Source: Bacteroidia bacterium
Lineage (GTDB): Bacteria > Bacteroidota > Bacteroidia > J057 > JADKCL01
Assembly (NCBI GenBank): GCA_046329055.1
Contig: JAXLVK010000013.1
Coordinates: 17,959 to 81,958, forward strand
Direction of reading: 5' to 3'
Length of the DNA stretch: 64,000 bases
The position numbers and the translations under genes were made by a program. Below, piece by piece: positions 1 to 64,000 of the stretch (positions within the stretch are counted from its first letter, which is position 1; every line of letters begins with the position of its first letter). Under the pieces are notes generated by a model that searched no databases, was not told the origin of the DNA, and was given only the letters and a program-made list of their open reading frames with translations.

Positions 1-310
1 CCGCGCCCACGAAATTGTGGTGCTGATTGTTGAGGATGGCGCCTGCATTTTGCGCGGCCTCCCAACTGCCGTCGGGGAGGTGACGCGAATACCAGATGTC
101 CTGACCGCCAGCGCGACCGCCTTGATTGGAGGGATGCTGGTACCTGACAAAGTACATCATCTGATCATCCGGGCTGAGCCGGGGCACCAGTTCGTCGTAG
201 GCCGTATTGACCGTCTCAGGCAGGGGCGTGCCCTTGAAAGCCTGCGCCTGCATGGCCGAGGCCGAGAGACCGAGTGCGGCGACAGCTACCAGGCTTCGAA
301 GGTGCTTCAT
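1..310 (-). CDS. N-terminal fragment of a secreted PD40/TolB-like (probably OmpA-family) protein; continues off the left edge
   Basis: Hand translation of the minus strand from ATG at 310-308 gives MKHLRSLVAVAALGLSASAMQAQAFKGTPLPETVNTAYDELVPRLSPDDQMMYFVRYQHPSNQGG... This is a signal peptide followed by a PD40-like 'LSPDxxxxYF' motif. It sits 23 nt downstream of PorP/SprF, the usual operon partner position. It is not in the ORF track because it is truncated. Confidence 0.5.
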   Translation of the reverse strand, partial: MKHLRSLVAVAALGLSASAMQAQAFKGTPLPETVNTAYDELVPRLSPDDQMMYFVRYQHPSNQGGRAGGQDIWYSRHLPDGSWEAAQNAGAILNNQHHNFVGA

Positions 311-333
311 GTGGGGAAATGCCATTGTCTTCA

Positions 334-1398
334 TCACCAGAAATACCTCCTTCCGCCGGATTTGCCGTAGCCGGGGCAGATGGACAGCACGATGCTGTGG
401 CTACCAGAATTGAATTTGGAGAGGTTGGACGTCGTGTAGTCGTAGGCGTAGTCCAGCCGGAAATTTTGATTGAACCGGAAACCTGCCATGAAGGCGAGGG
501 CATCCTTGTGCCGATAAGTAAGACCGAGGAAAAACTGGTCCTTGTAGGCCCCTTGCGCGCTCAAGTCGATGGAGGGCGGAGCCGGGCTCACCACCCTTAA
601 GGCGGCTGATGGCGTGAGCAGGATTTGATCGGAGATGCGCAGCTTGACGCCGGCCTGCAAGAAGTGGTGGATTTCCAAGCCAGCGACCACGGGATTGCCG
701 GGATTGACCTGGATGCGGTTTTGCAGGAGTTGCCGGGAGGCGGCGGCGATGAAGAATTTGGGAGTGTAGAATGCGATGCCGCCGTTGAGGCTGGGCAGCA
801 AGAGGCTCACGCGGTTGGTCGCCAAGGTGATGTCATTCGCATTGAGCATCTCGATCGCGTCCGGGTTCAGGCGGTAATTCAGCATCTCCATGCTCGCCCC
901 GATGGCCATGCGCAGGTTCCCGACGAGGCGCAGGTGGGCTGCAAATGATCCCGTGATGCCATTGTAGCTGATGGGGCCCGATGATTCGGAGAAAATCTGC
1001 GCGCCCACTCCCATGTGGAAATTGGGGCCATCGCCGAGCACCTTGTCGCCCTGACCGCTCTGCGAGGAGGTGGTGGGCATGGCGTTGCCGCGACCGTGGG
1101 CAGGCAATGAATGGATGAAGAGGCGGTCCTGCTGCATCTCGCGGGTGTAGAGGCCCTTTTGCCCGGTGAAGTAAATGCTGCGGGGCGCGCCCTTGATCCC
1201 CACCCATTGCTGGGAGAATCCAGCGCGCAGGTCCAGATAGGGCTCCACCCCGGTCACCGCAGGATTGGTGAGGAAAGTGTTGAGGAGGTATTGCGTGTAG
1301 CGCATGCGCTGCTGCGCATGCCCGCCCTGCCACAGCCCCGCGAGGCCGAGGAGGAGCAGCACTGCCCGCCATTGATAGATGTGTCGATTTCTTTTCAT
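334..1398 (-). CDS. Type IX secretion system membrane protein, PorP/SprF family
   Basis: 354-aa ORF. It has a signal peptide (LLLLGLAGLWQGGHAQ) and the family-typical N-terminus (YTQYLLNTFLTNPAVTG...DLRAGFSQQWVGIKGAP). It lies 6 nt downstream of a T9SS type-B CTD cargo gene. Confidence 0.85.
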   Translation of the reverse strand: MKRNRHIYQWRAVLLLLGLAGLWQGGHAQQRMRYTQYLLNTFLTNPAVTGVEPYLDLRAGFSQQWVGIKGAPRSIYFTGQKGLYTREMQQDRLFIHSLPAHGRGNAMPTTSSQSGQGDKVLGDGPNFHMGVGAQIFSESSGPISYNGITGSFAAHLRLVGNLRMAIGASMEMLNYRLNPDAIEMLNANDITLATNRVSLLLPSLNGGIAFYTPKFFIAAASRQLLQNRIQVNPGNPVVAGLEIHHFLQAGVKLRISDQILLTPSAALRVVSPAPPSIDLSAQGAYKDQFFLGLTYRHKDALAFMAGFRFNQNFRLDYAYDYTTSNLSKFNSGSHSIVLSICPGYGKSGGRRYFW

Positions 1399-1404
1399 AG
1401 CGGT

Positions 1405-3777
1405 TTATCTGAGGATGGTGACTGAGCCGTTGAGCATCGGTTGGCCCTCCGTGCGCAGGTCCAGGATGTAATAATAGGTTGCGGAGGGCAGGTCCTCGCC
1501 GTTGCGTTGGCCATTCCAAGGGGCGTAGGTGCCGGCCGAACGGAAGACCGAGCCGCCCCAGATGTTGAAGACCTCTAGCTGGGCATTGGGGAAGTTTTCG
1601 ATGCCGGGGATTTCCCAGAAGTCATTGTTGCCATCGCCATTGGGGCTGAATCCGGAGGGGATGTGCAGGGTGTCCGGCGGCTCGATGGTGTCGGGCGGCG
1701 GGATCGCGATCAGGTTCACGGTGAAGCTGTCCGAGCAACCGTAGCTGTCCATGACATAAACCGTGTAGGCGCCCGCCCCGAGGCTGTCAAAGATGGAATT
1801 GGACCCGAAGTTGAGGCCGTCGAGGCTGTAGGAATAGGGCGATTGTCCGCCGATGGGGGTCGCCACCGAGATGGAGCCGTTGGTGACGCCGCTGTCGGGG
1901 CTGATGGTGTCGATGATGCCCTGGTCGGCCACTTGGAGGAGGACGACACTGACCAGGTCGGAATCTGCAGGGCATACGCCGTTGCCGACGAGCCATGAGA
2001 AATAATAGGTTCCCGCGTTCAGGTTGGTGGCTGCGGTGACAGGGCCGCCGGGGTTGCTGAGCGTGGCCGTGCCAGGACCAGCGAGTTGCGACCATTGACC
2101 GAAGGCTGCCGCGCCGAGCGAGGTGAAGTCATTGCCAGTGAGGGTCACCGGGGTGCCAAGGCAGAAGGTTTGGTCCCCACCTGCATCGGCGGTCGGCCGG
2201 TCGTAGTTTGTGATGAACATGGTGTCCATGGCCACGGGGCAATTGCCGTTGGAGACGACCCAAACGAAGGCATAACTGCCCGGCACGAGGGACTGGACAT
2301 TGGAGGAGTAGAGGCCGAAGTTGGTGAAGATGGCGGCATTGGGTCCTGCGGCCTGTGACCATGCGCCCACAGCGGAGCCTTGGATGAGGACGGGGTCATT
2401 GGCGGCCATGGTGGTGAGGCTCGCGAGGCAAAGCTCCTGGTCAGGCCCCGCATCCGCAGTCACGGAGATGGGGACGTAGATGTTCACCGTGGCATTCGTC
2501 GCTGGGCATACGCCATTGGAGACGGTGTAAGTGAAGGAGTTGAAGCCCGGGCCGAGGCCCGTGACGGCTGTGATGGAGTCGGAGGGATTTTGGATCGTGC
2601 CCGGCCCGGTTGTGGTCCAGGTTCCTGTGCCATTGCCGGGGTCGTTTCCACGCAGCGTGACCGAGTCGCCATTGCAGGTGATGGTGCTGTCGCCCATGAC
2701 ATCCGCTGGATTCGTATTGGGAACCCTGAGGATGACGACGGTGTCCGGCAGGGAGGGGCAGCCGCCATAGTTGATGTCCCAGACGAATGTATAGGCCCCG
2801 AATCCGGTCAGGTTCTGGGCGAATGAATTGGCGAGGTTGGGATTGGTGAAGTTGACGGGCGGCGAGCCGACGGGCTGCGAGACCGTGGACCATGTGCCCT
2901 GTGCCGACCCAGGAGGTGTATTGCCTTGGAGGAAGTAGGCGGTAGCGGTCTGGCAAATGCTGTCATCGGGTCCGGCATTGGGGGCGACGGCGGTCCAGCC
3001 ATTGGCACCCACTCCGGCGATCACGGGGTAGCAGCCCCACCAACGCCATGCAGTCGAGTCGCCCACATCGCAGCCGCCGGGTTGGCGCAGGCTCACGGGC
3101 ACGCCGTCGTTCACGCCCACGCTCGGGCCATCATTGGTGTTTCCGGTGCCCCAGGGGGATTCGCCATAGACGAATTCCTGCGGACAGGCGATGCCGGCGG
3201 GGACCACTTGGTACAGGATCAATCGGATGTTGGTGGGCCTTCCATTGCCAGCGGTGATCGCAGACCAGGGGATGACCATTTCCATGTGGGCGGTCGGACC
3301 TTGGTAGGTGAATTGTGGGTTCAGCGTGGTGGTGGCAGCCGACCAGGCACCATTGTATGTGCGGTACTCGTCGTAGCCCGTCTTGAGATAAGCCGCGAAA
3401 TTGACCCCGCCCATGGGTGTGACATCGGGATTCAATTGGTCATAATTGAATCCACGTGTGTCATAGACTGACCCGGGATAGTCCGCGCGGATGTAGATGA
3501 CGGATCCCTCGGCATTGTTGCCCCCTACCCTGCCGACATAGAGGTTGTTGTCATCCCAGGTGACATACCAGTTCACCGCGCCCTGAAAGCCCTGAAATTC
3601 CTCGTCGGTTTCCCAATTGAGGCTATTCGAACCCGGAGTGCCGCCAGTGGTGACCACGCCATCAATGAGGACGTTGCGCGGGGTGATGCCCGATGTGGTC
3701 GTGGCCCGCAACATGCTGGGCAGCAGGGAGGATGCAAACAGGAGCAAGATCCCGATAGTAAGTGGTCTCCTCATCAT
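1405..3777 (-). CDS. Large secreted protein with T9SS type B (gliding-motility-associated) C-terminal sorting domain
   Basis: C-terminus is FSPNGDGNNDFWEIPGIENFPNAQLEVFNIWGGSVF...ATYYYILDL. The middle consists of repeated Ig-like Cys-containing modules. The likely start is MMRRPLTIGILLLFASS (M20 of the 1405..3834 ORF). Confidence 0.85.
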   Translation of the reverse strand: MMRRPLTIGILLLFASSLLPSMLRATTTSGITPRNVLIDGVVTTGGTPGSNSLNWETDEEFQGFQGAVNWYVTWDDNNLYVGRVGGNNAEGSVIYIRADYPGSVYDTRGFNYDQLNPDVTPMGGVNFAAYLKTGYDEYRTYNGAWSAATTTLNPQFTYQGPTAHMEMVIPWSAITAGNGRPTNIRLILYQVVPAGIACPQEFVYGESPWGTGNTNDGPSVGVNDGVPVSLRQPGGCDVGDSTAWRWWGCYPVIAGVGANGWTAVAPNAGPDDSICQTATAYFLQGNTPPGSAQGTWSTVSQPVGSPPVNFTNPNLANSFAQNLTGFGAYTFVWDINYGGCPSLPDTVVILRVPNTNPADVMGDSTITCNGDSVTLRGNDPGNGTGTWTTTGPGTIQNPSDSITAVTGLGPGFNSFTYTVSNGVCPATNATVNIYVPISVTADAGPDQELCLASLTTMAANDPVLIQGSAVGAWSQAAGPNAAIFTNFGLYSSNVQSLVPGSYAFVWVVSNGNCPVAMDTMFITNYDRPTADAGGDQTFCLGTPVTLTGNDFTSLGAAAFGQWSQLAGPGTATLSNPGGPVTAATNLNAGTYYFSWLVGNGVCPADSDLVSVVLLQVADQGIIDTISPDSGVTNGSISVATPIGGQSPYSYSLDGLNFGSNSIFDSLGAGAYTVYVMDSYGCSDSFTVNLIAIPPPDTIEPPDTLHIPSGFSPNGDGNNDFWEIPGIENFPNAQLEVFNIWGGSVFRSAGTYAPWNGQRNGEDLPSATYYYILDLRTEGQPMLNGSVTILR

Positions 3778-4474
3778 TTCAAATGTTAAGCGCTCAATGC
3801 CTGCGTCGCTGCCAGTCGGCGTCCCATCATCCATTACAGGCTTCCGTCAAATTTAACCGCCAGAAACACAGTGTCAACATGACACTGTGGAAACTTTTCC
3901 CCGGTTGGCGGGTATTGCAGCATCCAATTAAGCAAAAAAGCGGATGGAATCGAGCAAGGCGAATAGAATCGTCATTTTTGGCGCATGAGTGCATGTTTCA
4001 GGGTCCTGCATGGATTGTTTCGCCTGCTCGGTGGGGGCATGCAGCTCATCTTCGGTCAAGCTGCGATTGATCCAGGATGAGCCCACGGAAACAAGAGGGG
4101 AACAAATCCTCGGCAAAATGGCGGGCCATTCGAAATTTCCTCCACCCAAACAAATGCTTGGTAGGCGGGATCGATGGGAGTTGACAACCATCATGGCGAC
4201 CCGGGCCGAAGCGGGAAAGGGGAGAATTAGACGCTCCTAAACTGTAAGAATCAGCGGCATCAGAACCCTGTTCACTGCTCCGGGCCCAAGCTGTCTCGTT
4301 GAAAAATGTCCAAATCACCTGATAAAAAAACGCACGGTTTGTCGGAGTCCTTCCATTTGAAGAACAGGCCATTGACGGACGGGAAACAAAAATCACTATA
4401 TTTACTGCGAGACTGAATCAGCGCCCGCTGTGCAGTCTCATTATTCGGATCTTAAAGTTCACTTTTTCAATTGT

Positions 4475-7400
4475 ATGAGAAACAGTTACTTGTTTACCTT
4501 GAACCGCGTGCTATTTGCTGCCGTGTTCGTGGTAACCTTGGGCACAGTTCAGGCCCAGGTTGCATTGACACGAACGTACTTTACGGGGGCGTACACGTCC
4601 ATTTTCGGCCAACCGGGAACGAACTGGGCGACCACCGCCCAGGGTGACGACAACGTCGCCACTGCTATTCCGATTGGCTTCACGTTCAACTACCTGGGAA
4701 CCAACTTCACCACCGTTGATGCCAACACCAACGGTGCGATGGGCTTTGGTGCCTCAGGCGTCGTGGGAACCACCCGCGACAACACCATCCTGTACACCAC
4801 GACCGCTCCGCAAGGTGTGGTTTCTGCGTGGTTTGATGACATGACGATCGACACCTCCTCTACTGTGGGTGGCCGATTGCTCTACCAAACCTCCGGAACC
4901 GTGGGTAGCCAAGTGTTCACCCTGGAGTGGAGGAACACGAGCTCCTACTTCACCGGTGCAACCCAGCGCTTGAACTATCAGATCAAGCTCTACGAGGGCA
5001 CCAACGTGATCGAGTTCCGCTACGGCACCATGGTTGCAGGCACTGCAAGCACGTCCGAGTCCGCCTCCATCGGCTGCAAGAATGCAACTGGTGGCCCCGG
5101 CAACTTCCTGGACGTCGTGACCGGCTCCAACAACCTGGGCAACTACTTCGTCAACGCTGCCACCGGATGGCCCACCCGCCACTACCGCCTCGCTCCCGGC
5201 ACTCCTACTGCCATCGCAGCAGGCACCTATACCGCAGGTAGCACGGGTACCTACCCCAACCTCTCCGAGGCTGTGGCTGACCTGAACCACCGCGGTGTCG
5301 CAGGTCCTGTGGTCATTTCCCTCACCGACGCCAACTACGACATCTCCACCAACGGTGAAAACTGGTTCCCGATCGGCTTCGGCCCCATCGCAGGCACCAG
5401 CCTCACCAATACCGTAACCGTGCAGCCCGCATCCGGCACCTCCACCCTGACCTACAATGGTTATGTGACAGGTGGTATGGCCACTGCCGGAGGTACTGGC
5501 CTCGTGGGTACCACTTCCGAGCCTGTCGTGGTGGTTTCCGGTACCGACTACCTGCTGCTGAACAACCTGAACCTGACCTCTGGCGGCAACGCCAACTTGG
5601 ATCGTGGTCTCTTGGTCATCAACAACAGCACCACCAACGGTGCCACCTTCTGTGGGTTCCAAAACATTGCTGTGACGCTGAACCGCAGCAACACCAGCAC
5701 CATCGGTATCCAGCAAAACGTTGCCTCCACTCCTGCCAGCGCATTGGGTGCGAACAGCAACAACGCCTACATGAACCTCAACATCCAGAATACCTACAAT
5801 GGTATCTACCTGTTGGGCAACGCTACCTTCCCCGACCTGAACTGCCAGATTGGTAACACCGTGGCAGCCAACTTCAACACCATCGGTGGCAGCACTGCCA
5901 ACGACATCGGTACAGCAACTGCCACAACGCAGAACTACGGTATCCGCATGGGCAACCAGAGCGGTGGTAGCATCTACAACAACAACGTCCAAAACGTTGG
6001 TTCCTCCACCACCACTGACGGTATCCTTGTGGAGCTTTCCCAAGGCACCACCAGTGTCTATCGGAACAATGTGAGCTTCGTCCGCGGCAACTCCGCCACC
6101 GCTACCACCAACGTCTGCGGTATCCGTGCCAACGTCGCCACCACCACGGGCCACAACCTGCGCGTGTACAACAACGGTGTGAGCAACATCCTGAGCTCCT
6201 ACACGGGTGCGGCTACCGCCACCAAAGCCATCAAGGGCATCTTCGTCCAATCCGCTGGCGGTGGTGTCACTGGCAGCAGCATCAACGTGGACAACAACTC
6301 CGTCTATCTGGATCTGGGCACCAACCTGAACATGTCGAGTGTGTGCTACGAGATCGGTACCGCAAGCGGTCCCGTGATCAACTGCCGCAACAACATCTTC
6401 GTGAACGCGACCGGCGCTCAGACCGCTCCTGCAGGTCACTGGGGCATGCGCAGCACCTCTGCCACTCTGACTGGCAACACGGGTTCTGCCTCCGACCGCA
6501 ACGACGTGTACATGGCCAACACGACCCAAGGCTTCTTCGGCCAAGGCAATGCCACCGACTATGCTACCCTCGCCAACTGGCAGGCAGCCATGGTCGGCCA
6601 AGATGCCGCATCAGTCTCCGCCGACCCGGGTTACACCAGCCCCACCATCGGCAACCTGCATGCTAGCACTGCTGCCCCCAACAACGCAGCTTCTGTGGTC
6701 GCATGGGTGACCAATGACATCGACAACCAAACCCGGAGCGTCACCACGCCCGACATCGGTTACGATGAGTACACCCCTGCCACGCTGGACGTCGGCGCTA
6801 CTGCCCTCATCACTCCCGCTGCAGGTGCTTGCTACTCTGCTACTGAGCCTGTGACCGTCCGCATCCTGAACTATGCTGTCGGCACGCACAACTTCTCCAC
6901 GAACCCGGTCACCGTTACCGTGAACGTGACAGGTGCTGTCACCGCCACCATCAACACCACTGTGAACACTGGCACCCTAGCTGCTGGCGCTACACAAAAC
7001 GTCTTGGTGGGCAACGTGAACATGAGCGCTGCAGGCACCTACACCTTCAACGCAGCCACATCGATGACGGGCGACCAAAACTCCCTCAACGATGCCATGT
7101 TGGCTACCAACCGCACCTTCGCTGCTGGCACAGCCACCGCTACGCCTCCCACCGTCTGCGCAGGTGACAGCGCCACCCTGACCATCGCCGGTCAAAACGG
7201 CAGCACCATCCTGTGGCAAATGTCCACCAACGGTGGTCTGACCTGGACCAACACCTCCGGCACCACTTCCCCCTACAAAGTGCTGCCCACGGACACCACC
7301 ATGTACCGTGCACAGGTTTGTGGTCTGATCTTCTCCACCCCTGACACCGTGGTCTGGATCGACACGACCCCGCCCACCACTCAGGGTGACACCGTTTGCG

Positions 7401-10027
7401 GTCTTGATTCTGCAACCATCGCTGCCTTTGGCGTCGGGCCGTTCCAGTTCTATGACTCCTTGACCGGTGGCTCTGTGGTGCACAGCGGTTCTCCTTGGAC
7501 CACGATGGTGCCTGCCACCACGACCTACTACGCTGCCTCCGCTAGCGGCGCTCAGACCGCTACCCACCTGACCACCATGGCTGCGGGCAACGGTTCTGCT
7601 GGTAACGTGTTTGCCATCCGCACCTTGAGCACCATCACCATCACTGGTTTCAACGTCCACTGTAGCTCCACCGCTGGCACGCTCACCAACTGGGAAGTCT
7701 GGTACCGTCCAAATGACTACCTGCTCACCCCTGGTTCGCAAAACAGCAACGTGGGCTGGACACAGCTCGGCGTGTACACTGGTATTCCTTCCGCTGGCCC
7801 TGGCATCGAAACGGTGTTGCCCAACAACATCAACCTCCAAATGCCCGCCAACTCCAAGTGGTCCTTCATGGTTGCCGCTACCTCCGGTAGTGTCTCCTAC
7901 ACCAACGGTACCACCACCGGTAACCTTTACAATGCCAATGCCGACCTCGAAGTTTACCAAGGTCACGGCGGCACCTACTTCAACCTGCCGAACAACCCTC
8001 GCGTGTTCAACGGCCGCATCAAGTACAGCAAAGGTTGCCCCTCCACCCGTACGCCTGTCACCATCACTGTGAACCCGGCTCCTGCCATCACCGTGTCTGC
8101 ATCTGACTCCGTCTCTTGCAGCGGCGATCCCGTGGACCTCTACGTTTCCAGCGGTAACTCCGGCTACGGCTACACTTGGACCCCTGGCGCCACCCTGAGC
8201 AGCACCACTGGTGACACCACCACTGCTTCTCCTGGCGTGACCACCACCTACCAAGTCGTCGCTCTCGACACCGCCACTGGCTGCCGCAACATCGGCACCA
8301 CCACCATCACTTGGATCGCCAAGCCTGTGGTGACCGCCATGGTCGCACCGGACACCATCTGTGCCATGGACAGCATCACGCTGACCTCCACCGTGTCTCC
8401 GATCATCTTCCAACTCGGCAACGGTACCGTGCAAAACACCAGCTCCGGCTACCCGTCTCCCTACGGCAACTGGTACTGGGGCTCCCGTCACCAAATGCTG
8501 ATCCGTGCTTCTGAACTCCAAGGCATGGGCCTCGGCGCTGGCTGGATCAACAGCATGGCATTTGACGTGGTGAACCTGAACGGCACCCAGCCGCTGGACA
8601 ACTTCGAGATCAAGATGGCCCTGACCAACGTGAACTCCATCACCACTTGGCAGACCCCGTCTTTCACCTCCGTGTTCACCAGCTTGAGCTACGCTCCTGC
8701 TCTGGGTGTGAACCCGATGAACTTCACCAGCAACTTCTACTGGGATGGCAACTCCAACATCTTGATCGAGGTTTGCCACAACAACAGCTCCTACATCGCC
8801 AACGTGTCTGTGAACCAGACCGCAACGAGCTTCTCCTCCACCGTATGGTACAACCAAGACGCCACTGGCGTCTGCGCCAACCCTGCCGTGAACGGTAGCA
8901 TCGCTCAACGTCCGAACATGTACTTCTCCATGGTCGGCGTGTACGGCTATGAGTGGACCCCCAGCGCGAACCTAGCTACGCCGAACGCTGCTTCCACCGT
9001 GGGTATCGCTACCCAGACCACTGACTTCATCCTGAGCGTGCTCGATTCCACCAGCGGTTGCGTTGGTGTGGACACTGCCACCGTGTTTGCTTACCCGCTG
9101 CCCGCCATCAACCTGGGCAACGACGGCTACTTCTGCGGCAGCAGCGCTACTTTGGATGCTGGCAACCCTGGCTCGACCTACATCTGGAGCACCATGGATT
9201 CCAGCCAGACCATCTTCGTGAACCAAAATGGCACCTACTCTGTGGACGTGACCGACTCCTTCGGTTGCCACTCTGCTGACACCGTCGCCATCACCTTCAC
9301 TCCCTTCCCGGTTGTGAGCCTCGGTCCTAACCAGACTGCTTGCCAAGGCACCAACGTTACCCTGAACGCAGGTCTGACCCCTGGTTCCTACCTCTGGGCT
9401 CCCACAGGTGACACCACCCAGACCATTGTCGTGACCACCAGCGGCAGCTACAGCGTGGAATACACCGACACCTTCGGCTGCTCCGGCGCCGACACCGTGA
9501 ACGTGACCATCAACCCGCTGCCGAGCGTGACCGCTACCGCCGCTACGGACACCATCTGCAACACCAACAATGACTTGGTGCTCCTGACTGGTTCTCCGAC
9601 CGGTGGTACCTTCACCGGTACAGGCGTGACTGGCAACCAATTCTCCGCTCCTACTGCTGGTCCTGGCAGCCACAACATCACCTACAGCTTCACTGACGGC
9701 AACGGCTGCTCCAACACCGCTACTGTTTCCATCTTCGTGGAAACCTGCGTGGGCATCGCTGACGGCATGAACAGCTTCATGGTGGGTGTCCGCCCGAACC
9801 CGAACAATGGCCAGTTCATGTTCAGCGTGAGCGTGGACAACGCCACTGAAGTGAGCTACGAAATCGCTGACGCACGTGGCGTGATCGTCCTGCGCGACAA
9901 GAGCCTCCAAGGCAATGGCATGTTCGAACAAGCCATCGACCTGAAGGACTTCTCCGCTGGCGTGTACACCCTGCGCGTGAGCATGGACGGCAAGACCGCC
10001 TACAAGCGGATCGTGGTCCAGCGCTAG
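4475..10027 (+). CDS. Very large secreted adhesin-like protein with T9SS type A (Por_Secre_tail) C-terminal domain
   Basis: 1865-aa ORF. The likely start is MRNSYLFTLNRVLFAAVFVVTLGTVQAQ (signal peptide). The sequence is Thr/Asn/Gly-rich with beta-helix/Ig-like repeats. The C-terminus is VRPNPNNGQFMFSV...GVYTLRVSMDGKTAYKRIVVQR. Confidence 0.85.
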   Translation: MRNSYLFTLNRVLFAAVFVVTLGTVQAQVALTRTYFTGAYTSIFGQPGTNWATTAQGDDNVATAIPIGFTFNYLGTNFTTVDANTNGAMGFGASGVVGTTRDNTILYTTTAPQGVVSAWFDDMTIDTSSTVGGRLLYQTSGTVGSQVFTLEWRNTSSYFTGATQRLNYQIKLYEGTNVIEFRYGTMVAGTASTSESASIGCKNATGGPGNFLDVVTGSNNLGNYFVNAATGWPTRHYRLAPGTPTAIAAGTYTAGSTGTYPNLSEAVADLNHRGVAGPVVISLTDANYDISTNGENWFPIGFGPIAGTSLTNTVTVQPASGTSTLTYNGYVTGGMATAGGTGLVGTTSEPVVVVSGTDYLLLNNLNLTSGGNANLDRGLLVINNSTTNGATFCGFQNIAVTLNRSNTSTIGIQQNVASTPASALGANSNNAYMNLNIQNTYNGIYLLGNATFPDLNCQIGNTVAANFNTIGGSTANDIGTATATTQNYGIRMGNQSGGSIYNNNVQNVGSSTTTDGILVELSQGTTSVYRNNVSFVRGNSATATTNVCGIRANVATTTGHNLRVYNNGVSNILSSYTGAATATKAIKGIFVQSAGGGVTGSSINVDNNSVYLDLGTNLNMSSVCYEIGTASGPVINCRNNIFVNATGAQTAPAGHWGMRSTSATLTGNTGSASDRNDVYMANTTQGFFGQGNATDYATLANWQAAMVGQDAASVSADPGYTSPTIGNLHASTAAPNNAASVVAWVTNDIDNQTRSVTTPDIGYDEYTPATLDVGATALITPAAGACYSATEPVTVRILNYAVGTHNFSTNPVTVTVNVTGAVTATINTTVNTGTLAAGATQNVLVGNVNMSAAGTYTFNAATSMTGDQNSLNDAMLATNRTFAAGTATATPPTVCAGDSATLTIAGQNGSTILWQMSTNGGLTWTNTSGTTSPYKVLPTDTTMYRAQVCGLIFSTPDTVVWIDTTPPTTQGDTVCGLDSATIAAFGVGPFQFYDSLTGGSVVHSGSPWTTMVPATTTYYAASASGAQTATHLTTMAAGNGSAGNVFAIRTLSTITITGFNVHCSSTAGTLTNWEVWYRPNDYLLTPGSQNSNVGWTQLGVYTGIPSAGPGIETVLPNNINLQMPANSKWSFMVAATSGSVSYTNGTTTGNLYNANADLEVYQGHGGTYFNLPNNPRVFNGRIKYSKGCPSTRTPVTITVNPAPAITVSASDSVSCSGDPVDLYVSSGNSGYGYTWTPGATLSSTTGDTTTASPGVTTTYQVVALDTATGCRNIGTTTITWIAKPVVTAMVAPDTICAMDSITLTSTVSPIIFQLGNGTVQNTSSGYPSPYGNWYWGSRHQMLIRASELQGMGLGAGWINSMAFDVVNLNGTQPLDNFEIKMALTNVNSITTWQTPSFTSVFTSLSYAPALGVNPMNFTSNFYWDGNSNILIEVCHNNSSYIANVSVNQTATSFSSTVWYNQDATGVCANPAVNGSIAQRPNMYFSMVGVYGYEWTPSANLATPNAASTVGIATQTTDFILSVLDSTSGCVGVDTATVFAYPLPAINLGNDGYFCGSSATLDAGNPGSTYIWSTMDSSQTIFVNQNGTYSVDVTDSFGCHSADTVAITFTPFPVVSLGPNQTACQGTNVTLNAGLTPGSYLWAPTGDTTQTIVVTTSGSYSVEYTDTFGCSGADTVNVTINPLPSVTATAATDTICNTNNDLVLLTGSPTGGTFTGTGVTGNQFSAPTAGPGSHNITYSFTDGNGCSNTATVSIFVETCVGIADGMNSFMVGVRPNPNNGQFMFSVSVDNATEVSYEIADARGVIVLRDKSLQGNGMFEQAIDLKDFSAGVYTLRVSMDGKTAYKRIVVQR

Positions 10028-10047
10028 TCGCTATCTAGAAATGCATC

Positions 10048-10085
10048 AAGCGGGCTGCTCCTCTGGGGCGGCCCGCTTTGTTTTT
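10048..10085 (+). terminator. Rho-independent terminator after the 4475..10027 gene
   Basis: GC-rich hairpin AAGCGGGCTGC...GCGGCCCGCTT followed by TGTTTTT, about 20 nt after the stop codon. Confidence 0.6.
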
Positions 10086-10224
10086 AGGGATGGGAGTTAA
10101 GTTGTTGTTGGATAGATGAGGTGGCAGGAATAGGGCCGTTGGCTATTTGAGTGCCTATGGAGCCACTTTTCAAAACTAAACGTAGGACTGCATTCATTAT
10201 CGGTTTCGGCTGCGGGTACTCCGG

Positions 10225-11262
10225 CTAGCTTTTTCCTGCTTCTATTTCGGCAATCTTGTTCTCCGCCTTTCGCATGAAGTCATCCAGCGCCTCTGTGAAG
10301 TGCACAGAATTCTCCGGAATCTTGCCTACGCCGTATTTCTTTACCAACTGGTCCCGAAGTGCGGTCATGCCATGCTTGTTGTTCACATCGATGTATTGCA
10401 ATGGGCCAAGTAGCTGGCCTGAACCCACCCTGTCAAATGGAGGAATACAAATAGGGATCATGATCTTATCCAATACCCAAGCAGCACCCATTTCGGCGAT
10501 GCAGTACTGACTCTGCTTGAAATTCTCACTGATGAGCAGAATCACAAGGCCTGCATCCTTGATGGCCTGCTTGATGCGGTCACGGAAATTATCCCCTACG
10601 TCAATTGTTGTGGCAGGATGTGATGTATAGAACACCTGATCCATGGGTATCTCCAAACCATCTCGTAGGTAGTATTTCACGAAATGTGTGGCAAGGTCCT
10701 GATCCTTGGAAGCATGGCTGATAAAGATGCGCTTCTTGTTCGCGACCTCAACAATTTCCGGGCTTACAGGAGCCTTCCCTTTTGGAACTCGCTTGGTGAC
10801 TCCAGCTTTGGGTGAGCTATTCGATTCCTTTTCCTCCTTCAAGCTCGCTATGTACCTTGCTGTCTCGGGGCCATACTTCTTGGATCGGTGGGCACCCAGG
10901 ATGAAGCGATTGGAAACATTGTCCGCTGCTTGTTTAAGCAAATCTTCATCAAATCCGTAATAGCTTTCCATTAGCTCCGAAAGGATGATCTTGAACGGTT
11001 TCTCCTTGATCGAAGCCCATGTTTTGGCACCCACCATCTTTGCGACGACAGCATCAAACCGCTCCCGGTTTAGGAGATGGATTTCAGGGGTGTAGGCCAA
11101 AAAACTATGGCTCCTGCCATCGTGGTGCCAGGACCTTGACCCATTCAAGTACGCGACAGACAGGCGCAGGATATCTGCCATAGCTACATCAACAAGCAAC
11201 TGATTCGCCCGATTGCCACGGCGGTTGTTCAGCCGCAACAGTACAATATAGTTCTCTTCCAT
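10225..11262 (-). CDS. TIR-domain protein (unknown N-terminal domain plus C-terminal TIR)
   Basis: C-terminal half: KRIFISHASKDQDLATHFVKYYL...FYTSH...GLVILLISENFKQSQYCIAEMGAAWVL. This shows the bacterial TIR hallmarks: FISHxxxD, a LISxxFxxSxxCxxEhG glutamate motif. It starts 4 nt after the upstream Type IIG gene stop. Its GC is visibly lower than that of flanking genes. Confidence 0.75.
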   Translation of the reverse strand: MEENYIVLLRLNNRRGNRANQLLVDVAMADILRLSVAYLNGSRSWHHDGRSHSFLAYTPEIHLLNRERFDAVVAKMVGAKTWASIKEKPFKIILSELMESYYGFDEDLLKQAADNVSNRFILGAHRSKKYGPETARYIASLKEEKESNSSPKAGVTKRVPKGKAPVSPEIVEVANKKRIFISHASKDQDLATHFVKYYLRDGLEIPMDQVFYTSHPATTIDVGDNFRDRIKQAIKDAGLVILLISENFKQSQYCIAEMGAAWVLDKIMIPICIPPFDRVGSGQLLGPLQYIDVNNKHGMTALRDQLVKKYGVGKIPENSVHFTEALDDFMRKAENKIAEIEAGKS

Positions 11263-11266
11263 AGGA

Positions 11267-14200
11267 TTATTGACTTACACTCCCTTCCAATACTGCGATT
11301 TCCTCCGCAGTGAGGCCGTACAAGGCGTAAACAAGCTGATTGATTTCAGATTCCAGTTCGCTTGTTTCTGCCTGAGGTTGCTCGGACTTAATCACAATGA
11401 TCTTGTTGACGATCTTTTCAATTGCAGTTCTGTCAGTAAACAGATCGGGAAGCATAATGGGAAGTGTTTGTACGTACTGCGTGAAAAACCGCAGGTAACC
11501 CCCTCGCACGGAAGCTGAGATGCTTGCATAGTAGTTGGTAATGAGGTTGCTGTTGAGAATTCCCAGAATTACCAATGCAACGTCCTCGGGCACCGTGAAG
11601 AAGTAGGTGGTGTTTGCAGCAAAGAAACCCTCCCTGTCTAGGGAGAAATTTGTTTTGTAGGAGATATCAGGATAGAAAACCTTGACCTTCTCAAACTCCT
11701 TGTAGTAATCGCAGGCTCTCAATTCCCACCAATACTGCCCCTTGTCGCTGCGCTTCTTGGCTGCGGCCTCGTGCGGGGCGAGGTGCCTTGCAATAGCTGG
11801 GTAACGGTACTCCAGGTAGGTCCATGGCTCCAATTCATCAATCTTGTTCAGGGTGGTCCAGCCGTTGGGAATCAGGATCAGGTAATTTCCACTGTCATTG
11901 ACTCGCCAGCGCTTCACATCCCGCCCCGCCAAGAAGGGCTTGATGACCTCCGCACTGCGGGCATCCTCGGTGATGAGCCGGTCACGCCTCGCCCGATCGA
12001 TGACAAAGGCTTCATTCAGCCCTGTCTTGATGCCATAGTAGATCTTCCCACCCACATACTCGCCCAGCGGGACACCCTGCGCCTTGATCTTGGCGAGGAC
12101 GGCGGCGACATCCGCTTGCAACAGGGTCCAGCCATCTGACCCCAGCGTGTCCATGTCCACGGTGTAGGCAATGCTACTCACTAGGCTCCCCAAGTCATCA
12201 AAGTCCAGGTTCGGGATGCTTGCAGCCAACAGTTGCCCCTCACTCGCGGCATTGCGAATGCTGAGGATGCACGGATAGGTCGTTGCCTCATCGAAGACAG
12301 GGAGGTCGCCAAAGTCGATGATGCCCTGCAAATTCCACTGCCGGAGCCAGTCCCTGAGCAGCTCACCATAGCTCGCCCGCATCCACTTGTTGGGGATGAT
12401 GTAGCAAAACTCGCCCCCGCTGCGGCCCAGGCCCATCCCCAGCTCCACGAAATAGACGTAGAGGTCGGCACTGCTCACAAAGGTTTTGAAACGCTGGCCG
12501 AAATGCGCCTTGAACTCCTTGATCTCCTCCTGACGGATGTAGGGAGGGTTGGCGATCACCACATCAAACCCCACAAAATCTCCGTCCGCATTCAGCACCT
12601 CCGGAAACTCAAACCGCCACTCAAAGGCATCTCGGAAGATGGCGCTGTCCTCGATTTCCCGCTTCTCGGCGAGAGCCGACTCTAGATCCGCCTTGGCCCG
12701 GTCATGTTCTTGCTGCAACTTGGCTCCCACGGGCATGCCAAACTTGCGCAGGTTCAAAATGTCCTCCTCCTTGGTCGCAAGCAAGCCCCTGGCCTTGGCG
12801 ATGCGCTGCATCAGCGGCTTGTCGATGGTGTCGCGGAAGGCACCCTTGATGCGGTCGATCATGTCCAGGACCGTCCGCTTTTCGGTGCTGCCGCTTGCAT
12901 GGCGGTAGTCCTGCACGGCTTGGCGGTACTCCTCGATGCTGTGCCCGCTGTCCCGCAGGGCAGCGCTGAGGTCATCCTGCAAGCCAAACCGGCTGATCAG
13001 GCTGTTGCCCTGCTTGATGTTGATGTCGATGTTGGGGAGGGTCTCCAGCTCGGTGTAGCTGCTTTCCGAAGTGTAATAGGCATGCTTGAGCAACTCGATC
13101 CAGAGCCGTAGGCGGCATATCTTCACCGAGTTGGGGTTGATGTCCACTCCGAATAAGCAGCTCTCGATCAGGGTCTGCTTCTCATGAAAAAGGGCCTCCT
13201 GCAGGGCTTGGCGCTCCGTGATGGCCTGGCCGCTCTTGCCCAGGGTGTAGGCAAAGGGCTTGCCCTCCTCCACATCGAAGATGACCAGTTCGTCATTGGC
13301 TACCTGCAAGCTGTACTCCCTGACCCGCTTCCCGTCACGGTAGCACAGGATCCCCAGGTCTGCCTTGATGCAGAGCAGCTCATTCAGAGCAGACACAAGA
13401 AAATGCCCGGAGCCGACAGCCGGATCGCAGATGCGCATCCCGTTGATGAGGGCATTGTACTCCCGGCGCTTGTCCTTGTCCTCCTCGAGTTTGTCTTGCA
13501 AGCCCTCGAAGTCCTGTACCGCCCAGCCATATTGCGCGTTGAACCTGTTCACCACGGCGCGCCGGAGGGTCTCCCGGCACATGTACATGGTGATGAAGCC
13601 CGGGGTGAAGAAGCTGCCGTCACGGTATCCGTTGATCTTCTCGAAGATGAGGCCCAGCACCGAGGCATTGATGAGGGTCTTGTTCTCCTCCTGTATCTCC
13701 TCGCCTCCATCACTGCTGAAATCGTAGGCATCGAGGAAGCGCAACAGGTACTCCAGGGTATTGAGCTCCCCGCTGAGCCGCTTGCCGTTCGCCTCCTTCA
13801 GTACTGTACGGCTGTGGACAGGGAGCGTGATGTGGTTGTCGATCTCATTGATGCTGAATGCGGCTTGTTCCAATGCCGTCCGCTCAAACAAGGAGCTGTT
13901 CAGGTAGGGGACCAGCCTGTACCTGTCCCTGACACGGTCCTTGCGCTCGGAGGGTCGCCGGGCCAGCACCATGAAAAACAGGTTGTAGAGTTCGTCAAAG
14001 TCCCTTATGCTCCTATGGTTGAGGAACCTGTAGTCGGCATCCCCTCGGTGGTAGCTACGCAATTGCGCCTCCAGCAGCTTCAGGAACAGGATGCGGTTCA
14101 CCCAAGTGATGCAGAGTTCCAAACCCACCGCAAATGCCTGCTCAGTGGCGGTCTCTCCAAATGCACGGCGATTAGAAAGGTTTCCCAGCGTCCCCTCGAT

Positions 14201-15082
14201 GTCCAGCCGCTCGATGGCATTTTCCAGCAGGGAACCGTTCAGGCGCCGCCCCTCCTCCGCGCGACGGATCACCTTCTTGTTTTTGTCCTTGGCTTCTTCC
14301 AAGCCAATGATGTGCAGCAGCTCTGCATAAAAATCCTTGTTCAGGGAGTTGCTGTCAGTTGCAAAAGGCTCCTTGAGCAGGTGCGCGGGTGAGAGCAGCT
14401 TGTACAGCAGGCTCACCTTTTCGTCTCCCCTGGGGTCGGCACCCTGCAATGCCTTCCCGTAGCCGCGCAAGTCAATGTGGACGTAGGGCAGGTCCTCCTC
14501 ACTCCTCAGGAGAAATGGCTTGGCGACGTGGTCATAGAAGAACTGTGTCGTACTCCCGGACTTGCGGCCCTCCTTCCAGTCCGTGTAGTCCTTGCGGAGG
14601 CTTCCCTTGCTGAAAAATGCCCTGTCAAATGTGATGGCATCGAAGATGTACCAGTCCCAGCCATTGGTGATGACGAGGTGCCTCAAATCCTTGTTGCTGT
14701 CCTCGATGCGCTCCCTGAAGTAATAGAGCAGCAGTTCGCACATGCTCTTGGCGGTAAGGCTGCTTTCCGAAAACATCTCGGAGGCATTGTCAGGGTGCTT
14801 CATCTCCACCACTACCCCGACGGGCTCCTTGGAAGTCTTGCCGGTGTAGATGGCAAGGTCTATGTCCCCCTTGGCGTTCAGGTGATGGTTCTGCTTGTAA
14901 AATGCATCTCGGAGGAATGTGGCAAGGTTGTTCTTGTGCCCTTCTTCGGTTTCCTTTCCGCGCAAGCTGTCGATCAGCGTCCGCAGGTGTCCCTTGAAAT
15001 CCTCGATCGCCTCCCTGCTCGGCTTGAACTTGATGTATGCCTTGTTGAGTGCCTTGCGCGGAGGGATGGAAAGAGGCTTCAT
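11267..15082 (-). CDS. Type IIG restriction-modification enzyme (PD-(D/E)xK nuclease, gamma-class N6-adenine methyltransferase and TaqI_C-like specificity domain; Eco57I/MmeI-like architecture)
   Basis: N-terminal nuclease motif GDIDLAIY...VGVVVEMK. SAM motif I is ICDPAVGSGHFLVSALNEL. Catalytic motif IV is VVIANPPYIRQEE. The C-terminal target-recognition-like segment is GIKTGLNEAFVIDRARRDRL. The likely start is MKPLSIPP (M28 of ORF 11267..15163). Confidence 0.85.
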   Translation of the reverse strand: MKPLSIPPRKALNKAYIKFKPSREAIEDFKGHLRTLIDSLRGKETEEGHKNNLATFLRDAFYKQNHHLNAKGDIDLAIYTGKTSKEPVGVVVEMKHPDNASEMFSESSLTAKSMCELLLYYFRERIEDSNKDLRHLVITNGWDWYIFDAITFDRAFFSKGSLRKDYTDWKEGRKSGSTTQFFYDHVAKPFLLRSEEDLPYVHIDLRGYGKALQGADPRGDEKVSLLYKLLSPAHLLKEPFATDSNSLNKDFYAELLHIIGLEEAKDKNKKVIRRAEEGRRLNGSLLENAIERLDIEGTLGNLSNRRAFGETATEQAFAVGLELCITWVNRILFLKLLEAQLRSYHRGDADYRFLNHRSIRDFDELYNLFFMVLARRPSERKDRVRDRYRLVPYLNSSLFERTALEQAAFSINEIDNHITLPVHSRTVLKEANGKRLSGELNTLEYLLRFLDAYDFSSDGGEEIQEENKTLINASVLGLIFEKINGYRDGSFFTPGFITMYMCRETLRRAVVNRFNAQYGWAVQDFEGLQDKLEEDKDKRREYNALINGMRICDPAVGSGHFLVSALNELLCIKADLGILCYRDGKRVREYSLQVANDELVIFDVEEGKPFAYTLGKSGQAITERQALQEALFHEKQTLIESCLFGVDINPNSVKICRLRLWIELLKHAYYTSESSYTELETLPNIDINIKQGNSLISRFGLQDDLSAALRDSGHSIEEYRQAVQDYRHASGSTEKRTVLDMIDRIKGAFRDTIDKPLMQRIAKARGLLATKEEDILNLRKFGMPVGAKLQQEHDRAKADLESALAEKREIEDSAIFRDAFEWRFEFPEVLNADGDFVGFDVVIANPPYIRQEEIKEFKAHFGQRFKTFVSSADLYVYFVELGMGLGRSGGEFCYIIPNKWMRASYGELLRDWLRQWNLQGIIDFGDLPVFDEATTYPCILSIRNAASEGQLLAASIPNLDFDDLGSLVSSIAYTVDMDTLGSDGWTLLQADVAAVLAKIKAQGVPLGEYVGGKIYYGIKTGLNEAFVIDRARRDRLITEDARSAEVIKPFLAGRDVKRWRVNDSGNYLILIPNGWTTLNKIDELEPWTYLEYRYPAIARHLAPHEAAAKKRSDKGQYWWELRACDYYKEFEKVKVFYPDISYKTNFSLDREGFFAANTTYFFTVPEDVALVILGILNSNLITNYYASISASVRGGYLRFFTQYVQTLPIMLPDLFTDRTAIEKIVNKIIVIKSEQPQAETSELESEINQLVYALYGLTAEEIAVLEGSVSQ

Positions 15083-15386
15083 TTGGAGATCTACGATGAA
15101 CAGCGCGAATCTAACAAAAATCCGGTTGGTTGCCCCTGAAACCAGGAAGCCCCCACCGCTCACCGAGCAGCAGGGGCTTCCACAGTTGTTGATTCAAGAA
15201 ACAGTGCTGACCGGGCGCATCATGCAGCCGTGGGCAGCTTCAACGGATTTGTAGCAAGAGAGGTCGTTCGCCATCCAGTTTGTTTCATACCGGGGCGCCA
15301 TTCAATTGAGCGGAATGGGGCAGCGGCGGATGGCGAATCGGAAGAGCTTGCGTGTTACGCAAGTTTGTCAGATTGTCTGTGACTGC

Positions 15387-15932
15387 TTAGGCTGCGGTCT
15401 TGCCACCGTTGCCAGTGTCTTCACCAACAGTGACACCGTCCTCCTCGCTGTTCTCGGGGTACTGCTCCTCGGGGGTGACGCCAGTGTTTTTCTTGAAGTG
15501 GTCGCGGGCCTTTTCGTAGAGCCCTTCGAGCCCTGGCACGCCACTCACCCTCGCAATCTTCAAGCCCCGGTAGTAGTCGAGGCTCATCGTCATGGCGTCG
15601 TGCTTGGCCACGAAGAGGGCATTGTCAATCGACTCCACCAAGCTCATGAGCTTGATCTGCATCGCGACGAGGTTCCTCACGTTGCCGACGCGGGTGTAGT
15701 AGTCCACGACGTCATGCCATGCGGGCATCACCTTGGGGTGCGCCTGACAGATTTCGTGGATGTCACCGATGAACTGCATCTGCGGGTCACCCACCTTGAT
15801 GCAATAGGTCTTGTCCTTCTTGGTGACGTTGGGAAACTCGGGCAGGGCACCTTGCGCACTGCTGACGAGGTTGGCGATCACGTTCACGTGCGTGATGTTC
15901 ACGGGGTTGTTCAACCATGCTTTTTGTAACAT
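15387..15932 (-). CDS. Hypothetical protein (181 aa), no recognisable domain
   Basis: Clean ORF with ordinary amino-acid composition and an acidic C-terminal tail. A 7-bp hairpin (CTTGCGT-GTT-ACGCAAG, about 15347-15363) lies downstream. It sits in the lower-GC islet next to the RM/TIR operon. Confidence 0.5.
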   Translation of the reverse strand: MLQKAWLNNPVNITHVNVIANLVSSAQGALPEFPNVTKKDKTYCIKVGDPQMQFIGDIHEICQAHPKVMPAWHDVVDYYTRVGNVRNLVAMQIKLMSLVESIDNALFVAKHDAMTMSLDYYRGLKIARVSGVPGLEGLYEKARDHFKKNTGVTPEEQYPENSEEDGVTVGEDTGNGGKTAA

Positions 15933-16379
15933 AAGCTGTAAAGAAATAATTGTTTATATGCGTGCGCTTTGCCTGCACGAGCCACCACCGTGGTGACTGG
16001 AACAAAATTACGGTCGGCTTTCAAAAATTGATTCAGTTCAAAAAGCCGTTTCGAGGTCAATTGAACGAACGGGTACGCTGGAAGGACGAAGTGGCACTCT
16101 GGCTGGACGAACTGGCAGATATTTTTTTTGCGAATTCTACATTAATGGACAATTTTTCATGCCATGCGTCCTGAGAACAGCACACCTGTACAGCACAGTG
16201 GGCGCGGAAGCATCAGTTGACTCCTTGATTGCACTGCTCTACCGTGGATGCCTAGCATTTCCACCGCATTATGAACTGACTGTCAGGGCAATGCAATATA
16301 CCTATTGCAGATCACCCGCCCATATACATGCTGTGGACCTGCTAGAATTGGAGGCCGATGGAGGCTGCGACTTCACCTC

Positions 16380-16990
16380 AGGTTGCCATCGCCTCAACCC
16401 CACCATGGCCAAGTCACCCCATCATGGAGACCATTACCCCCAACTGAAGGCCACGCCACCCAATCATGAAGGCCATGGTCATCCCAGCACCAAGGCCACA
16501 GGCATCACCTCGCCAAAGCCATAGGCATCCCAGCGCCAAGGCCACAGGCATCCCTTTATGGAGGCTACGGCAACCCATCATGGAGACCATCATCATCCCC
16601 ACATGCAGGCGTGGTCACCACCATGAGGAGACAAGGTCACCCCCACATGGAGACCCATGCCATCATTACGTCGAGTTTCGGGCATCCTCACGTGGAGTCC
16701 CGGGCATCCTCACGTGGAGTTTCGGGCATCCTCACGTGGAGTCGCGGGCATCCTCACGTGGAGTCGTTGGCATCCTCACTTGGAGTCGCGGGCATCCCTA
16801 CGTGGAGACGATGGCATCCTCCCATGGAGGCGGTGGCACCCTATCGTGGAGCCGAAGGCATACCTCCATGGAGGCGGTGGCACCCTATCGTGGAGGCAAT
16901 GCTACCCCCATTTGGAGACCAAGGCATCTCTTGATGGAGGCCAGGGCATCCCCTCATGGAGCCGATGGCTACCCCCTACATTGGCTGGAA
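16380..16990. repeat. Degenerate 22-bp tandem repeat array (about 27 units)
   Basis: The unit is roughly GGCATCCTCACGTGGAGTCnCG. The best-conserved copies at about 16681, 16703 and 16725 show an exact 22-nt spacing. Older, diverged copies (...CATCATGGAGACCAT..., ...CCAAGGCCACAGGCATC...) extend from about 16380. The period is not a multiple of 3, and all three plus frames are open across it. Confidence 0.8.
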
Positions 16991-17292
16991 TCGCCATTTG
17001 TGCAGATTTGGGGTAGTAACACTACGTTTTTGGATTCAATTTTGTATCGGGAAGGTAAACTCAAACTCCATTTAGCGGCACCCCGGTTTGTGGTGTAGAT
17101 TGGGAGAGAAATCGAGGTGGCCGACCCATCAGAATCAACTCGTTTAGATCGGCAAACGATGGCCTTGCCCTGGGTCACATACCGTCCTTGAGTGAATCGC
17201 GGGATAAATGCTTACCTTTCAGATAGCCGTCTTCTTGTTGAGGGGCGGTCAGTTTTGCTGAGTATTCACCTAAATAAAAACGTCGTTCAGTT

Positions 17293-17580
17293 ATGAAACG
17301 TATCGCTATGCTATTCGCCATCCTGGCAGGGATGTGCTTGCCAGTGTCCGGATTTTCGGTCCATGCGGACCCCATCACCTCCGAGGTTTCGGAACTCCCA
17401 TGGAGCACTGTCTCAGCTGTGCTGAAAAAAGTCGTGGACATACGCCCGTACAGCTACGCCGAGCTCGTGGACTGGTACCAAGTGGGATTGGTGACGGTGG
17501 TGCAGAGTGGCAGTGGGTATCAGGTCTCCATCACGGATGCAGATGGCCTCACGGAGGTGCTTGTGATTAGCAACATTTAA
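17293..17580 (+). CDS. Small secreted hypothetical protein (95 aa)
   Basis: N-terminal signal peptide MKRIAMLFAILAGMCLPVSGFSVHA. No recognisable domain. Confidence 0.45.
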   Translation: MKRIAMLFAILAGMCLPVSGFSVHADPITSEVSELPWSTVSAVLKKVVDIRPYSYAELVDWYQVGLVTVVQSGSGYQVSITDADGLTEVLVISNI

Positions 17581-19202
17581 GAGTCCTCAGGGGACGAGGA
17601 TGCCCTGTCTCGGAAGATGTCCAGCATGGTGCATCCTCTCTCCCTGGACAGCACCCAAGCCTCCAAATCGAAATAGCCCGATAAGATAGTGCCATTCACT
17701 TGAGCGCTCAGTAGCTGCCGTAGCTCCGCGGGGAGAACCAATCGATGCCCAGCGGGCAGCGGCTCCATCAGCGTGGCGAGGTAGGCAAGGAAACGAAGTG
17801 CCTCAGAGGCCTTGGGGATTGCCTCCTCTTCCTCCTTTTGTCGCTTGTTCCGGTTGGTTACCAACCGTCTCACATCATCGTAGTCGCCCTCCTCAAATGC
17901 GTGGATGACCTCGGCAAGCCGATACATGACGTAATAGTCAGCGGTGAACTCCGCCTTGCGGTAGCCTGCCAGCAGCCTGATCACCTTGCGCCTGTGCCCC
18001 GGATCTTGCATGGCGATGGCACCTACTAGGCAGGCGTAGAGGCACTGGGTGATGAACTGACGGTCGAGCAGGGTGGATGACTGCTCCAGGAGTTGCAAGA
18101 ATCCAGCAATTGCCGCGGACGTGGCTTCAGGGTTGCCGGACTCCATCGCTATGCTGATGCTGTAAGGGTAGAGGAACCGGATGCGGTGACGCTCCACCTT
18201 GTGGTTCGAGAATCCTAGGCCCAGTATCCTCTGTGCCAGGGCATGGTAGCCCGGATGGTCGCCCGTGAGGTAGTGCGAGTTTGCAAGGTGCCCGAGTTCC
18301 TGAACCAAGGCTAGCCCCTCTATCTCGGAGATCCATGGGTAGGCCTCCAAATGTCCCACCAGTACCGCTTGCAACTCCAATGCTGCGGCGTGCTGCCGGG
18401 TATGTACCAGCACTGAGGCGCGCAGCTTGAGGTAATAGTAGATCGCGCGATGTGAATGAGCCGATTGCGGCCCGCTCAACAGCTCGTCATCGAGGAGGCG
18501 CCGCATCATCTCCTGCTTCTGACCGACATGCGCAATCCTACGCACCTCCTGATACACCCCCATGAGCTCCTCGTATTGGCGGAGGTTGTCCTCAAGGAAT
18601 CCCGCACGGGCTTGGCTCATGGTAGCAAAGGATGGCTCCGGCTCGATCTCCTTGGCCAGCCTCCACAGTCGCCCCGCAAAGTGAAATTCCTCAAAATCAG
18701 CCGCCCGCTCCATGGTCCGCTGGAACAGGTCCGTGGCTGCGTCCATGTCAGTGGCAGTGATGAGCGCGCGCAGCATGTCGTGGCTCTGCCCAAGTTGGCT
18801 GACAGTCCCGTCCCCTAACAGGAAGGTGGTCACTGCTTCCGCTATCAAGCCCATGTAGTGGAGGTACTTCCCGCGACCAATCTGGAGCTGCTCGATCACC
18901 TCCTCCTCGCTGAGGTCACCCGAGGCATGGATCACCTTGCACACTGGCACGAGGGAAATTCCTAGCCTACCCTCAGCCACCTGTGACAGGAATGCCTTGA
19001 GCCTTCCACCATGAAGGCTCCGCAAAATGCTTCTTGCTGTACTTGCTCTTAAATTCACATACGATCCTGATGAGACAAAATACTGAATACAAACAGGTTG
19101 CGATCCCAGTGTGGTGGTCGGCATCAAGTTACAAATTTGAATGGGTTTGTGCAGCATCCCATGCCCGAATAATTTGGCATTATCATCGAGGTAGAGACCC
19201 AC
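17577..19202 (-). CDS. Hypothetical all-helical (TPR-like?) protein; start uncertain
   Basis: 541-aa ORF, Leu/Ala/Glu/Arg-rich with helical-repeat character and no catalytic motif I can recognise. Several internal Met residues are possible true starts. Confidence 0.5.
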   Translation of the reverse strand: MGLYLDDNAKLFGHGMLHKPIQICNLMPTTTLGSQPVCIQYFVSSGSYVNLRASTARSILRSLHGGRLKAFLSQVAEGRLGISLVPVCKVIHASGDLSEEEVIEQLQIGRGKYLHYMGLIAEAVTTFLLGDGTVSQLGQSHDMLRALITATDMDAATDLFQRTMERAADFEEFHFAGRLWRLAKEIEPEPSFATMSQARAGFLEDNLRQYEELMGVYQEVRRIAHVGQKQEMMRRLLDDELLSGPQSAHSHRAIYYYLKLRASVLVHTRQHAAALELQAVLVGHLEAYPWISEIEGLALVQELGHLANSHYLTGDHPGYHALAQRILGLGFSNHKVERHRIRFLYPYSISIAMESGNPEATSAAIAGFLQLLEQSSTLLDRQFITQCLYACLVGAIAMQDPGHRRKVIRLLAGYRKAEFTADYYVMYRLAEVIHAFEEGDYDDVRRLVTNRNKRQKEEEEAIPKASEALRFLAYLATLMEPLPAGHRLVLPAELRQLLSAQVNGTILSGYFDLEAWVLSRERGCTMLDIFRDRASSSPEDS

Positions 19203-19981
19203 ATTGTTCTTTTTGCTGCCGATAGTTTAGTCCGGCAAGGGCTCACCTACACTTGCACGACGTTTCAGGGTGATACTCAGCAAAAACACTAGATCGTGGC
19301 AGTGGATCAAGGATGGCGAATACGGGGTATGGAATACGAAGTCACACCGGGCGGCGCGGCTTCAAGACCAAACCTAATAATCGCGCACCGGGAGAGGATA
19401 GGCAGCACTTCAAAACTCAATGGTTCCCCCGGTGCATCAGGAGATGTGAGACATAAAGTTACCCAACTATGGGAAAGAAACCAAATACGCCCCGGCACGA
19501 GCGTGACGGGATGCGCATTGATTTGTCGCGACATGCGTTGCCCATAGGGCTGAAGATTCTCCTTTGGAGCTTCCATTTCGCTCCTTCCAATGGTGCCTGT
19601 TCAGGCACCGCGTTTCTCTGTTGATTGGTGTCAGGGGGCTGCCGCTCGGCGGCCCCCGACATGATCTCCTATTGCGCTCGTACCCTGCAACCCTATGAAG
19701 AAAAAGACAATTTCACCACATGCTGACAAGGCTGAGTTTGAGGCCCTAATCGCTGCTATGGAGCAGGAGACTGCGGCCCTGCGCAGGGGCATCAGGCGGG
19801 TGTATGACATCCTCATAGAGGCGGATCTGTGTGGCAGTCAGGTCACTTCGTTGTCATTGCCACGCCCAAGAAGATCAGCCGGGACAGAGGATTCCAAAAT
19901 AATCCGCAATTTTTGACACAAGATGTCAACTGTTAATGTCATATTGCATCATTGATCGCATTCAACAATCATCATTAGGCC

Positions 19982-21163
19982 ATGTATCTACGAAAATCAA
20001 TTCATTTGCTTGCCCTACTGCTGCTGCCCTGCCTCTGGGGCATCGCTCAACCTGCGATTACGGTGACCGGGCCCGCAGTTCCCGCGCTCAGGGATGGGGC
20101 GGTTGCCTGGGCTGACTATGATGGCGACGGGTTGCAGGACCTGCTAGTCTGTGGCCGGGACACCTCCGAAGTGCGCCGTACCCTGTTACTCCACAATTCG
20201 GGCATGTCCATGGACATCGACACATCTCAGCAGCTTGTGGCCTTGTCCTCTGGTGACGCAGCTTGGGCGGACATGGATGGTGACGGCGACCCTGACCTCG
20301 TGCTCACAGGAGAGACCGCCCCGCGTCAGGAGGTGACCTTGGTCTATCGCAACAATGGCGGCAATCTTGCATTGCAAGCCACCACGAGCCTTCCTGGCCT
20401 CTCAATGGGCAGGGCGAGGTGGGCCGATTTAGATGGGGACGGTGACAGCGACCTGTTCCTCACCGGGTTCAATACGATGGCTGGTTTCAAGGGCATCATT
20501 GGCCGGAATGATGGTGGCGGAGTTTTCACTGCTGTGGAGAATCCTGCTTATGCGACCCGTGACTGGACTGCGGTGGGCATCGGGGACATTGATGGCAACG
20601 GGTTGCCCGACATTGCGTTCTCGGATGTATCGCCACGGCTTTCCGAGGGTATGCGGACAGTGGTCCTGCGGAACAATGGCGGCTTGCATTTCTCTACATT
20701 GCCATCGCCCGTGCCGGGAATGTACGGAGGCAGCATGGAATTCGGGGACTGGGACGGCGACGGTGACCGGGACTTGCTGGCATCAGGTTTTGGCACCAAG
20801 CCACAGACAGGAATCTACAAGTACCATTCTGGGCAATACTTGGTTACTGGCATCACATTGATGGAGGTGGGCAGCGGCGAGGCGCGCTGGGTGGACCTAG
20901 ATGTGGACGGCGACCTGGATGTGGTGGTGTCTGGCATGTCCATGGCGGGGCCGCAGACGCGGGTCTATCTCAATAGCGGGGGCATCCTGTCACTGGTGCA
21001 GGGTCCATCGAACATGCCAACACTTCATCAGGTGCGGATGGCATTCGCCGACTGGAACGGGGACGGGCATTCGGACATGGCGATCATGGGGCAGAATGAG
21101 AATGGGGATCCAGAGACTTACATCGCGACTTGGAACAATGCTTTGCAACAATTCAAATTTTGA
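19982..21163 (+). CDS. FG-GAP / VCBS repeat protein (secreted)
   Basis: Signal peptide (LLALLLLPCLWGIAQP) and seven repeats of the Ca-binding motif: WADYDGDGLQDLLV, WADMDGDGDPDLVL, WADLDGDGDSDLFL, IGDIDGNGLPDIAF, FGDWDGDGDRDLLA, WVDLDVDGDLDVVV, FADWNGDGHSDMAI. Confidence 0.85.
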   Translation: MYLRKSIHLLALLLLPCLWGIAQPAITVTGPAVPALRDGAVAWADYDGDGLQDLLVCGRDTSEVRRTLLLHNSGMSMDIDTSQQLVALSSGDAAWADMDGDGDPDLVLTGETAPRQEVTLVYRNNGGNLALQATTSLPGLSMGRARWADLDGDGDSDLFLTGFNTMAGFKGIIGRNDGGGVFTAVENPAYATRDWTAVGIGDIDGNGLPDIAFSDVSPRLSEGMRTVVLRNNGGLHFSTLPSPVPGMYGGSMEFGDWDGDGDRDLLASGFGTKPQTGIYKYHSGQYLVTGITLMEVGSGEARWVDLDVDGDLDVVVSGMSMAGPQTRVYLNSGGILSLVQGPSNMPTLHQVRMAFADWNGDGHSDMAIMGQNENGDPETYIATWNNALQQFKF

Positions 21164-21164
21164 C

Positions 21165-21872
21165 ATGACCATGGAAACCAACACTGAATTATTGATGAAA
21201 GTGGATCCCGAGGTCTCGGGAGGAAAGAAGAAAGTCCCATCGCGCAAGTGGCCGCTTGTGTACAAGGGATCACTTTTGATCTTGAACGCGACCGTTCCTC
21301 TCTCCTCCTTCCTGCTTGCCCTTTTAACCTTGCTCCTCTTGGCCCCCTCCCTGCCTGCGCAGTACACGCCACTGGGCTACTGGCACTTCAACATTGGCGC
21401 CCCTGGCGACGACGCAACTGGCAATGGAAACAATGTGAACCTGAACGCGAATCAGCTTAACCCTGGGATTCAGTCGCCGATTGCGGGATGGTACCATAGC
21501 GCGCCCGATGTGCAGAACACCGCTGGCGTGAATGGCCCTTTGGACAACCTCTCCACCATGGCGGAGGTGGGCGTGGAGTTCTGGATCCGGGTGCGGCAGG
21601 GCAACTGGGAGGGCAATGTCCACTGGCTGGATAAGTTCCAGCTGGGGTTCACCGACCGTGGGCTGGACTGGGATGTGCTTACTGCCACCGGGATGCGCAG
21701 CCTGCACGTGGACCTGTACGGCGTGGGCGCAGCGGATCCCTACACCTTGCTCGGTGGGGACTGGCACCATGTGGCGGCATTCTACAGCTCCCGCACTGGC
21801 GACCAACGCATTTATATCGATGGCGTCTGCCCGCCGGGATTCTTCATTCACCACCCTCGGGCTCTCCATTGA
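21165..21872 (+). CDS. N-terminal fragment (signal/TM plus most of a LamG/concanavalin-like domain) of the large T9SS cargo gene that continues at 21869
   Basis: MTMETN...LSSFLLALLTLLLLAPSLPAQ, then LamG-like ...VEFWIRV...GDWHHVAAFYSSRTGDQRIYIDGV. The reading frame ends inside the domain. The last LamG strand (ADLDEFAVYDTVL) is in the next ORF in a different frame. Confidence 0.6.
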   Translation: MTMETNTELLMKVDPEVSGGKKKVPSRKWPLVYKGSLLILNATVPLSSFLLALLTLLLLAPSLPAQYTPLGYWHFNIGAPGDDATGNGNNVNLNANQLNPGIQSPIAGWYHSAPDVQNTAGVNGPLDNLSTMAEVGVEFWIRVRQGNWEGNVHWLDKFQLGFTDRGLDWDVLTATGMRSLHVDLYGVGAADPYTLLGGDWHHVAAFYSSRTGDQRIYIDGVCPPGFFIHHPRALH

Positions 21873-24800
21873 ACAACGGTGGCGTGCTGAACTTTACCCA
21901 CAGCGGTGCGACCGACCACTTGGTCGCGGATCTGGACGAGTTCGCGGTCTATGACACGGTCTTGCCCCCGCAACTGGTCTGGGAGCATTATCAGCAGGGC
22001 CTTGCGGGGCAGGCCATCAATTATACACAGCAGAGCCCAGTCGCCACCTACCCCTTCCCCGGCCCGGTCGAGGAGGGCGAGGTGAACTTGCTAGAATTCC
22101 CTCCCGCATGGCCCAACGTGCCGCTCTCGCCGCTGGAGCTGTTCAACACCTACCCGCATCCGAGGTACAGCGCTATTGATAGCATCCGGCCGTTGATCCC
22201 GTTTGTGGCGGACGCGGAGCCGTTCCGCCATGGCGCGGACATCCCACGTAGCCACTCGGAGGCCCGCCTCATGCTGGAGCATCTCGCCTGGGACTGGAAC
22301 TACTATATGTATTGCGGCAGCACCCACGGCAACTACATGTACTTCCACAGGGGCACCACGACGACTCCAGACTCCAACTATTACCAGTTCCATATCCTGC
22401 GGAGCCTGAACAACCCCGCCAACAACGGCTTGCCACGGTCGCTGATCACCTATTGGAACAAGATTTCGGAGTCCTTCCTGCATGACGGCGACACGCTGAG
22501 CGGCTATTACCGCTCGCCCATCATCCTGCAGCAGTCCGGCCTACCAGCGTGGTTCAACCCTCCTGCCCTTGCAGATTCCTTTTTCGTCCGCGACTCGTCA
22601 CTGGCCACGCCACTGTTGCCCTGGGGGCCGCCAGTCCGCGATGGGCTTCCGCAGCCGCCGGGCAGGTTCCGGCTGAACTGGGCGATGGCAGCACACCCCT
22701 TCTGGCCCCGGTATCAATTGCTGGGAAGCGATGGCTTGGTACAGGCTCAGTTGGTGGACACCTTTATGAGCTACCTCAGCAATCCCTACATCGACATGGT
22801 GGCTGAAAATGACGAGGTGGTGGGCATCTTTCCCGATCCTTTTGTGTTCGGGGACGCGGAAATCACCCGGGACTGGCATGCCAACTTCCCCGGATGGGAC
22901 ACCCGGGCCTACCAAGGCTTTCGGGGCAACCAATTCCGCTGGTCCTACCAGGTGCAATGGCTCAATAGGATCAACAGCCACAATGGCACCGCAGGTCGCC
23001 CCAACACGGAGACCTGGTGGTACGAAATGCAAGGAAGGCCACATAGCTACGCGCAGGCACGACCCATCATTGAGAACAGGGACGCGAGGCACAGGGCGGG
23101 TCCGACCTTCTATGCCAACAACCCGCATTGGTGGCGGCATGGAAGGAATTCATTAACAGGGATGGACCAACTCTGCATCTCCTTGAGGCATCAATTGGAG
23201 GCGGGGGACTCAATCTGGTTCCCGGCAGTCTCGCCAGGTTACAACGACAATGGCGATTGGAAGATCGAGGACGTGGACATGATACGGCCCGGGCAGTACC
23301 TGGGCGTGCTCAAGGCAATGGGAATCATGGGAGCTGAAAGCTATAATACAATGATACAGCAGTATAGCCCGCAAGCGGGGTTTTTCCAGATCCCGGCAAA
23401 CTGGCGCGCATGGCACCTGCCCATGGCGAGCTATGCACAGGCCGTCACGAGCCGCCTGCGCAGGTTCCTCTATGACGGCGAGGTGCTTGCGGGGGACACG
23501 GCTGTGACCTACAACAATGGCTCAGGCCCGACTTTCTTCACATTCAGCACCGGCAACAACAACGACCTGATCACCGGGCGCAAGCTGCGGGGGCAATTCG
23601 TCTATTTGATTGGGGCAAGCGCCCAGCGAACGGGCAACATGCAGAGCCAGGGCCCCAAGGAGAAGGTGGTGGCGTTCAGGTTCCATCATGACAATGGTAG
23701 CACGATCTATAACCACTTCCGCATCCGTGAGCGGCTACAGGGCAGCACCTACATCCTGGACAGGACCAATCCCACGGCCCCGGTCTTCTACCAGCTGGAC
23801 CGCTGGCACGAGTGGAAGGAGCCGGGCCACTGGTGCCGGGACTTTGACTGGGAGGCGGAGGTTTGGGACAGCGCGGCGGCGACAGCGGGGATCCTGACCG
23901 AGCGGCCCGTGCCCGCGACGAGCGGGGACTTCACAGAGTTCACGAGCTATGTGCGGCAGGGGAGCGGAGGCGGCTGGACGCGGTACTACTTCCGCCCGAC
24001 GGGCGACGACCAGGACACCTTGTATGCCTGGGTGCGGGCGCGCAACAACGCAGGCGTGGGCCGCGTGGTGCAGTTCCAGTCGCCGGGCGCGGGGTCGGGC
24101 TCCATCTGGGTGCAGCCGGACACCGCCTTTGGCTGGCATGGCAAGGACGTGAACGGGGTTCTCATTCCCTTGGGGCCGCTGGACACGAGCCTGCACTACA
24201 TCGAGGTGAGGCCGCAGGGGACGCTGGTGGACATCGACCGGGTGGTGCTGTTCCGCAACCCGATCGACTACACATCGATCCCGATGCTGGCCCTGATCCT
24301 GCCGCACAGCGACAGCGTCTGCCTGGGCGACAGCGCCTGGATCTGGAAGCGCATCGGCTTCATGGGCTGCATGGACTGGACGGTGGAATGGGGCGACGGC
24401 ACCCGCAGCTACGGCTCCGGCGACAATCCCCTCCAATACAGCGCCTACGAGGCGCACAAGTACCAGTATCCCGGCAGCTACGAGGTGGTGCTGACCGTGA
24501 CCAACATGACCCTGGGGGCGACCGAGGCGGACACGGTGGTGGTATTTGTGGGCGCGCCTGTGGTGGACGCCGGGGCGGACACGACGGTGTGCCGGGACAT
24601 GGGTGTGGTGCTGCAGGGTCATGTGGGGGCGGGCACGACAGCCTTCCACTGGCTGGGTGACACCGCGCTGAGCGACACCACCATCCTGAACCCGGTGGCG
24701 ACGGTGGGTAGCTCGCAGTACTTTTATCTGACTGCGGATTCCGGTGTCTGCTCCATGACGGACAGCGTCTGGGTCACTGCTGTTGGGCTGGACTCCGTGG

Positions 24801-27682
24801 CTTGGCAGGACACGGTGTGGATTTGCCTCGGGCAGCCGGACACGCTCATCGTGCATGGCGCATTCTATGTGGATTGGGACAGCGCCGATCCCGGCCTGAG
24901 CAGCTACCATTCCGCTGGCCCGATGGCGAATCCTGCGGTCAGCACGACCTACCACTTCACCGCGACCGACGTGGGCCGCTGCGACACCATCCGGGACAGC
25001 ATCGTGGTCATGGTGCGGGGCATCGCGGACCCGGACACCACCCTCTGTCTCGGCTCGGCTGTGACCTTGCACGCGGTGGGGGCCGGACCCTGGCTCTGGA
25101 CACCGGGCGGGGCCACGACAGACTCGCTGCTGGTTGCACCTTCCGTTTCCACGACGTATATTTTGCACATGGACTCCACTGGTGGATGCGACCTCGACTC
25201 CGTGCGCGTCAACGTGCTGCCCTTCGCCTGCTGCTGGGTGCCGGGGGCAACGATTTTGTTCCGGGAGCGGACGTCCACGCTGGGCAACCTCAATGGCGGG
25301 ACATTCCATGTGATCGACACGTTGTTTGTGGATGCGAACGCCTCTTTCATGGGGTGTACTTTCTGGATGGACTCGATGGCGGTTGTGTATGTGCTGCCCA
25401 ATGTGACCTTGCAGACACAGAACTGCACCTTCCAGGCGGCTTGCCCTTGGATGTGGGGGGGGGTGAAGTTGCAGGCTGCGAATTCGAGGTTTGTTTCATT
25501 CCGTGACCGGTTCCTTTCAGCGGTGCGGGGCGTTTGGTCGCGGGCAGGCGCGCCCTTTGACATCCGGGAGTCGCGGTTCGAGGGCTGCTGGGTGGGTGTG
25601 TACGCGGGCACGCTGGGAACGGGTGTCTCCGGACCGCATCCCGGCCGCATCGAGGGATGTACCTTCGGGGGCGCGGCCTTGCTGGCTCCGTACGCCGCGC
25701 ATCCACTTGCCTGGGCGGGTGTGGAGCTGAACCAAGTGGACGGGTTCACGCTCGGGGTTCCGCTCGGCCTGCAAAACAGGTTTGACAGGCTGCAGCATGG
25801 CTTGTATGCTGATCGCAGCAGCGTGACCGTCAATAACAACATGTTCACCAACATGCAGCGCGGCACCGTGTCGCCCTGGCTGGGGCTGGGGGCGGGAGTG
25901 CGCTGCGTGAATCCGCCCGGTGTGGGCTTCGGCAACTACTCCACGGTGGTGGGGCATCCCACGGCGACCACGCAACCCCAGCTGGGACAGCATGGCAACG
26001 TCTTCACGGCATGCTCGCTGGGGGTGCATGTGCGGGGGCGGACGGCAGTGCGGGTGAGGGGGAACACACTGAACTTCAACCGGACTGGGACTTCCCTGGG
26101 CAACCTTTCCACAGGCGCGAGCGGAAGCCTGGTATGGGTGGATTACAACAGGCATGAGAACGACTCGCTGGCGATCCTGGTCGGCAACTCCAGCAACATC
26201 AACGGGCATGTGGAGTGGAACACCATCAACGGGACGTCCGCATTTGCGACCGCCCTCCACCATGGCATCCGTTGCGAAAACCTGACACACAGTCCGTTGC
26301 CAGCGAGCAACTACCCCTTCCGGGTGTACAGGAACACCCTGAAACTGCGCGGCCACGGGATCTGGGTGCAGATGGGCAACAAGGCGCGCATACAGCATAA
26401 CAGCATCACCATCCTGCCGCAGCAACCCAATGACAGGCTGAGAGGAATCATGGTGAACTCCTCGCGTGACGCGCAGATTCATAAGAACCACCTGTACTCG
26501 AACTCGTTGGGGGCCAAGCTGAAGCAGGTTGAGGGCATCCATGTGTATGCCAGCGGCGGGGCTGCTGTGACCTGCGACACCACGGAGTCGTTTGGGCAGC
26601 ATGTGGTGTTTGAGGGGAAGTGCCTCGGCTCCACGTTCAAGGGGAATCGTATGGAAAAGGGGCTGACTGGCCTGGTGTACCTGCAGCAAGGGGAAATCGG
26701 GCAGCAGGGGGGTCCTGGCCTCCCGACTGCCAATCAATGGGTGGGTGTGTTTGACACGGCGCATACGTATGCGTATTTCTCAAATGGGTTGGCCTCTGTT
26801 CTCTGGACGAGCCCTGGGGGCGTATGGGAGCCGACAGTGAATCGAGCTTCAACAGGGTTCCTTCCTATGACACCGCAGATCACGAATTCAGGCGCCTATT
26901 CCTGCCCCACCCTGCTGTCCGCCAACTCCAAGGTGGATGCCGTCATCGATGCAGCCCGTGCCACAGCACCCACGACCACACTGGACAGCGCGATAGACTA
27001 TCGGGCCAAAGAGTGGGCTTATGAGGAGATACTCGATGACTCCTCGCTGCTGACGGCCGACACGACGATACAGAGGTTCTATGACAGCGTGGCCATTCGG
27101 GACATGGGCGCTGCGGTGAGGGCAAGCAATGAGCTTGAAAAACCTGACACCACGACCGCCATCATTGAGACAGCCCTGGTCAGCCCCATCACGGACATCC
27201 TCGGCAACCACAAGGAGGCGCTGGAGATCAGGGTGGACGATGGCGAGATCGACTCTGTTGAGCTGTCACAACTGCTGGCGTTGGCGGCGCAGTGCGAGGA
27301 GTTGGGCGGCAAGGCCGTGAACATGGCCCGCTCCATGCTGGCCCTGGAGGGGATCTACATCTGGGAGGACCCTGAATGCGGGCCGCCCCCCAAGGAGGTG
27401 AGGAAGGCGGGGATCAGCGACCAAGAGGCAACCGCTTATGGCGCCGAATGCTGGCCCAACCCGGCTGACGGGATGGTCTTCCTGAAGTTCGCCGGGGCGG
27501 AGGTTGCCGGGACGCTGACCGTCCACGGAAGCTCGGGACAGGTCCTGCTGTCCCGCAGGTTCGACTACACCGGGGAGCCGATCGCCATTGACACCCGGCA
27601 CTGGGCTCAGGGCTTGACCCTGGTGTCCGTGGAAACGGTGGATGGCAGGCGGTTTGCTTGGAGAGTGGTCTTGCAACGATGA
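21869..27682 (+). CDS. Very large secreted protein: end of LamG domain, Ig-like modules, right-handed parallel beta-helix repeats, T9SS type A C-terminal domain
   Basis: 1937-aa ORF. It contains repeated Cys-containing Ig-like modules (DTTVCRDMGVVLQG..., DTTLCLGSAVTLHA...) and beta-helix-like repeats (NNNMFTNMQ..., VRGNTLNFN..., VYRNTLKL..., IQHNSITIL..., IHKNHLYSN). The C-terminus is CWPNPADGMVFLKF...GLTLVSVETVDGRRFAWRVVLQR. Confidence 0.8.
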   Translation: MNNGGVLNFTHSGATDHLVADLDEFAVYDTVLPPQLVWEHYQQGLAGQAINYTQQSPVATYPFPGPVEEGEVNLLEFPPAWPNVPLSPLELFNTYPHPRYSAIDSIRPLIPFVADAEPFRHGADIPRSHSEARLMLEHLAWDWNYYMYCGSTHGNYMYFHRGTTTTPDSNYYQFHILRSLNNPANNGLPRSLITYWNKISESFLHDGDTLSGYYRSPIILQQSGLPAWFNPPALADSFFVRDSSLATPLLPWGPPVRDGLPQPPGRFRLNWAMAAHPFWPRYQLLGSDGLVQAQLVDTFMSYLSNPYIDMVAENDEVVGIFPDPFVFGDAEITRDWHANFPGWDTRAYQGFRGNQFRWSYQVQWLNRINSHNGTAGRPNTETWWYEMQGRPHSYAQARPIIENRDARHRAGPTFYANNPHWWRHGRNSLTGMDQLCISLRHQLEAGDSIWFPAVSPGYNDNGDWKIEDVDMIRPGQYLGVLKAMGIMGAESYNTMIQQYSPQAGFFQIPANWRAWHLPMASYAQAVTSRLRRFLYDGEVLAGDTAVTYNNGSGPTFFTFSTGNNNDLITGRKLRGQFVYLIGASAQRTGNMQSQGPKEKVVAFRFHHDNGSTIYNHFRIRERLQGSTYILDRTNPTAPVFYQLDRWHEWKEPGHWCRDFDWEAEVWDSAAATAGILTERPVPATSGDFTEFTSYVRQGSGGGWTRYYFRPTGDDQDTLYAWVRARNNAGVGRVVQFQSPGAGSGSIWVQPDTAFGWHGKDVNGVLIPLGPLDTSLHYIEVRPQGTLVDIDRVVLFRNPIDYTSIPMLALILPHSDSVCLGDSAWIWKRIGFMGCMDWTVEWGDGTRSYGSGDNPLQYSAYEAHKYQYPGSYEVVLTVTNMTLGATEADTVVVFVGAPVVDAGADTTVCRDMGVVLQGHVGAGTTAFHWLGDTALSDTTILNPVATVGSSQYFYLTADSGVCSMTDSVWVTAVGLDSVAWQDTVWICLGQPDTLIVHGAFYVDWDSADPGLSSYHSAGPMANPAVSTTYHFTATDVGRCDTIRDSIVVMVRGIADPDTTLCLGSAVTLHAVGAGPWLWTPGGATTDSLLVAPSVSTTYILHMDSTGGCDLDSVRVNVLPFACCWVPGATILFRERTSTLGNLNGGTFHVIDTLFVDANASFMGCTFWMDSMAVVYVLPNVTLQTQNCTFQAACPWMWGGVKLQAANSRFVSFRDRFLSAVRGVWSRAGAPFDIRESRFEGCWVGVYAGTLGTGVSGPHPGRIEGCTFGGAALLAPYAAHPLAWAGVELNQVDGFTLGVPLGLQNRFDRLQHGLYADRSSVTVNNNMFTNMQRGTVSPWLGLGAGVRCVNPPGVGFGNYSTVVGHPTATTQPQLGQHGNVFTACSLGVHVRGRTAVRVRGNTLNFNRTGTSLGNLSTGASGSLVWVDYNRHENDSLAILVGNSSNINGHVEWNTINGTSAFATALHHGIRCENLTHSPLPASNYPFRVYRNTLKLRGHGIWVQMGNKARIQHNSITILPQQPNDRLRGIMVNSSRDAQIHKNHLYSNSLGAKLKQVEGIHVYASGGAAVTCDTTESFGQHVVFEGKCLGSTFKGNRMEKGLTGLVYLQQGEIGQQGGPGLPTANQWVGVFDTAHTYAYFSNGLASVLWTSPGGVWEPTVNRASTGFLPMTPQITNSGAYSCPTLLSANSKVDAVIDAARATAPTTTLDSAIDYRAKEWAYEEILDDSSLLTADTTIQRFYDSVAIRDMGAAVRASNELEKPDTTTAIIETALVSPITDILGNHKEALEIRVDDGEIDSVELSQLLALAAQCEELGGKAVNMARSMLALEGIYIWEDPECGPPPKEVRKAGISDQEATAYGAECWPNPADGMVFLKFAGAEVAGTLTVHGSSGQVLLSRRFDYTGEPIAIDTRHWAQGLTLVSVETVDGRRFAWRVVLQR

Positions 27683-30117
27683 AGGCACAGTCAGTAAATG
27701 GAATGAAAAGACTCTGGGCATATATGGTGGTCTTGCTGTGCGGGGGGTTGCAAAGCCTCCCCGCGCAGCAGGACTGGTCCTGGGTCTTCGGGGATTCCAT
27801 CCTGATGCGGTTTCCGGGAGGCGGGACGCCCGTGGTGGACTCGCTGGCCCGGACGACATACAACTTTGAAACTATTAGTTGCATATCAGATTCGTTAGGC
27901 AACCTCCTTTATTATGTCGGAGAGGATTCGCTCTACAGGGCCAATGGGACGGTTCCGCCCGGGGGAATGGATCTCCATTTGAGCGGGCTTACTAATGGCT
28001 CAATTCTTGTACCCGTCTGGGGCAAGACCGAATACCTATCATTCATTGTGAGCTTTTTATGTCCCAATTCGATGTGTCCCTATTTGTCAAAAATATCCAT
28101 TACTGATGGTCAAGATAGTGTTGTGCTAAATGCAAGCCTTGGGATTTACCAGCCTTTCAATCCATTGGCGGAGAAAGTGTCTGCGGTGCGAGACGCAGGT
28201 GGCACGGGTTGGTGGGTGCTTTATCATGGCGGACACGACAAGGTGTTCATCAAATTCCATGTGGAGGGTGACCGTGTGGCTCCGATGGTATTGCAATCCA
28301 TAGGTTCCCTGCATGAGGGTATATTCCAGAACCCTTATTTCACGATTGGGGAAATAACGTTCTCCCCCCAAGGAGACAAACTGCTGGTGGTCACCTACAC
28401 TGGCATCGTGGACATCTTCGACTTCGACAGATGTACGGGGGAGCTGAGCAACTGGGACAGCCTGGGAACTACGGCCCCATTGCAACCGGGACCCAACACC
28501 TTTTATGGCTGCTCCTTCTCCCCGGACGGCACCAAAATCTATGTATCCGAGGGCGATGTCCCTCCAACCGTCAACCACCTCTACCAATGGGACTTGACAG
28601 CATCAGACATCCGGGCGAGCAAAACGCTTATCTTCACGGCACCGAATTCGGTGATCCTTGGGCAGCATCAATTGGGGCCGGATGGGAAGATTTACATGAC
28701 CCAATTGAATCAAATCGACTCCTTGAATCCAGCCAATTACGCATTGTCTGTCATCAATGACCCCAATCAAGCCGGGACGGCCTGCAACTTCACCTACCTC
28801 AGTTTGGGCCTGAAAGGCCGCCGTACCACAGGCAGCCTCCCCAACCTCCCGAACTTCAACCTCCCCCCTATGGTGGCGCAAGTCGCGGAGGCGGGGCCTC
28901 GGCCTCCCAAAATCTGCCCCGGCGACAGTGTGCGGATCGGCTACCCGGACAGCACGGGCGGGGTGGTGACCTACCGCTGGAAGCCACATGCGGGCATCGA
29001 GGACACCACCGCTGCATATACCTGGGCCGCGCCGGACACCACGACATGGTACTACCTTACGGCGGTGGACACGCAAATGGGATTGCCCTGCGGGAAAACG
29101 GTGGACTCGGTGCTGGTGGAGGTGGTGGCACAGGGCGAGATTCCGAATGTGAGCTTGGGGGCTGACACCACCATCTGCACCGGGACGGGCGTCACGCTGG
29201 ATGCAGGGCTGGTGCTGGGATGGGAGTACTTATGGAGCAACGGGGACAGTCTGGCACAGATCACCATCTCGGGTGCCGGAGCCTATTCAGTGACAGTGAC
29301 GAACCCGGCGGACACCTTGCACTGCTACAAGGATGTGGACACGATTCTCTTAAGCAATTACCCCGCCCCGCAGACGCTACCTGTCGACTTCGCGGGCGGC
29401 GACACGGTGGCCTGCAGGGGTGACACGGTGCGGCTGGGCATGGTTTCTGTGCCGGGCTGGAATTACCTCTGGTCGCCGGGCGGGTGGCTGGACTCCACGA
29501 CTGTAGCGGAGCCGCAGTCGTGGAGTCTTGTCACGCAGGTGTATGCGGTGGTGGCGACCGACAGCGCGAGTGGCGGGGTCTGTGCATTGATGGTTGACTC
29601 GATCCTTGTGACTGTGGAGCAGCCCTTCGTGCATGAGGCTCCAGGTGATGTGACTTTCTGCCCCGGGGAGTGCTTTGAGATCGGTGTTGCGTCAGTTGCT
29701 GGACTGGATTATCGCTGGTCGCCAACCACAGGACTGAGCGACGCGACCGCCGCGCTCACGCGGGCGCAGCCTGTGTCAAGCATGGTCTATACCCTCACTG
29801 TCACGAATCCCACCATGCAGAGCGCGAACTGCCGCGAGAAGCAGTTCGCGGTCGTGGCCAGTGCAGACGCATGCAACAGGCCCACTTTCATAGCCAAAAA
29901 CGGTAATGGGATCGCGGAGATGCTGGACTTGGGTGACCATGCCGGGCGGGTGGAATTGCGGGTATGGGACGTGGCGGGGCGGCTGGTGTACCGCGACATG
30001 GACTACCGCAATGACTGGGACACCGCTGGGCTGGCCCACGGAATGTACATCTACCAAGTGGCAGTCAAGGGCGAATGCCCGTCCAGCTTCACGGGGAAGA
30101 TCCTGGCGCTGCGATGA
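27679..30117 (+). CDS. Secreted beta-propeller/Ig-like protein with T9SS (type-B-like) C-terminal domain
   Basis: ATG overlaps the upstream stop (ATGA). Signal peptide is MKRLWAYMVVLLCGGLQSLPAQQ. Propeller-like motifs are SPDGTKIYVSE and GPDGKIYMTQ. The C-terminus is FIAKNGNGIAEMLDL...RVWDVAGRLVYRD...GMYIYQVAVKG. Confidence 0.8.
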   Translation: MKAQSVNGMKRLWAYMVVLLCGGLQSLPAQQDWSWVFGDSILMRFPGGGTPVVDSLARTTYNFETISCISDSLGNLLYYVGEDSLYRANGTVPPGGMDLHLSGLTNGSILVPVWGKTEYLSFIVSFLCPNSMCPYLSKISITDGQDSVVLNASLGIYQPFNPLAEKVSAVRDAGGTGWWVLYHGGHDKVFIKFHVEGDRVAPMVLQSIGSLHEGIFQNPYFTIGEITFSPQGDKLLVVTYTGIVDIFDFDRCTGELSNWDSLGTTAPLQPGPNTFYGCSFSPDGTKIYVSEGDVPPTVNHLYQWDLTASDIRASKTLIFTAPNSVILGQHQLGPDGKIYMTQLNQIDSLNPANYALSVINDPNQAGTACNFTYLSLGLKGRRTTGSLPNLPNFNLPPMVAQVAEAGPRPPKICPGDSVRIGYPDSTGGVVTYRWKPHAGIEDTTAAYTWAAPDTTTWYYLTAVDTQMGLPCGKTVDSVLVEVVAQGEIPNVSLGADTTICTGTGVTLDAGLVLGWEYLWSNGDSLAQITISGAGAYSVTVTNPADTLHCYKDVDTILLSNYPAPQTLPVDFAGGDTVACRGDTVRLGMVSVPGWNYLWSPGGWLDSTTVAEPQSWSLVTQVYAVVATDSASGGVCALMVDSILVTVEQPFVHEAPGDVTFCPGECFEIGVASVAGLDYRWSPTTGLSDATAALTRAQPVSSMVYTLTVTNPTMQSANCREKQFAVVASADACNRPTFIAKNGNGIAEMLDLGDHAGRVELRVWDVAGRLVYRDMDYRNDWDTAGLAHGMYIYQVAVKGECPSSFTGKILALR

Positions 30118-30357
30118 GGGCCGGGAAAACACGATAGGGATCGGAGGGGCGCGAAGCGGTCGCGGCACGCGACGGGACCCCCGCAGAGCCCGACCCCGGA
30201 GGCCGAGGCACGAGGCCGCAGGGGGATCGCCCAAGAAAGCAAACCACATTTCATTCATCGTAACTGGCATTGCTGATTGATCTCGTCTATTTCGGGAATA
30301 ACCCTCAATTGATTATCATTGTAACAGAGGATGGAAAAATGACCGTCCAGCCGGAGA

Positions 30358-31395
30358 ATGCCCATGCACCAAGTATTCCGTGACGCCGACCTCCAAGCGC
30401 AGTTTGAGCGCGACGGCTACCTGCTGATCGATTTCCTGGATGCCACGACGGTGGAGCATCTCCGCGCCTACTACGCGACGCATACTCCACAGGAAAAACC
30501 TGCCTACGGCTTCCATGTGAGCCTGGACGACCGGGACAGGGACCAAAGCAATTCCGTGACGGAGGAGCTGTACCGGGTGCTCACGCCCTTCGTGGCGCAG
30601 CACTTCCAGGACTTCCAGATTTTCACCAGCAGTTTCGTGATCAAGGAGACCAATCCAAAAGGGGTGGTGCCGCCGCATCAAGACTGGACGTTCGTGGATG
30701 AGAAGGAATACTGGTCGGCGACGCTGTGGATCCCGTTGGTGGATGTGGACATGGACAATGGCTGCCTCGGCGTGATCAAGGGCAGTCACCGCTACTTCGA
30801 CTGGCCGCGCTGCTCGCCAAGCCCGCAGTTCCGGACGCCGCTCGGAGAGCACATGTTCACGATTTTCCCCTACCTGACCCTGGTGCCGATGAAGGCGGGG
30901 CAGGCGATCATCTTCGACAACCGCACCCTGCACGCCAGCCCACCGAATACCACCGACAGCCCACGGCTCGCGGCGGGCATCGGCGTCACGCACAAGGATG
31001 CGAAGCTCTTCCACCACTACCTGCTGCCGGGACAGGGACCGGAGACGGTGGAGGTCTATGCCATCACCCGGGAGTTTTTCCTGGATTACAACAATGGCGG
31101 CCTGAGCGAGCTCCACAACCGGGGTGAGAAAATCACGGGTTGGGACGCGGTTGGAACTTATCCATTGAGTTTGCCGCGCATCAACCCTGAAGAATTGCAG
31201 GCATTGATCAAGAGCCATCCCGACAATGTGGTGAATGTGCCGCTGATCGAGAAGATGGCCCGCCTCTTCAATTACAATCTGGACGGCAGCAAGAAGGAGG
31301 AGCCCAAGCCTGTGGAGGCTGCCCCGCCGCCACCGCAGGCGCAGCCCGTCGCCGAAAAGCGTGGATTTTTCAGCCGCATTTTCTCCCGCCGATGA
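30358..31395 (+). CDS. Phytanoyl-CoA dioxygenase (PhyH) family Fe(II)/2-oxoglutarate oxygenase with C-terminal amphipathic tail
   Basis: Motifs: FERDGYLLIDFL, PPHQDWTFVDE (HxD facial triad), WIPLVDVDMDNGCLGVIKGSHRY, FDNRTLHASPPN. The C-terminus is ...KRGFFSRIFSRR. Confidence 0.85.
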   Translation: MPMHQVFRDADLQAQFERDGYLLIDFLDATTVEHLRAYYATHTPQEKPAYGFHVSLDDRDRDQSNSVTEELYRVLTPFVAQHFQDFQIFTSSFVIKETNPKGVVPPHQDWTFVDEKEYWSATLWIPLVDVDMDNGCLGVIKGSHRYFDWPRCSPSPQFRTPLGEHMFTIFPYLTLVPMKAGQAIIFDNRTLHASPPNTTDSPRLAAGIGVTHKDAKLFHHYLLPGQGPETVEVYAITREFFLDYNNGGLSELHNRGEKITGWDAVGTYPLSLPRINPEELQALIKSHPDNVVNVPLIEKMARLFNYNLDGSKKEEPKPVEAAPPPPQAQPVAEKRGFFSRIFSRR

Positions 31396-33179
31396 TCACT
31401 GCCGCCTCTCGCGCCCAAATTTTCGCCCATCCCGAACAGCACCGCGCCTTCGAACGGGACGGTTATGTGATCCTGGATTTTTTCCAGCCGGATGAAATCG
31501 AGCGTATGAAGGCATTGTTCGAGGAGGTGCGGCCGCAGGGCAGGACGGGTTTCTATACAACGACCTACGAAAACGATCCTGAATACCGCACCAAGGTGGA
31601 CCTGGGGCTGCGGGAGATCTTTCACCGCCCCGTGAGCGGGAATTTCCAGGACTTCAAGTATTTCTTCTCCTCCTTCATCGTGAAGGCGCCCGATCCCAAG
31701 AGCGCATTGATCCTGCATCAGGACATGACTTTGGTGGATGAGGCGCGGTATCCGGGGCTGAACATCTGGGCACCGTTGGTGGACCTGACCATGGAAAATG
31801 GCCCGATTTACGTCCTTCCGGGCAGCCACCGCCTCAAGCCGACTTACCGTGGCAGCTCCTTGCCGGATGTCTATGACGGCATCGAGAAAGAGGTGATTTC
31901 GTTGATGACACCGCTACTGCTGCGTGCCGGGCAGGCTGTGGCATTTGACCAAAGTGTCTTCCACTACAGCCCCTCGAACCTGAGCGACCGGGAACGGATC
32001 GTCGTCAACACCTTCATTTCCCACAAGGACGCCCAAATCCGCATCTGCTGGCACGACAAGCAGAATGCCCCCGACAAGGTCGAGCTGTTCGCGCAGGAGG
32101 AGGACTTCCTCCGCAAATACACCAATTTCGGCACCGACATTTTCAGCCGCCCAAGCATCGGGCACAGTCTCGGCTACGTGGACTACAACTTCCCGAAACT
32201 GACCGTCGCGGAATTGGAGGCGCGGTATGGGAAGTCTGCCCCGGAGGCCAAGCCCGGCAGCCGCCGCGACCCGCAGGTGATGCCCATTTTCGTGAATGCC
32301 GATCATCAGCGGGAGTTTGACACAAAGGGTTTTGTGCAGATCGACTTGCTGCGGCCGGAGGACATCACCGCCTTGCGGGAGCTGTATGCAAGCTACTTCC
32401 CGGAGTCGCCCAAGGCATTTCACAGCAGCAGCTACCTCCACGACTTCGCCCAGAAAAAGGAGATCAGCAACGCCATCGTGGAGATCATGCGCCCCCGGCT
32501 CGACCGGATTTTCCACAATTTCTTCTACTTCGGGTCGGCATTCCTCACGAAAAATACTGGTCGGGAAAGCCAAATGCCCCTGCATCAGGACTGGACCATC
32601 GTGGACGAGTCGCGGTATGTGGCGGTGAACATCTGGAGCCCGCTGCAGGACACGGACGCCCAAAACGGCGGCTTGCAAGTGCTGCCGGGTAGCCATCGCT
32701 TCCTGCCCATCCTGCGCTGTCCGACCCTGCCCTTCTTTTTCGAGCCCTACAATGCACAGATTCAGCCGCACCTGCTGCAACTCACCGTTCCAGCGGGTCA
32801 GGCGGTGGTTTTGAATCAGGCGCTGCTCCATGCGAGCCCGCCGAACATGAGCGGCAGCATGCGCCTCGCCATCACCACCGGCATCAAGACGGCCCAGGCA
32901 CCCATGCGCTTCCATTATCAACCCGAGCCCGGCAAGATCGAGGTATTCGCGATGGATGACGATTTCCTGTTGCGCTTCGATGACTTCCACAAGGACATTT
33001 ATGAGCGACCCAAGTTTGGGGAGTCCTTGGGGGTGATCCTGTTTGAGCAGGCGCATCCGGGAGATGAGATGATTTTGCGCATGATTCGGAAGGCGAATCC
33101 GGTGATCGAGGAGACAAAACCTGCCCTAGAGGGCGTTTCTGTGCATCGGGGCTTCTTTGCCCGGCTGTTCGGGAGATGA
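31392..33179 (+). CDS. Tandem-domain PhyH family dioxygenase (two complete PhyH domains in one polypeptide)
   Basis: Domain 1: FERDGYVILDFF, LHQDMTLVDE, NIWAPLVDLTMENGPIYVLPGSHR, FHYSPSN. Domain 2: FDTKGFVQIDLL, LHQDWTIVDE, NIWSPLQDTDAQNGGLQVLPGSHR, LLHASPPN. The C-terminus is ...HRGFFARLFGR. The start overlaps the upstream stop by 4 nt. Confidence 0.85.
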   Translation: MITAASRAQIFAHPEQHRAFERDGYVILDFFQPDEIERMKALFEEVRPQGRTGFYTTTYENDPEYRTKVDLGLREIFHRPVSGNFQDFKYFFSSFIVKAPDPKSALILHQDMTLVDEARYPGLNIWAPLVDLTMENGPIYVLPGSHRLKPTYRGSSLPDVYDGIEKEVISLMTPLLLRAGQAVAFDQSVFHYSPSNLSDRERIVVNTFISHKDAQIRICWHDKQNAPDKVELFAQEEDFLRKYTNFGTDIFSRPSIGHSLGYVDYNFPKLTVAELEARYGKSAPEAKPGSRRDPQVMPIFVNADHQREFDTKGFVQIDLLRPEDITALRELYASYFPESPKAFHSSSYLHDFAQKKEISNAIVEIMRPRLDRIFHNFFYFGSAFLTKNTGRESQMPLHQDWTIVDESRYVAVNIWSPLQDTDAQNGGLQVLPGSHRFLPILRCPTLPFFFEPYNAQIQPHLLQLTVPAGQAVVLNQALLHASPPNMSGSMRLAITTGIKTAQAPMRFHYQPEPGKIEVFAMDDDFLLRFDDFHKDIYERPKFGESLGVILFEQAHPGDEMILRMIRKANPVIEETKPALEGVSVHRGFFARLFGR

Positions 33180-33373
33180 CCTTTGTGACAAGTATTTGCG
33201 TAGGCATAGTTTAGTTCCTACCTTTTGATTGATCATTGACGCCTACATCGACATGGAAGCACCAGAAGCAAAAGCGGAGAGGGAGAAGCTGGAGAAAGAG
33301 GCATTGGAGAAGAAGGTAAAGGAGGCAAAAGAGAAAAGGAAGAATACCCGAGAGATCATCATCACGGTCCCTG

Positions 33374-34096
33374 GTGGCAGTGTATCTGCTACTCGTGACA
33401 GTGTTTACCACACTGTGGATCTTCACCAATTGCTTCCAATGCTGGAAAATCAAGCTCGGGATGATCAGCACATTCAATGTAAATGAGCATGTCACCTTGG
33501 GTCTGTTTTTCGCAGGGATGTTGGGTGGAGCGTTCTATTGCCTCGCAGCCTGTATGGAAGATTGGCTGATGCCTATGCACCCTCCGACCCCAAAAGGAAT
33601 TGGTGCCTCTGAGGATGACAGTTTGGTTTTCTGGTACCTGTACCGTCCTCTTCAAGGCGGAGTCCTTGCGCTGATCCTGCTCGTACTCACCAAAAGCAGT
33701 CTGCTCAAATTGCAGGATGTCGGGGATGCGGACATCTCCTCCTACTACACGCTGATTGGAATTGGATTTTTGGCGGGATTCGGGGCGCATGAGGTAATCG
33801 AAAAGATTCAAGATATCATCAAGGTGATCTTTGCGAGCTCCAATGGCGGTGATGGCCAACCCGGCGGAGGGAATAAGGAGACAAAGCCTGCAAATTCCTC
33901 AGAGGGGCAAGGTGCCGATGCTGAAACAGATCAAGGAGCTGGGAAGGTGAAAACTGAACCTGCCAAGGAGCCGCAGGCCCAAGATAAGCGCAGTACAGAG
34001 GACAACAACACAAAGGAGGAACCAGAAGGAAACGCAACCGAGAAAGACAGCTCAACCGAAAGCAATAGTCCAACCGACCTCCCAAAGGACAAGTGA
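33374..34096 (+). CDS. Hypothetical multi-pass membrane protein with charged low-complexity C-terminal tail; true start uncertain
   Basis: Hydrophobic helices: VYLLLVTVFTTLWIF, LGLFFAGMLGGAFYCLAA, GGVLALILLVLT, YTLIGIGFLAGFGA. The tail is Lys/Glu/Asp/Gly-rich. The GTG start is weak. An upstream ORF in another frame (33229..33486, Lys/Glu-rich) may be its real N-terminus. Confidence 0.5.
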   Translation: MAVYLLLVTVFTTLWIFTNCFQCWKIKLGMISTFNVNEHVTLGLFFAGMLGGAFYCLAACMEDWLMPMHPPTPKGIGASEDDSLVFWYLYRPLQGGVLALILLVLTKSSLLKLQDVGDADISSYYTLIGIGFLAGFGAHEVIEKIQDIIKVIFASSNGGDGQPGGGNKETKPANSSEGQGADAETDQGAGKVKTEPAKEPQAQDKRSTEDNNTKEEPEGNATEKDSSTESNSPTDLPKDK

Positions 34097-34179
34097 TTCA
34101 ATGGCTGTGGCCTGAAAATCAAGAGTCCCCGCAGAAAATACCATTGTCCGAAGATGGCCCGCTATCAGAATTGATACTG

Positions 34180-34215
34180 CCCCGTACGGACAGGTCGCGA
34201 CCTGTCCGTACGGGG
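34180..34215. terminator. Bidirectional terminator: perfect 36-nt palindrome between convergent genes
   Basis: CCCCGTACGGACAGGTCG|CGACCTGTCCGTACGGGG lies between the stop of 33374..34096 (+) and the stop of 34236..35372 (-). Confidence 0.6.
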
Positions 34216-34235
34216 TGGGAAATACGCAGATTTCC

Positions 34236-35372
34236 CTACCGCTTCCCCACCCCCACCACGAACAGCGCATCGTCCACGAACCCAAATGGGAATCGGTGCA
34301 GATTGTCGGCATTCACAGACAGCACGACAGCGTCCACATTTTCCAATGAGGCTTTGAAAGCGGCCTGGTCCATGATGCGGGCGCCTTGCCATTGGTCGCT
34401 GTAGGTCTCGTAGTTGTAGTAGCGGTACTGCGAGCCGGGCGCGAAGCAGGTCTTGTGGATGCCGGGATCGTAAATCTCCCACCAAAAGCTGTCCCCGACC
34501 ACTAGAACCCGTGGCCGCTCGCGGCCCTCCGCACGGTACCGCAATTTGGGATAGCCGACTTCGCCGGGATCGGGGTTGATGGCCAGATTGAGCAATTGGC
34601 CGAGGTCGTCGTCGTAGCCGCGGTTGCCAGGGGCTGTCTCGACGGAGGCGATCTCGGGGCGGACGAATTTCTTGCCCAGCAGCAATTCCATCCGTCCAAT
34701 GATGCTGTCCGCTGCCATCGCTGCTGCGTACTCCGTCCAATGTCCGCCATTTTTCGCCCAAATGGGGTGCGGCTTCGACTGCATCCAGCCTTGCATCACC
34801 GGTCCGAGGTCGATCAGGAAGACATTGTTCCGCTTGAGGGCGTCGATGTAGGCGGGGTAATTCGATTGTGGGGCAAATGCGACCTCTTCGCCGGGCAAGT
34901 CATCGGGCATGGTCTGCAACTTGCTCGGTGTCACGAGGGTGATCATGGCGACATTGCGCTGCGCAAACCAGGATTGCAGGACGGCAGTGTGCTCGGAATG
35001 ATACCGCACCATCTCAGCCCCAGCGAAATCCTTGCCCCGGATCGTTTCCAATGAGCCACGTCCAAACAATACCCCGTCCTTGCCCACCATCACCGAGCGG
35101 TAGGGCTCCCGAAACAGGGAAAAATCGACTTGGTTGCGCAACCGCACCATGCTCGCCCGCAGCCCCATCCAATTGTACATCCGCACGGCGTAGTTGGATT
35201 GGAACTTGCCATTGAACCAGGTGCTGTCCTTGAGCGGGACGGAATCCAGAACCTCCTCCACCCCGGCGAGCGGCTTCTCCTTGATCAGCATCGTCCTTTC
35301 CTGCAAAAACGGCAGCCAGAGCAGCAGGAGCAGCAATCCGAAGCAGGCGATATGGATGGGGCGCGCTTTCAT
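34236..35372 (-). CDS. AlgX/AlgJ-like (DHHW-type) O-acetyltransferase accessory protein
   Basis: N-terminal membrane anchor (IHIACFGLLLLLLWLPFL), a GKDGVLFG motif and a GGHWTEYAA motif, like the GxDGWLF and DxHW motifs of AlgJ/AlgX. It lies immediately downstream (2-nt gap) of an MBOAT gene. Confidence 0.7.
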   Translation of the reverse strand: MKARPIHIACFGLLLLLLWLPFLQERTMLIKEKPLAGVEEVLDSVPLKDSTWFNGKFQSNYAVRMYNWMGLRASMVRLRNQVDFSLFREPYRSVMVGKDGVLFGRGSLETIRGKDFAGAEMVRYHSEHTAVLQSWFAQRNVAMITLVTPSKLQTMPDDLPGEEVAFAPQSNYPAYIDALKRNNVFLIDLGPVMQGWMQSKPHPIWAKNGGHWTEYAAAMAADSIIGRMELLLGKKFVRPEIASVETAPGNRGYDDDLGQLLNLAINPDPGEVGYPKLRYRAEGRERPRVLVVGDSFWWEIYDPGIHKTCFAPGSQYRYYNYETYSDQWQGARIMDQAAFKASLENVDAVVLSVNADNLHRFPFGFVDDALFVVGVGKR

Positions 35373-35374
35373 GG

Positions 35375-36808
35375 TCAGAACATGTAATAGATGAAAGGCC
35401 GGAAACCCATGGTCGCAATCTCACTCACGCAGAGGATCAGCAGCAGCCCCGCCACCGCAGTCCATGCCACCACCTTCCAATTTGCCACCGGAAGCCGCCA
35501 TTCCCGCTCCATCACGGGCCGCAACTTGGGGATCGCTCCCGCGAAGGCAATCACCCCCGCCAGTACCATCATGAACCAGAACTTGGTGCCCATCACAAGG
35601 TGCAGGTCTTCCCAAGCCTTGCGCGAGATTTCGAAGGCGAACATTTCCCGGAAGAACTTGAAGGCTGTCCCCAAGTCAGGCGATTTGAAGATCACCACCC
35701 CCATCATGAACACCATGTAAGCCCAGATGATGCGCAGGAATTGCGGCAGCCGAGCCATCCATTTTTCCAGAAACAGCCGCTCCAGCATCAGCCAAACCCC
35801 GTTCCAAATGCCAAAACAGACAAATGTCCAGGCCGCGCCATGCCAGAGCCCAGAGAGCAGGAACACGATCCAGAGGTTGGCATAGAGCATCCACGGCTTC
35901 TTGCTCCGCTTCATCAGGGGCTTGAAAACGTAGTTGCGGAAAAATCCCGTCAGGGTCATGTGCCAGCGCCGCCAAGTTTCCCGCAAGCTCGTCGCGGTGT
36001 AAGGCAGGTTGAAATTTTCGGGAAATCGAAAGCCCAGCATCCGCGCCAGACCAATCGCCATGTCGCTGTAGCCCGCAAAGTCGTGGTAGAGCACCAGTGA
36101 GTACCCCACCGCCCCGATCCAAACCAGCACGAAGTCCAGCTCTTGATGCGGCAAGAGGAATATCTTGTTCACCTGCGTAGAGAGCGTGTCGGCGATGATC
36201 ACCTTGCGGGCGAGGCCGATGGCGAAGCGGATCATGCCCTCCAACCGAAAGGCAAAATTGTCCTGCTCCCTCCGGTCGCGAATCTGATCCGCCATGTCCC
36301 GGTACCGCAGGATGGGGCCAGCGACGAGGTGCGGGAACATCATGATCAGCGTGAAATAATCGATGGGATTCTTCAGCGGCGGCTTTTCGCCCCGATAGAC
36401 ATCGACGAGGTAGCTGAGCTGCTGAAACGTCACAAATGAAATGCCCAATGGCAACGCGACCTCCGTCCATTCCAGCCCCTTGATTCCCAGCGCTCCCAAG
36501 AAGGAATTCGTGTTCTCGATGAAAAAATTGGCGTATTTGAAATAGACCAATGCGCTGAGGTTGTACACCACGGCGAGGGTCAGCCACTTCTTGGCATGCG
36601 GCCCACCCTTACCGATTTGCAGGGCGACCAGATAATCCGCGACCGCCAGACCCAGCAGGACAAAAATGAACTTCGGCGCGCCCCATGCATAAAATACGAG
36701 GCTCCCGAGCAGCAAGACCGCATTCCGCAACCGCTGCGGCGTGACCAAGTAAACGGTCAGGAACACCGGCAGGAAATACAGCAGGAACAGGTTGCTGGCG
36801 AAGATCAT
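35375..36808 (-). CDS. MBOAT family O-acyltransferase (AlgI/DltB-like)
   Basis: Multi-pass membrane protein MIFASNLFLLYFLPVFL..., with ISFVTFQQLSYLVDVY, FWRRWHMTL-like (TWRRWHMTLTGFFRNY) and the conserved-His segment LLSGLWHGAAWTF. The start was taken at M13 of ORF 35375..36844. Confidence 0.9.
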   Translation of the reverse strand: MIFASNLFLLYFLPVFLTVYLVTPQRLRNAVLLLGSLVFYAWGAPKFIFVLLGLAVADYLVALQIGKGGPHAKKWLTLAVVYNLSALVYFKYANFFIENTNSFLGALGIKGLEWTEVALPLGISFVTFQQLSYLVDVYRGEKPPLKNPIDYFTLIMMFPHLVAGPILRYRDMADQIRDRREQDNFAFRLEGMIRFAIGLARKVIIADTLSTQVNKIFLLPHQELDFVLVWIGAVGYSLVLYHDFAGYSDMAIGLARMLGFRFPENFNLPYTATSLRETWRRWHMTLTGFFRNYVFKPLMKRSKKPWMLYANLWIVFLLSGLWHGAAWTFVCFGIWNGVWLMLERLFLEKWMARLPQFLRIIWAYMVFMMGVVIFKSPDLGTAFKFFREMFAFEISRKAWEDLHLVMGTKFWFMMVLAGVIAFAGAIPKLRPVMEREWRLPVANWKVVAWTAVAGLLLILCVSEIATMGFRPFIYYMF

Positions 36809-36856
36809 TGCAGTCAAGATAGGAGCCTCGGGGCGGATTGGCAAATCGGCAAGGGA

Positions 36857-37291
36857 TCAATCCTCCATCAGAATCTTCAACTCCTGGTTCTCGATTTGGA
36901 GCTCATAGACATCGTCATCCAAATAACTCTCCATCATCGCGACGAGCATGTCAGCGCCGGGATTGGACACGGCCATGGGCCCGACTTTGGGATAGATGGA
37001 CACGAAGACCACTGCATCCTCCTCGTCGAGCGTCACCAAGATAACCCGGTAGCCGCTGGATTTGCCTGCCTGCATCGTGGAATTGGCAACACGGAGCTTA
37101 ATGGGCTTGTGCTCCTCGCCGTATCCGAGGTAGGTGATGATGCTACCAGATTGCAGGATCAATGGAATCGAATCCAACCTTTCGAATTCAGCACCTAAGT
37201 CTTTCGCCACCCTGCCGTAGGCGGAGGCATACTTTCGCCGGGAAATCCGAAGGAACTCCTCGACAAAATAAGGCGTCGCAAACAACCTCAT
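36857..37291 (-). CDS. RelE/ParE-superfamily-like toxin (partner of the Panacea-domain antitoxin)
   Basis: The core KLRVANSTMQAGKSSGYRVILVTLDEEDAVVFVSIYPK matches the KxRxxxxxxGKSGGYRhI...hhhIYxK signature of RelE/HigB-type toxins. The start overlaps the upstream gene stop by 4 nt. Confidence 0.55.
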   Translation of the reverse strand: MRLFATPYFVEEFLRISRRKYASAYGRVAKDLGAEFERLDSIPLILQSGSIITYLGYGEEHKPIKLRVANSTMQAGKSSGYRVILVTLDEEDAVVFVSIYPKVGPMAVSNPGADMLVAMMESYLDDDVYELQIENQELKILMED

Positions 37292-37964
37292 TCAGCAGAG
37301 AGAGGCTTTGTCGTGATCTTGAGGGTCTTCTTCTTCGTCGCGACCTCTTTCATCAAGCGGTTCAGCTTCAGGTTGCGCTGCACCTCGTCGCGGATTGCCT
37401 TGGTTTCTTCATGTTCGTCCATGTCCTTCCCTTCTCCGTAATAGTTCAACCATTCAAATGTACAGTGCCTTGCCCCTTCCAAGGCGATGTATCCTTTGTT
37501 GGGAGTAGAGAGCCAAGGGTACTGACAATGCGACTCCTCCGAGGCTGTGGCAGCGGTCTTGCCGAGGAACGCCTGCGAGGTACTGACGATGGTCTGCACC
37601 TCGGCATCGTTGAAAAAATCCCGAGATCGATACTCTCCAACTCAAAATCCGTGGCATAGGCAGTGTAGAACCGCCCCAACGCCCTGTGTTCACGCTCCTG
37701 CACTTGCAGGTCTCCGACTTCCACTAGCTCCTCCAAATAGTACAATGCCTCGACCGGGACAGGGCCGTACTGCTCCTTCTTGTAGCGGAAATCGGTAATC
37801 GGCGAGCCATGCAATGCAAAATGCCCGAAATCAACGCTGAAGAGGTATTTGTAGAGCAGCGTCCGGCTCAGTGGCTTGCGCGCTTCCACGCAGCACGCGG
37901 CAAAGTGCAGGATCAGACCCTGAATCCGATCATCCATGCTGATCTTATGGACGTGTTGCACCAT
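37288..37964 (-). pseudogene. Panacea/SocA (DUF4065) domain antitoxin, interrupted by a frameshift at an A/T homopolymer near 37612-37617
   Basis: The N-terminal part is in ORF 37446..37964 (LLYKYLFSVDFGHFALHGSPITDFRYKKEQYGPVPVEALYYL). The C-terminal part is in ORF 37288..37599 (DFFNDAEVQTIVSTSQAFLGKTAATASEESHCQYPWLSTPNKGYIAL). After ...ELESIDLG the first frame degenerates into Arg/Pro/Ser junk. Confidence 0.65.
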
Positions 37965-38164
37965 CTCCCCACAAAATTATTCCCATTCCTCCGGTTTTTC
38001 AAGCCCAAAAAGCAATTTTTTTAGCATTCATCCACCCTGGCTCGATCTTGCTTGGCATTGGCGAGTTTACCTGTTCCTGGTGATGCCACTTGCTCTTCCG
38101 CTGGAAGCAGCCGTGCACCGAGGAGCCATCATTTTTCCTAAATTGTCTCTCCCAAGCGTCCACG

Positions 38165-39967
38165 ATGAAGTTCCACCTCCTACTGCCCTTGCTTTTGATT
38201 GGCTGTACGGCCGCAGCGCAGACCACCTATCCGCCCAATATCTTCGCTGACACCGCGCAGGCGCCTTTCCTTTGGGGTGTGGGCTCATTTGACCCGACGG
38301 CAGACCATGTGATCCTGTGGACCAAGGTCGATCCCCAAGGCGGCAGCAGCCCCATCACCCTGCATTGGGAGACCTTCGGGGACGCGGCACTTACCCAGCC
38401 CATCGGAAACGGCACCGCCATGGCTAGCTCAACCACGAACTGGACTGCGAAGTACGATGTCAGCTACCCCGCCGCGGGCACTTACTACTGGTACCGCTGG
38501 CATGATGGGAACGGGCATTATTCTGCCGTCGGTCGGACCAAAACCGCCCCCACAGGCATGGTGCCGCAGCTGCGCATGGCCGTAATGTCCTGCAGCAGCA
38601 TCTTTTCCGGCTATTTCAATGCCTACCGCCGCATCGGGGAGCGCAACGACCTCGACCTGGTCATCCACTTGGGCGACTACATCTATGATTTTGTGGACCA
38701 GGATGAACAGGTGCGCGTGCCCGTCCCTGCCCCAATCGATCCGCAGACCCTCGCCGAATGGCGCGACCGCCAAGACTACTACCTCCTCGACCCCGACCTG
38801 CGGCTTGCCCGGCAAAACCACCCGTGGACCGTGATTTGGGACAATCACGACGTGGATGGCGACAGTCCGCAACACATGGCCGATGCGATCCAGGCCTTCC
38901 AGGAATACGTCCCCATGCGCCTCCAAAACAGCGGCCAACCCGACAAAATCTACCGCAGCCTGAGCTATGGCGAGCTCGTGGACCTGCACCTGACAGACGT
39001 CGAGACGCAACGGGACATGGACACCCTGCCGAATGGCGACTGGAGCATCATGGGAAATGCGCAATGGGATTGGCTGTCGCAGTCCATCTCCGCGTCCAAT
39101 GCCCGCTGGCACCTGATCGGCAACGAGAAAATGTTCACGCAGTTCAGCACAGCCGGATTGGGCAGCCTCATCAGTTTTGGAGATGGCCCGGTAGCTGATT
39201 CCAGCGCATGGGATGGGTACAATGCCGACCGGGTGCGCCTGCTCGACTACCTCGACCAAAATGGCATCGACAACACGATCATCCTCAGCGGCGACATCCA
39301 CATGAGCTTCATTTGCGATGCACCGAGCGACTACAACAACTACGACCCCGGCACAGGATCGGGCTCCAAGGCCATGGAATTCCTGCCCACGAGCATCAGC
39401 CGGGGCAATTTTGACGAGGCGGGCATCACAGGATTCCTCGCCCAGCTCGTCCAAGTCGCCATCGAGACCGCCAATCCCCACCATGTCCACTCCGAGCTCA
39501 CGAGCCACGGCTATGGCATCCTGGACATCCGCCCCGACACAGCAACAGCCGAGTTCTGGTACTCACCCATCCTCCAAATCTCCACCTCCGAATCCTTCTC
39601 CACGGGCTATTACGCCGTCACCGGGGAAAACCACTGGCGGCGCAGTGCCATCTCCTCCCCTACCGGGCTGATCACCGCACTGCCTGCGCCGGATGAGGTC
39701 CTGCCCATGCGCGTGGAGGTCTTCCCCAATCCGGTGCGCGACTACGCCACCCTGCGCTGGACCGAACCACGGGGCAAATCCGCCAAAATCAGCATCCTGG
39801 AGTCCTCTACAGGCCGCGTGGTCGCCACGCCTGGCGAAATCGGCCACACGTTCAGCAACCATGCCGAGCGCCGCCTCGACCTCCGCGACCTGCCCTCCGG
39901 CCACTACCAAATCCTGCTCGAATCCAGTAGCCAATCCCTTCGAATTCCGTTCGTCCGGTCTCGATGA
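38165..39967 (+). CDS. PhoD-family alkaline phosphatase/phosphodiesterase with T9SS C-terminal domain
   Basis: Signal peptide is MKFHLLLPLLLIGCTAAAQ. PhoD-type metallophosphatase motifs are VIHLGDYIYDF, WDNHDV and ILSGDIHMSF. The C-terminus is VFPNPVRDYATLRW...LPSGHYQILLES. The start is M26 of ORF 38090..39967. Confidence 0.85.
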   Translation: MKFHLLLPLLLIGCTAAAQTTYPPNIFADTAQAPFLWGVGSFDPTADHVILWTKVDPQGGSSPITLHWETFGDAALTQPIGNGTAMASSTTNWTAKYDVSYPAAGTYYWYRWHDGNGHYSAVGRTKTAPTGMVPQLRMAVMSCSSIFSGYFNAYRRIGERNDLDLVIHLGDYIYDFVDQDEQVRVPVPAPIDPQTLAEWRDRQDYYLLDPDLRLARQNHPWTVIWDNHDVDGDSPQHMADAIQAFQEYVPMRLQNSGQPDKIYRSLSYGELVDLHLTDVETQRDMDTLPNGDWSIMGNAQWDWLSQSISASNARWHLIGNEKMFTQFSTAGLGSLISFGDGPVADSSAWDGYNADRVRLLDYLDQNGIDNTIILSGDIHMSFICDAPSDYNNYDPGTGSGSKAMEFLPTSISRGNFDEAGITGFLAQLVQVAIETANPHHVHSELTSHGYGILDIRPDTATAEFWYSPILQISTSESFSTGYYAVTGENHWRRSAISSPTGLITALPAPDEVLPMRVEVFPNPVRDYATLRWTEPRGKSAKISILESSTGRVVATPGEIGHTFSNHAERRLDLRDLPSGHYQILLESSSQSLRIPFVRSR

Positions 39968-39998
39968 TCTTGTGTAGATTTGACAGAATCGACAAACC

Positions 39999-41207
39999 AT
40001 GGCACTAGTCGCACTCGTTTTCGGAATTGTGGTTGCTGCGAACGCATTGGCGACCTCCAAGCGGATTCTGAACCGTCTGCCCACCTTGAGGATGAAACGG
40101 AACCTGATCCCGCGCACAGGGACGGTGACGCCCAAGCGACTCAAGACCATTGAGCGGGCGATGTCGAGTTGGGTGAACCGCTACACGCTGCTGGGACTAC
40201 TGCCCATTGGCATTTCGGCCGTCGGATTGGGGATCGCGAGTCCATTCTTCGGAGAATTGGGTGTCGCTGCCCTGCTGGGGCTGGCCGGATTCTTGGTGCT
40301 GGGATACGCCTTCTTGCTGCATTTTCCATTGACAGAGCACCGCAAACGCCTTTCCTTCATGGCCTCCCGGCAATTGGTGCGGCATACACGGCCGGAGATT
40401 TCCGAGGAGATCCTGACCCGCGTCGCAGAATCCAGCAGCCCCATGACCCGGTTGGCTGCCGTCGAGGGGCTGCGCGAATTGGGCACCGCCACCGGAAATG
40501 AGCTCTTGCGCCAGCTCAGCGAGGACAAAAACGACCCGGTCGCCGCTGCGGCGCGTGATGCCCTCTCCAACCTGCTTCCTGTGCTCAAGGGCGGGCAAAC
40601 CCTCAGCGTCCGCACCATGGAGACCTATGTCCGAGAGCATGAATTTTGGGAGAAAAAGGTCCGTTCCCAATCCTGGCTCGACAATCCTGGCCCCAGCGAC
40701 CAACTCGCGGAGATCACCCGGCAAATCGATGACATCGTCTTTTCCCAATTGCCCATTCGCAGGGCCTACCCCTACGTCTATTGCATGGACTGCTACTCCC
40801 GTGCCGAGGAAATGCGCCACAATGAATGGGAGTGGATCCGCTGCAAGCAATGCAAGGAGGTCCATGGGCTGAAGATTGGCGTGCGAAAGGTGGTCGGGCA
40901 AATCGGGGGAGAATCCACCTCGCATTTCGAGGAGGGCACGCTCTACTTGCCGCTTTGGGACGAAGGCAGCCACCAAGCCCGGTATGCGGAGCTGGATGAG
41001 TTGCAGGTGATCGGCGGGAAGGAAATCAATTACGACTGGGCAGTAGGGGCATTGCTCCAGAAAATCCACGATCACCACCAAGGCCCGGCCTATACCACGG
41101 GCGTCCGCCTCATCGGGCAACCGCGATTGGAGATGAACTCATTGCAACTCCTCAGGTCGCTGGACCCGAGCGCGACCTCCTTGGAACAAGAAAATTCCGG
41201 GGGCTGA
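39999..41207 (+). CDS. Membrane-anchored HEAT-repeat / C4 zinc-ribbon protein, paralog 1 of 5 (uncharacterised family)
   Basis: Three N-terminal hydrophobic helices (MALVALVFGIVVAANALA, LLGLLPIGISAVGLGIA, AALLGLAGFLVLGYAFLL). HEAT/PBS-lyase-like pair: RLAAVEGLRELGTATGNELLRQLSEDKNDPVAAAARDAL. Zinc ribbon: YCMDCYS...WIRCKQCKE. Family motifs: GVRKVVGQIGG, LPLWDE, VIGGKEINYDWAV. Confidence 0.8.
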   Translation: MALVALVFGIVVAANALATSKRILNRLPTLRMKRNLIPRTGTVTPKRLKTIERAMSSWVNRYTLLGLLPIGISAVGLGIASPFFGELGVAALLGLAGFLVLGYAFLLHFPLTEHRKRLSFMASRQLVRHTRPEISEEILTRVAESSSPMTRLAAVEGLRELGTATGNELLRQLSEDKNDPVAAAARDALSNLLPVLKGGQTLSVRTMETYVREHEFWEKKVRSQSWLDNPGPSDQLAEITRQIDDIVFSQLPIRRAYPYVYCMDCYSRAEEMRHNEWEWIRCKQCKEVHGLKIGVRKVVGQIGGESTSHFEEGTLYLPLWDEGSHQARYAELDELQVIGGKEINYDWAVGALLQKIHDHHQGPAYTTGVRLIGQPRLEMNSLQLLRSLDPSATSLEQENSGG

Positions 41208-41208
41208 G

Positions 41209-42366
41209 ATGTTCCTGATCGGAGTCATACTATCGGCAATCTGGGCTGGGTCTTCGGTGATGTTCGCCTACTCCGACATCGACTTGGACTTGGGGAAGTT
41301 CTATGAGCAGCTGGCGCGGCTGAGCCCCGATGCCCTGCTGAAAAAAGCTCGTCCCTACCTCCTCGCGCATCCGCGGAGGTATGCCGTCAAGACGCTGAAA
41401 TTCCCATTGGCGGCCCTGTTTGCGGTGGGATCGTCTGCGGTGTTCATCTATTCTGGTTGGGAAGTCCTCCTCGGCCATGTGGCTGCAATGGGAGTGGCAA
41501 CTGGCGTCATGCTCACGGCTGGGCCCAAAATCATGGGATGGCGGATTCAGGCATTTGCCCAAGTGGCAGCGCAGATGGTGGCCAGGAAAGTGCCCCCCGG
41601 AGTGGCGATCCCCTTCCTCATCGAGGCAAGCAAGCAGGCGAATCCCTATCAGCGCATTGCGGCGGCAGCTGGGTTGGCGTCATTTCCGGGAGGCAAGGCT
41701 TACGAGCGGCTGGCAGAATTGACGGCGGACAAGGATCCGCGGGTCCGGAACATGGCATTGCAGCGGTTCGGGGAATTGGGACGGTGGCGGGCGATCGTGG
41801 AGCAAGGCAAGGTCAGCATCCCGCCGGAGATCCTCGAACGTGCCGCAGAACTCAAAAGTCCGGTCGCATTGCCTCCATTTCCTCCATTGCGCAGCCGCCC
41901 CAACCAGATCGAGGAGGAAAGGGCCATGATGCCCGTTTTGATCCAACAAGCTGATTTGCGGTGGCATTTCCCGCACCTGCTGTGCAGAAAATGCCTGGCC
42001 CGCCCCAAAGCGCTGGGCACTGGCGAGTGGGTTTGGGTGGTCTGCCGCAAGTGCGGTGAGGCTGACCACCTCGCCACCAATGTCAAGCAGGTGATCGGGG
42101 TGCTGGACGGGAGCTTTTCTTGGTCCCTGCAAATGAAAGGGGAACTTCATTTGGGCCTTTGGGATGAAAGCACAAAGGCGACGCGGATCGCGGACATCGA
42201 TGTGCTGGAGGTGGGGCATGCACCGGGAGTGGACATGAATTGGGCGCTGGCAGCGATCTTGACCGTCTTGGAAGGGAGCGGACGTGATGTGAAAACCAAG
42301 GTTCTGGACGCATCCAGGTTGTCGGAAAACAGCCGCAGGATTCTGGATGGGATGTACAAGCAGTGA
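41209..42366 (+). CDS. Membrane-anchored HEAT-repeat / C4 zinc-ribbon protein, paralog 2 of 5
   Basis: MFLIGVILSAIWAGSSVMFAY plus further TM helices. HEAT pair: QRIAAAAGLASFPGGKAYERLAELTADKDPRVRNMALQRF. Zinc ribbon: LLCRKCLA...WVVCRKCGE. Family motifs: NVKQVIGVLDG, LGLWDE, DMNWAL. It starts 1 nt after the paralog 1 stop. Confidence 0.8.
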   Translation: MFLIGVILSAIWAGSSVMFAYSDIDLDLGKFYEQLARLSPDALLKKARPYLLAHPRRYAVKTLKFPLAALFAVGSSAVFIYSGWEVLLGHVAAMGVATGVMLTAGPKIMGWRIQAFAQVAAQMVARKVPPGVAIPFLIEASKQANPYQRIAAAAGLASFPGGKAYERLAELTADKDPRVRNMALQRFGELGRWRAIVEQGKVSIPPEILERAAELKSPVALPPFPPLRSRPNQIEEERAMMPVLIQQADLRWHFPHLLCRKCLARPKALGTGEWVWVVCRKCGEADHLATNVKQVIGVLDGSFSWSLQMKGELHLGLWDESTKATRIADIDVLEVGHAPGVDMNWALAAILTVLEGSGRDVKTKVLDASRLSENSRRILDGMYKQ

Positions 42367-42508
42367 ATTGCCTCTGCATCGTTCGTCTCGGATCGCCTCA
42401 AAATTTTCCACCTGAATGCCGGAATCCTTAATTTGAGCAAGGCGTTCCAGGCCATGGCGCCACCTCCATCGGTTTCACCCAGCATGAGCAACTAGGCCCG
42501 CAACTTGC

Positions 42509-43693
42509 ATGATATCCTGGCAAGTCATTGAATTCACCATCGAGGTGCTTGCGCCCGTGACCACCTTTTGCACGTTCCTGGTGGCATGGAAAAGCCGTGG
42601 TCAAGCATGGCCCATCCGCCGGAGGAAACGCCTCTGGATCCTTCCCGGAAGGGTTCCGAAGGCGCTCAAGTTTTTGCTCTCACCCCTGATCGTCGTCGCC
42701 CGGTACGCGAGGGTCTCCCCTGCACTGCCCGTCGCGCTGGGACTGGCTGGCGCACTGGCGCTGATGGGGCTCAGTGATGCCGCGTTCAATTCCCTGATCG
42801 GGTATTTCTTGCTGTTTCCCTTGGCGATGATCCGGGATTTGAAATGGTTCCGCACCCAATTGGAGGCGGGGGCCGCACGCTCCCTCGCACAGCAGATGGA
42901 TTCCAAGCATTCCGAGCCCATCTTGCTCAATGCCGCCTCCGACCCGGAAGCCCTGACCCGGCTTGCCGCGATCCCCGGATTGGAGACCCTGGGCACCGAT
43001 GCAGCATTGCAGGCGCTGGAGGCCCTGAGCCATGACCGCAATGAAAAGGTCGCCTCGCAAGCGCACCTCGCCCTGAGCCAAGCCAAGCTTATCCTCCAAG
43101 GCCATCAATTGGAGGAGACGCCGGGCATCATGGACTTGGTCGAGCGCCACCTCCTGCTGCTGGACCAGCTCCAACGCGACGATACCAATCCCGACGAGGT
43201 CGAACCCATCGTTCTCGAGGTGGAATCGATGCTGGATCGTGCTGCCCGCCAATGCCTTCCTGCCCGGCGTGCGTACCCGGACCTGCTCTGCCAGGCTTGC
43301 CTCACCCGCGCCCGGCAAATGTCCTACAAGACATGGGTATTCGTTCACTGTAGGCATTGCATACGGCATGATTTGTTGCAGGCCGGGGTCAAGCGTGTGG
43401 TGGGCGAGATCGGCGGGGTGATGGATTGGGACTTGAAGGAAGGGCTGCTCAAAATCGGGCTTTGGGACGAGGAGCGCAGGACGGCAAGGGCAGCGGATAT
43501 CGAGGCCTTGCACGTGATTGGGGGCTCCAACCTGAACTATGATTGGGCGGTATCGGCTGTGGTGGAGGCGATGCAGCAGTTTCAATCGGAAATGCCAGAG
43601 GCGCTGCCCATCGAATTGATCGACAATCCATCAATTTCCGCCAATAGTGTGGCACTTCTACGTACTTTGTCTCCGAGACTTCAAATGCCATGA
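42509..43693 (+). CDS. Membrane-anchored HEAT-repeat / C4 zinc-ribbon protein, paralog 3 of 5
   Basis: TM helices (VLAPVTTFCTFLVAW, ALPVALGLAGALALMGL, LIGYFLLFPLAMI). HEAT pair: LTRLAAIPGLETLGTDAALQALEALSHDRNEKVASQAHLAL. Zinc ribbon: LLCQACLT...FVHCRHCIR. Family motifs: GVKRVVGEIGG, IGLWDE, VIGGSNLNYDWAV. Confidence 0.8.
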   Translation: MISWQVIEFTIEVLAPVTTFCTFLVAWKSRGQAWPIRRRKRLWILPGRVPKALKFLLSPLIVVARYARVSPALPVALGLAGALALMGLSDAAFNSLIGYFLLFPLAMIRDLKWFRTQLEAGAARSLAQQMDSKHSEPILLNAASDPEALTRLAAIPGLETLGTDAALQALEALSHDRNEKVASQAHLALSQAKLILQGHQLEETPGIMDLVERHLLLLDQLQRDDTNPDEVEPIVLEVESMLDRAARQCLPARRAYPDLLCQACLTRARQMSYKTWVFVHCRHCIRHDLLQAGVKRVVGEIGGVMDWDLKEGLLKIGLWDEERRTARAADIEALHVIGGSNLNYDWAVSAVVEAMQQFQSEMPEALPIELIDNPSISANSVALLRTLSPRLQMP

Positions 43694-44889
43694 TTGCTTC
43701 CCTCGTCATCGGTGCCATACTGGGCACCATCTCCACAGTGGTGATCTTCCGCTGGGTCAAGAACGGCACCCACCGCCTCACGCAGCAAATGGCGGATGCC
43801 ATTGACCAAAGCTCGGGCAGGGGGGTGGTGAGGACCGCTCGCCGTCAATTGCTGCGCCCGCAGTGGCAGCGCGGCATCACCTGGGTGATCTGGCCCGTGC
43901 TTCCGATCGTGAATCCGGTGTATTATTTCATCGCAGTCGGGCCGGAAGGGCTGGTTTTCGTCCTGTCTTACATCGGCACCTACCTGCTCAGCCTCGTCGT
44001 CGGATTCCATTATTGGGGTCGCGAAATCCTGAATGCGTACACACTCTCCACTGGAAAGGTGGTGGCTGTCAAGCTGGTGCGTTACCAACCCGAACAAGCC
44101 GCCGAGGTGCTATTGGCAGCTTCGCAGGACGCCGATCCCATCCATCGCCTTGCTGTGATCCCCGCCTTGATCGAACTCGGCACCCCGCAGGCAGTCGAGG
44201 CACTCAAGACCTTGCGCGCCGATCCCAGTGAAACGATCGCAGAACCAGCCCGCCAAGGATTGATCCTCCTGGAAGGCTATCTGTTGCATCCCAAAGCTCC
44301 CTACCCTGAGTTGCCGACAACGGTCTGGCGCAAGCCCAACATTGGCGAGGAGGGCGATGAGAACCACGGGGGTCGCGTGAAGCTCCATGACCGCAAGAAG
44401 GCCGTTCAGCTCATGGGAGACCAACAAGTCCTGGAGATTCTGCTCCCGCAATTGCCGCTGCGCCGGGGCTATCCCGCACTCTATTGCCGGGAATGCCATG
44501 CGACCGCGCACCGCTACCGCTTCGGGGAATGGGACTGGGTCGAATGCCGCATTTGCGAGAAGCAAGGCAACCTGGAAATCGGCGTGAAACGGGTGTATGG
44601 CGAAATTGGAGGAGACAGCCTTTGGAAATTGGATGACAAGGGCACGCTCCACCTGCGCCTTTGGGATCCCGACCGCAGCACCGTCCTCCAGGCCGACATC
44701 AATGAGCTTCATGTCATTGGCGGCATGGACATGGACTATGACTGGGCGATCAGCGCGACATTGGAGACGTTGGAGAAGCGCCCCGAGGGATGGAAAGTGG
44801 TCTATCACAATCCGCCACGGTTGGCCCGCAACACCCTGATGCTCCTCCAAGCTGGGGGCCATGCAACACCACCCGGCCAAAAACCCTGA
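43690..44889 (+). CDS. Membrane-anchored HEAT-repeat / C4 zinc-ribbon protein, paralog 4 of 5
   Basis: MIASLVIGAILGTISTVVIF plus further TM helices. HEAT pair: IHRLAVIPALIELGTPQAVEALKTLRADPSETIAEPARQGL. Zinc ribbon: LYCRECHA...WVECRICEK. Family motifs: GVKRVYGEIGG, LRLWDP, VIGGMDMDYDWAI. ATGA overlap with the paralog 3 stop. Confidence 0.8.
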   Translation: MIASLVIGAILGTISTVVIFRWVKNGTHRLTQQMADAIDQSSGRGVVRTARRQLLRPQWQRGITWVIWPVLPIVNPVYYFIAVGPEGLVFVLSYIGTYLLSLVVGFHYWGREILNAYTLSTGKVVAVKLVRYQPEQAAEVLLAASQDADPIHRLAVIPALIELGTPQAVEALKTLRADPSETIAEPARQGLILLEGYLLHPKAPYPELPTTVWRKPNIGEEGDENHGGRVKLHDRKKAVQLMGDQQVLEILLPQLPLRRGYPALYCRECHATAHRYRFGEWDWVECRICEKQGNLEIGVKRVYGEIGGDSLWKLDDKGTLHLRLWDPDRSTVLQADINELHVIGGMDMDYDWAISATLETLEKRPEGWKVVYHNPPRLARNTLMLLQAGGHATPPGQKP

Positions 44890-46100
44890 TGGGAAGCCCT
44901 GACGACTTTCCCATGGAGGCCGCGCTTGCCTTTGGCGCTGCAATCGGGGCGACGTCCGTCCTCGCGGTGACACATTTGTTCAGCTCCGTGCAGCACCGCT
45001 TCATCCGCGTCTGGTGCAAGTACCGTGACAAGCAGGAAGACCGCGCTCTGATGCGTCGCCTGCAATTCGCCTTGGGCACCCACCGGTTGACCTTGCTCCT
45101 TCCCTGGACATTGGGATTCTTGAATCCGCTCAACCTCCTCGTTTTTGATGGCAGCAGCCTCCATTACCTTGGTTGGGGGTCCATTTTGGGCTACTTGGGC
45201 ATTTCCTTGGTGGCCTATCCATTCCAGTTGGGCAAGTCCCTGCGGAATTTCAGGGAGGAATTGGCTTGCGAGGCAGCACACCGCTTGGTCGTGAACACAA
45301 GCCCGCAAGACGCAGAGGCAATCCTGTTGCGAGCCGCGAAATCCGGCCAAACCGAACTCAAAATGGCGGCCACCATCGGCCTGCAACGCCTGGGAACGCC
45401 CGCAGGGAACACAGCATTGGAAGATCTCTGCGCGGACAAGGACCTCCGCATCTCTGTTGCCGCCACCAAGGCCTACACCCGCCTGGTCAAGGCCCTCAGA
45501 GACAAGGCCGTCCGCAGCCTCGCACCCATGCCCCAACTCCTCGCCACCTATGAGGAGGAACGACGGAACGCCAACTTTCGATTGGAACGAGACAATATCG
45601 CCAAGTTCCCGGCCCTGCGCAGCGTCGCCAAGGAGATCGACGACATCACCTATTCACAATTCCCTCTGGTGCGTTCGTTTCCCGATCTTGTCTGCCGCAA
45701 TTGCCACGAATTCGCGCTGATGCAGCGGTTCGAGGAGTGGCGCTGGGTCTATTGTCCCAGCTGCGGAGAAGCAACTGCATTGGTCCCGGGCATCCACAAG
45801 ATCGTCGGGACCATCGGGGCGAAGGAGGACTGGGTCGAGCGGGAAAACACGCTGTATGTGAGCATGTGGGACACTGCCCGGAATGTGCCCATCACGACCG
45901 ATCCCAGCAGCCTGCAAGTCCTCGCGGGTGCGGACATCGATTACGACTGGGCCTTGACGGCTGTCACCGAGCTGATTGCCAACCGCCGACCAACGGGTGG
46001 AAAGGACTTTCCGATTCAGTTGCCCGCTTCGATCACATTGTCTGCGAATACACTGGCGGTGATTCGGGGGCAGGCGTACTTGCTTTTAGTTGGTAGTTGA
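44889..46100 (+). CDS. Membrane-anchored HEAT-repeat / C4 zinc-ribbon protein, paralog 5 of 5
   Basis: The start was taken at M34 of ORF 44790..46100 (MGSPDDFPMEAALAFGAAIGATSVLAV), giving a TGATG overlap with the paralog 4 stop and a length matching its siblings. HEAT pair: LKMAATIGLQRLGTPAGNTALEDLCADKDLRISVAATKAY. Zinc ribbon: LVCRNCHE...WVYCPSCGE. Family motifs: GIHKIVGTIG, VSMWDT, DIDYDWAL. Confidence 0.75.
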   Translation: MGSPDDFPMEAALAFGAAIGATSVLAVTHLFSSVQHRFIRVWCKYRDKQEDRALMRRLQFALGTHRLTLLLPWTLGFLNPLNLLVFDGSSLHYLGWGSILGYLGISLVAYPFQLGKSLRNFREELACEAAHRLVVNTSPQDAEAILLRAAKSGQTELKMAATIGLQRLGTPAGNTALEDLCADKDLRISVAATKAYTRLVKALRDKAVRSLAPMPQLLATYEEERRNANFRLERDNIAKFPALRSVAKEIDDITYSQFPLVRSFPDLVCRNCHEFALMQRFEEWRWVYCPSCGEATALVPGIHKIVGTIGAKEDWVERENTLYVSMWDTARNVPITTDPSSLQVLAGADIDYDWALTAVTELIANRRPTGGKDFPIQLPASITLSANTLAVIRGQAYLLLVGS

Positions 46101-46278
46101 TAGGGGATAGTTGACATTTCTGGGAGGTTCGTCACGATTGGGGTTGGAGATTTTGGCGGCACTTTTGTCCGTTCGGAGGCTTGTGGATTGCGGACAGGGC
46201 TCTCGTTCCTGCTATTTGGCAGGCCTCAAATTGCGGACAATGTGATGTGGGCTGAGGCTTATGTGTTGTAGGCCGCCA

Positions 46279-48093
46279 TCAGCGTTTGAGTGAGCTGAAC
46301 AGGCGTGACAGAAAGCCCTTTTGGCCACCGGCTGCATTGATCTCGTCCTGTCCGAAGCCTAGGTCGAGCAGGGTCTTCTCACGGAGACCATGCACCTCGC
46401 GCATCGCTTGCAAGAGCGCTTTCCGGCCGACCGACCCCTTTTCCAATTCCCTGGGCAGTGCCTTGCCTGTCACAAATGCCGCCAAAACTTGGTAATTCTC
46501 CAGCTTTGGCAGCTCCCATAGCTTGGCCAGCACCCACCAAGCACTTTCCTCTCCTCCGGTCCGCTTCAACCAATCCTCCAGCAATTGATACCAGTCGAAT
46601 GGCTTTTCCAAGAGGCAATCAAAGGCGCCTGCATCCATCGCGATGGAGGTCACGGGAAGGTTTTTGTAATTGAAGGCGTCCGGCACCTTGGCCTTGATGT
46701 ATTCGGCGAGGTTTTCGCGGATGCGGGATTCGTTGGGGATCATGGGCAGCAGGCGCAGGTAATGCTGCAACACTGGCAACAGCTGCGACTTGTGGTGCGG
46801 CCCACGGCGGAGCATGACCGCGAGGGACTGAATGGCTTGATTTTCAGGCACAGCGTCCATCACATCCGGATTCGGCGCCTTGAGGGTCCACATCGCTGTG
46901 AGCAAATGCAGGTTGGGGCTCCCGACCATGACCACTCGGGGCTCGGGCGCCTTGGCCACCACCTCTGGGGTCACGCCCCGGTACAAGATCAAGGATTCGA
47001 TGCCCGCAGCGATTTCCATCATGGGGAAGCCACGCATCCAGCAAGACAATTGGTCATGAACCCCCAAGCCGTCCAACAGTTTGCGTGTCCAGTCCTCGCC
47101 CACCATCGGCACTACGACCGCTTCGTAGAGCTTCCGGATCACGCCCGCATTCACCCGCTCAAATTCGGGATCGCTTGGCATCTCAGGTCCAGTCGGGGAC
47201 TTGCTCACCATCGCTTGGGACAGGGCGTGCATCTCGTTCAGCAGCTTGCGTGGCACCCGTCCATTGCGGGACACCTCCAGCAACCAATGCGAAAATGGAT
47301 CGGTAGGGCTGCCATAGGCACGAATCTCCTCATCCGGCCATATCACTTGCGTTCCCAGCTCCGAAAACATCGCTGGGCGGCCCGTCACAGGTTGGATGTC
47401 ACTGAATCCAAAAAGGCGCAGCGGGCTGAAGAAAATCTTGCCACCGTCAAAGGCATCGTTCCAGCCCAGATTGGCCCGGAGGCTCTCAGGCATATAGACC
47501 GCACAGGCTTCGAATGCCTTTGTCACCTCATCGGGAGTGCCCTTGAGCACCACCGAAAGGTCCCTGTTCTGCGTCTGCGCGACATGGTAGGCCGCCATCA
47601 ACAATTCGCCAGGGGGCGCATCGGCCTCGTCGTTCCATACATCGACGACAGGTGCCTGCACCTCGATCGGTGTGATCTTGCCATTGGCGCGGTCCACTTC
47701 CGGTGAATCGAGCAAGGCATCCATGCTGGGGAACTGAAATGGCGCGATCCGCTCGATCAACGGCATGATCGTGGGAATCGGCCGCCAATCCGCCTCGGCG
47801 ATGAAAAATCCCTCGCAGAGGAAGACACCACCCCGGCCATGTTCGTCCTTCACCTCGGGCAATGGACGCAGGCGCAGGAGGATCATAAAGGTCTCGCCTT
47901 TGATCTTCTTGTAGAGGACGGTGGTCTGCCCCTTGGGGTCCACGCCATCCGGGAAGTGGATATGCGACTCGATTTCCAGTACTTCCTTGCCCGTGATGAG
48001 GTCGGCAGGCAGGAATGCGGATTGGAAGCCCCCTTTTCCGGTCGGGCTTTGGGTCTTCGGCAGACGGGTGTAGATGTACCGATGGACTTTCAT
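46279..48093 (-). CDS. Large GTPase-partner protein, possibly GAP1 (GTPase-associated protein 1)-like, with C-terminal MinD-like amphipathic helix
   Basis: The start was taken at MKVHRYIYTRLPKTQSPTGKGGFQSAF (M54 of ORF 46279..48252), 14 nt after the GTPase stop. The N-terminal 'YT....G.GFQ' and 'D..GR.G.F' (KDEHGRGGVFLCEGF) patterns resemble, as I remember them, the N-terminal domains of the computationally defined GAP1 family. The rest is alpha-helical. The C-terminus is GGQKGFLSRLFSSLKR. The coding call is solid; the family assignment is tentative. Confidence 0.55.
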   Translation of the reverse strand: MKVHRYIYTRLPKTQSPTGKGGFQSAFLPADLITGKEVLEIESHIHFPDGVDPKGQTTVLYKKIKGETFMILLRLRPLPEVKDEHGRGGVFLCEGFFIAEADWRPIPTIMPLIERIAPFQFPSMDALLDSPEVDRANGKITPIEVQAPVVDVWNDEADAPPGELLMAAYHVAQTQNRDLSVVLKGTPDEVTKAFEACAVYMPESLRANLGWNDAFDGGKIFFSPLRLFGFSDIQPVTGRPAMFSELGTQVIWPDEEIRAYGSPTDPFSHWLLEVSRNGRVPRKLLNEMHALSQAMVSKSPTGPEMPSDPEFERVNAGVIRKLYEAVVVPMVGEDWTRKLLDGLGVHDQLSCWMRGFPMMEIAAGIESLILYRGVTPEVVAKAPEPRVVMVGSPNLHLLTAMWTLKAPNPDVMDAVPENQAIQSLAVMLRRGPHHKSQLLPVLQHYLRLLPMIPNESRIRENLAEYIKAKVPDAFNYKNLPVTSIAMDAGAFDCLLEKPFDWYQLLEDWLKRTGGEESAWWVLAKLWELPKLENYQVLAAFVTGKALPRELEKGSVGRKALLQAMREVHGLREKTLLDLGFGQDEINAAGGQKGFLSRLFSSLKR

Positions 48094-48107
48094 GGCCGTT
48101 GCTTTGG

Positions 48108-49172
48108 TTATTTTTTCGCCTTGGGCTTGGGAAGGGACTTGGGCAACTGGGGAATGGCCGCCTTCTTGCCTTTGAACCAAGCCAATAGCCTTTGGAGGAA
48201 GCCCTTGGGAGGTGCGGCAGTGTGCTTTCTCCGGGCAAAATCGAGCACCCAAAGGAAGGGGTCAAGGACGCGGAGGGGATTCATTTTCTCGTCCACCTCA
48301 TTTGCCCCCATTGCGCTGACCACGGTGTAACGGACTTCGAGGAAGTGGTCACGGGCCATGTTCGCGAAGCGGGTGCAGCCGAGCTCTTGACGCAGCCACT
48401 CCTCGATTTTGACGCTGACGAGGCCCAGGTCCAGGATCTTTTCCCCGAGGTTCAATGCGTAGTAGTCGCTCGCGCCTTGGACCAGCCATTGCCGGAGGAA
48501 GGGATTGAGCTTGGCGTCGGGGAGGTCGCTCTTGGTGAAGATGATGATCACCCGCTGGGAGGAGCGGATGTTCGCATTGAGCTTGTCGTCGGCGGCGCGG
48601 ATGTAGGTGTCGAGGAGGCGGGTCATTTGATCGTCCAGTTCCTCGTCCTCGCAGTCCGGGATGCTCATGATGAAGAGCACGGTGTCCGCATGCGCCACGA
48701 AAAATCCCGCCCGGGCGATCTGTGTGGCGTCATTGAAGACCTCACCTGCGGTGTCGTAATAGCCCACAAATGCGTCATCGAAGACGGGCAGTTGGTGGTA
48801 ATGCACCAATGCGGGGTTGGGGAAGTTCGCTGGTGTGGATTCGGGGAGGTCGCCTTTTTCGAAGAGGGGCACCTGCTCGTAGATGATGCGGTGCGTGAAG
48901 TCGTCGAGGCTGCGGAAGTAGTAGCCGTTCCAGAAGTTGCTGAATCGCTTGAGCGTGCTGAACAGCGAGGTCAGATAGACGGTCTTGCCATGTCCGGAGA
49001 ATCCGACGACGCCGACCATGGTACGGAGCATGAGTCCGGAATCGAGGAAGGTCTTGGGGATGTCCGTCCGGCAATTGGGGCATTGCGGCACCATGGTCTT
49101 GGTATCCCGGAGGAATTTCTCGACATGTTGCAGGCAATAGGGACAGCGAAGCGATGGTGTTGGCGCAGGCAT
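48108..49172 (-). CDS. Zinc-ribbon-fused Ras-like (TRAFAC-class) P-loop GTPase with basic/amphipathic C-terminal tail
   Basis: N-terminal C4 ribbon: CPYC...CPNC. G1/Walker A: GFSGHGKT. G3: YYDTAGE (DxxG, Ras-like DTAGE). G4: IIFTKSD (N/TKxD). The C-terminus is PPKGFLQRLLAWFKGKKAAIPQLPKSLPKPKAKK. Confidence 0.8.
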   Translation of the reverse strand: MPAPTPSLRCPYCLQHVEKFLRDTKTMVPQCPNCRTDIPKTFLDSGLMLRTMVGVVGFSGHGKTVYLTSLFSTLKRFSNFWNGYYFRSLDDFTHRIIYEQVPLFEKGDLPESTPANFPNPALVHYHQLPVFDDAFVGYYDTAGEVFNDATQIARAGFFVAHADTVLFIMSIPDCEDEELDDQMTRLLDTYIRAADDKLNANIRSSQRVIIIFTKSDLPDAKLNPFLRQWLVQGASDYYALNLGEKILDLGLVSVKIEEWLRQELGCTRFANMARDHFLEVRYTVVSAMGANEVDEKMNPLRVLDPFLWVLDFARRKHTAAPPKGFLQRLLAWFKGKKAAIPQLPKSLPKPKAKK

Positions 49173-49226
49173 GTGGTGCGTCAGGGGTTATGGGTTCCTA
49201 GGTCGATGATGGGGGTTTCACGTTGG

Positions 49227-49305
49227 ACGACCCCAGCGGGGTCCGAACATATGTAGAACACGTGGATAGATTGGCCACGACCCCAGAGGGTCGCACGCGT
49301 CATGA
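49227..49305 (-). repeat. Two REP hairpin elements, inverted relative to the 49909..50300 array
   Basis: The elements are CGACCCCAGCGGGGTCcgaacATATGTAG and CGACCCCAGAGGGTCGcacgcgtcatg. Their reverse complement matches the CTACATACGTGCGACCCCGCTGGGGTCG unit on the other side of the transposase remnant. Confidence 0.6.
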
Positions 49306-49780
49306 TTCAGCACCATAGCCATCCATTATCCATTGAAACAAGTATTGTTCTTTGAATTCAATCCCAAAATTTCGCAAAAATCCGAGATATTCCTCCCTGA
49401 AGGTTCTCTTCCGGTGATGTTCCTTTTGATTTTCAATGTAAGGGATGATTCGGTTAAGCTGAGACCGTCCGTGGTGGAAAAGCTCCAAACCCTTCTTGCC
49501 ACCGGAATCGTCCACGGACAAATCGGTTTTCATTGATGTACTCGTTGCTTGCCTTCTTAACCTCACGAATCAAATCCGATGGAGAGCATTCTGGTGACAT
49601 TCCCATGGGAAATGCAAATGATCAGGCATTCCATTTATTGCCAGCATCTTTTGCTCCTTTCCTGCACGATACCTGTTATGTATCTGAAAAGGCTTTCCTC
49701 CCATTCCGGAGCAATTAGGGCCTGCCTGAATTTGACTGCGAAAACGAATTGTAATAAATCTGCGAATAGGTATTTGCCAT
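49300..49780 (-). pseudogene. REP-associated tyrosine transposase (RAYT; IS200/IS605 TnpA-like Y1 HUH transposase) remnant with at least 4 frameshifts
   Basis: Pieces sit in three frames: MANTYSQIY / QFVFAVKFRQALIAPEWEESLFRYITGIVQERSK / KMLAINGMPDHLHF (HUH motif) / MGMSPECSPSDLIREVKKASNEYINENRFVRGRFRWQEGFGAF / GRSQLNRIIPYIENQKEHHRKRTFREEYLGFL (catalytic Tyr in YIxNQxxHH). ORF-track pieces are 49570..49806 and 49300..49566. Confidence 0.75.
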
Positions 49781-49908
49781 TGATTGATGGATTTGGATGG
49801 TTGCAAGAACGCGTGCTACTTCAAAAATAGGGAGATTTTGGCAGAAATGGTTGGAAATGCAGACGGATTTTCATCCATGATGGGTAGAATCACGGGAAAA
49901 TGTTTCGA

Positions 49909-50300
49909 GGGCTACATACGTGCGACCCCGCTGCCGGTGCTGTTGGGATGCTTTACGGGCTACATACGTGCGACCCCGCTGGGGTCGGTGCTGGGATGCT
50001 CCACGGGGCTACATACGTGCGACCCCGATGGGTCGGTGTGGGACGCGTTGCCGTGGGGCTACAATACGCGACCCCGATGGGGTCGGTGCTGTTGGGATGC
50101 TTCATGGGGCTACATACCTGCGACCCCGATGGGGTCGGTGTGGGACGCGTTGCCGTGGGGCTATATGCGACCCCGCTGGGGTCGGTGCGGTCGGGATGCT
50201 TCACGGGGCCTATACGGCGACCCCGATGGGGTCGGTGCTGTTGGGATGCTTCATGGGCTACATACGTGCGACCCCGCTGGGGTCCGGTTTGGAACGGTCG
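49909..50300 (+). repeat. REP array: 8 direct copies (about 47-50 bp period) of a palindromic hairpin element
   Basis: The unit is GGCTACATACGTGCGACCCCGMTGGGGTCGGTG(C/T)(T)GTTGGGATGCTTCAYG. The core hairpin is CGACCCC-GMT-GGGGTCG. Two alternating tail variants occur (...GCTGTTGGGATGCTT... and ...GTGGGACGCGTTGCCGTG...). All three plus frames are spuriously open. Confidence 0.8.
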
Positions 50301-52548
50301 CGCCGGGCGATGAACATGAAATCGCTGCCGGGTTCGTTGGCGCCGAATTCGCCGTAGCGGGCTCGGGGATGATGAGGCGCTCGTAGAGGACGAGCTCTGA
50401 GGGTGATGATGCGGTCATGGCCGCCGTAGTTGCGCAGGGCGTCGAGGAATTTGCGGGCGTAGGGGCTGTGGTTGCCGGGGATGCCGTCCGGGGCCGTTCC
50501 TTGCCGCCGCTCGTGGGTAGCGCCTGGTCTTGAATGCGAGTTTCCGGTTGATGAAGTCGGTTTGGGTAACTTCCTTGCCGCCGCCGAGGGATTCGTCACC
50601 GCCACGGTGCCCACCACCACTGGCGATGAAGGGGTCGATGGTCCCACCAGGCATACGTCCATCATGAGGAAGGTATGCTTGCAGGGGGATCGCATTCACG
50701 ATGGTGCGGAGGTTGCTGTGGGCGATGTAGGTATCGTTGCCCTCGTCGTCCTTCTCGGAATCGGTGCAGACCCGTAGCCCTCTCCAAACAACTCGTCGAA
50801 TTGCCGTGCCCAGCGATGAAGATGAGCAATTGGTCGTTGTCGGTATAGGCCTTGCGGGCGTATTCCTTGAGCTTCTTGAGCACGTCCGACCTCGGCTGAT
50901 CGAGATGACCAACTCAGTGTTGAATCCGTAGTTGGTCTCCAACTCCTGTGCGATGGTGCGGCAGTCGTTGACAGGGTTCACGAGGTCGCTCCACTGCGCG
51001 TATTCGTCGGTGGCGATGAAGAGGGCGTAGTCGGTGCCTTGGCGGCGGACGACCTGGTCACCGGACTTGGTGGCGACGCGGATGCCGAAGCGTTGGATCA
51101 GGCCGTCCTCGTTCTTCGCCATGAGGCGAATGTCGTTGTAGCCGGGGTTGAGCGGCACTTCCTGGTCCACAAGGACATCGTACTTGCCCTCGGCGTCACG
51201 CTTGGCTTGGAGCTGGACCTGGGTGTCGTTCACAAGGAGCTTGACCCCGGTGAGCTTGGAATCGCTCTTGATGCCCGCCTTGAATTGGATGCTCTTGGCA
51301 TCCACGGTGATGTCCTCGCCCGCAGGGGTGATCAAGGTCACGACCGGAGGTTGCGGCACGTAGCTCTTCTGGCCCTCACGCACGGTGAGTTGATCCATCT
51401 CGATGAGGTTTTCCCCTTCCAATGCGAAGCCGAGGTTTTGCCCGGGCAGGCTCGTGAAAGGGATTTCAGTCATCCAGATGTCGTTCAAGTAGGAAGTTGT
51501 AGCGGGTCCCCGGTCTTGCCGGATCACGAGCTTGTTGGGGGTGCCGCGACCGCTGAGCATCCCTGGTTGCTGGGGGTCCAATCGACGAGGTCTTGGCGAC
51601 GCCATTCTCTACCCGGCGAACGGCAAAGGAGCCGAGGCTGCGGATCAAAAATTGGTAGCCATTCTGCTCATCGGCCATGGCCCAACCGATGCCGTAGCCG
51701 ACCTCTTGGGATCCGGTCACCTGCTTCATGTGGGCTTCGATCTCGAAATCCCGCTCTGGATTCACGAGGACCTCACGTAGCTTGTAGGTGTATTTGGCGC
51801 CCTTGATGTTTTTCATGCGCATGCGGCCCTTGCCCATGGCGCAGTATGAGCTGTCCACGGTGGTGACGCACCATCCGCGGCTGTTGTCATCGAATCCTTC
51901 GGAAAAGATGGCGGGCATGTCCTGAAGCTCGAGCACTTCGAGGCTCTGGACAGCGATTTCCATTTTTCCATTGAGCATGTAGCCTGCCTTGGAACCGAGG
52001 AAGGTCTTGTTGGGCATGCTCCAAACGAACTGATCGTTCAGGTAAAAGGACATCATGCCGTTCACGTTGCGGAGGCTGAGCTTGTTGACCTCGCCTGCGG
52101 GCTTGATGACTCCGGTGGTTGCAGTGAAGGGTTTGAGCTCCTCGATCGCGCCATGGTTGCGGCGGATCACGCGGTACTGTCCGGCACTGTTGATGTTGAG
52201 TGCGAAGAAGCTCGAATCGTCGGCGGCGCCCCATACGAAACCGAATCCATCGGTGGCGCGGCCAAATTTTTGGGTGAGTTTGGTCTGAATGGTGAAGTCG
52301 GGGCTGCCGTTCAGGGGCAATTCCTCGAGCAGAAAGACGGACACGCCATCGGGGACCCTGCCTTCGAGTTTGTAGTTGCCATCGGCGACGGCGGCGAAGG
52401 CCGTTTCGTCGTCAGCGTCTGTCCAGCCGTGGTGGTTGTCTTTGAAATCCTCCCTGAAAATGACCCTCTCCTGTGCACGGAGCCCGGTCAAGCAACCCGC
52501 GAGGGTCACCAGGAACATGATCAACGATTTTCTCACCATGATGCTCAC
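50258..52548 (-). pseudogene. Secreted caspase-family (peptidase C14) protein with N-terminal jelly-roll-like repeats, disrupted by about 6 frameshifts
   Basis: ORF 51466..52548 carries the signal peptide MVRKSLIMFLVTLAGCLTGLRAQ and repeat domains. ORF 50415..51605 continues through the caspase start DYALFIATDEYAQWSDLVNPVNDCRTIAQEL. Another frame (50662..50883) has the catalytic His segment DQLLIFIAGHG. The sequence returns to GNDTYIAHSNLRTIVNAIP. Another frame (50258..50695) has KHTFLMMDVC (catalytic Cys), HSPYARKFLDALRNYGGHDRIITL and FGANEPGSDFMFI. Confidence 0.7.
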
Positions 52549-52705
52549 AGACTGTAGCTTGAGTTCAAATATAGTGTACGGAGAATTAGAAATTAGAGAT
52601 GAAGAATGAGGAATTAGAAATTCTGGTGTTTCCAGATAGCAGATAGAAGATAGCAGTTAGCAGTTCGACTTTCAGGGATTTGGAGTGCGATCCTTGAAAA
52701 TGGTT

Positions 52706-52765
52706 GCAGGTAGCAGTTAGCAGTTTTTGACGCCTGGGGCGTGGTCACTGCTATCTGCTACCTGC
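52706..52765 (-). terminator. Long hairpin (19-bp stem, 1 mismatch) downstream of the 52779..54767 gene
   Basis: GCAGGTAGCAGTTAGCAGT - 22-nt loop - ACTGCTATCTGCTACCTGC, about 14 nt past the stop codon of the minus-strand gene. The arms are built from TAGCAG-type short repeats that also occur at about 52636-52668. Confidence 0.45.
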
Positions 52766-52778
52766 TCCCTGCTAATTG

Positions 52779-54767
52779 TTACTTCACTTTGGCGATGGGC
52801 ACCATGCCGATGCCGCGCTTGACCATGGTGGGCTTTTGCTTCCAGCTGGTTTGGCCGAGAACTTTGTCGCTCACGTAGTCATTCATTTCTTCGACGGTGA
52901 CGTTGCCGTTGCCGTTTTTGTCGGCCTTGCCGTCCATGGCTTCGAGCATGGCTTGGGCGAAGAGGCTGCCCTTGTCGGGGGTGACGGTGCTCTTCTGCTT
53001 GGCGCTGGTGCTGCTCAGGAAGATGCGGATTTCGTCATCGTTGTCGATCACCTTGCCGAAGTCGGTCTGGACGGCGTCCATGTTGGCATGGCCGATGGTG
53101 GGCGCGCTGGCGTCAGCCTTGGTGGAGTGGCTGGCGTCGAGGAAGTAGAGGGTCGGCGCGCTGTAGCGGCTGATTTCCTCGATCACCCAACGGTTGTCCA
53201 CGGAGGAGACTTCCATTTCGGAGGGGTCGGTCTTCACATCGGTGGGCTTGAGGAAGAAGCTGCCGCCGCTCTCAGCGCCTTGTCCGGCGAAGTAGATGAG
53301 GACGAGGTCTTCCTTGGCAGCCTTGCCCTTCATCTGACGGATGGCGTCTTCGATGTTGGCCTTGGTGGCGTCTTTGTTGCTCAGGACTTTGGTCTTCACG
53401 TCGTTGAAGAGGCGGCCCTTCTGAGCGGTGAAGGCGTTCACCAGGTTGTTGGCGTCGGTGCTGGCGTGAGCGAGGTCGAGGTTGTCGTCGCTGTAGTCGT
53501 CGATGCCGATGGCGAGGACGTGGAGGTCGCGGACCTTGATCTCACGGGCGGGGTTTTTGTACACCACGAAGCGCTCGCCACTGGTGAAGCGGCCCAGGTT
53601 GGTTTCAACTTCGAGGACGATGGAGTTGCCACCCTCGATGAGGGGCAGGGTTTCTTCCACGAAGAAGTCATCGCCGTTGCCTTGCTTGCGGAGCACCACG
53701 TGACCGATTTCCTTGTTGGTCATCTGGTGGTTCAGGCGCAGGGTGAGGTTCTTGATTTCGGGCATTTGCTGGCCCACGCCCGGCTTGAGGCTGAGCTTCA
53801 GGTTGTAGATGGAGTCGGTGACGACGATGTTCTCAGCGGAGGAGCTCCAGTTGATGAGGACCGGGGTGCCGTAGCCGAAGCCACCGCCATCCCAATCGTC
53901 GCCGCGCATTGCCACAGAGCCAGCCTCGAATTGGTCGTAGAAGAGGTTGTTGACGGTGGACTTGGCGTTGGCGCCACGGCCTTTCACAGACTTGCGGGCG
54001 AGCAGGTCGGCGTTGTTGTAGGCGAACTCAGTGGTCTCAGCGAGGATGAGGTCACCGTCTTTTTCCTCGTATTTCTTCATCTCCTTGACGTGGTTGCCGT
54101 CCCAGAAGATGCTCAACTGGGTGTTGAGGCCCACGCGCTGCTCCTTGATCTCGCTCAAGTGGCCGCTGGTGTAGATGTAGGTGGCATTCAGGCCGGGCGC
54201 GTTCATGGCCACGAGTTGGCCGTCGGCGTCATAGGTGTACTGGATGTTCAGGGTCTTGGTGGGGATGCCCTTGGAGAACCAGCGGACGCGGGTCAGCATG
54301 GCGTGGGAGTCGTAGGTGCCTTCGATCTCGCTGTTGTCGGCGTCGTTCTTGAGCACGGACTTGGTCAGGGTACCCTTGCGGTCGTAGTAGAAATACTGAG
54401 CGCTGACGGGCTTGCCAGCGTCCATGGTGCTGACCTTGCGGAGGTGACCCTCGCTGTCGTAGCCGATGTTTTGGACGCGGGTGCCTTCTTCAGCACGGAC
54501 AAGGTTGCCATTTTGGTCAAACTCGAGCATTTTCCGGAAGGTTCCGGTCGCATCGCCCTCTTCCTGCTTGCGGATCTTGAGGACGCCTTTTTCCCTCCAC
54601 TTGTTGTAATTGCCCAGGCTCACTTGCATGCTCGTGGACTCCAACGGGTTGTCCAAAGCCTGCTGCAGCAGCACGTCATTGACGTTTTGCCCGGAGACGT
54701 TGGTGCCCATCAGTACCAGCAATGCCAACAAGGCTGGTGCCGTGATCAGACGCTTCATCATTTTCAT
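52779..54767 (-). CDS. Secreted YD/RHS-repeat plus caspase-like (C14) domain protein lacking both catalytic residues (predicted pseudo-protease)
   Basis: Signal peptide is MKMMKRLITAPALLALLVLMGTNVSGQ (M12 of the ORF). YD-type repeats: FDQNGNLVRAEE, GYDSEGHLRKV, YYDRKGTLTKS, YTYDADGQLVAM. Caspase fold: LHVLAIGIDDYSD...DLVLIYFAGQG (Gln where the GHG His should be) ...TLYFLDASHS (Ser where the DxC Cys should be). Confidence 0.8.
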   Translation of the reverse strand: MKMMKRLITAPALLALLVLMGTNVSGQNVNDVLLQQALDNPLESTSMQVSLGNYNKWREKGVLKIRKQEEGDATGTFRKMLEFDQNGNLVRAEEGTRVQNIGYDSEGHLRKVSTMDAGKPVSAQYFYYDRKGTLTKSVLKNDADNSEIEGTYDSHAMLTRVRWFSKGIPTKTLNIQYTYDADGQLVAMNAPGLNATYIYTSGHLSEIKEQRVGLNTQLSIFWDGNHVKEMKKYEEKDGDLILAETTEFAYNNADLLARKSVKGRGANAKSTVNNLFYDQFEAGSVAMRGDDWDGGGFGYGTPVLINWSSSAENIVVTDSIYNLKLSLKPGVGQQMPEIKNLTLRLNHQMTNKEIGHVVLRKQGNGDDFFVEETLPLIEGGNSIVLEVETNLGRFTSGERFVVYKNPAREIKVRDLHVLAIGIDDYSDDNLDLAHASTDANNLVNAFTAQKGRLFNDVKTKVLSNKDATKANIEDAIRQMKGKAAKEDLVLIYFAGQGAESGGSFFLKPTDVKTDPSEMEVSSVDNRWVIEEISRYSAPTLYFLDASHSTKADASAPTIGHANMDAVQTDFGKVIDNDDEIRIFLSSTSAKQKSTVTPDKGSLFAQAMLEAMDGKADKNGNGNVTVEEMNDYVSDKVLGQTSWKQKPTMVKRGIGMVPIAKVK

Positions 54768-54999
54768 ACGAGGTGTTTTCGTTGATAAGAATTTAACCAA
54801 TTAGCGGGGTACCCATGCCACATTACGCGACAGAAATGCCCTCGGTTTTTCAAATTTTAACGTTTTCTAAATCGATGTAAGATCGAGACGGTAAATGTTC
54901 AGCGAATGCAGAAGCACCAGGGTTGCCCCCGGCGTGCCTGGCCCACTTCACCACCTACCATCGAAGGCACAAGTTACGACGAGTTTCCGACCCCCAAAT

Positions 55000-55026
55000 T
55001 GTGGACAAATGTGGATATGTGGACAA
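55000..55026 (+). promoter_or_regulatory. Three closely spaced direct repeats TGTGGA(C/T)A upstream of the beta-barrel gene cluster (possible operator)
   Basis: TGTGGACAAA-TGTGGATA-TGTGGACAAG lies about 265 nt upstream of the 55291 start. There is no independent support for function. Confidence 0.2.
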
Positions 55027-55290
55027 GTGCGGCGACTGCGCCTATTTTATGCACATGTCAAGAACGGGCTTTTTCAGGAGTGAAGCGCGCAATTGGGACG
55101 GGCATTGTGAATTGTGAAATAGCGTTGCGCACAAGGTAACTGCGTGAAAGAAATTGTCCTGTTGTAGCGCCATTGAAGCAGGGTCATTTCCCTCCAAACT
55201 GTGTAACGCTGGGCCGTGGATAAAGGGGCAGTCGCTGTCGAAACCTTGGTTTCCAGCCATATATTGACGGTTGGAAAGGAAAATGAACTC

Positions 55291-55977
55291 ATGAAAGCCA
55301 ATCGTCTCCACCACTTAGCTGCCACTATCGCCCTCTGTCTCCTGATGGTCTCGATGCTGCCCGCACAACAGGAATCGACTGCCAAGCTCTCCAATTGGGA
55401 ATTTGGCTTGGAGACCGTCAGGCTGGATTTCAACAAAGCCCGGGTCCTCAATGCCCGCTACACCGATCGGGTGCAAGCGCTTGCCGGGGTGTATGCCCGC
55501 AAGTTCTTCCGCAGGACAGGGTTTCGGTTTGGGCTACAAATGGGCAGGCATCACCACTCGACCCTAGCGGGCATGGTTGTGAACAGCCTGTATGTGGAAT
55601 CCAATTCTGGATTCACTGCTGGAGTTTATGCGGGAGGGCATGTGCAGATCCTTCCCCGCCGCAGTTGGCTGCTTGGGATAGCCGACCTCTCCTTGCAACA
55701 TTTTCAGGGGTATTCGGAGTTCTTCATGGAAGTAGAGCCCCTCTACAGAAAATACGTCTCTGGGATGGATGAGATCACGCTCCGCCTAGGCCTGAGTGCC
55801 CGGTTGCCGATCGGCAAGCACCTGACGATTGGCACCGAGTGGACGATGGCCAATGGTCTCCGGAATCAATGGCTGGATAGCGTTTATGATATTCCGAATG
55901 AACCGAGCCGCAGTTCGTACATGAGTCTGATCACCTTGGAGCCGATGGGAAACCTCATGGTTGCGATACGGCTGTGA
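55291..55977 (+). CDS. Small outer-membrane beta-barrel-like protein, paralog 1 of 3
   Basis: Signal peptide is MKANRLHHLAATIALCLLMVSMLPAQQ. It has alternating hydrophobic strands and shares family motifs with its two neighbours (WE.GLE.VRLD, AG.Y.R+FF.R.GFR.G.Q, LRLGL..R.P..KHL.IG.E). The C-terminus is hydrophobic (MVAIRL). Confidence 0.7.
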   Translation: MKANRLHHLAATIALCLLMVSMLPAQQESTAKLSNWEFGLETVRLDFNKARVLNARYTDRVQALAGVYARKFFRRTGFRFGLQMGRHHHSTLAGMVVNSLYVESNSGFTAGVYAGGHVQILPRRSWLLGIADLSLQHFQGYSEFFMEVEPLYRKYVSGMDEITLRLGLSARLPIGKHLTIGTEWTMANGLRNQWLDSVYDIPNEPSRSSYMSLITLEPMGNLMVAIRL

Positions 55978-56067
55978 GGACTGTGGCGCCTCTGGGAAAG
56001 GGGCCAAGAAGGTTGTGGTCGCCATGATTCTGGCTATTTGCAGTGTTGGGGATTCTCTGGTATGTTT

Positions 56068-56784
56068 ATGAAGACGAAACACTCAATGCTCCAAACGATG
56101 GTTCAGACGATGATTCGAATGATGGGCTGTGTGGGATTGGCGATGCTGCTTTTCTGCACTAACGCTCTTGCTCAGACGGTTGAAGATGCTGCTGCTTTGC
56201 GTTGGGAAGCCGGGATCGAAGCCATTCGGCTGGACTTGGGCTACAAATGGTGGGGGCAGGCAAGGTACATGAACTTGGTTCAGCCCATGTCCGGGATCTA
56301 TGTCCGCCGGTATTTCGATCGATTGGGGTTCAGGGTGGGAACCCAATTCGCGAAACATTTTGACGCTGGCCCTAGGGGCGTTTGCTACGATTGTGGACAA
56401 GTGGAGACTCATGGTTACAGCTTGGGGATGTACAGCGGGGTCTCCTACCAACTGACGAAACGCGTCGGGTGGTTGCATGCCATCGGCGACCTGTCATGGC
56501 AGATGTACCGCGGAAAGGGTGAGTATCAAAATTATGCTTGGGGCTGGACGCATCAGTTCATCGACTACCGCACACAGGAAGTCATGCTGCGCATAGGGCT
56601 GAACCTGCGCGTTCCCGTTACCAAACACCTGTTCATCGGGTCGGAGATGCTCCTGTGCAATGGTGTACGTGCCGTGCGGGACCAGCGGGAAGACCTCGTG
56701 GAGGGCGGAACCTCGATCCATCGATTTGTCTTTGCACCCATATTTGAACCCCTGACGAATCTGATGCTCGGGGTAAAGCTTTGA
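56068..56784 (+). CDS. Small outer-membrane beta-barrel-like protein, paralog 2 of 3
   Basis: MKTKHSMLQTMVQTMIRMMGCVGLAMLLFCTNALAQ, then WEAGIEAIRLDLG, SGIYVRRYFDRLGFRVGTQF, CYDCGQVETHGYSLGMYSG, LRIGLNLRVPVTKHLFIGSE, ending LMLGVKL. Confidence 0.7.
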   Translation: MKTKHSMLQTMVQTMIRMMGCVGLAMLLFCTNALAQTVEDAAALRWEAGIEAIRLDLGYKWWGQARYMNLVQPMSGIYVRRYFDRLGFRVGTQFAKHFDAGPRGVCYDCGQVETHGYSLGMYSGVSYQLTKRVGWLHAIGDLSWQMYRGKGEYQNYAWGWTHQFIDYRTQEVMLRIGLNLRVPVTKHLFIGSEMLLCNGVRAVRDQREDLVEGGTSIHRFVFAPIFEPLTNLMLGVKL

Positions 56785-56802
56785 ATCCAAAACGGACATT
56801 CC

Positions 56803-57492
56803 ATGACACCTACATCCCTTCGCCTCACGACCTGCCTTCTGCTCCTGGGGCTGCTTGGCTGCTTCGCCTCCGCGCAGGCGCAAATCAATTTCGACACAGA
56901 GCACAGGGCTTGGGAAGTCGGCCTGGAACCCGTGCGGCTGTATTCCAGCTTCTGGATCTCTGGCCACATGCCCTACGTGGACCGAACAGATCCCCTCGCC
57001 GGGTTCTATGTTCGCCGCTACTTTGACAGGGTCGGCCTCCGCTTCGGGACACAGTTTGGGAAGTTCGACCTTGATTCCACGCGGTTGGATTGCTTTGATT
57101 GCGGGACGTATGAAGCACATGGCTACAATTTTGGGCTCTACACCGGAGCTTCATACCGGCTCCTGAAACGGTTCGACTGGCTTCACTTGGTCTCCGATTT
57201 TTCTTGGCAAATGTATCGTGGGCAGACGGAGCAGTACAACAACGCCTGGGGCCGGCACCATTTCCTCAATGACTACGCGATCCATGAGGTGATGCTCCGG
57301 ACTGGAATGAATTTGCGGGTTCCGGTGTTGAAGCACCTGTTTTTTGGTACGGAATTGACATCCTCACAAGGGCTGCGAATCGGGAAGGATCATTGGAACG
57401 ATACGGTCACTGGGAAGTCCGAATCCTCCAGCTGGGCCGGGCTGTATGCATTCGAATTCATCGGGAGCTTGATGGCTGGGGTAAAATGGTAG
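56803..57492 (+). CDS. Small outer-membrane beta-barrel-like protein, paralog 3 of 3
   Basis: MTPTSLRLTTCLLLLGLLGCFASAQAQ, then WEVGLEPVRLY, AGFYVRRYFDRVGLRFGTQF, CFDCGTYEAHGYNFGLYTG, LRTGMNLRVPVLKHLFFGTE, ending LMAGVKW (aromatic C-terminus). Confidence 0.7.
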   Translation: MTPTSLRLTTCLLLLGLLGCFASAQAQINFDTEHRAWEVGLEPVRLYSSFWISGHMPYVDRTDPLAGFYVRRYFDRVGLRFGTQFGKFDLDSTRLDCFDCGTYEAHGYNFGLYTGASYRLLKRFDWLHLVSDFSWQMYRGQTEQYNNAWGRHHFLNDYAIHEVMLRTGMNLRVPVLKHLFFGTELTSSQGLRIGKDHWNDTVTGKSESSSWAGLYAFEFIGSLMAGVKW

Positions 57493-57554
57493 GCTCCGGA
57501 ATGGGTGGGAAATTCACCCGGAAGTCCTAGATTCATCTCCGAATCCATTGCCTG

Positions 57555-58016
57555 ATGACGCGATTTGCATTTTCCTTTTCCATGATGTGCCTGGTGCTGC
57601 TTTCGGGCTGCGCTGGCCAGCCGACTGCTGAATCGGAGGCCAAAAATCCGCCCCCAGCCAATGACCCGACCCAAGGCGAATTCGCGGATGCCCGACTCTC
57701 CGGGCAATGGTGCTATGATTACCAGGATTCGGCTTTGCACTTGACGGCGGTGCTGGATGTGGATGGGAAACACCATGTGCAGGGCAATTTTTATGCGGAC
57801 ATTCATGATACCGTGCAGCGGTATTGGAGCTATTACACGGGTGAATTTGAGGGGGATGCGAAGGGGCCGGACCTGTCGGTGACGTCCCGGACGGAATTGG
57901 AGGGGGTGGTCACGGAGCGGAAGGAGGTTTGGAATTGGCCGCTGGATGGGCAGACGTTGCGCGGGCATGAGGGGCGGCTGATGCGGTGGGTGGATTGTGA
58001 GGTGGGGGCGGAATGA
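57555..58016 (+). CDS. Lipoprotein, unknown function
   Basis: Lipobox MMCLVLLSGCAGQ at the N-terminus. 153 aa with no recognisable domain. Confidence 0.65.
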   Translation: MTRFAFSFSMMCLVLLSGCAGQPTAESEAKNPPPANDPTQGEFADARLSGQWCYDYQDSALHLTAVLDVDGKHHVQGNFYADIHDTVQRYWSYYTGEFEGDAKGPDLSVTSRTELEGVVTERKEVWNWPLDGQTLRGHEGRLMRWVDCEVGAE

Positions 58017-58112
58017 TTTTCGTTGATGTTAATGGGTTTGCCACAAAGGCACGAAGGCACTAAGCTGGGTAGGTTTGGATTCCACTCTGGCAGATGGCAA
58101 CCGCCTTCCTTT

Positions 58113-61100
58113 CTACCTTGAGAGGGTGATCCTTGCGACTTGTTGGCCGATTTGGAGGTGGTAGATGCCGGTGGGGAGGTGGCTCAGGTCCAGGCGCTGC
58201 GGGGTGGTTTCTGCTGGGAGTTGGTGGAGGATGATTTGTCCCAGTACGTCGATGAGCCGCAATTCTTGGCCGATTTGGGATTCTGGAATCTCCACCCAAC
58301 ACATGCCTGTGGTGGGATTGGGATGGACTTGCAAATGCTGGATCGCTGCGCCGCTGGATAGCCCGACGCTGGTGACTTGGACGCAGTCGCTGGTGTCGCT
58401 GCAGATGCCATCGCTGACGATGACGGCGTAGAATCCATTGCCGGGGGCGACGATGGCCTGCCCGGACGCGCCGGGGATGGGGACCGGGACTGGGTCGCAG
58501 CGGAGCCATTGATAGGTGCCACCGGATTGGTTGGCGGTGAGCAAGGCACCGATTTGCGTGATGGTGCGGTCGAGGCTGTCGATGGTGAGATAGACGTTGA
58601 GGATGCTGTCGCAGCCCTGCGTGTTCACGAGGCTTTGGGAAAACACGCCGCTGGCGTAGTAGGTATAGCCATTGAGGCTGAGGCTGTCGCAGGCGGTCAT
58701 GATCTGGAAGCCGCTGGTGCTGGGGAAGATGCTGAGCGTGAGGGTCAATGCCGAGTCACAACCCGCCGCATTGGTCAGATGCTGGGTGTAGGTGCCGCTG
58801 CTGAAGTAGGTCTGACCGTTCAGTTCATAGCTCTGGCAGGTGGAAATGCTGAGGGCGCTCGCCGTCGTGGGCAGCCGGGTCAGGTGCAGGGTCAGCGTAG
58901 AATCACAACCGGCGGCATTGGTCAGCAGCTGGGTATAGGTTCCCGTCGTGGCATACACCTGCCCATTCAAGGCAAATGTATCGCAGGTGCTGGCAAAGGT
59001 GTCGGCGGTGGTCGCGCGGAGGTGCAGGTGCAGGGTCAGCAGCGAGTCGCAACCACTCAATCCTTGGAGATTTTGAAGGTAAGTGCCACTGGCCGAGTAG
59101 GTAATCCCATTGAGGGTATAGTTGTTGCAGGCGGTGTCCGTGAGGGTTGCGTAGGTGGTGTCGTCAATGGTCAGCTGCAAAGTCAGGACAGAATCGCAGC
59201 CTTGGGTATTGACCAGGGTCTGGAGGTAGGTGCCTGAGCTGGCGTAGGTGGTATTGTTGAGGGAAAATGGGCCGCATTGGTTCACGACGAGGGTGGTCGC
59301 GGAGGAATGGTGCAGGGTGAGTTGCAGGACCTCGACCGTGTCACAGCTGCCATTGGGGCCGGGCAAGGCGAAGTAGAATATGCCGGAGCCTGTATAGGTC
59401 TGGTTGCGGTGGGTGTATTGGCCGCAGGCGATCACGGGGGACAGGTAGCGGTAGTAGGGGTTGCCCGTGAGGTGGTAGTAGAGGATTGAATCGCATTGAT
59501 GGACATTTTGCATGACCTGCGTGTAGAGGCCGGGATGCGTGTAAATCTGTGCATTGATGGTGTCCGGGAAGCAAAATGCGCGGTAGATATGCGTCTCGTC
59601 GTGGAATTGCATCAGGTGCAGGATGACCAAGCTGTCGCATCCCCCTGCAAGCGGCCGCCGGAAAAAATATGTCCCCGTTTCAGTCAATGCCTGCCCATAA
59701 GCGGTGTAGCTGGTGCAAGTGGTATCGAACAATATCCGCGTCGCTGGCGTGCATGGGGACCAATGCGCGAAGAAAAGGCGACCTGCTGTGGGCATGAGGC
59801 TATGCACCCCGGAACCGGGATCAAAGTCCGTCAGCGCATCAAAATTCCCACCGACCCACACCGCGCCATCCGGGGCGAGGCCCAGCGCGTGGGGATTCTC
59901 ATTGCCAGCACCTGCAATCGCACCTGCCCATGCAAAAGCCCCATTTGCCTCCAATTTCAAGCAATAGGCGTCCGCATTCCCAGCCGATGTTGCGAAGAAA
60001 TAGGCGCTGTCGCCCGGATTCAAGTCGGCTGTCCCCCAAAATGTCGCCACCACATGCGCCGCGCCTGCATTGTCCACGCTCAAGACCGGCCCCTCCCCTA
60101 TCCTGCTTTGTTCGACCGCCTTGGCCCAAAGCAAGTTCCCAGCCCCATCGAGCCGCGACAGGAAGGTCCCGTAGGTGCTGCCTGCCCCCAGCAACCTGAT
60201 TCCCAATGCCGAAGGGTCAAAATCCACGCTATCCTGAAAATCCCCCGCCAAATAAACCGAGCCTGCCGGACCGAAACGGGCATTTTCCACCCGGTCATCG
60301 TAAATGCTCCCAAATGCATGCCCCCAAGACCAAGCCCCGCCTGCATCCATTTTCACCACAAAGCCGTCCCAAAGTCCCGCACTCGCGCGCAATACGGCTC
60401 CCGCGCCCGGATCCAGGTCGATTTGTCCGGAAAATTGCCCGCAGACCACCACTTCGCCCGTCGCGCCCACATCGATGCCCCTGCCCACCGCATTCCCAGT
60501 GCCCGTGACCATGCCCGCCCCAACGAACCCACCTGCCGCATTCAGCCGCCAAATCATCGCCCCCTGCGCACCCACAGGCGCAATCATGCTCACGCCAGCA
60601 CCCGGGTCCGCGTCCGCGTTCCCTTGCAAGACACCCGTCGCCCAGACATTGCCAGAGGCGTCCACATCCATCGCATACACCCAATCCAATCCCCCCGAGC
60701 CGATCGTCGCCACCCAGAGCAAGTTCCCGAGGCTGTCCATTTTCAGCACATACCCGTCCCAATCGCCCACCGGAATGCGGTTCACCACACCCGGCCCCGG
60801 ATCAAAGTCCGTCGTTCCCTGAAATGCCCCACAGATGTAAATGTTGCCCGCCGCGTCGCGGGTGATGCCATTCGTCCCCGCCTTGCCCGAGCCGCCGAAT
60901 GCCTTGGCCCAGATCAGGTTGCCAGCCCCGTCGAGTTTCTGGACCAGGGCCGAGCCTTGGGTGGCCGCATTGAAATTGAGGACCGCCGGGCCAGGGTCGG
61001 CGTCGATGCTGCCCTGGTAGAAGCTCACGGCATAGCCAGCGGTGCCGGACCCGACGTGGATCGCGTTCACATTGCAATTGGAATCCGGCCCTGCGACATT

Positions 61101-61256
61101 GACCCAGTCATAGCGCGGGAGGAGTTGGGCGGATGCGGTTGAAAAGGACAGGGCGAGGTGAGGAAAATGGATGCAAAAAATTGCCTGATACAGGGTCCTA
61201 CGACGACGGAGCGACCGTGCAGAGGCGATATGGCAGCATCGAGGCATCGATGACAA
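58113..61256 (-). CDS. SBBP-type beta-propeller repeat protein with Cys-rich repeat modules and T9SS type A C-terminal domain
   Basis: N-terminal repeats of GNLIWAKAFGGSG...ITRDAAGNIYICGAFQGTTDFDPGPG type occur many times. In the middle, a roughly 48-aa module is repeated about 8 times (...GCDSxLTLxLT...). The C-terminus is LQVHPNPTTGMCWVEI...LPTGIYHLQIG. The exact start is uncertain. Confidence 0.8.
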   Translation of the reverse strand: MSSMPRCCHIASARSLRRRRTLYQAIFCIHFPHLALSFSTASAQLLPRYDWVNVAGPDSNCNVNAIHVGSGTAGYAVSFYQGSIDADPGPAVLNFNAATQGSALVQKLDGAGNLIWAKAFGGSGKAGTNGITRDAAGNIYICGAFQGTTDFDPGPGVVNRIPVGDWDGYVLKMDSLGNLLWVATIGSGGLDWVYAMDVDASGNVWATGVLQGNADADPGAGVSMIAPVGAQGAMIWRLNAAGGFVGAGMVTGTGNAVGRGIDVGATGEVVVCGQFSGQIDLDPGAGAVLRASAGLWDGFVVKMDAGGAWSWGHAFGSIYDDRVENARFGPAGSVYLAGDFQDSVDFDPSALGIRLLGAGSTYGTFLSRLDGAGNLLWAKAVEQSRIGEGPVLSVDNAGAAHVVATFWGTADLNPGDSAYFFATSAGNADAYCLKLEANGAFAWAGAIAGAGNENPHALGLAPDGAVWVGGNFDALTDFDPGSGVHSLMPTAGRLFFAHWSPCTPATRILFDTTCTSYTAYGQALTETGTYFFRRPLAGGCDSLVILHLMQFHDETHIYRAFCFPDTINAQIYTHPGLYTQVMQNVHQCDSILYYHLTGNPYYRYLSPVIACGQYTHRNQTYTGSGIFYFALPGPNGSCDTVEVLQLTLHHSSATTLVVNQCGPFSLNNTTYASSGTYLQTLVNTQGCDSVLTLQLTIDDTTYATLTDTACNNYTLNGITYSASGTYLQNLQGLSGCDSLLTLHLHLRATTADTFASTCDTFALNGQVYATTGTYTQLLTNAAGCDSTLTLHLTRLPTTASALSISTCQSYELNGQTYFSSGTYTQHLTNAAGCDSALTLTLSIFPSTSGFQIMTACDSLSLNGYTYYASGVFSQSLVNTQGCDSILNVYLTIDSLDRTITQIGALLTANQSGGTYQWLRCDPVPVPIPGASGQAIVAPGNGFYAVIVSDGICSDTSDCVQVTSVGLSSGAAIQHLQVHPNPTTGMCWVEIPESQIGQELRLIDVLGQIILHQLPAETTPQRLDLSHLPTGIYHLQIGQQVARITLSR

Positions 61257-61568
61257 GATAGGGAAAATGAAGGGTTTATTTCTTGCGGGGAATGAACGCT
61301 GGATGCGGGTTCAGGATACTGATTGGGTTGGATGATCCTGGTGTAGAGGTTTAGGCCTTGCGCGAGCGCGGGAAGCGCTCGCAAGGCTAGAGGCGGAATC
61401 TTGATTGGATTTCTCGCCAGATGTTTTGGGGTGTGTAGGTTTGCCAGAATGCGTCTTCGGTTGTGCGGATTGTTCTTGGGCACTTTTGGCGATCTCAGCA
61501 GCTAGACTTTCGTATCCGCTCCGCCCCATTTCAGGATGTCGGTCTTCTCGGTGACTTCCGGCAAGCCA

Positions 61569-63515
61569 TCATCGGTGATAACTTCCAAACGGCAATTGCG
61601 CGGGGCCATTCTCCGGGTCACCCAGGATGTAGAATTCAGGGTTGCTTTCGTAGGCTTTGATGAGGCCATTCTCCCCGCAATAGTAGCGCATGGGCAATCG
61701 TCGAGGCTTCACTCCCATCACACAAGCGAGGCGCAGGTCGGGGGTTTGGTTCACCGGGCTTGCATGCAAGAGCCTGTGGTCGTAGAGCAATGCGGTGCCT
61801 GCCTTCATATCCAGTGGCTGCATGAGGCTCCAAATGGTGGCGTCGTGCTTGGCGTAGGGATTGGGAATGCCGGGGCCACGGAAATCGTCCATCCACGCAT
61901 GGCTGCCGGGGATGATGTGGACCGCACCATTTGCGATGGAGGTGTCCACGAGGGGGATCCACAGGTTGTAACTCCGGCCAAATCGTTCGTCCACGATGTT
62001 CCAATCGGCGTGTGGGGGCAATATTCCGCCGCTGCCGGAGGGCTTGGCGATGAAGCTGCCGCCGAGGACTTCGCCGTCTTGGAGGAGGCTGTCCATCAAT
62101 GGCTTGACAACGCGCTGGAGCTCGGCGTCCATCTTTTGGCGGTAGCTGTGGTCGCGGTGGTGGACACTGGCGTGGAAGCGGTTGATTTCACCGGGTTGAT
62201 TGGCGCGGAAGAATGCCTTGAGGGCGGCGACGGTGTCTTCGTTCAGGAGGGGGAAGAGGATGTAGCCTTGTTTTTCTAGGGCTTGGTCCCAGGTTTCGTT
62301 GGTTGTGAGGGCGTAGTTCCCGTCGAGCGTGCTGTCATGTCGAGCGGAGTCCGAAGGACGGAGTCGAGACATCTTGCGGGCTTTGGCGGAATCTCCGTGA
62401 GGGGGGTCTTGCTTGTTGGGGGTGTTACTGTTTACGCTAGATGTCTTCTTCTCTCCTTCGGGGCTCGACATGACATGTGGGGAGGCTGTCTCGTTGGAGG
62501 TGTTACTGAACACGCTAGATGTCTTCTCCTCTCCTTCGGGACTCGACATGAAATGTGGGGAGGCTGTCTCGTTGGAGGTGTTACTGGACACGCTAGATGT
62601 CTCGGCTACGCTCGACATGACAATGGGGAGGAGACCGATTGCGATGGGTAGGACAGTTTTTTCGGAGAGGTCCCGCAATATGGGGCGGTTGACGGGGGTG
62701 CCTTGGGTCAATTGTCTTGCTTCGGCTGCTGTGAGGCGGCTTTGGTCTTGGGTGTAGAAGCCTAGGCTTTGGCCGATTTCGGGGCGTTGGCGGATATTGT
62801 GGTAGTGCAGGAAGAAGTCGTCGGGGACGGCGATTTGCTCTAGGCGGTTGGGCGGGTCGCTGGGGTGATGGTACCAAAAGCGCAGGGGCGCTTCCTGATG
62901 GGTAAGGCCATAGGTCACCGCGATGCGGGGCCGACCGCTTGTGTTCAGGAGGGAGCAGTGCATGATGCTGTGGTCAAAAATCACTGCTTCTCCTGCTTTT
63001 AGCGGCAGGGTGACCAATCCCTCCCGCAAGATGGGGTCGATGTCTGTGATCGCAGGCGGGAAATTGGGGCCGCGCAGGATATTGGTCCAGCGATGGCTTC
63101 CGGGCAGCATTTGGATCGCGCCGTTTTCGATGCCACAATCCTCCAATGGGATCCATATCGTGACGGTGCGGTGGTGGGCCTCCTCGGTGACCGTCCAATC
63201 CTGGTGCAGGGGCATGAAGCCGGGTTGGCCGCTGTCTTTTTGGAGGAAGCTGGTGCCGAGGAGTTTGTAGTTGGCGAAGAGTGCATTCACCCGCTCTTCG
63301 TACAATGGCTGCACCTGCGCAAACATTGCCTCCTTCAACTCCAAGTCGGGGGAAAATGTGGTGCTGGCAAATCCGCTCAGGGCGACTTTGGTGCGCACTT
63401 CCGTGAACAATTGGCGGAGTTCGCGCAGGGCATCCTCCCCCAAGAACGGCAGCGTAATGTAGCCGTCCCGCCAAAATCTGGCGGCGAGTTCAGGGTCGCG
63501 GAGGATGGTGGTCAT
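61569..63515 (-). CDS. Tandem-domain PhyH family dioxygenase with a repeat-derived interdomain linker
   Basis: Domain 1: FWRDGYITLPFL, PLHQDWTVTEE, TIWIPLEDCGIENGAIQMLPGSHRW, IMHCSLLN. Domain 2: LEKQGYILFPLL, PPHADWNIVDE, NLWIPLVDTSIANGAVHIIPGSHAW, LLHASPVN. The linker contains SSVxSNTSNETASPHxMSSPEGExKT repeats. Confidence 0.8.
   Translation of the reverse strand: MTTILRDPELAARFWRDGYITLPFLGEDALRELRQLFTEVRTKVALSGFASTTFSPDLELKEAMFAQVQPLYEERVNALFANYKLLGTSFLQKDSGQPGFMPLHQDWTVTEEAHHRTVTIWIPLEDCGIENGAIQMLPGSHRWTNILRGPNFPPAITDIDPILREGLVTLPLKAGEAVIFDHSIMHCSLLNTSGRPRIAVTYGLTHQEAPLRFWYHHPSDPPNRLEQIAVPDDFFLHYHNIRQRPEIGQSLGFYTQDQSRLTAAEARQLTQGTPVNRPILRDLSEKTVLPIAIGLLPIVMSSVAETSSVSSNTSNETASPHFMSSPEGEEKTSSVFSNTSNETASPHVMSSPEGEKKTSSVNSNTPNKQDPPHGDSAKARKMSRLRPSDSARHDSTLDGNYALTTNETWDQALEKQGYILFPLLNEDTVAALKAFFRANQPGEINRFHASVHHRDHSYRQKMDAELQRVVKPLMDSLLQDGEVLGGSFIAKPSGSGGILPPHADWNIVDERFGRSYNLWIPLVDTSIANGAVHIIPGSHAWMDDFRGPGIPNPYAKHDATIWSLMQPLDMKAGTALLYDHRLLHASPVNQTPDLRLACVMGVKPRRLPMRYYCGENGLIKAYESNPEFYILGDPENGPAQLPFGSYHR
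62422..62630. repeat. In-frame 78-bp tandem repeat (about 2.7 copies) inside the 61569..63515 gene
   Basis: Copies of GTGTTACTG(n5)GCTAGATGTCTTC..CTCTCCTTCGGG.CTCGACATGA.ATGTGGGGAGGCTGTCTCGTTGGAG start at about 62422, 62500 and 62578. 78 nt equals 26 codons. A related sequence (CATGTCGAGCGGAGTCCGAAGGACGGAGTCGAGACATC) sits just upstream at about 62337-62375. Confidence 0.75.
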
Positions 63516-63524
63516 GGGTGCTCA

Positions 63525-64000
63525 TCAGGAAAACATCCTTTTGATCTTGCCGAAGAAGCCTGTCGGGGCTGCGACTTCTGGTTCGCGGTTGTTTTGGGCG
63601 ACGGGCTGTGGTTCTGCCTTCTTGGGCGGTACGTAGGGGACGTAGTTGGGGTCCCCGAATTCTGGCCCGGCCAATCTTGCGTCCCATTCTGCCCGGTCGA
63701 TGAAGCGGAGGTCCACCTTCTTGTGTCCAACCAATTTGCCTTCCGGCTTTTTCCAGGGATGGAATTTCATGTAAAACTCCCGGTCCACCTCGAGGATGCG
63801 CACGGTGTCGGGGCTTTCGCTGCGGTCGAGGTGGTAGTGGATGCTGGGTTGCCCCTTGGGGATCAAGATGAGCTGGATCGTCAGGCGCAGGCCGTCGGTG
63901 CGGTTGATGTTGCTGTAGTGGATGACGCTGTCATCGAGGACGACTGCGTCACCCGCCTTGGCGTCCATGGGCACGAGGTAGTCGCGGATGATGTCCTCCT
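63525..64000 (-). CDS. PhyH family dioxygenase, C-terminal part (gene continues beyond the right edge)
   Basis: The C-terminal half of the PhyH fold is present (PMDAKAGDAVVLDDSVIHYSNINRTD). The frame stays open to position 64000 (…EDIIRDYLV-PMDAK). The C-terminus is amphipathic: PTGFFGKIKRMFS. Confidence 0.75.
   Translation of the reverse strand, partial: EDIIRDYLVPMDAKAGDAVVLDDSVIHYSNINRTDGLRLTIQLILIPKGQPSIHYHLDRSESPDTVRILEVDREFYMKFHPWKKPEGKLVGHKKVDLRFIDRAEWDARLAGPEFGDPNYVPYVPPKKAEPQPVAQNNREPEVAAPTGFFGKIKRMFS

What the first reader, a model, noticed from the sequence alone, without database searches (positions are those of the whole stretch)
10100..15932. Type IIG restriction-modification enzyme co-transcribed with a TIR-domain protein in a low-GC islet
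**Seen in sequence.**
- A 1271-aa single-chain Type IIG enzyme (nuclease D..EMK, motif I DPAVGSGHF, motif IV NPPY, TaqI_C-like TRD) is followed after a 4-nt gap by a 345-aa protein.
- The C-terminal half of that second protein is a TIR domain with the conserved Glu (CIAEMG). Its N-terminal ~170 aa match nothing I recognise.
- The TIR gene in particular is visibly more AT-rich than the flanking T9SS genes.
- The islet runs from the terminator at ~10.05 kb to at least ~17 kb. It also contains an unknown 181-aa protein and a 22-bp satellite.

**Established knowledge.**
- Bacterial TIR domains act as NADases or signal generators in Thoeris, CBASS-like and other abortive-infection systems.
- No ThsA-like (SIR2 or Macro/SLOG) partner is present here.

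**Inference.** A TIR effector translationally linked to an RM enzyme suggests a two-layer defence: restriction backed by NAD+ depletion. Alternatively the TIR protein could sense RM failure. I do not know this as a named system.
Basis: partly seen in the sequence, partly recalled or inferred. Interest (0 to 1): 0.65.

Follow-up and report, generated by a model that had tools for sequence, protein, structure and literature searches.

The report
Restriction enzyme with attached TIR suicide gene
A single-chain restriction-modification enzyme gene is followed 4 bases later by a gene for a SpbK-like NAD-destroying 'suicide' protein with a nearly unique sensor domain. This looks like a compact two-layer anti-phage operon, a new variant of the known habit of lodging extra defence genes in restriction operons.

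Summary
**Observation.** It is real. A 1271-aa Type IIG enzyme (11267..15082, minus strand) is followed after 4 nt by a 345-aa protein (10225..11262). The C-terminal half of that protein is a TIR domain.

**TIR protein.**
- The TIR domain's best match is SpbK, the portal-activated TIR NADase of Bacillus subtilis.
- The N-terminal ~145 aa occur in only three proteins among 1.8 billion representatives. All three lie just downstream of a single-chain restriction enzyme (Type IIG twice, Type ISP once).

**Wider pattern.**
- All four members of the closest Type IIG clade carry an abortive-infection gene in this slot. The gene differs: TIR twice, AbiC-like once, AIPR/AbiU-like once.
- The specificity-domain type and the cargo type shuffle independently.
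- More distant SpbK-like TIR genes sit inside BREX-1 operons and a Type I RM operon. One close relative of a BREX-embedded TIR gene stands alone.

**Best reading (0.55).** This is a co-transcribed but mechanistically autonomous second-layer Abi gene lodged in a swappable slot behind the RM gene.

**Rival (0.2).** The restriction enzyme could guard or scaffold the TIR protein, as EcoprrI does for PrrC. This is not excluded.

**Correction.** "Low-GC islet" is only partly right. Only the TIR gene and the 3' end of the IIG gene are AT-rich.

**Novelty.** New variant of a known kind.

The parts
11267..15082 (-). Type IIG restriction-modification enzyme gene, 1271 aa. Nuclease domain (DUF7149) at 14354-15064, DUF7814 at 13670-14353, gamma-class N6-adenine MTase at 12293-13486, TaqI_C specificity domain at 11456-11941.
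   Evidence: Pfam. PADLOC REase_MTase_IIG 2.8e-288. Motifs located. More than 8000 homologues at E<1e-100.
11263..11266 (-). 4-nt spacer (TCCT) between the IIG stop codon TAA and the TIR gene ATG. There is no room for a promoter or terminator.
   Evidence: The sister locus L094 has the same 4-nt spacing before a different Abi gene.
10828..11262 (-). N-terminal domain of the TIR protein (aa 1-145), the presumed sensor. It is predicted to be mixed alpha/beta.
   Evidence: No family hit. An exhaustive HMMER search of 1.84e9 representatives returned only the window protein's own cluster, P0005 and a spurious repeat protein. 31% identical to P0002, whereas the TIR domain is 80% identical. AF2 model of moderate to low confidence. 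No Foldseek hit.
10735..10827 (-). Low-complexity Lys/Glu/Pro-rich linker (aa 146-176).
   Evidence: pLDDT 34-42. 14% identity to P0002.
10225..10734 (-). SpbK-like TIR (NADase) domain, aa 177-345, plus the stop codon. Catalytic Glu E257 is at 10492-10494. The alpha-C motif YCIAEMGAAW is at 10477-10506.
   Evidence: TIR_2 1.4e-16. PADLOC spbK 8.3e-30. PDB 9phb SpbK 4e-11. Foldseek top hit 9phb_A. Residue roles from PMC12847820.
10048..10078 (.). GC-rich hairpin between the convergent T9SS-cargo gene (ends 10027) and the TIR gene (ends 10225). The T-run is on the + strand only.
   Evidence: 14-pair stem, 10 GC pairs. Sequence.
15083..15386 (-). 304-nt intergenic region upstream of the IIG gene, the presumed promoter region of the two-gene operon.
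   Evidence: No consensus promoter was found, so this is an inference from layout.

Best explanation
**What it is.** A two-gene, two-layer anti-phage operon.

**Gene 1.** A complete single-chain Type IIG restriction-modification enzyme. It methylates its own sites and cuts unmodified incoming DNA.

**Gene 2.** A stand-alone abortive-infection protein with SpbK-like architecture: N-terminal sensor, flexible linker, C-terminal TIR NADase.

**Proposed mechanism, by analogy with SpbK.**
- The TIR domains are inactive until the N-terminal domains are clustered by a multimeric phage-derived cue.
- Clustering lets the TIR domains form head-to-tail assemblies.
- NAD+ is then hydrolysed and the infected cell stops supporting phage growth.

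**Relation between the genes.** The TIR gene is not mechanistically dependent on the restriction enzyme. It occupies a swappable cargo slot at the 3' end of the RM gene, which gives it a promoter, co-regulation and co-transfer. The pair then covers phages that escape restriction.

**Shown:** gene structure, domains, catalytic motifs, conservation of the pair, and interchangeability of the cargo.

**Inferred:** co-transcription, NADase activity, activation by clustering, the nature of the trigger, and autonomy.
For: **One operon**
- 4-nt spacer on the same strand.
- DNA homology with L001 covers only the two genes, with different flanking genes.
- No other defence gene was found among 31 large ORFs of the window.

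**Intact IIG enzyme**
- All domains and motifs are present.

**SpbK-like TIR**
- PADLOC spbK 8.3e-30, PDB SpbK 4e-11, Foldseek top hit the SpbK filament 9phb_A.
- SpbK residues Y188, E192, G194 and W197 correspond to Y253, E257, G259 and W262 here.
- SpbK has the same Ntd-linker-TIR layout and is activated when its Ntd is clustered on the portal (PMC12847820).

**Sensor under arms-race pressure**
- Between the window and L001 the Ntd is 31% identical, against 80% for the TIR domain and 69% for the IIG core.
- P0003 has a 79%-identical TIR domain on an unrelated Ntd.

**Swappable slot and autonomy**
- The four closest IIG genes (core 67-86% identical) all carry an Abi gene immediately downstream: TIR (gaps of 4 and 127 nt), putAbiC-like (4 nt), AIPR/AbiU-like (17 nt).
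- L001 and L094 have 86%-identical cores but different cargo.
- The window's specificity domain is closest (73%) to that of L095, which carries AIPR.
- The next relatives (56-60%) have no defence gene downstream.
- The L068 TIR protein is 49% identical, Ntd included, to the BREX-embedded L082 protein. It is a solitary gene between opposite-strand genes.
Against: - All three proteins that share this particular Ntd lie directly behind a single-chain restriction enzyme. Autonomy of this subfamily is therefore argued by analogy, not shown.
- The sample is tiny, and two of the three are the same IIG-TIR pair.
- SpbK N191, an interface residue, is Ala here.
- The Ntd has no recognisable fold and the model is of low confidence, so nothing is known about its ligand.
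- No promoter or transcript evidence exists.
Confidence: 0.55

Rival explanations
1. **RM-coupled TIR (guard or scaffold).** The N-terminal domain binds the restriction enzyme. There are two versions.
- Guard: the enzyme keeps the TIR protein silent until a phage anti-restriction protein disables it, as PrrC is held by EcoprrI.
- Scaffold: restriction enzymes that accumulate on unmodified phage DNA cluster the bound TIR proteins and switch on the NADase. The restriction enzyme would then act as the non-self sensor for an Abi effector.
For: - 3 of 3 proteins with this Ntd follow a single-chain restriction enzyme on the same strand, with gaps of 4, 127 and 10 nt, across two enzyme classes.
- More distant SpbK-like TIR genes sit inside BREX-1 (BrxB-BrxC-PglX-TIR-PglZ-BrxL in L082; BrxC-TIR-PglX in L070). 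One overlaps hsdM by 4 nt in a Type I operon (L054).
- SpbK-type TIRs are activated by clustering on a multimeric scaffold.
- The PrrC precedent is described in 10.1101/2024.01.29.577857.
- The variable block between the window and L001 is contiguous across the gene boundary: specificity domain 43%, IIG tail 35%, Ntd 31%.
Against: - Cargo in the same slot is interchangeable among near-identical IIG cores (TIR, AbiC-like, AIPR-like).
- Specificity-domain type does not track cargo type.
- The Ntd diverges much faster (31%) than the IIG core (69%).
- The Ntds of the IIG-, BREX- and Type I-linked TIR proteins are unrelated to one another.
- A relative of the BREX-embedded form is solitary.
- Defence genes cluster anyway, so adjacency to RM is a weak argument on its own.
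Confidence: 0.2
2. **Signal generator (Thoeris ThsB-like).** The TIR protein makes a cADPR-type messenger that activates an effector encoded elsewhere in the genome. It would not kill by NAD+ depletion itself.
For: - Weaker PADLOC hits to ThsB models (3.9e-10 and below).
- SpbK itself produces N1-cADPR as well as ADPR (PMC12847820).
Against: - No SIR2, Macro or SLOG partner is present in the 64-kb window or in L001.
- The best model is spbK by 20 orders of magnitude.
- The pair moves as a two-gene unit.
Confidence: 0.08
3. **Coincidental neighbours.** The two defence genes happen to be adjacent, without shared transcription or any joint benefit, or the TIR gene is decaying cargo.
For: - The TIR gene's composition (GC3 0.58) differs from the IIG core (0.79), which suggests a separate origin.
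- Defence genes commonly cluster.
Against: - 4-nt spacing.
- The ORF is intact, with all catalytic and interface residues.
- The pair is conserved at 53-64% protein identity in another context.
- All four members of the IIG clade have the slot filled.
- There is no larger defence island around it.
Confidence: 0.07

Closest known systems
SpbK (Bacillus subtilis ICEBs1 single-gene TIR abortive-infection system; PDB 9phb; PMC12847820, PMC8880864)
   Same: - Same overall layout: N-terminal sensor, disordered linker, C-terminal TIR.
- The TIR domain is the best sequence and structure match.
- The catalytic Glu and the alpha-C interface Gly and Trp are conserved.
- It is carried as mobile cargo.
   Different: - The N-terminal domain is unrelated. 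SpbK has a 94-aa 4-helix bundle that binds the SPbeta portal; here it is ~145 aa, predicted alpha/beta, and the PADLOC match covers only profile positions 147-306.
- N191 is Ala here.
- It lies in an operon behind a Type IIG enzyme instead of on an ICE.
- The host is probably Bacteroidota, judged from T9SS neighbours and IIG homologues.
PrrC / EcoprrI (anticodon nuclease embedded in a Type Ic RM operon and held latent by it)
   Same: - An abortive-infection effector gene sits inside or against a restriction operon and gives a second layer when restriction fails.
   Different: - The effector is a TIR NADase, not an ABC-ATPase anticodon nuclease.
- There is no evidence here of physical masking by the RM enzyme or of activation by an anti-restriction factor.
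- Cargo in the slot is interchangeable.
'Embedded' defence systems in BREX, DISARM, Type I RM and Hma loci (Payne et al., bioRxiv 10.1101/2024.01.29.577857)
   Same: - An extra defence gene is nested in the operon of a modification-based system.
- Relatives of this TIR gene are embedded in this sense in BREX-1 and Type I RM.
   Different: - The host system here is a single gene, so the cargo is appended rather than nested.
- Full-text searches combining TIR with Type IIG or Type ISP returned no paper describing such a pair.
Thoeris ThsB
   Same: - A bacterial TIR domain with the catalytic Glu. Weak model hits.
   Different: - No ThsA partner is present.
- There is a long N-terminal domain.
- It is closest to SpbK.
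Eco57I/MmeI-type Type IIG enzymes (DUF7149-DUF7814 family, abundant in Bacteroidota)
   Same: - Full-length member, with nuclease, gamma-class N6A MTase and TaqI_C specificity domain in one chain.
   Different: - Nothing unusual in the enzyme itself.
- Only this small clade carries an Abi gene at its 3' end.

Membership tests
Type IIG restriction-modification enzyme | Nuclease, N6-adenine methyltransferase and target-recognition domain in one polypeptide | tested here: met
   Pfam DUF7149, DUF7814, Eco57I and TaqI_C. PADLOC REase_MTase_IIG full length, 2.8e-288.
Type IIG restriction-modification enzyme | Catalytic motifs intact: PD-(D/E)xK-type D...ExK, motif I xPxxGxGxF, motif IV NPPY | tested here: met
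   GDIDLAIY...VVVEMK, DPAVGSGHF and NPPY located.
Type IIG restriction-modification enzyme | Site-specific methylation and cleavage at a fixed distance from the site | not testable with these tools
   Needs enzyme assays or methylome data.
SpbK-type single-protein TIR Abi | C-terminal TIR domain with the catalytic Glu | tested here: met
   TIR_2 1.4e-16. spbK model 8.3e-30. E257 aligns with SpbK E192.
SpbK-type single-protein TIR Abi | Alpha-C helix interface residues needed for filament formation (SpbK N191, G194, W197) | tested here: inconclusive
   G259 and W262 are conserved. N191 is replaced by A256.
SpbK-type single-protein TIR Abi | [quoted passage not shown] | tested here: not met
   The PADLOC match covers only profile positions 147-306. 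The Ntd is predicted to have five strands plus helices and has no homologue outside three proteins. It is therefore SpbK-like in mechanism, not an SpbK orthologue.
SpbK-type single-protein TIR Abi | Works as a single gene; NADase activated by a phage protein | not testable with these tools
   There is only indirect support: a solitary relative of another RM-linked lineage.
Thoeris | ThsB TIR gene adjacent to a ThsA (SIR2, Macro or SLOG) effector gene | tested here: not met
   No such protein among 31 large ORFs of the window, nor in L001 or L002.
PrrC-like RM guard | Effector gene located within or against the RM operon | tested here: met
   4-nt spacing. Recurrent behind IIG and ISP enzymes.
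PrrC-like RM guard | Effector bound and silenced by the RM enzyme, and released by an anti-restriction factor | not testable with these tools
   No co-folding or interaction tool was available. The comparative evidence leans against it.
Embedded defence genes (Payne et al. 2024) | Defence gene nested between the genes of a multi-gene modification-based system | tested here: inconclusive
   Here the host system is a single gene, so the cargo is appended. TIR-domain relatives are truly nested in BREX-1 (L082, L070) and Type I RM (L054).

The most novel reading that the evidence does not exclude
The restriction enzyme itself is the sensor. The TIR protein's N-terminal domain docks on the Type IIG or Type ISP enzyme. 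When several enzymes pile up on unmodified phage DNA, or are trapped by an anti-restriction protein, the docked TIR domains are brought together and start destroying NAD+. SpbK-like TIR genes lodged in BREX and Type I RM operons would be variations on the same principle. That would make 'restriction enzyme as pattern-recognition receptor for a TIR effector' a general and undescribed mode of coupling innate DNA discrimination to abortive infection.
Probability: 0.13. Interest if true: 0.8.

Novelty: new variant of a known kind. Interest (0 to 1): 0.45.

Why it matters
- **A clean test case.** This is a minimal pair (one restriction gene, one Abi gene, no surrounding island) for asking whether appended Abi genes act independently of restriction enzymes or through them.
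- **A near-orphan sensor domain.** The N-terminal domain occurs in three proteins among 1.8 billion representatives and sits on a well-understood TIR NADase chassis. Finding its trigger would add a new phage-sensing specificity.
- **A possible discovery route.** The 3' end of this Type IIG clade behaves as a swappable Abi slot holding TIR, AbiC-like or AIPR-like genes. If that holds more widely, 'guilt by appending' could find new defence genes in Bacteroidota, where few systems have been tested.
- **Otherwise ordinary.** If the autonomous reading is right, this is one more instance of the known clustering and embedding of defence genes.

Tried and rejected
- **Insensitive first screen.** A tblastn screen of 88 loci with the window IIG and the L002 ISP protein suggested that distant TIR relatives almost never neighbour Eco57I-type MTases. 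Pfam and PADLOC on the upstream ORFs later showed PglX and HsdM neighbours, so that first conclusion was dropped.
- **Ntd paired to the IIG specificity domain.** The idea arose because the divergent block spans both. It was rejected as evidence because the window's specificity domain is 73% identical to that of L095, which carries AIPR. Low GC3 in the specificity domain also occurs to some degree in all seven IIG genes compared.
- **Fold of the Ntd.** The full-length AF2 model has pLDDT 66 and the Ntd-only model 53. Foldseek gave no hit with E<0.5. Nothing was learned.
- **More Ntd homologues.**
  - The word-index profile search found only P0005.
  - The exhaustive HMMER search found the window protein's own cluster, P0005 and a spurious repeat protein, P0010.
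  - The genome-contig scan found one unrelated locus and not even the source genome.
  - The viral contigs gave two distant TIR-only hits.
- **L089 upstream ORF.** Its tail looked like the C-terminal helix of MTases. tblastn instead matched the N-terminus of a DUF262 protein. It cannot be interpreted on a 2-kb contig.
- **Mobility scars.** There are no flanking direct repeats, no tRNA in the window and no integrase nearby.
- **Promoters.** Neither a sigma-70 scan nor a Bacteroidota-type TTTG/TAnnTTTG pattern gave a usable site.
- **Other ORFs of the region.** The 181-aa, 541-aa and 95-aa ORFs have no family or PDB hits apart from a weak phrog_33448 match (E 1.2e-3) for the 181-aa ORF. Nothing ties them to the operon.
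- **Literature.** Full-text searches combining TIR with Type IIG, Type ISP, BREX embedding or anti-restriction returned no paper describing this pair.

Full report
**1. What is in the window**

Two back-to-back ORFs lie on the minus strand.

The first runs 11267..15082 from its likely ATG and encodes 1271 aa. That start fits the database copy P0011 and the homologue in L001. I queried it as 11267-15085, so amino-acid numbers from tool outputs are one too high.
- Pfam finds DUF7149 (nuclease region), DUF7814, the Eco57I methylase domain and a TaqI_C specificity domain.
- PADLOC's Type IIG model matches end to end at 2.8e-288.

The stop codon TAA is followed by 4 nt and then the ATG of a 345-aa ORF, 10225..11262.
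- Residues 179-306 match TIR_2 at 1.4e-16.
- Residues 1-176 match nothing in Pfam, PADLOC, NCBIfam or PHROGs.

A strong hairpin at 10048-10078 separates this gene from the convergent T9SS-type cargo gene.

**2. Composition**

The TIR gene is AT-rich for this genome. Its GC is 0.49 and GC3 0.58, against GC3 0.70-0.84 for most genes.

The IIG gene is not AT-rich over most of its length. GC3 is about 0.79 over the first 1050 codons, then falls to 0.68 and 0.48 over the last 170 codons. The 181-aa ORF upstream has GC3 0.82.

The 'low-GC islet' is therefore really the TIR gene plus the specificity-domain end of the IIG gene. The 3' drop is present, to varying degree, in all seven IIG genes I compared, whatever follows them. 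It probably reflects shuffling of specificity domains and is not a feature of this pair.

A PADLOC scan of 31 other large ORFs of the 64-kb window found only one unrelated 'caspase' hit, and no SIR2, Macro or SLOG protein. The two genes are thus an isolated pair and not part of a large defence island.

**3. What the TIR protein is**

- The best PADLOC model is spbK (8.3e-30), far ahead of the ThsB models. It covers only the C-terminal part, profile positions 147-306.
- The best PDB sequence hit is SpbK (9phb, 4e-11).
- The best Foldseek hit of the AF2 model is the SpbK TIR filament. The model has pLDDT 66.

SpbK has an N-terminal 4-helix bundle, a linker and a TIR domain. It is an NADase that makes ADPR and N1-cADPR. 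It is switched on when its N-terminal domains dock on the dodecameric SPbeta portal and so cluster the TIR domains. E192 lies in the modelled NAD+ site, and mutating N191, G194 or W197 abolishes filament formation, NADase activity and defence (PMC12847820).

In the window protein, Y253, E257, G259 and W262 align with SpbK Y188, E192, G194 and W197. N191 is Ala.

The N-terminal domain is different. It is about 145 aa, is predicted to hold five strands plus helices at modest confidence, and has no fold match.

**4. How rare the N-terminal domain is, and where its relatives sit**

A search of 5.8 billion proteins gave nine hits.
- Only P0002 (53% identical, full length) and P0005 (47% over 64% of the query) share the N-terminal domain.
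- A profile of the three N-terminal domains, run exhaustively against 1.84 billion representatives, returned only the window protein's own cluster, P0005 and a spurious repeat protein.

The contexts are as follows.
- P0002 lies 127 nt downstream of a Type IIG enzyme with the same architecture (64% identical) on contig L001. The flanking genes there are different, and no other gene on the contig has a defence-related Pfam hit.
- At DNA level, homology between the window and L001 covers just the two genes.
- P0005 lies 10 nt downstream of a Type ISP enzyme that is split into two ORFs. A PLD nuclease gene and an AIPR/AbiU gene follow it.
- P0003 has a TIR domain 79% identical to the window's on an unrelated N-terminal domain, and is followed by an AbiC-like gene. 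Its 2-kb contig does not reveal the upstream gene.

Between the window and L001, the N-terminal domain is 31% identical, the linker 14%, the TIR domain 80% and the IIG core 69%. This is the pattern expected of a fast-evolving sensor on a conserved effector.

**5. The view from the restriction enzyme**

The IIG family is very large, with more than 8000 hits at E<1e-100, mostly from Bacteroidota. The two plasmid homologues whose surroundings I examined have no Abi gene in operon behind them.

The window's enzyme belongs to a small clade of four whose cores are 67-86% identical. All four have an abortive-infection-type gene immediately downstream on the same strand, but of three kinds:

| Locus | Downstream gene | Gap |
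|---|---|---|
| window | TIR | 4 nt |
| L001 | TIR | 127 nt |
| L094 | membrane protein with a putAbiC domain | 4 nt |
| L095 | protein 54% identical to the AIPR/AbiU gene of L002 | 17 nt |

- L001 and L094 have 86%-identical cores yet different cargo and different specificity domains (42%).
- The window's specificity domain is closest (73%) to that of L095, which carries AIPR.
- The next relatives (56-60% identical) are followed by outer-membrane, unannotated or regulatory genes.
- All cargo genes have lower GC3 than the IIG cores.

The 3' end of this IIG clade therefore behaves as a slot into which different single-gene Abi systems are exchanged.

**6. Distant SpbK-like TIR genes**

A metagenome scan gave 226 relatives, of which 80 loci were kept. 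All match only the TIR domain, at 27-43% identity.

My first tblastn screen suggested that these loci lack MTase neighbours. That screen was too insensitive. Pfam on 32 upstream neighbours found five Eco57I-type MTases, one HsdM, two GmrSD_N proteins, helicases, an OLD-family ATPase and a putAbiC protein.

PADLOC then resolved several loci:
- L082 is BrxB-BrxC-PglX-TIR-PglZ-BrxL.
- L070 is BrxC-TIR-PglX.
- L054 is HsdM-TIR (4-nt overlap)-CBASS cyclase-4TM effector-HsdR.

These TIR proteins have N-terminal domains unrelated to the window's and to each other.

One result bears directly on autonomy. L068 encodes a protein 49% identical, N-terminal domain included, to the BREX-embedded L082 protein, and it is a solitary gene between opposite-strand genes. 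At least that lineage does not need its modification-system neighbour.

**7. Interpretation**

The most economical account has four parts.
- The window holds an intact Type IIG enzyme as the first layer.
- An autonomous SpbK-like TIR NADase with a novel sensor is the second layer.
- The two are co-transcribed because the Abi gene has been lodged in a swappable slot behind the RM gene.
- This matches the published picture that defence genes are often embedded in BREX, DISARM and Type I RM operons for linked transfer, co-regulation or backup (bioRxiv 10.1101/2024.01.29.577857).

I put this at 0.55.

The main rival, at 0.2, is real coupling. Either the restriction enzyme silences the TIR protein until it is inhibited (PrrC-like), or enzymes gathering on foreign DNA cluster the TIR domains.
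- In its favour: all three carriers of this N-terminal domain follow a restriction enzyme, and SpbK-type TIRs are activated by clustering.
- Against it: the interchangeability of cargo, the independence of specificity domain and cargo, the fast divergence of the N-terminal domain, and the solitary relative.

A Thoeris-like signalling role (0.08) lacks any partner gene. Mere coincidence (0.07) is hard to square with the 4-nt spacing and the conserved pair.

**8. Comparison and novelty**

- The IIG enzyme is an ordinary member of a large family.
- The TIR protein works like SpbK on present evidence but is not an SpbK orthologue, because the defining portal-binding domain is absent.
- The arrangement resembles PrrC/EcoprrI in layout only.
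- Full-text searches combining TIR with Type IIG, Type ISP, BREX embedding or anti-restriction returned no paper describing such a pair.

I rate it a new variant of a known kind, of moderate interest. The useful points are a near-orphan sensor domain, a minimal two-gene test case for autonomy versus coupling, and a small IIG clade with a swappable Abi slot.

**9. Limits**

- The N-terminal-domain family has three members, two of which are the same kind of pair.
- Most contigs are short.
- No transcript, activity or interaction data exist.
- The neighbour survey has no formal null model.
- The organism was not identified, and the source genome is not in the genome collection searched.

Noticed in passing
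window 16469-16975: Tandem array of 22-23-bp units, about 23 copies in several sub-arrays, 64-85% matches. The core motif CAYRTGGAGNC occurs only here in the window. The ORFs across it are repeat artefacts. No Rfam family matches in 9.5-20 kb.
   Followed up: partly
window 15387-15932 (-): 181-aa ORF with host-like GC3 (0.82), separated from the IIG start by 304 nt. Its only hit is a weak one to phrog_33448, of unknown function (E 1.2e-3). Nothing ties it to the operon.
   Followed up: partly
window 17577-19202 (-) and 17293-17580 (+): A 541-aa ORF and a 95-aa ORF, the latter with a signal-peptide-like start. Neither has a hit in Pfam, PADLOC, NCBIfam or PHROGs, and the 541-aa ORF has none in the PDB sequences either.
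   Followed up: partly
window, one of 31 large ORFs outside 10-15 kb: A single PADLOC 'caspase' (PDLC02987) hit at 6.6e-13.
   Followed up: no
L082 43-13411: Human-gut BREX-1 operon with a TIR gene (351 aa: helical N-terminal domain, TIR, C-terminal Cys4 zinc ribbon) inserted between pglX and pglZ, with gaps of 15 and 12 nt. Four related loci (L072, L078, L085, L088) also show PglX followed by TIR.
   Followed up: partly
L054 1127-10362: Type I RM operon interrupted after hsdM by a TIR gene (4-nt overlap) and a CBASS cyclase plus 4TM effector, before hsdR. This is a small defence island nested in an RM operon.
   Followed up: partly
L002 2-4401: The Type ISP enzyme upstream of the TIR gene P0005 is split into two ORFs that overlap by 4 nt: ResIII/DEAD, then Helicase_C-coupler-MTase-Type_ISP_C. 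This could be a frameshift, an assembly error or a genuinely split enzyme.
   Followed up: no
window 11267-11930, and the 3' ends of the IIG genes in L001, L092-L096: In all seven IIG genes compared, the last ~220 codons (specificity domain plus tail) have lower GC3 than the core, for example 0.61 against 0.79 in the window. They are also far more divergent (35-73% against 56-86%). This is consistent with horizontal exchange of specificity domains.
   Followed up: partly
L090 (Priestia megaterium plasmid NZ_CP085436.1, 14098-25166): A homologue of the IIG enzyme lies a few kb from a cluster of three TIR-domain genes and a macro-domain gene, which looks Thoeris-like. It is the same theme at island scale, not in operon.
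   Followed up: no
L003-L005: The distant TIR relative P0006 sits on contigs that carry Rep3 and ParA genes. On L003 there are also a terminase fragment and a VapE-like primase, which suggests a plasmid or phage-plasmid.
   Followed up: no

Follow-up and report, generated by a model that had tools for sequence, protein, structure and literature searches.

The array and its neighbours

The window analysed here, a 64,000-nucleotide stretch of a Bacteroidia bacterium contig, carries a block in which a PhoD-type phosphatase gene and five tandem genes (p1-p5) converge on genes for a GAP1-like protein, a zinc-ribbon GTPase and two caspase-like proteins (Table 1). A sequence-only reading of this DNA had described five same-strand paralogs of 385-403 amino acids at 39999-46100, and open reading frames lie exactly at these sites. 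BLAST comparisons between pairs of the five proteins give 95-170 bits, far above chance. They are true paralogs, 21-31% identical to p1 in an alignment of the five, in which 25 columns are invariant, including the four cysteines, W277, W320/D321 and W347/A348. The four gene junctions given in that reading were all reproduced: a 1-nt spacer between p1 and p2, a 142-nt gap between p2 and p3, which is the sole sizeable gap inside the array, an ATGA overlap of p3 and p4, and a TGATG overlap of p4 and p5. We set the start of p5 at the ATG at 44889, in agreement with the closely related L001, whose gene is called at 403 aa; the longest p5 reading frame begins at 44790.

Table 1. Features of the block, with positions counted from the first letter of the window.
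Feature	Position	Strand	Length (aa)	C-terminal module	Basis and remarks
PhoD-type phosphatase	38165-39967	+			Pfam PhoD 3e-68, PhoD_N, Por_Secre_tail
p1	39999-41207	+	402	40734-41204 (aa 246-402)	ORF call, Pfam, alignment, hydropathy; HEAT pair aa ~126-189; C262, C265, C282, C285
p2	41209-42366	+	385	41935-42363	
p3	42509-43693	+	394	43241-43690	
p4	43690-44889	+	399	44437-44886	
p5	44889-46100	+	403	45645-46097	
GAP1-like partner	46279-48093	-	604		Cytoplasmic; convergent with p5
Zinc-ribbon DO-GTPase2	48108-49172	-			Pfam PF19993, 40.9 bits vs cutoff 27
C14-B caspase-like	50303-52548	-			Exported, lipobox LAGC; tblastn and BLASTP vs Peptidase_C14 of L016-L019
C14-A caspase-like	52779-54767	-	662 (from conserved Met)		Pfam Peptidase_C14 1e-18, C-terminal

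A GTPase operon had also been said to abut the array. It is indeed the neighbour, but lies on the opposite strand, convergent and separated from p5 by a 178-nt gap (46101-46278). The array is not co-transcribed with the GTPase, and in the window clade it is positioned for co-transcription with PhoD. PhoD, which ends 31 nt before p1 on the same strand, and the two caspase-like genes past the GTPase had been overlooked.

The PhoD protein has a signal peptide/lipobox (N-terminus MKFHLLLPLLLIGC) and a T9SS C-terminal sorting domain. Its gene stands 16-43 nt 5' of the array in all nine clade loci with a visible upstream side (the window, L001, L004, L005, L006, L008, L009, L017 and L019), down to 50% PhoD identity, and the layout of the window clade is PhoD followed by the array, converging on caspases, GTPase and GAP1. 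C14-A has a signal peptide at its N-terminus and shares 49-74% identity with the gene that opens the block in L016-L019. C14-B has intact Peptidase_C14 counterparts of 740-755 aa in the same four loci; in the window its sequence is spread across two or more frames, either as a pseudogene or through a sequencing error in the metagenome-assembled genome. The non-core genes of the block other than the array (PhoD and both caspase-like genes) all encode exported proteins.

A constant module behind interchangeable N-terminal regions

Hydropathy gives three transmembrane (TM) helices in each of p1-p5, in line with the roughly three N-terminal helices claimed from sequence. Since a K/R-rich loop follows TM1, all sequence after TM3 is placed in the cytoplasm; the periplasmic loops comprise only a few residues, so that the array proteins are unable to detect ligands in the periplasm directly. 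The HEAT repeat pair of the sequence-only reading was borne out by Pfam HEAT_2 (PF13646), which matches residues ~120-190 of all five paralogs at the same aligned position, with p2 (28.1 bits), p3 (32.7) and p4 (30.9) above the gathering cutoff of 27.7 bits and p1 (26.8) and p5 (20.8) a little below it. PBS-lyase/HEAT_2 proteins (NblB, CpcE/F-like; PF13646/PF03130) share such a ~70-residue HEAT pair, but they lack the TM anchor, the zinc ribbon and the module, and the array has no phycobilisome link. Identity with NblB was rejected, as NCBIfam NF045915, which has a cutoff of 300 bits, reaches 17-19 bits and aligns with nothing but the HEAT pair.

Two CxxC pairs (C262/C265 and C282/C285) are invariant in the five paralogs and 16 relatives and form knuckles on consecutive β-hairpins in the AlphaFold model (pLDDT 86 for p1), which supports the C4 zinc ribbon that had been proposed for the C-terminal part. 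Pfam and NCBIfam zinc-ribbon models match the array proteins weakly, below threshold, and a few distant proteins have a degenerate first CxxC. The ribbon and a β-rich α/β domain make up a C-terminal module of ~150 aa, confidently modelled with a pLDDT of 92. That the family is uncharacterised agrees with our searches: residues ~250-400 of the paralogs have zero matches in Pfam, NCBIfam and PADLOC, a profile search of PDB sequences with the module reached a best E of only 0.2, and Foldseek with the module model gave no match (PDB best E 0.71, TM <=0.31; BFVD best 0.059). No known housekeeping family emerged behind the module from these profile and structure searches (Pfam, NCBIfam, PDB, Foldseek).

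An exhaustive HMM search found the module in 418 clusters, 314 of them at E<=1e-10, and invariably at the extreme C-terminus. The regions ahead of it are of the 3TM+HEAT type, soluble multi-HEAT (such as a 760-aa protein of L023 without TM helices) or, in distant homologs, polytopic with 9-10 TM helices and without HEAT. The module is thus the constant, family-defining part, fused to interchangeable N-terminal regions. Its invariant or near-invariant residues are solely the four Cys, G, W, Y, A, N and L, and an enzyme-like conserved set of acidic, His, Ser or Lys residues is absent from the module alignment. Copy number ranges from 1 to 10 or more in tandem within the Bacteroidota clade of the window; the idea that homologs always occur as multi-copy arrays does not hold, as single-copy module proteins also occur elsewhere.

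All five paralogs are under purifying selection, with dN/dS of 0.11-0.18, and their dN exceeds that of the GAP1-like gene and the GTPase 2- to 20-fold. Identity among the paralogs is 33% in the module, 30% in the HEAT pair and 17-18% in the TM and linker parts; dN/dS is low throughout these regions, and because it is uniformly low, with no HEAT-specific rise and no localised diversifying signal, nothing directly indicates an arms race, although dS of ~1, near saturation, blunts this test. The fastest-evolving copy is p2 (dN/dS 0.18), which shares 59% identity with the L001 ortholog, compared with 88% for PhoD, and is missing from the related locus L006. The most widely conserved lineage is the p1-type clade, present in 9 loci, and the p5 lineage takes in orthologs from two further loci (L017_2, L011_1). 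For 33 of the 44 array members the nearest relative lies in a different genome, and recent local duplications are few, which supports the earlier view of old duplication rather than recent amplification.

Coupling to a GTPase and its partner

The window GTPase falls into the Pfam family DO-GTPase2, and its homologs are likewise annotated. The motifs GFSGHGKT (P-loop), DTAGE and TKSD are invariant in our GTPase alignment (A6), and the protein has one N-terminal zinc ribbon (CPYC...CPNC); the features that mark DO-GTPases, namely TRAFAC motifs, a glutamate in Walker B and an N-terminal zinc ribbon, are all present. A paralogous GTPase pair was considered for the window system and rejected, as only one GTPase gene occurs there. 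A single gene is also found in L001, L010, L016-L019, L023-L030 and L048, and two GTPase genes are confined to L041-L047, the most distant loci.

In every subfamily locus, the partner gene comes directly after the GTPase. Pfam GAP1-N1, -N2, -M and -C gave nothing at E<=1 for the window partner or 15 relatives. Profile-profile comparison with hhalign, however, aligned the partner profile (A7) over 386 columns, with a probability of 99.8% and an E of 4e-28, to profile A8, which includes a protein (L039) that is positive for Pfam GAP1-N2 at 37.8 bits. At the level of sequence profiles, the partner is thus shown to be a divergent GAP1-N2 protein.

We retrieved loci independently by three routes, starting from the module, the GTPase partner and the GTPase. 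By the module route, the GTPase/GAP1-like pair was found nearby in the window, L001, L010 and an archaeon, Methanothermobacter (L048). By the partner route, module genes adjoin the pair in L017, L018 and L019, and module genes and a GAP1-like gene share one contig in L016/L008. The GTPase route, counted over loci at 35-40% identity with enough flanking sequence, gave module genes in 6/6 (L023, L024, L026, L027, L029 and L030); in L023, L024, L029 and L030 these immediately precede the GTPase in the same orientation, and the one in L029 overlaps the start of the GTPase gene. The genes bordering the block vary from locus to locus. A GTPase was absent within 10 kb in L012 (long form) and L014 (3 copies). 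Module genes are thus genomically coupled to the GTPase/GAP1-like pair in Bacteroidota, other bacteria and an archaeon. The expectation that module homologs co-occur with the zinc-ribbon GTPase and its partner was supported by each route, same-strand operons included. This recurrence of neighbouring pairs supports a functional, non-incidental relevance of the GTPase operon, while the identities of the GTPase as a DO-GTPase2 and of the partner as a GAP1 had gone unseen.

GAP1-N2-type GTPase-centric (DO-GTPase) conflict systems were predicted by Kaur, Burroughs, Iyer and Aravind (eLife 2020, PMC7159879) and combine a constant NTPase and GAP1 core with a variable non-enzymatic repeat 'sensor', frequently in association with membranes. 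Because module genes repeatedly lie beside a zinc-ribbon DO-GTPase2 and a GAP1-N2, we assign the array to such a predicted system, present in bacteria and archaea, as its previously undescribed third component. A HEAT and zinc-ribbon-module protein is not described in the text or supplement of that work. The window system shares with the published ones the DO-GTPase2 zinc-ribbon TRAFAC GTPase with a GAP1-type gene directly downstream, a variable non-enzymatic repeat protein, frequent TM components, caspase-superfamily peptidases and FGS domains among the associated genes, and a patchy, mobile distribution that includes archaea. It differs in having one GTPase with one zinc ribbon, whereas the published type has two zinc ribbons or a GTPase pair (DO-GTPases carry 1-2 zinc ribbons, and 38% of systems have two paralogous GTPase genes; PMC7159879), in a GAP1 too diverged for the Pfam models, in exported caspase-like proteins and in the amplification of the third component to 5-10 or more tandem copies.

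Pfam fn3 matches no gene of the window block or neighbouring reading frame, so that the FNIII-repeat protein, the proposed invader sensor of canonical systems, is absent. Like that component, the array proteins are rapidly evolving, non-catalytic repeat proteins beside a GTPase-GAP1 core, but the FNIII fold is a β-sandwich and HEAT an α-solenoid, variation arises by repeat turnover within one FNIII protein and by whole-gene paralogs here, and only the array proteins carry a membrane anchor and the C-terminal, presumably docking, module. By its probable role the module also resembles the GAAD and EAD adaptor domains, in which a constant, system-specific domain couples interchangeable parts to a core. 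GAAD, however, is a small all-α domain of GAP1-N1 systems and EADs act through homotypic pairing, whereas the module consists of ~150 aa of zinc ribbon and α/β domain. Scanning the paralogs, partner and GTPase against PADLOC-DB v2 gave just marginal generic matches (HEAT-ARM_XIII 0.008-0.018; HerA 0.072), and a known anti-phage defence system was rejected on this basis.

Candidate roles of the array

We favour, at about an even chance, an array that serves as an expanded repertoire of alternative sensor/adaptor subunits docking through the module on the GTPase-GAP1 core. The zinc-ribbon DO-GTPase2, the divergent N2-type GAP1 and a module-ended protein are the three parts of the predicted NTPase-switch system, in which the module, as a non-enzymatic docking domain, would connect every paralog to the common cytoplasmic core on the inner side of the membrane. 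The TM, HEAT and linker parts would give each paralog its own specificity, for a ligand or a membrane state, and the array would stand in for the role proposed for FNIII-repeat proteins in canonical GAP1-N2 systems. The sequence-only reading had likewise suggested a sensor or adaptor repertoire, which would agree with the published logic of GTPase-centric systems. Pointing against it are the low dN/dS, the short periplasmic loops, the convergence with the GTPase operon, the two GTPase-free loci L012 and L014, and the polytopic-TM forms without HEAT, which would suit an effector or a channel no less than a sensor.

By analogy with the SLATT 2TM effectors, the array proteins might instead be effectors of the GTPase switch, whose TM helices would perturb or permeabilise the inner membrane on activation, with HEAT and module acting as a GTPase-controlled lid. 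This seems unlikely to us, even though Kaur et al. report SLATT 2TM and other TM pore-forming effectors in DO-GTPase systems (PMC7159879), distant homologs carry the module fused to HEAT-less polytopic membrane domains, and the block holds no other cytoplasmic or inner-membrane effector, PhoD and both caspase-like proteins having signal peptides. The same operons also encode soluble multi-HEAT module proteins without TM helices (L023), the retention of as many as 10 diverged paralogs by purifying selection fits differing specificities better than redundant pore formers, and the array proteins resemble neither SLATT nor any other pore-former family.

The constant, close upstream position of PhoD in 9/9 clade loci raises the less probable alternative of an envelope or phosphate housekeeping role, in which the membrane-anchored array proteins, co-transcribed with PhoD, would aid or regulate how exported proteins such as PhoD and the caspase-like lipoproteins are secreted, sorted or activated under GTPase control and no conflict or immunity system is involved. 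A type I phosphodiesterase downstream in L005, the export of the remaining non-core block genes and the suggested role of DO-GTPases in membrane-related stress (PMC11237479) fit this idea. However, PhoD and the caspases are missing from the distant and archaeal trio loci and from L010 and L018, distant systems carry ClpB-like AAA+, FGS-like and radical-SAM genes and toxin-antitoxin modules typical of conflict islands, and turnover from 1 to 10+ copies with fast evolution is atypical of housekeeping genes. Immunity-gene banks typically take the form of diversified tandem arrays. The adjacency to the GTPase could be incidental, with the array an independent family in a variable island, such as a HEAT-type immunity bank against polymorphic toxins. 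L012 and L014 would fit this, as would L008/L016, in which ~20 kb of polymorphic-toxin-like genes (eCIS_core/TNT/deaminase, MORN) separate the array from the GAP1-like gene. We nevertheless consider it very improbable: a toxin gene is lacking near most arrays, known immunity families do not combine a membrane anchor with a conserved C-terminal module, and neither Pfam nor PADLOC gives a match, and the three retrieval routes brought up the trio repeatedly, including in same-strand operons and in more than one domain of life.

The five paralogs and their C-terminal module

The tandem genes p1–p5 are joined by a 1-nt spacer (p1/p2), a 142-nt gap (p2/p3), an ATGA overlap (p3/p4) and a TGATG overlap (p4/p5), exactly as a sequence-only reading of this DNA had described for five same-strand frames. 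The longest frame of p5 begins at 44790, and an ATG at 44889 agrees with the gene as called in L001, a close relative, where the protein has 403 aa. A MAFFT alignment of the five proteins, which are 21–31% identical to p1, contains 25 invariant columns, including two CxxC pairs, W277, W320-D321 and W347-A348, and all-against-all BLAST scores of 95–170 bits establish that the paralogy is real. Hydropathy profiles reveal three transmembrane (TM) helices with a K/R-rich loop after TM1 and very short external loops, which places the HEAT pair, linker, zinc ribbon and C-terminal module of these membrane-anchored proteins in the cytoplasm. The sole Pfam detection is HEAT_2 at residues ~120–190, to which NCBIfam and PADLOC searches of the paralogs added nothing; an NblB/PBS-lyase function was rejected, as the match is confined to the HEAT pair. 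The observation of five paralogs with the common architecture described in the earlier reading is confirmed.

To follow the C-terminal module, a zinc-ribbon/alpha-beta region shared by p1–p5, we ran an exhaustive search of 1.84 billion cluster representatives with a profile built from the final ~150 residues. This module-only search was used instead of a word-index search with the full-length profile, which returned 13 relatives and missed even p3–p5, its candidate list having been filled up by HEAT words. The exhaustive search yielded 418 proteins at E ≤ 1e-3, of which 314 reach E ≤ 1e-10 and 79 reach E ≤ 1e-30. The module lies at the very C-terminus in all of these, with a median of one residue after it, and is a conserved element carried on interchangeable N-terminal parts: the commoner size class (380–420 aa, ~3 TM helices) resembles the window genes, and a second class (600–760 aa) contains many HEAT repeats followed by the module. 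The family includes proteins of Methanothermobacter sp. K4 and of a Desulfobacterales MAG, annotated merely as 'HEAT repeat domain-containing protein', a label that can now be improved for more than 400 protein clusters. Scanning metagenomes for module patterns gave no confirmed locus.

AlphaFold models of full-length p1 (pLDDT 86, pTM 0.76) and of the module alone (pLDDT 92, pTM 0.85) predict that the module consists of two zinc-ribbon hairpins and, after them, a beta-rich alpha/beta domain. Foldseek searches with the module found nothing meaningful in the PDB (best E 0.71, TM ≤0.31) or BFVD, those with the full-length model returned generic HEAT/ARM repeats alone (E > 0.05), and a PDB sequence-profile search with the module was empty. 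Toprim/RecR-like and Roadblock-like folds were rejected, neither having Foldseek support. Across 43 diverse modules the (near-)invariant residues are four Cys, two Gly, W75, Y100, W102, two Ala, N135 and L140; since this comparison contains no conserved catalytic-type residue set, the module is probably a binding domain. The profile and predicted-structure searches that had been suggested for the module thus brought up no housekeeping family, and the description of the family as uncharacterised stands for Pfam, NCBIfam, PADLOC, PDB profiles and Foldseek against PDB and BFVD.

Linkage to a GTPase and its GAP1-like partner

The array faces two convergent genes encoding a zinc-ribbon GTPase, in which the motifs GFSGHGKT, DTAGE and TKSD are invariant, and a partner protein. 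A Pfam scan of the window partner gave no match. Partner-like proteins of the most distant GTPase loci do reach Pfam GAP1-N2 (37.8 bits in L039), and alignment of the partner-family profile to that of these distant proteins (probability 99.8%, E 4e-28, 386 columns) identifies the partner, at the level of sequence profiles, as a divergent GAP1 of N2 type. This identity fits the DO-GTPase2 assignment, as the two DO-GTPase subtypes go with two GAP1-N types (PMC7159879), and extends the GAP1 family beyond detection by Pfam models.

Coordinates of features in the window
Feature	Position	Strand	Remarks
Very large ORF	4430-10027		1865 aa
Very large ORF	21869-27682		1937 aa
PhyH-family dioxygenase gene	31392-33179		
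RelE-like ORF, 144 aa	36857-37291	-	Pfam RelE E=0.0019, sub-threshold
SocA/Panacea antitoxin-like gene	37288-37599 and 37446-37964	-	after RelE-like ORF; split over two frames
p1–p5	39999-46100	+	consecutive ORFs of 402, 385, 394, 399, 403 aa
Partner, 604 aa	46279-48093	-	convergent on array; divergent GAP1, N2 type
Zinc-ribbon GTPase, 354 aa	48108-49172	-	convergent on array; Pfam DO-GTPase2 40.9 bits (cutoff 27)
88-aa ORF	49300-49566	-	ends in '...YIENQKEHHRKRTFREEY...'
Tandem units	49909-50296		~7 units of 49-50 nt
Caspase-like gene C14-B	~50303-52548	-	split: overlapping ORFs 51466-52548 and 50415-51605; C-terminal piece in third frame
Caspase-like gene C14-A	52779-54767	-	intact
T9SS-tail protein gene	58113-61256		1047 aa, T9SS sorting tail
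PhyH-family dioxygenase gene	61569-63515		

Around partner homologs at 28–50% identity we observed a recurring block in which two Peptidase_C14 genes, DO-GTPase2 and the partner follow one another on one strand, with one or two module genes converging on it and PhoD ahead of these; the genes flanking the block differ from locus to locus. The two caspase-like genes of the window correspond to those of this block; orthologs of C14-B in L016–L019 are intact (740–755 aa). Both caspase-like proteins and PhoD carry signal peptides or lipoboxes, and the GTPase and partner have none; the idea that caspase effectors in the cytoplasm act on the array, as in the gasdermin case, was rejected because of the signal peptides. 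A scan for sigma-70 promoters and intrinsic terminators found fewer sites than in shuffled sequence, and its model, not made for Bacteroidota promoters, is uninformative on operon structure.

Linkage was assessed in loci fetched via the GTPase alone (28 HMM-annotated metagenome loci at 28–60% identity). Module genes lie next to GTPase and partner in six of the six loci at 35–40% identity with sufficient flank (L023, L024, L026, L027, L029, L030), directly upstream of the GTPase and on its strand in L023, L024, L029 and L030, and overlapping its start in L029. PhoD and caspase genes are absent from these six. In them the module ends a soluble 760-aa multi-HEAT protein, a single-TM HEAT protein or polytopic (9–10 TM) HEAT-less proteins. 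Distant operons add a ClpB-like AAA+ (AAA_2) ATPase, an NrdG-like radical-SAM activase and a ~308-aa 'MSGxKYS' coiled-coil protein, as well as ~350-aa and ~210-aa (FGE-sulfatase-like) proteins (L023, L026, L029, L030 and the Methanothermobacter locus L048). The archaeal module protein P0133, retrieved independently, adjoins this very operon with DO-GTPase2 and a GAP1-like gene, and the AAA+ proteins of L023 and L048 are 65% identical, which suggests horizontal transfer. Given this recurrence, what Bacteroidota, other metagenomic lineages and an archaeon have in common is a trio of module protein, ZnR-DO-GTPase2 and partner. The array's proposed link to the GTPase operon is therefore supported by retrieval through module, partner and GTPase; no GTPase lies within 10 kb at L012 (a long form) or L014 (three copies).

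At L012 (5195-9908) the gene for a single 698-aa long-form HEAT-plus-module protein runs into the start of a TPR-histidine kinase gene and follows that of a PKD/T9SS-tail protein, so that the module may have a use in another signalling context as well. In L008/L016 (JANORP010000086.1), ~20 kb of polymorphic-toxin-like genes, including a 2285-aa eCIS_core + TNT + YwqJ-deaminase protein, a 943-aa eCIS_core protein and a MORN_2 protein, separate the GAP1-like gene from a six-copy array, a junction that for this reason resembles a hotspot at which conflict genes insert.

Array evolution and candidate roles

Loci fetched via the module in uncultured Bacteroidota contain tandem arrays of 1, 2, 3, 4, 5, 6, 7 and at least 10 copies. 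A distance tree and best-hit analysis placed the closest relative of 33 of the 44 array members in another genome, indicating that arrays are composed of several old paralog lineages (the p1-type occurs in nine loci) and agreeing with the old duplication and later diversification proposed earlier; recent amplification was rejected, most copies being orthologous across genomes. Recent, local duplications are few (L009_1/2 69%, L009_8/9 63%, L007_4/5 50% identity), and losses also occur (p2 is missing from L006). In L004 (6940-8154) a DUF1016/YhcG (PD-(D/E)XK nuclease-like) gene is inserted between module genes 1 and 2.

Between the window and L001, at dS ~1 and thus near saturation, dN/dS is 0.11–0.18 for p1–p5, 0.09 for PhoD, 0.07 for the GAP1-like partner and 0.03 for the GTPase. 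The paralogs retain 59–84% amino acid identity to their L001 orthologs, versus 88–97% for PhoD, partner and GTPase. Purifying selection accordingly coincides with fast divergence and copy-number turnover: the paralogs are functional and fast-evolving, and pseudogenised relics were rejected on the same dN/dS. Region-wise values are flat (0.12–0.17), with no localised positive selection seen at this near-saturated resolution.

We consider it reasonable to infer a sensor/adaptor function for the array. The module would dock each paralog onto a common GTPase–GAP1 core, the variable TM/HEAT/linker regions would confer distinct specificities, and the array would serve as a repertoire of alternative sensor/adaptor subunits. 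The paralogs could instead be membrane-acting effectors, as polytopic versions of the module protein exist and the block has no other cytoplasmic effector. An envelope-linked housekeeping role with PhoD would account for the strict adjacency in the window's clade, where PhoD lies 16–43 nt upstream of the array in every locus with that side visible, but PhoD is missing from the distant loci. Incidental adjacency, or a bank of immunity genes, sits poorly with a trio reached by three independent retrieval routes.

Kaur et al. 2020 (PMC7159879) predicted 'GTPase-centric' conflict systems composed of DO-GTPases, GAP1, a GASH or FNIII-repeat protein and variable effectors, often near the membrane. 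The window system shares GTPase, GAP1 and general logic with these, but has a single GTPase with one ZnR and no FNIII-repeat protein, of which the array might be a functional analogue. Its HEAT/TM-plus-module protein is not mentioned in the text or supplement examined of that paper, in which 'HEAT' occurs once, in a vWA context. Searches for DO-GTPase2, GAP1-N2 and related terms returned the 2020 paper, one passing mention and no later treatment within the searchable literature. The module protein is hence an undescribed core component of a computationally predicted system type, with a domain that has no detectable relatives; its amplification into large tandem arrays in Bacteroidota is documented as well.

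A bolder proposal, to which we give a minority chance, is that the module is a structurally new docking domain that marks a third, hitherto overlooked core component of DO-GTPase2/GAP1-N2-like switches of Bacteria and Archaea, and that the 5–10+ diverged, membrane-anchored HEAT paralogs of some Bacteroidota form a germline-encoded receptor repertoire for one NTPase switch; if true, such loci would be the prokaryotic counterpart of innate immune loci with multiple receptors. DO-GTPase/GAP1 systems are known from one computational survey only and are still predicted, and a conserved, easily recognised third component defines a minimal trio of module protein, GTPase and GAP1-like protein that could be reconstituted and probed for interactions. 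One constant, putative docking domain with many variable HEAT/TM parts in 1–10+ copies per locus would further constitute a natural experiment on sensing and targets.

Other features of the window

The 88-aa ORF, for which a Pfam scan gave no match, looks like what is left of an IS200/Y1 (RAYT-type) transposase at its C-terminus. It is adjoined by the tandem units, most of which contain a GACCCCnnnGGGGTC-type palindrome, and together (49300-50296) they presumably represent an insertion of REP/BIME-like type that separates C14-B from the GTPase. The L001 ortholog of the SocA-like gene is intact (225 aa); its split in the window reflects a frameshift or else an error in the MAG. The very large ORFs, the T9SS-tail protein and the two PhyH genes fit a Bacteroidota genome that encodes many secreted proteins.

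What the first reader, a model, noticed from the sequence alone, without database searches (positions are those of the whole stretch)
46279..49172. Zinc-ribbon Ras-like GTPase plus GAP1-like partner operon, convergent on the paralog array: candidate membrane-associated conflict or signalling system
**The operon (seen in sequence).** This is a two-gene minus-strand operon with a 14-nt spacer.
- The first product has an N-terminal C4 ribbon (CPYC..CPNC) fused to a small TRAFAC-type GTPase: G1 GFSGHGKT, G3 DTAGE, G4 TKSD.
- The second is a ~600-aa mostly helical protein whose N-terminus (HRYIYTRLPK...GKGGFQSAF ... DEHGRGGVF) resembles the 'YT...G.GFQ ... GR.GN.F' pattern.

**Family assignment (established knowledge, from memory).** I associate that pattern with the computationally defined GTPase-associated protein 1 (GAP1) family. 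That family belongs to predicted NTP-dependent bacterial conflict systems that remain experimentally uncharacterised.

**Link to the paralog array (inference).**
- Both proteins end in amphipathic GFLxRLF-type helices, so both probably work at the inner face of the membrane.
- The five HEAT/Zn-ribbon paralogs encoded immediately opposite are anchored in that same membrane.
- Zinc ribbons occur in both the GTPase and the paralogs.
- Together, 39999..49172 may form one system: diversified membrane receptors, a GTPase switch and a GAP1-like scaffold. I know of no described system with this composition.
Basis: partly seen in the sequence, partly recalled or inferred. Interest (0 to 1): 0.85.

Follow-up and report, generated by a model that had tools for sequence, protein, structure and literature searches.

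The report
DO-GTPase/GAP1 switch with HEAT-zinc-ribbon partners
This is a rare Bacteroidia version of a predicted but untested bacterial "conflict" switch, a zinc-ribbon GTPase with its GAP1 partner, which here keeps company with membrane-anchored HEAT/zinc-ribbon proteins and exported caspase-like proteases; the GAP1 partner is predicted to fold like eukaryotic DENN-type GTPase regulators.

Summary
Window 48108..49172(-) encodes a zinc-ribbon TRAFAC GTPase that passes Pfam DO-GTPase2 (40.9 bits, cut-off 27). A 604-aa partner follows 14 nt downstream, at 46279..48093(-).

The partner hits no Pfam, NCBIfam or PADLOC model. A profile of its family nevertheless retrieves proteins of which 59 of 67 carry Pfam GAP1-N2 (hhalign 99.9 %, E 3e-36). 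It is therefore a divergent GAP1 of the GTPase-centric conflict systems of Kaur et al. 2020.

The link to the five convergent HEAT/zinc-ribbon paralogs also holds. That family lies beside the pair in 9 of 12 loci with enough flank. One of these is an archaeal contig, and the family also occurs in one canonical GAP1-N2 locus.

- Two signal-peptide caspase genes sit upstream. One lacks the catalytic Cys. The other is frame-broken here, next to an IS200 remnant and a REP-like array.
- A trypsin gene replaces the caspases in one locus.
- The HEAT proteins have almost no periplasmic part.

The partner's AlphaFold model best matches DENN-family proteins (C9orf72 complex, DENND1B, FLCN–FNIP2 complex, DENND10).

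Verdict: a new variant of a known, experimentally uncharacterised kind. Interest 0.6.

The parts
48108..49172 (-). DO-GTPase2-family TRAFAC GTPase, 354 aa. N-terminal C4 zinc ribbon at aa 10-34 (49071..49145). P-loop GFSGHGKT, Walker B DTAGE with the family's conserved Glu, and G4 TKSD. Near-C-terminal amphipathic basic helix KGFLQRLLAWFKGKK (about 48162..48206).
   Evidence: ORF. Pfam PF19993 at 40.9 bits against a cut-off of 27. Motifs are invariant in 24 homologues. No significant NCBIfam or PADLOC match.
46279..48093 (-). Divergent GAP1 (GAP1-N2-like), 604 aa. N domain with longin-like beta-beta-alpha-beta-beta-beta-alpha order (aa 1-130, 47704..48093). Alpha/beta M domain (aa ~161-300, 47194..47613). 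Helical C region (aa ~301-590). MinD-like amphipathic tail KGFLSRLFSSLKR (46282..46323). Starts 14 nt after the GTPase stop.
   Evidence: ORF and spacer. (family alignment). (homology to Pfam-positive GAP1-N2/-M proteins). (AF2 model, pLDDT 88.9). (DENN-family proteins are the top structural matches).
39999..41207 (+). HEAT/Zn-ribbon paralog 1 (402 aa). Three N-terminal TM helices, cytosolic HEAT repeats, CxxC...CxxC ribbon and a conserved C-terminal domain. Orthologous to the 401-aa gene of L001 (44 % identity).
   Evidence: AF2 pLDDT 86.8. NCBI names it 'HEAT repeat domain-containing protein'.
41209..42366 (+). HEAT/Zn-ribbon paralog 2 (385 aa). Its start lies 1 nt after the paralog 1 stop.
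42509..43693 (+). HEAT/Zn-ribbon paralog 3 (394 aa).
43690..44889 (+). HEAT/Zn-ribbon paralog 4 (399 aa). Overlaps the paralog 3 stop by 4 nt.
44913..46100 (+). HEAT/Zn-ribbon paralog 5. The likely start is the ATG at 44913 (395 aa); the ORF is listed from 44790. Orthologous to the 400-aa gene of L001 (38 % identity). Its end lies 178 nt from the end of the convergent GAP1 gene.
   Evidence: TM1 at the N-terminus only when the start is 44913.
50303..52563 (-). Ortholog of the ~750-aa signal-peptide caspase (Peptidase_C14). Its relatives keep an intact FAGHG / MDVCFGG dyad. Here it is split over three reading frames by about 8-10 frame changes.
   Evidence: tblastn. Ortholog motifs. Pfam on the L001 ortholog.
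52779..54767 (-). ~662-aa signal-peptide caspase-like protein with YD/RHS-like N-terminal repeats. The catalytic Cys is replaced (LDAS) in all orthologs. In this window the His is also replaced (FAGQG). Probably a pseudo-protease.
   Evidence: ORF. (Peptidase_C14, 68 bits). (motif alignment and signal peptides).
49300..49566 (-). Remnant of an IS200/IS605 TnpA (Y1 transposase) gene, inserted between the caspase and GTPase genes.
   Evidence: tblastn to an annotated tnpA of a Bernardetia plasmid, 52.5 % identity, E 9e-14. No Pfam or NCBIfam hit.
49909..50296 (.). Array of ~7.6 copies of a ~50-bp unit carrying a GCGACCCCGATGGGGTCGG-type palindrome (REP-like), next to the TnpA remnant.
   Evidence: Tandem Repeats Finder.

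Best explanation
**What it is (well supported)**
- A chromosomal GTPase-centric 'conflict-type' module of the DO-GTPase/GAP1 class.
- Its core is a zinc-ribbon DO-GTPase2 gene, co-directional with and 14 nt upstream of a divergent GAP1 (N2-like).
- Two further parts are conserved around this core. Neither is mentioned for the GTPase-centric systems in the main text of the 2020 description (text search only; the figures are not held).
  - (a) One to five convergently encoded, fast-evolving proteins with 3 TM helices, cytosolic HEAT repeats, a zinc ribbon and a conserved C-terminal domain.
  - (b) Upstream exported peptidases. Usually these are a caspase with an intact dyad plus a Cys-less caspase paralog. 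In one locus a trypsin takes their place.

**How it most likely works (inferred)**
- All three cytosolic parts sit at the inner face of the cytoplasmic membrane. The GTPase and GAP1 attach through C-terminal MinD-like amphipathic helices. The HEAT proteins attach through TM helices.
- GAP1 has a longin-like N domain followed by an alpha/beta domain, an arrangement that resembles DENN modules. It controls the nucleotide state of the GTPase.
- The invariant Arg87 lies in the D-x-x-G-R-x-G loop. It is a candidate arginine finger, as in the C9orf72-SMCR8 and FLCN GAPs.
- The HEAT/Zn-ribbon paralogs take the place that FNIII-repeat or GASH proteins hold in other DO-GTPase systems. They would be diversified specificity or sensor subunits. 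Their conserved ribbon and C-domain would dock on the constant GTPase-GAP1 core. Their variable HEAT and TM parts would meet different ligands at the membrane.
- The switch then licenses the exported peptidases to cut envelope targets. The outcome would be growth arrest or suicide of an infected cell, or envelope remodelling.

**State in this genome**
- The output arm looks decayed. Caspase-2 is frame-broken and caspase-1 lacks both catalytic residues.
- The sensor arm is expanded to five paralogs.
For: **Shown by computation**
- The GTPase passes Pfam DO-GTPase2 above the cut-off. It has the Walker-B Glu and the N-terminal ribbon that Kaur et al. give as family traits (PMC7159879).
- GAP1 homology:
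  - The A1 profile gives 282 hits among 1.84 billion representatives.
  - Among 67 distant hits, 59 carry Pfam GAP1-N2 and 7 carry GAP1-M.
  - hhalign gives 99.9 %, E 3e-36.
  - The reverse HMM scores 104.8 bits.
  - Two relatives are fused to DO-GTPase2.
- The conserved block caspase-caspase-GTPase-GAP1-(convergent HEAT/ZnR) occurs in L001 and L004-L008. The genes outside the block differ between these loci.
- An exported trypsin replaces the caspases in L015.
- The HEAT/ZnR C-domain protein also lies near the GTPase and GAP1 in two distant loci:
  - an archaeal-type contig, L016 (hhalign 99.5 %, E 2e-22; its GAP1 matches at 100 %, E 4.5e-50);
  - a canonical GAP1-N2 locus, L010 (98.5 %, E 3e-15).
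- Identity between the window and L001 is 83 % for the GTPase, 50 % for GAP1 and 38-44 % for the HEAT proteins. Flanking PhoD and MBOAT are at 63-67 %.
- HEAT copy number ranges from 0 to 5.
- TM topology and amphipathic tails.
- DENN-family chains are the top four PDB matches of a pLDDT-88.9 model.
- The predicted strand and helix order of residues 1-128 is beta-beta-alpha-beta-beta-beta-alpha-alpha. This is the longin order, by my own knowledge.
Against: - There is no experimental work on any DO-GTPase/GAP1 system in the searchable literature. 'Conflict system' is itself a prediction.
- PADLOC has no model that matches.
- The locus is syntenic with housekeeping neighbours (PhoD, MBOAT) across relatives. 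It shows no integrase or GC shift. It therefore behaves like a stable chromosomal trait.
- All linked peptidases carry signal peptides, whereas the GTPase, GAP1 and the HEAT domains are cytosolic. No route for the signal across the membrane is evident.
- Three of 12 loci lack the HEAT protein (L003/L012, L011, L018), and L009 has a solo GTPase.
- The HEAT genes are convergent to the pair and so are not co-transcribed with it.
- DENN similarity rests on Foldseek E-values of 9e-4 to 9e-2 with low TM-scores (0.18-0.35) and no sequence signal.
- The caspase-2 gene is broken here, so the module may be inactive in this organism.
Confidence: 0.55

Rival explanations
1. The module is not an anti-invader system. 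It is an envelope-signalling or surface-maintenance module of this Bacteroidia lineage. A membrane-peripheral GTPase switch with its longin/DENN-like regulator, comparable in logic to MglA-MglB, and with HEAT scaffolds would control the production, sorting or activity of exported caspase-like and trypsin-like proteases and neighbouring surface proteins.
For: - Synteny with PhoD and MBOAT is stable, with no mobile-island signature.
- Every linked peptidase has a signal peptide.
- An ECF sigma factor with an OMP_b-brl_2 gene pair and a LIC11966-family surface protein lie just upstream in L004, L005, L007 and L008.
- PADLOC gives no hit.
Against: - GAP1 and the HEAT proteins evolve much faster than the GTPase and the flanking genes.
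- HEAT copy number varies from 0 to 5.
- Caspase and trypsin swap at the same position.
- The distribution is very sparse and patchy. Only 5 of 185,579 species genomes carry it, yet it is also present in an archaeon and in Desulfobacterales.
- The core belongs to a class defined by variable effectors (PMC7159879).
- These are hallmarks of conflict systems rather than housekeeping.
Confidence: 0.25
2. The HEAT/Zn-ribbon array is functionally unrelated to the GTPase-GAP1 pair. The adjacency would be inherited synteny within one Bacteroidota lineage. Under this reading the real system is only caspases + GTPase + GAP1.
For: - The orientation is convergent, so the genes are in separate transcripts.
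- The HEAT genes follow PhoD co-directionally, 31 nt after its stop.
- L003/L012, L011 and L018 have the pair without HEAT.
- In L008 the HEAT gene is about 4 kb away.
Against: - The family's ribbon and C-domain recur next to DO-GTPase2/GAP1 in an archaeal-type contig (L016) and in a GC-rich bacterial contig (L010). Gene order and neighbours there are quite different.
- Every placed family member lies within 7 kb of a DO-GTPase2 gene.
- The family is as rare as the partner family, with 13 members against 17 word-indexed hits.
- L015 keeps GTPase-GAP1-HEAT while the caspases are gone.
Confidence: 0.1
3. In this particular genome the locus is a decaying remnant with no current function.
For: - Caspase-2 is interrupted by about 8-10 frame changes.
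- Caspase-1 has lost both catalytic residues.
- An IS200/IS605 remnant and a REP-like array are inserted between the caspase-2 and GTPase genes.
Against: - The GTPase, GAP1 and all five HEAT genes are full-length. They keep every family-invariant residue.
- The frame changes are confined to about 1.3 kb, and amino-acid identity within the pieces is normal. A local assembly error in the MAG is therefore equally possible.
Confidence: 0.1

Closest known systems
GAP1-N2-type GTPase-centric (DO-GTPase) conflict systems, Kaur, Burroughs, Iyer & Aravind, eLife 2020 (PMC7159879); Pfam PF19993, PF20013, PF20014
   Same: - A DO-GTPase2 GTPase with an N-terminal zinc ribbon and a Walker-B Glu.
- A GAP1 gene immediately downstream, homologous over its N and M domains.
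- Predicted action at the membrane.
- A fast-evolving third component and variable linked genes.
   Different: - Pfam's GAP1-N2 model does not detect this subfamily.
- There is a single ribbon rather than the usual two, and a single GTPase gene.
- No FNIII-repeat protein is present, and there are no tubulin, HSP70 or kinase themes.
- Instead there are TM-anchored HEAT/Zn-ribbon paralogs and exported caspase or trypsin peptidases.
- The host is Bacteroidota, not one of the phyla named as typical for N2 systems.
GAP1-N1-type DO-GTPase systems (same paper)
   Same: - They are common in Bacteroidetes.
- Their effectors include peptidases of the caspase and trypsin superfamilies.
- They have a helical third component (GASH).
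   Different: - The N domain here groups with N2-type proteins and the GTPase with DO-GTPase2.
- There are no GASH, GAAD or EAD domains.
- There is only one GTPase gene.
- The peptidases are separate secreted proteins. They are not fused or adaptor-coupled to GAP1.
Eukaryotic DENN/longin GTPase regulators (C9orf72-SMCR8, FLCN-FNIP2, DENND1B-Rab35, DENND10)
   Same: - They are the best structural matches of the GAP1 model.
- Both have a longin-like N domain followed by an alpha/beta domain and a helical domain.
- Both are partners of a small TRAFAC GTPase.
- Both have a conserved Arg in a longin-domain loop and a conserved small-residue-Pro motif before strand 2.
   Different: - There is no detectable sequence similarity.
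- TM-scores are low.
- Whether the partner acts as a GAP or a GEF is unknown.
- Homology as opposed to convergence is untested.
- DENN-like folds in prokaryotes have been mentioned only in passing (PMC13392464).
MglA-MglB of Myxococcus (bacterial Ras-like GTPase with a roadblock/longin-type GAP)
   Same: A bacterial small GTPase regulated by a partner with a roadblock/longin-type fold.
   Different: - The GTPase family is different.
- MglB is a small single-domain dimer.
- That system controls polarity and motility and has no peptidase or HEAT components.
MinD membrane-targeting sequence (recalled: E. coli MinD ends ...KKGFLKRLFGG)
   Same: The GAP1 tail KGFLSRLFSSLKR, and the family consensus G.LGK.KRLFGR, are near-copies of this amphipathic motif.
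   Different: This is only a short motif. The proteins are otherwise unrelated, and membrane binding has not been tested here.

Membership tests
DO-GTPase2 (Pfam PF19993) | Match to the family HMM above the curated cut-off | tested here: met
   40.9 bits against a cut-off of 27, E 2.5e-10, residues 52-225. Nearly all listed homologues carry PF19993.
DO-GTPase2 (Pfam PF19993) | TRAFAC GTPase motifs with a conserved Glu in Walker B, often with 1-2 N-terminal zinc ribbons (PMC7159879) | tested here: met
   GFSGHGKT, YDTAGE and TKSD. C10, C13, C31 and C34 are invariant or nearly invariant in 24 sequences. There is one ribbon, not two.
DO-GTPase2 (Pfam PF19993) | GTP binding and hydrolysis | not testable with these tools
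   Biochemistry is needed. No solved relative was found by sequence.
GAP1 (GTPase-associated protein 1) | Encoded directly downstream of, or fused to, a DO-GTPase gene | tested here: met
   14-nt spacer in the window. The same order holds in all 13 distinct partner-type loci that reach the GTPase gene. Two relatives carry a DO-GTPase2 fusion.
GAP1 (GTPase-associated protein 1) | Match to Pfam GAP1-N2 (PF20013) or GAP1-M (PF20014) | tested here: not met
   There is no hit at E<=1 for the protein, or at E<=10 for any of the 18 family members.
GAP1 (GTPase-associated protein 1) | Homology to bona fide GAP1-N2/-M proteins by profile methods | tested here: met
   - hhalign of A1 against A3 gives 99.9 %, E 3e-36, over 464 columns. 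In A3, 59 of 67 sequences are Pfam GAP1-N2 and 7 are GAP1-M.
- The HMM of A3 scores the window protein at 104.8 bits.
GAP1 (GTPase-associated protein 1) | Three globular domains (N, M, C) | tested here: met
   The AF2 model (pLDDT 88.9) has a beta-rich N domain (1-130), an alpha/beta M domain (~161-300) and a helical C region (301-590).
GAP1-N2-type system (whole system) | A linked protein with rapidly evolving FNIII repeats | tested here: not met
   No fn3 hit was found in any neighbouring gene of the window or its relatives. HEAT/Zn-ribbon proteins occupy the variable third-component position.
Anti-phage defence system (PADLOC catalogue) | Match to a catalogued defence-system protein model | tested here: not met
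   Only noise-level hits with E>=0.0085.
DENN / longin-DENN GTPase regulators | Tripartite uDENN (longin) - cDENN - dDENN fold | tested here: inconclusive
   - The top four PDB Foldseek hits are DENN-family chains: 7mge_C (E 9e-4, prob 0.99), 3tw8_A (9e-3, 0.98), 6ulg_N (3.5e-2) and 8p0v_M (8.9e-2).
- TM-scores are only 0.18-0.35.
- There is no sequence-level signal.
- Domain-wise superposition was not possible.
Peptidase_C14 (caspase) effectors | Catalytic His-Cys dyad | tested here: inconclusive
   - Caspase-2 orthologs keep FAGHG and MDVCFGG, but the window copy is frame-broken.
- Caspase-1 has LDAS in place of the Cys in nearly all orthologs (LDAG in L007). In the window it has FAGQG as well.

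The most novel reading that the evidence does not exclude
**The reading**
- GAP1 proteins of DO-GTPase systems are prokaryotic longin-DENN-type regulators of small GTPases.
- They would use an invariant loop arginine (R87 here) as C9orf72-SMCR8 and folliculin do.
- Together with a membrane-anchored HEAT/zinc-ribbon subunit they would form a three-part membrane switch shared by bacteria and archaea.

**What it would imply**
- The DENN-type way of regulating GTPases would be placed in prokaryotic conflict or signalling systems, outside and possibly before the eukaryotic endomembrane machinery.
- A new, diversifying HEAT-based sensor family would be defined.
Probability: 0.3. Interest if true: 0.8.

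Novelty: new variant of a known kind. Interest (0 to 1): 0.6.

Why it matters
- DO-GTPase/GAP1 systems were predicted in 2020 to be a large class of NTP-dependent conflict systems. I found no experimental follow-up in the searchable literature.
- This locus defines a compact subtype that Pfam's GAP1 models miss.
  - It adds a third component that recurs from Bacteroidota to a methanogen-type archaeal contig. This component is a TM-anchored HEAT/zinc-ribbon protein, expanded here to five paralogs.
  - It also pairs the cytosolic switch with exported caspase or trypsin peptidases, which raises the question of how the signal crosses the membrane.
- The predicted DENN-like fold of GAP1 gives a concrete, testable mechanism: GAP or GEF action through a longin-type domain and Arg87.
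- If it reflects homology, that fold links a prokaryotic conflict module to the eukaryotic C9orf72, folliculin and DENN regulators.
- The subtype is small enough to reconstitute, with a GTPase of 354 aa, a GAP1 of 604 aa and HEAT proteins of about 400 aa.

Tried and rejected
**Direct library searches**
- The partner and its 17 relatives gave nothing useful in Pfam, NCBIfam or PADLOC.
- A sequence search of the PDB with the GAP1 and GTPase profiles gave only noise.
- Foldseek of the GAP1 model against viral structures (BFVD) gave nothing below E 0.08.
- Foldseek of the HEAT/ZnR model against the PDB matched only generic HEAT/ARM repeats. The ribbon and C-domain have no solved counterpart at whole-chain level.

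**Locus scans**
- The metagenome scan with close HEAT orthologs found nothing.
- The metagenome scan with the GAP1 family found only one 1.2-kb fragment.
- As a result, a census from the HEAT side could not be made.

**Other checks that gave nothing**
- The promoter and terminator scan of 45900..50500 was below chance expectation.
- The convergent intergenic region 46095..46285 folds no better than shuffles, z = -1.2.
- The supplement of the 2020 paper held as text has no mention of HEAT.

**Ideas considered and rejected**
- A housekeeping GTPase ortholog: there is no NCBIfam equivalog.
- HEAT proteins as extracellular receptors: the periplasmic loops are only a few residues long.
- Recent tandem amplification of the paralogs: they are as divergent from each other (about 25 %) as from orthologs elsewhere, and H1 and H5 have separate orthologs in L001.

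Full report
**1. The observation**

The window carries two adjacent minus-strand genes.
- The upstream gene is 48108..49172 and encodes 354 aa.
- The downstream ORF is listed from a TTG at 48252. That start would overlap the first gene.
- The ATG at 48093 gives a 604-aa protein beginning MKVHRYIYTRL.
- The sequence between the TAA of the first gene and this ATG is 14 nt.

- The GTPase has CPYC...CPNC, GFSGHGKT, DTAGE and TKSD. These positions are invariant or nearly so in 24 homologues.
- The partner has YIYTRL, SP..K.GFQSAF and DEHGRGG, which are conserved in 18 family members.
- The GTPase has KGFLQRLLAWFKGKK about 17 residues before its basic C-terminus, and the partner ends in KGFLSRLFSSLKR. 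The pattern is family-wide.
- The partner tail has the highest hydrophobic moment in that protein.
- From memory, the tail is nearly the E. coli MinD membrane-targeting sequence (KGFLKRLFGG).

**2. Identity of the two proteins**

The GTPase:
- It passes Pfam DO-GTPase2 (PF19993) at 40.9 bits against a cut-off of 27.
- It has no significant NCBIfam or PADLOC match, so it is not a housekeeping GTPase.

The partner:
- It gave nothing in Pfam, NCBIfam or PADLOC. None of its 17 word-indexed relatives gave anything either, even at E<=10.
- A profile of the family searched against 1.84 billion representatives gave 282 hits.
- Of the 67 more distant hits, 59 carry Pfam GAP1-N2 and 7 carry GAP1-M.
- Two closer hits are fused to DO-GTPase2.
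- hhalign between the two alignments gives 99.9 %, E 3e-36 over 464 columns.
- An HMM built from the Pfam-positive set scores the window protein at 104.8 bits.

The partner is therefore a divergent GAP1 with an N2-type N domain. This is the pairing that Kaur et al. (PMC7159879) define as the core of GTPase-centric conflict systems.

**3. Surroundings**

Other contigs carrying the pair show a conserved block. In order it contains:
- a ~665-aa caspase-like protein;
- a ~750-aa caspase;
- DO-GTPase2;
- GAP1;
- on the opposite strand, one to three ~400-aa genes homologous to the window's five paralogs.

The genes outside the block differ between loci.

Both caspases have signal peptides.
- The ~750-aa protein keeps the FAGHG/MDVCFGG dyad.
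- The ~665-aa protein has Ser (Gly in L007) in place of the catalytic Cys in every ortholog. In the window it also has Gln in place of the His.

In L015 an exported Trypsin_2 peptidase stands where the caspases are. A swap of peptidase type at a fixed position is what one expects of a variable effector slot.

The window differs from its relatives in three ways.
- The ~750-aa caspase gene (50303..52563) is cut by about 8-10 frame changes.
- It is separated from the GTPase gene by 1.1 kb instead of about 0.1 kb.
- That gap holds an IS200/IS605 tnpA remnant and a ~50-bp REP-like tandem array.

**4. The HEAT/zinc-ribbon family**

Sequence and structure:
- All five window paralogs and nine relatives share four invariant cysteines and a conserved C-terminal domain.
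- Hydropathy and the AF2 model (pLDDT 86.8) give three N-terminal TM helices with a strongly basic first loop. The N-terminus is therefore outside, and the HEAT, ribbon and C-domain are cytosolic.
- Almost nothing is exposed to the periplasm, so these are membrane-anchored cytosolic proteins and not ectodomain receptors.
- The ribbon and C-domain are the most conserved parts (33-38 % mean identity). The TM region and the linker are the least conserved (17 %).
- The paralogs are old. H1 and H5 each have their own ortholog in L001.

The link to the GTPase pair is supported beyond lineage synteny.
- The family is present in 9 of 12 partner-type loci with enough flank: the window, L001, L004-L008, L015 and L016.
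- It is absent from L003/L012, L011 and L018.
- L016 is an archaeal-type contig. Its GTPase clusters at 90 % identity with a Methanothermobacter thermautotrophicus protein.
- In L016 a 2-TM HEAT protein with the same C-domain lies 6 kb from DO-GTPase2 and a partner-type GAP1, in a different gene arrangement. hhalign gives 99.5 %, E 2e-22 for the HEAT protein and 100 %, E 4.5e-50 for the GAP1.
- A 712-aa HEAT protein with the same C-domain sits in a canonical GAP1-N2 locus, L010 (98.5 %, E 3e-15).
- A search of the 2020 paper's main text finds no HEAT protein mentioned for the GTPase-centric systems; the figures are not held.

**5. Rates and distribution**

- Between the window and L001 the GTPase is 83 % identical, GAP1 50 % and the HEAT proteins 38-44 %. 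PhoD and MBOAT are 63-67 % identical.
- The same ranking holds in all loci.
- Within GAP1 the N domain is the most conserved (59 %) and the helical C region the least (35-39 %).
- The partner subfamily was found in only 5 of 185,579 species genomes, all Bacteroidota MAGs. Relatives nevertheless occur in Desulfococcaceae and in an archaeon.
- The window itself is an NCBI 'Bacteroidia bacterium' MAG contig of 82.7 kb. Both proteins are annotated there as hypothetical.

**6. Structure of GAP1**

- The AF2 model is confident (pLDDT 88.9).
- Residues 1-128 have the strand and helix order beta-beta-alpha-beta-beta-beta-alpha-alpha, which I recognise as the longin order.
- An alpha/beta domain and a long helical region follow.
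- The four best PDB matches are all DENN-family chains:
  - a chain of the C9orf72-SMCR8-WDR41 complex (E 9e-4, prob 0.99);
  - DENND1B bound to Rab35 (E 9e-3);
  - a chain of the FLCN-FNIP2 complex (E 3.5e-2);
  - DENND10 (E 8.9e-2).
- TM-scores are low (0.18-0.35), as expected if the domain orientations differ. There is no sequence signal. I rate fold similarity as probable and homology as open.
- The 2020 paper does not mention DENN or longin.
- A 2026 paper notes DENN-like folds in prokaryotes only in passing (PMC13392464).
- Longin-type GAPs use an arginine finger next to a Gly-Pro motif that precedes strand 2 (PMC12290439).
- GAP1 has an invariant Ser-Pro before strand 2 and an invariant Arg87 in the D-x-x-G-R-x-G loop between strands 4 and 5. 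This is a lead and not a result.

**7. Mechanism**

Shown:
- the parts listed above;
- their conservation;
- their predicted location at the membrane.

Inferred:
- GAP1 sets the nucleotide state of the GTPase.
- The HEAT/ZnR paralogs are the diversified third component. They dock through their constant ribbon and C-domain and sense through their variable parts.
- The exported peptidases are the output.

The weakest step is how a cytosolic switch reaches secreted peptidases. The only membrane-spanning parts are the HEAT proteins.

The main rival is a non-defence envelope-signalling role. It is favoured by stable synteny, the signal peptides and the nearby ECF-sigma/OMP and surface-protein genes.

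**8. Verdict**

- The core is a member of a known, computationally defined and experimentally untouched kind.
- The composition is a new variant, made up of the HEAT/ZnR third component, the exported caspase pair and a GAP1 subfamily that Pfam does not see.
- Interest 0.6.

Noticed in passing
window 50303..52563 (-): The ortholog of the catalytically competent ~750-aa caspase is split by about 8-10 frame changes within ~1.3 kb, including around the MMDVC catalytic motif. Identity within the pieces is normal (66-88 %) and all neighbouring genes are intact. This is either a pseudogene or a local MAG assembly error.
   Followed up: partly
window 49300..49566 (-) and 49909..50296: An IS200/IS605 tnpA remnant (52.5 % identity to an annotated tnpA on a Bernardetia plasmid) lies next to 7.6 copies of a ~50-bp unit with a GC-rich palindrome. 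Together they look like a RAYT/REP-type insertion between the caspase and GTPase genes.
   Followed up: partly
window 52779..54767 (-) and orthologs in L001, L003-L008: The ~665-aa caspase-like protein has Ser (Gly in L007) in place of the catalytic Cys in every ortholog, and it always pairs with an active-looking caspase. This resembles a pseudo-enzyme/enzyme pair. Both carry signal peptides.
   Followed up: partly
window 55216..57492 (+): Three tandem paralogous ~230-250-aa proteins with signal peptides lie just beyond the caspase genes. They have no Pfam hit, and the one tested against NCBIfam (55216..55977) has none there either. Their function is unknown.
   Followed up: partly
L003/L012 12093..18950 and L011 4371..10820: In two MAGs the position of the HEAT/Zn-ribbon genes is taken by a >2100-aa ORF. 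In L003 this ORF carries eCIS_core, TNT and YwqJ-deaminase domains, so it is a polymorphic toxin.
   Followed up: no
L010, L016, L019: Distant DO-GTPase2 loci share another conserved set. It comprises a Fer4_12/radical-SAM-like ~205-aa gene directly upstream of the GTPase, an AAA+ (AAA_2/AAA_5) ATPase of ~545-617 aa, and two unknown proteins of about 350-370 and 200-210 aa. This may be a further subtype of GTPase-centric system, present in bacteria and in a Methanothermobacter-type archaeon.
   Followed up: no
L004, L005, L007, L008 (upstream of the caspases): An ECF sigma factor paired with an OMP_b-brl_2 gene recurs next to the block in L004, L005, L007 and L008. A ~300-aa homologue of the L005 LIC11966-family surface protein accompanies it in L004, L005 and L006. 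None of these is present in the window.
   Followed up: partly
L009 10001..11071: A DO-GTPase2 gene 52 % identical to the window's stands alone between unrelated genes. It has no GAP1, caspase or HEAT neighbour.
   Followed up: no
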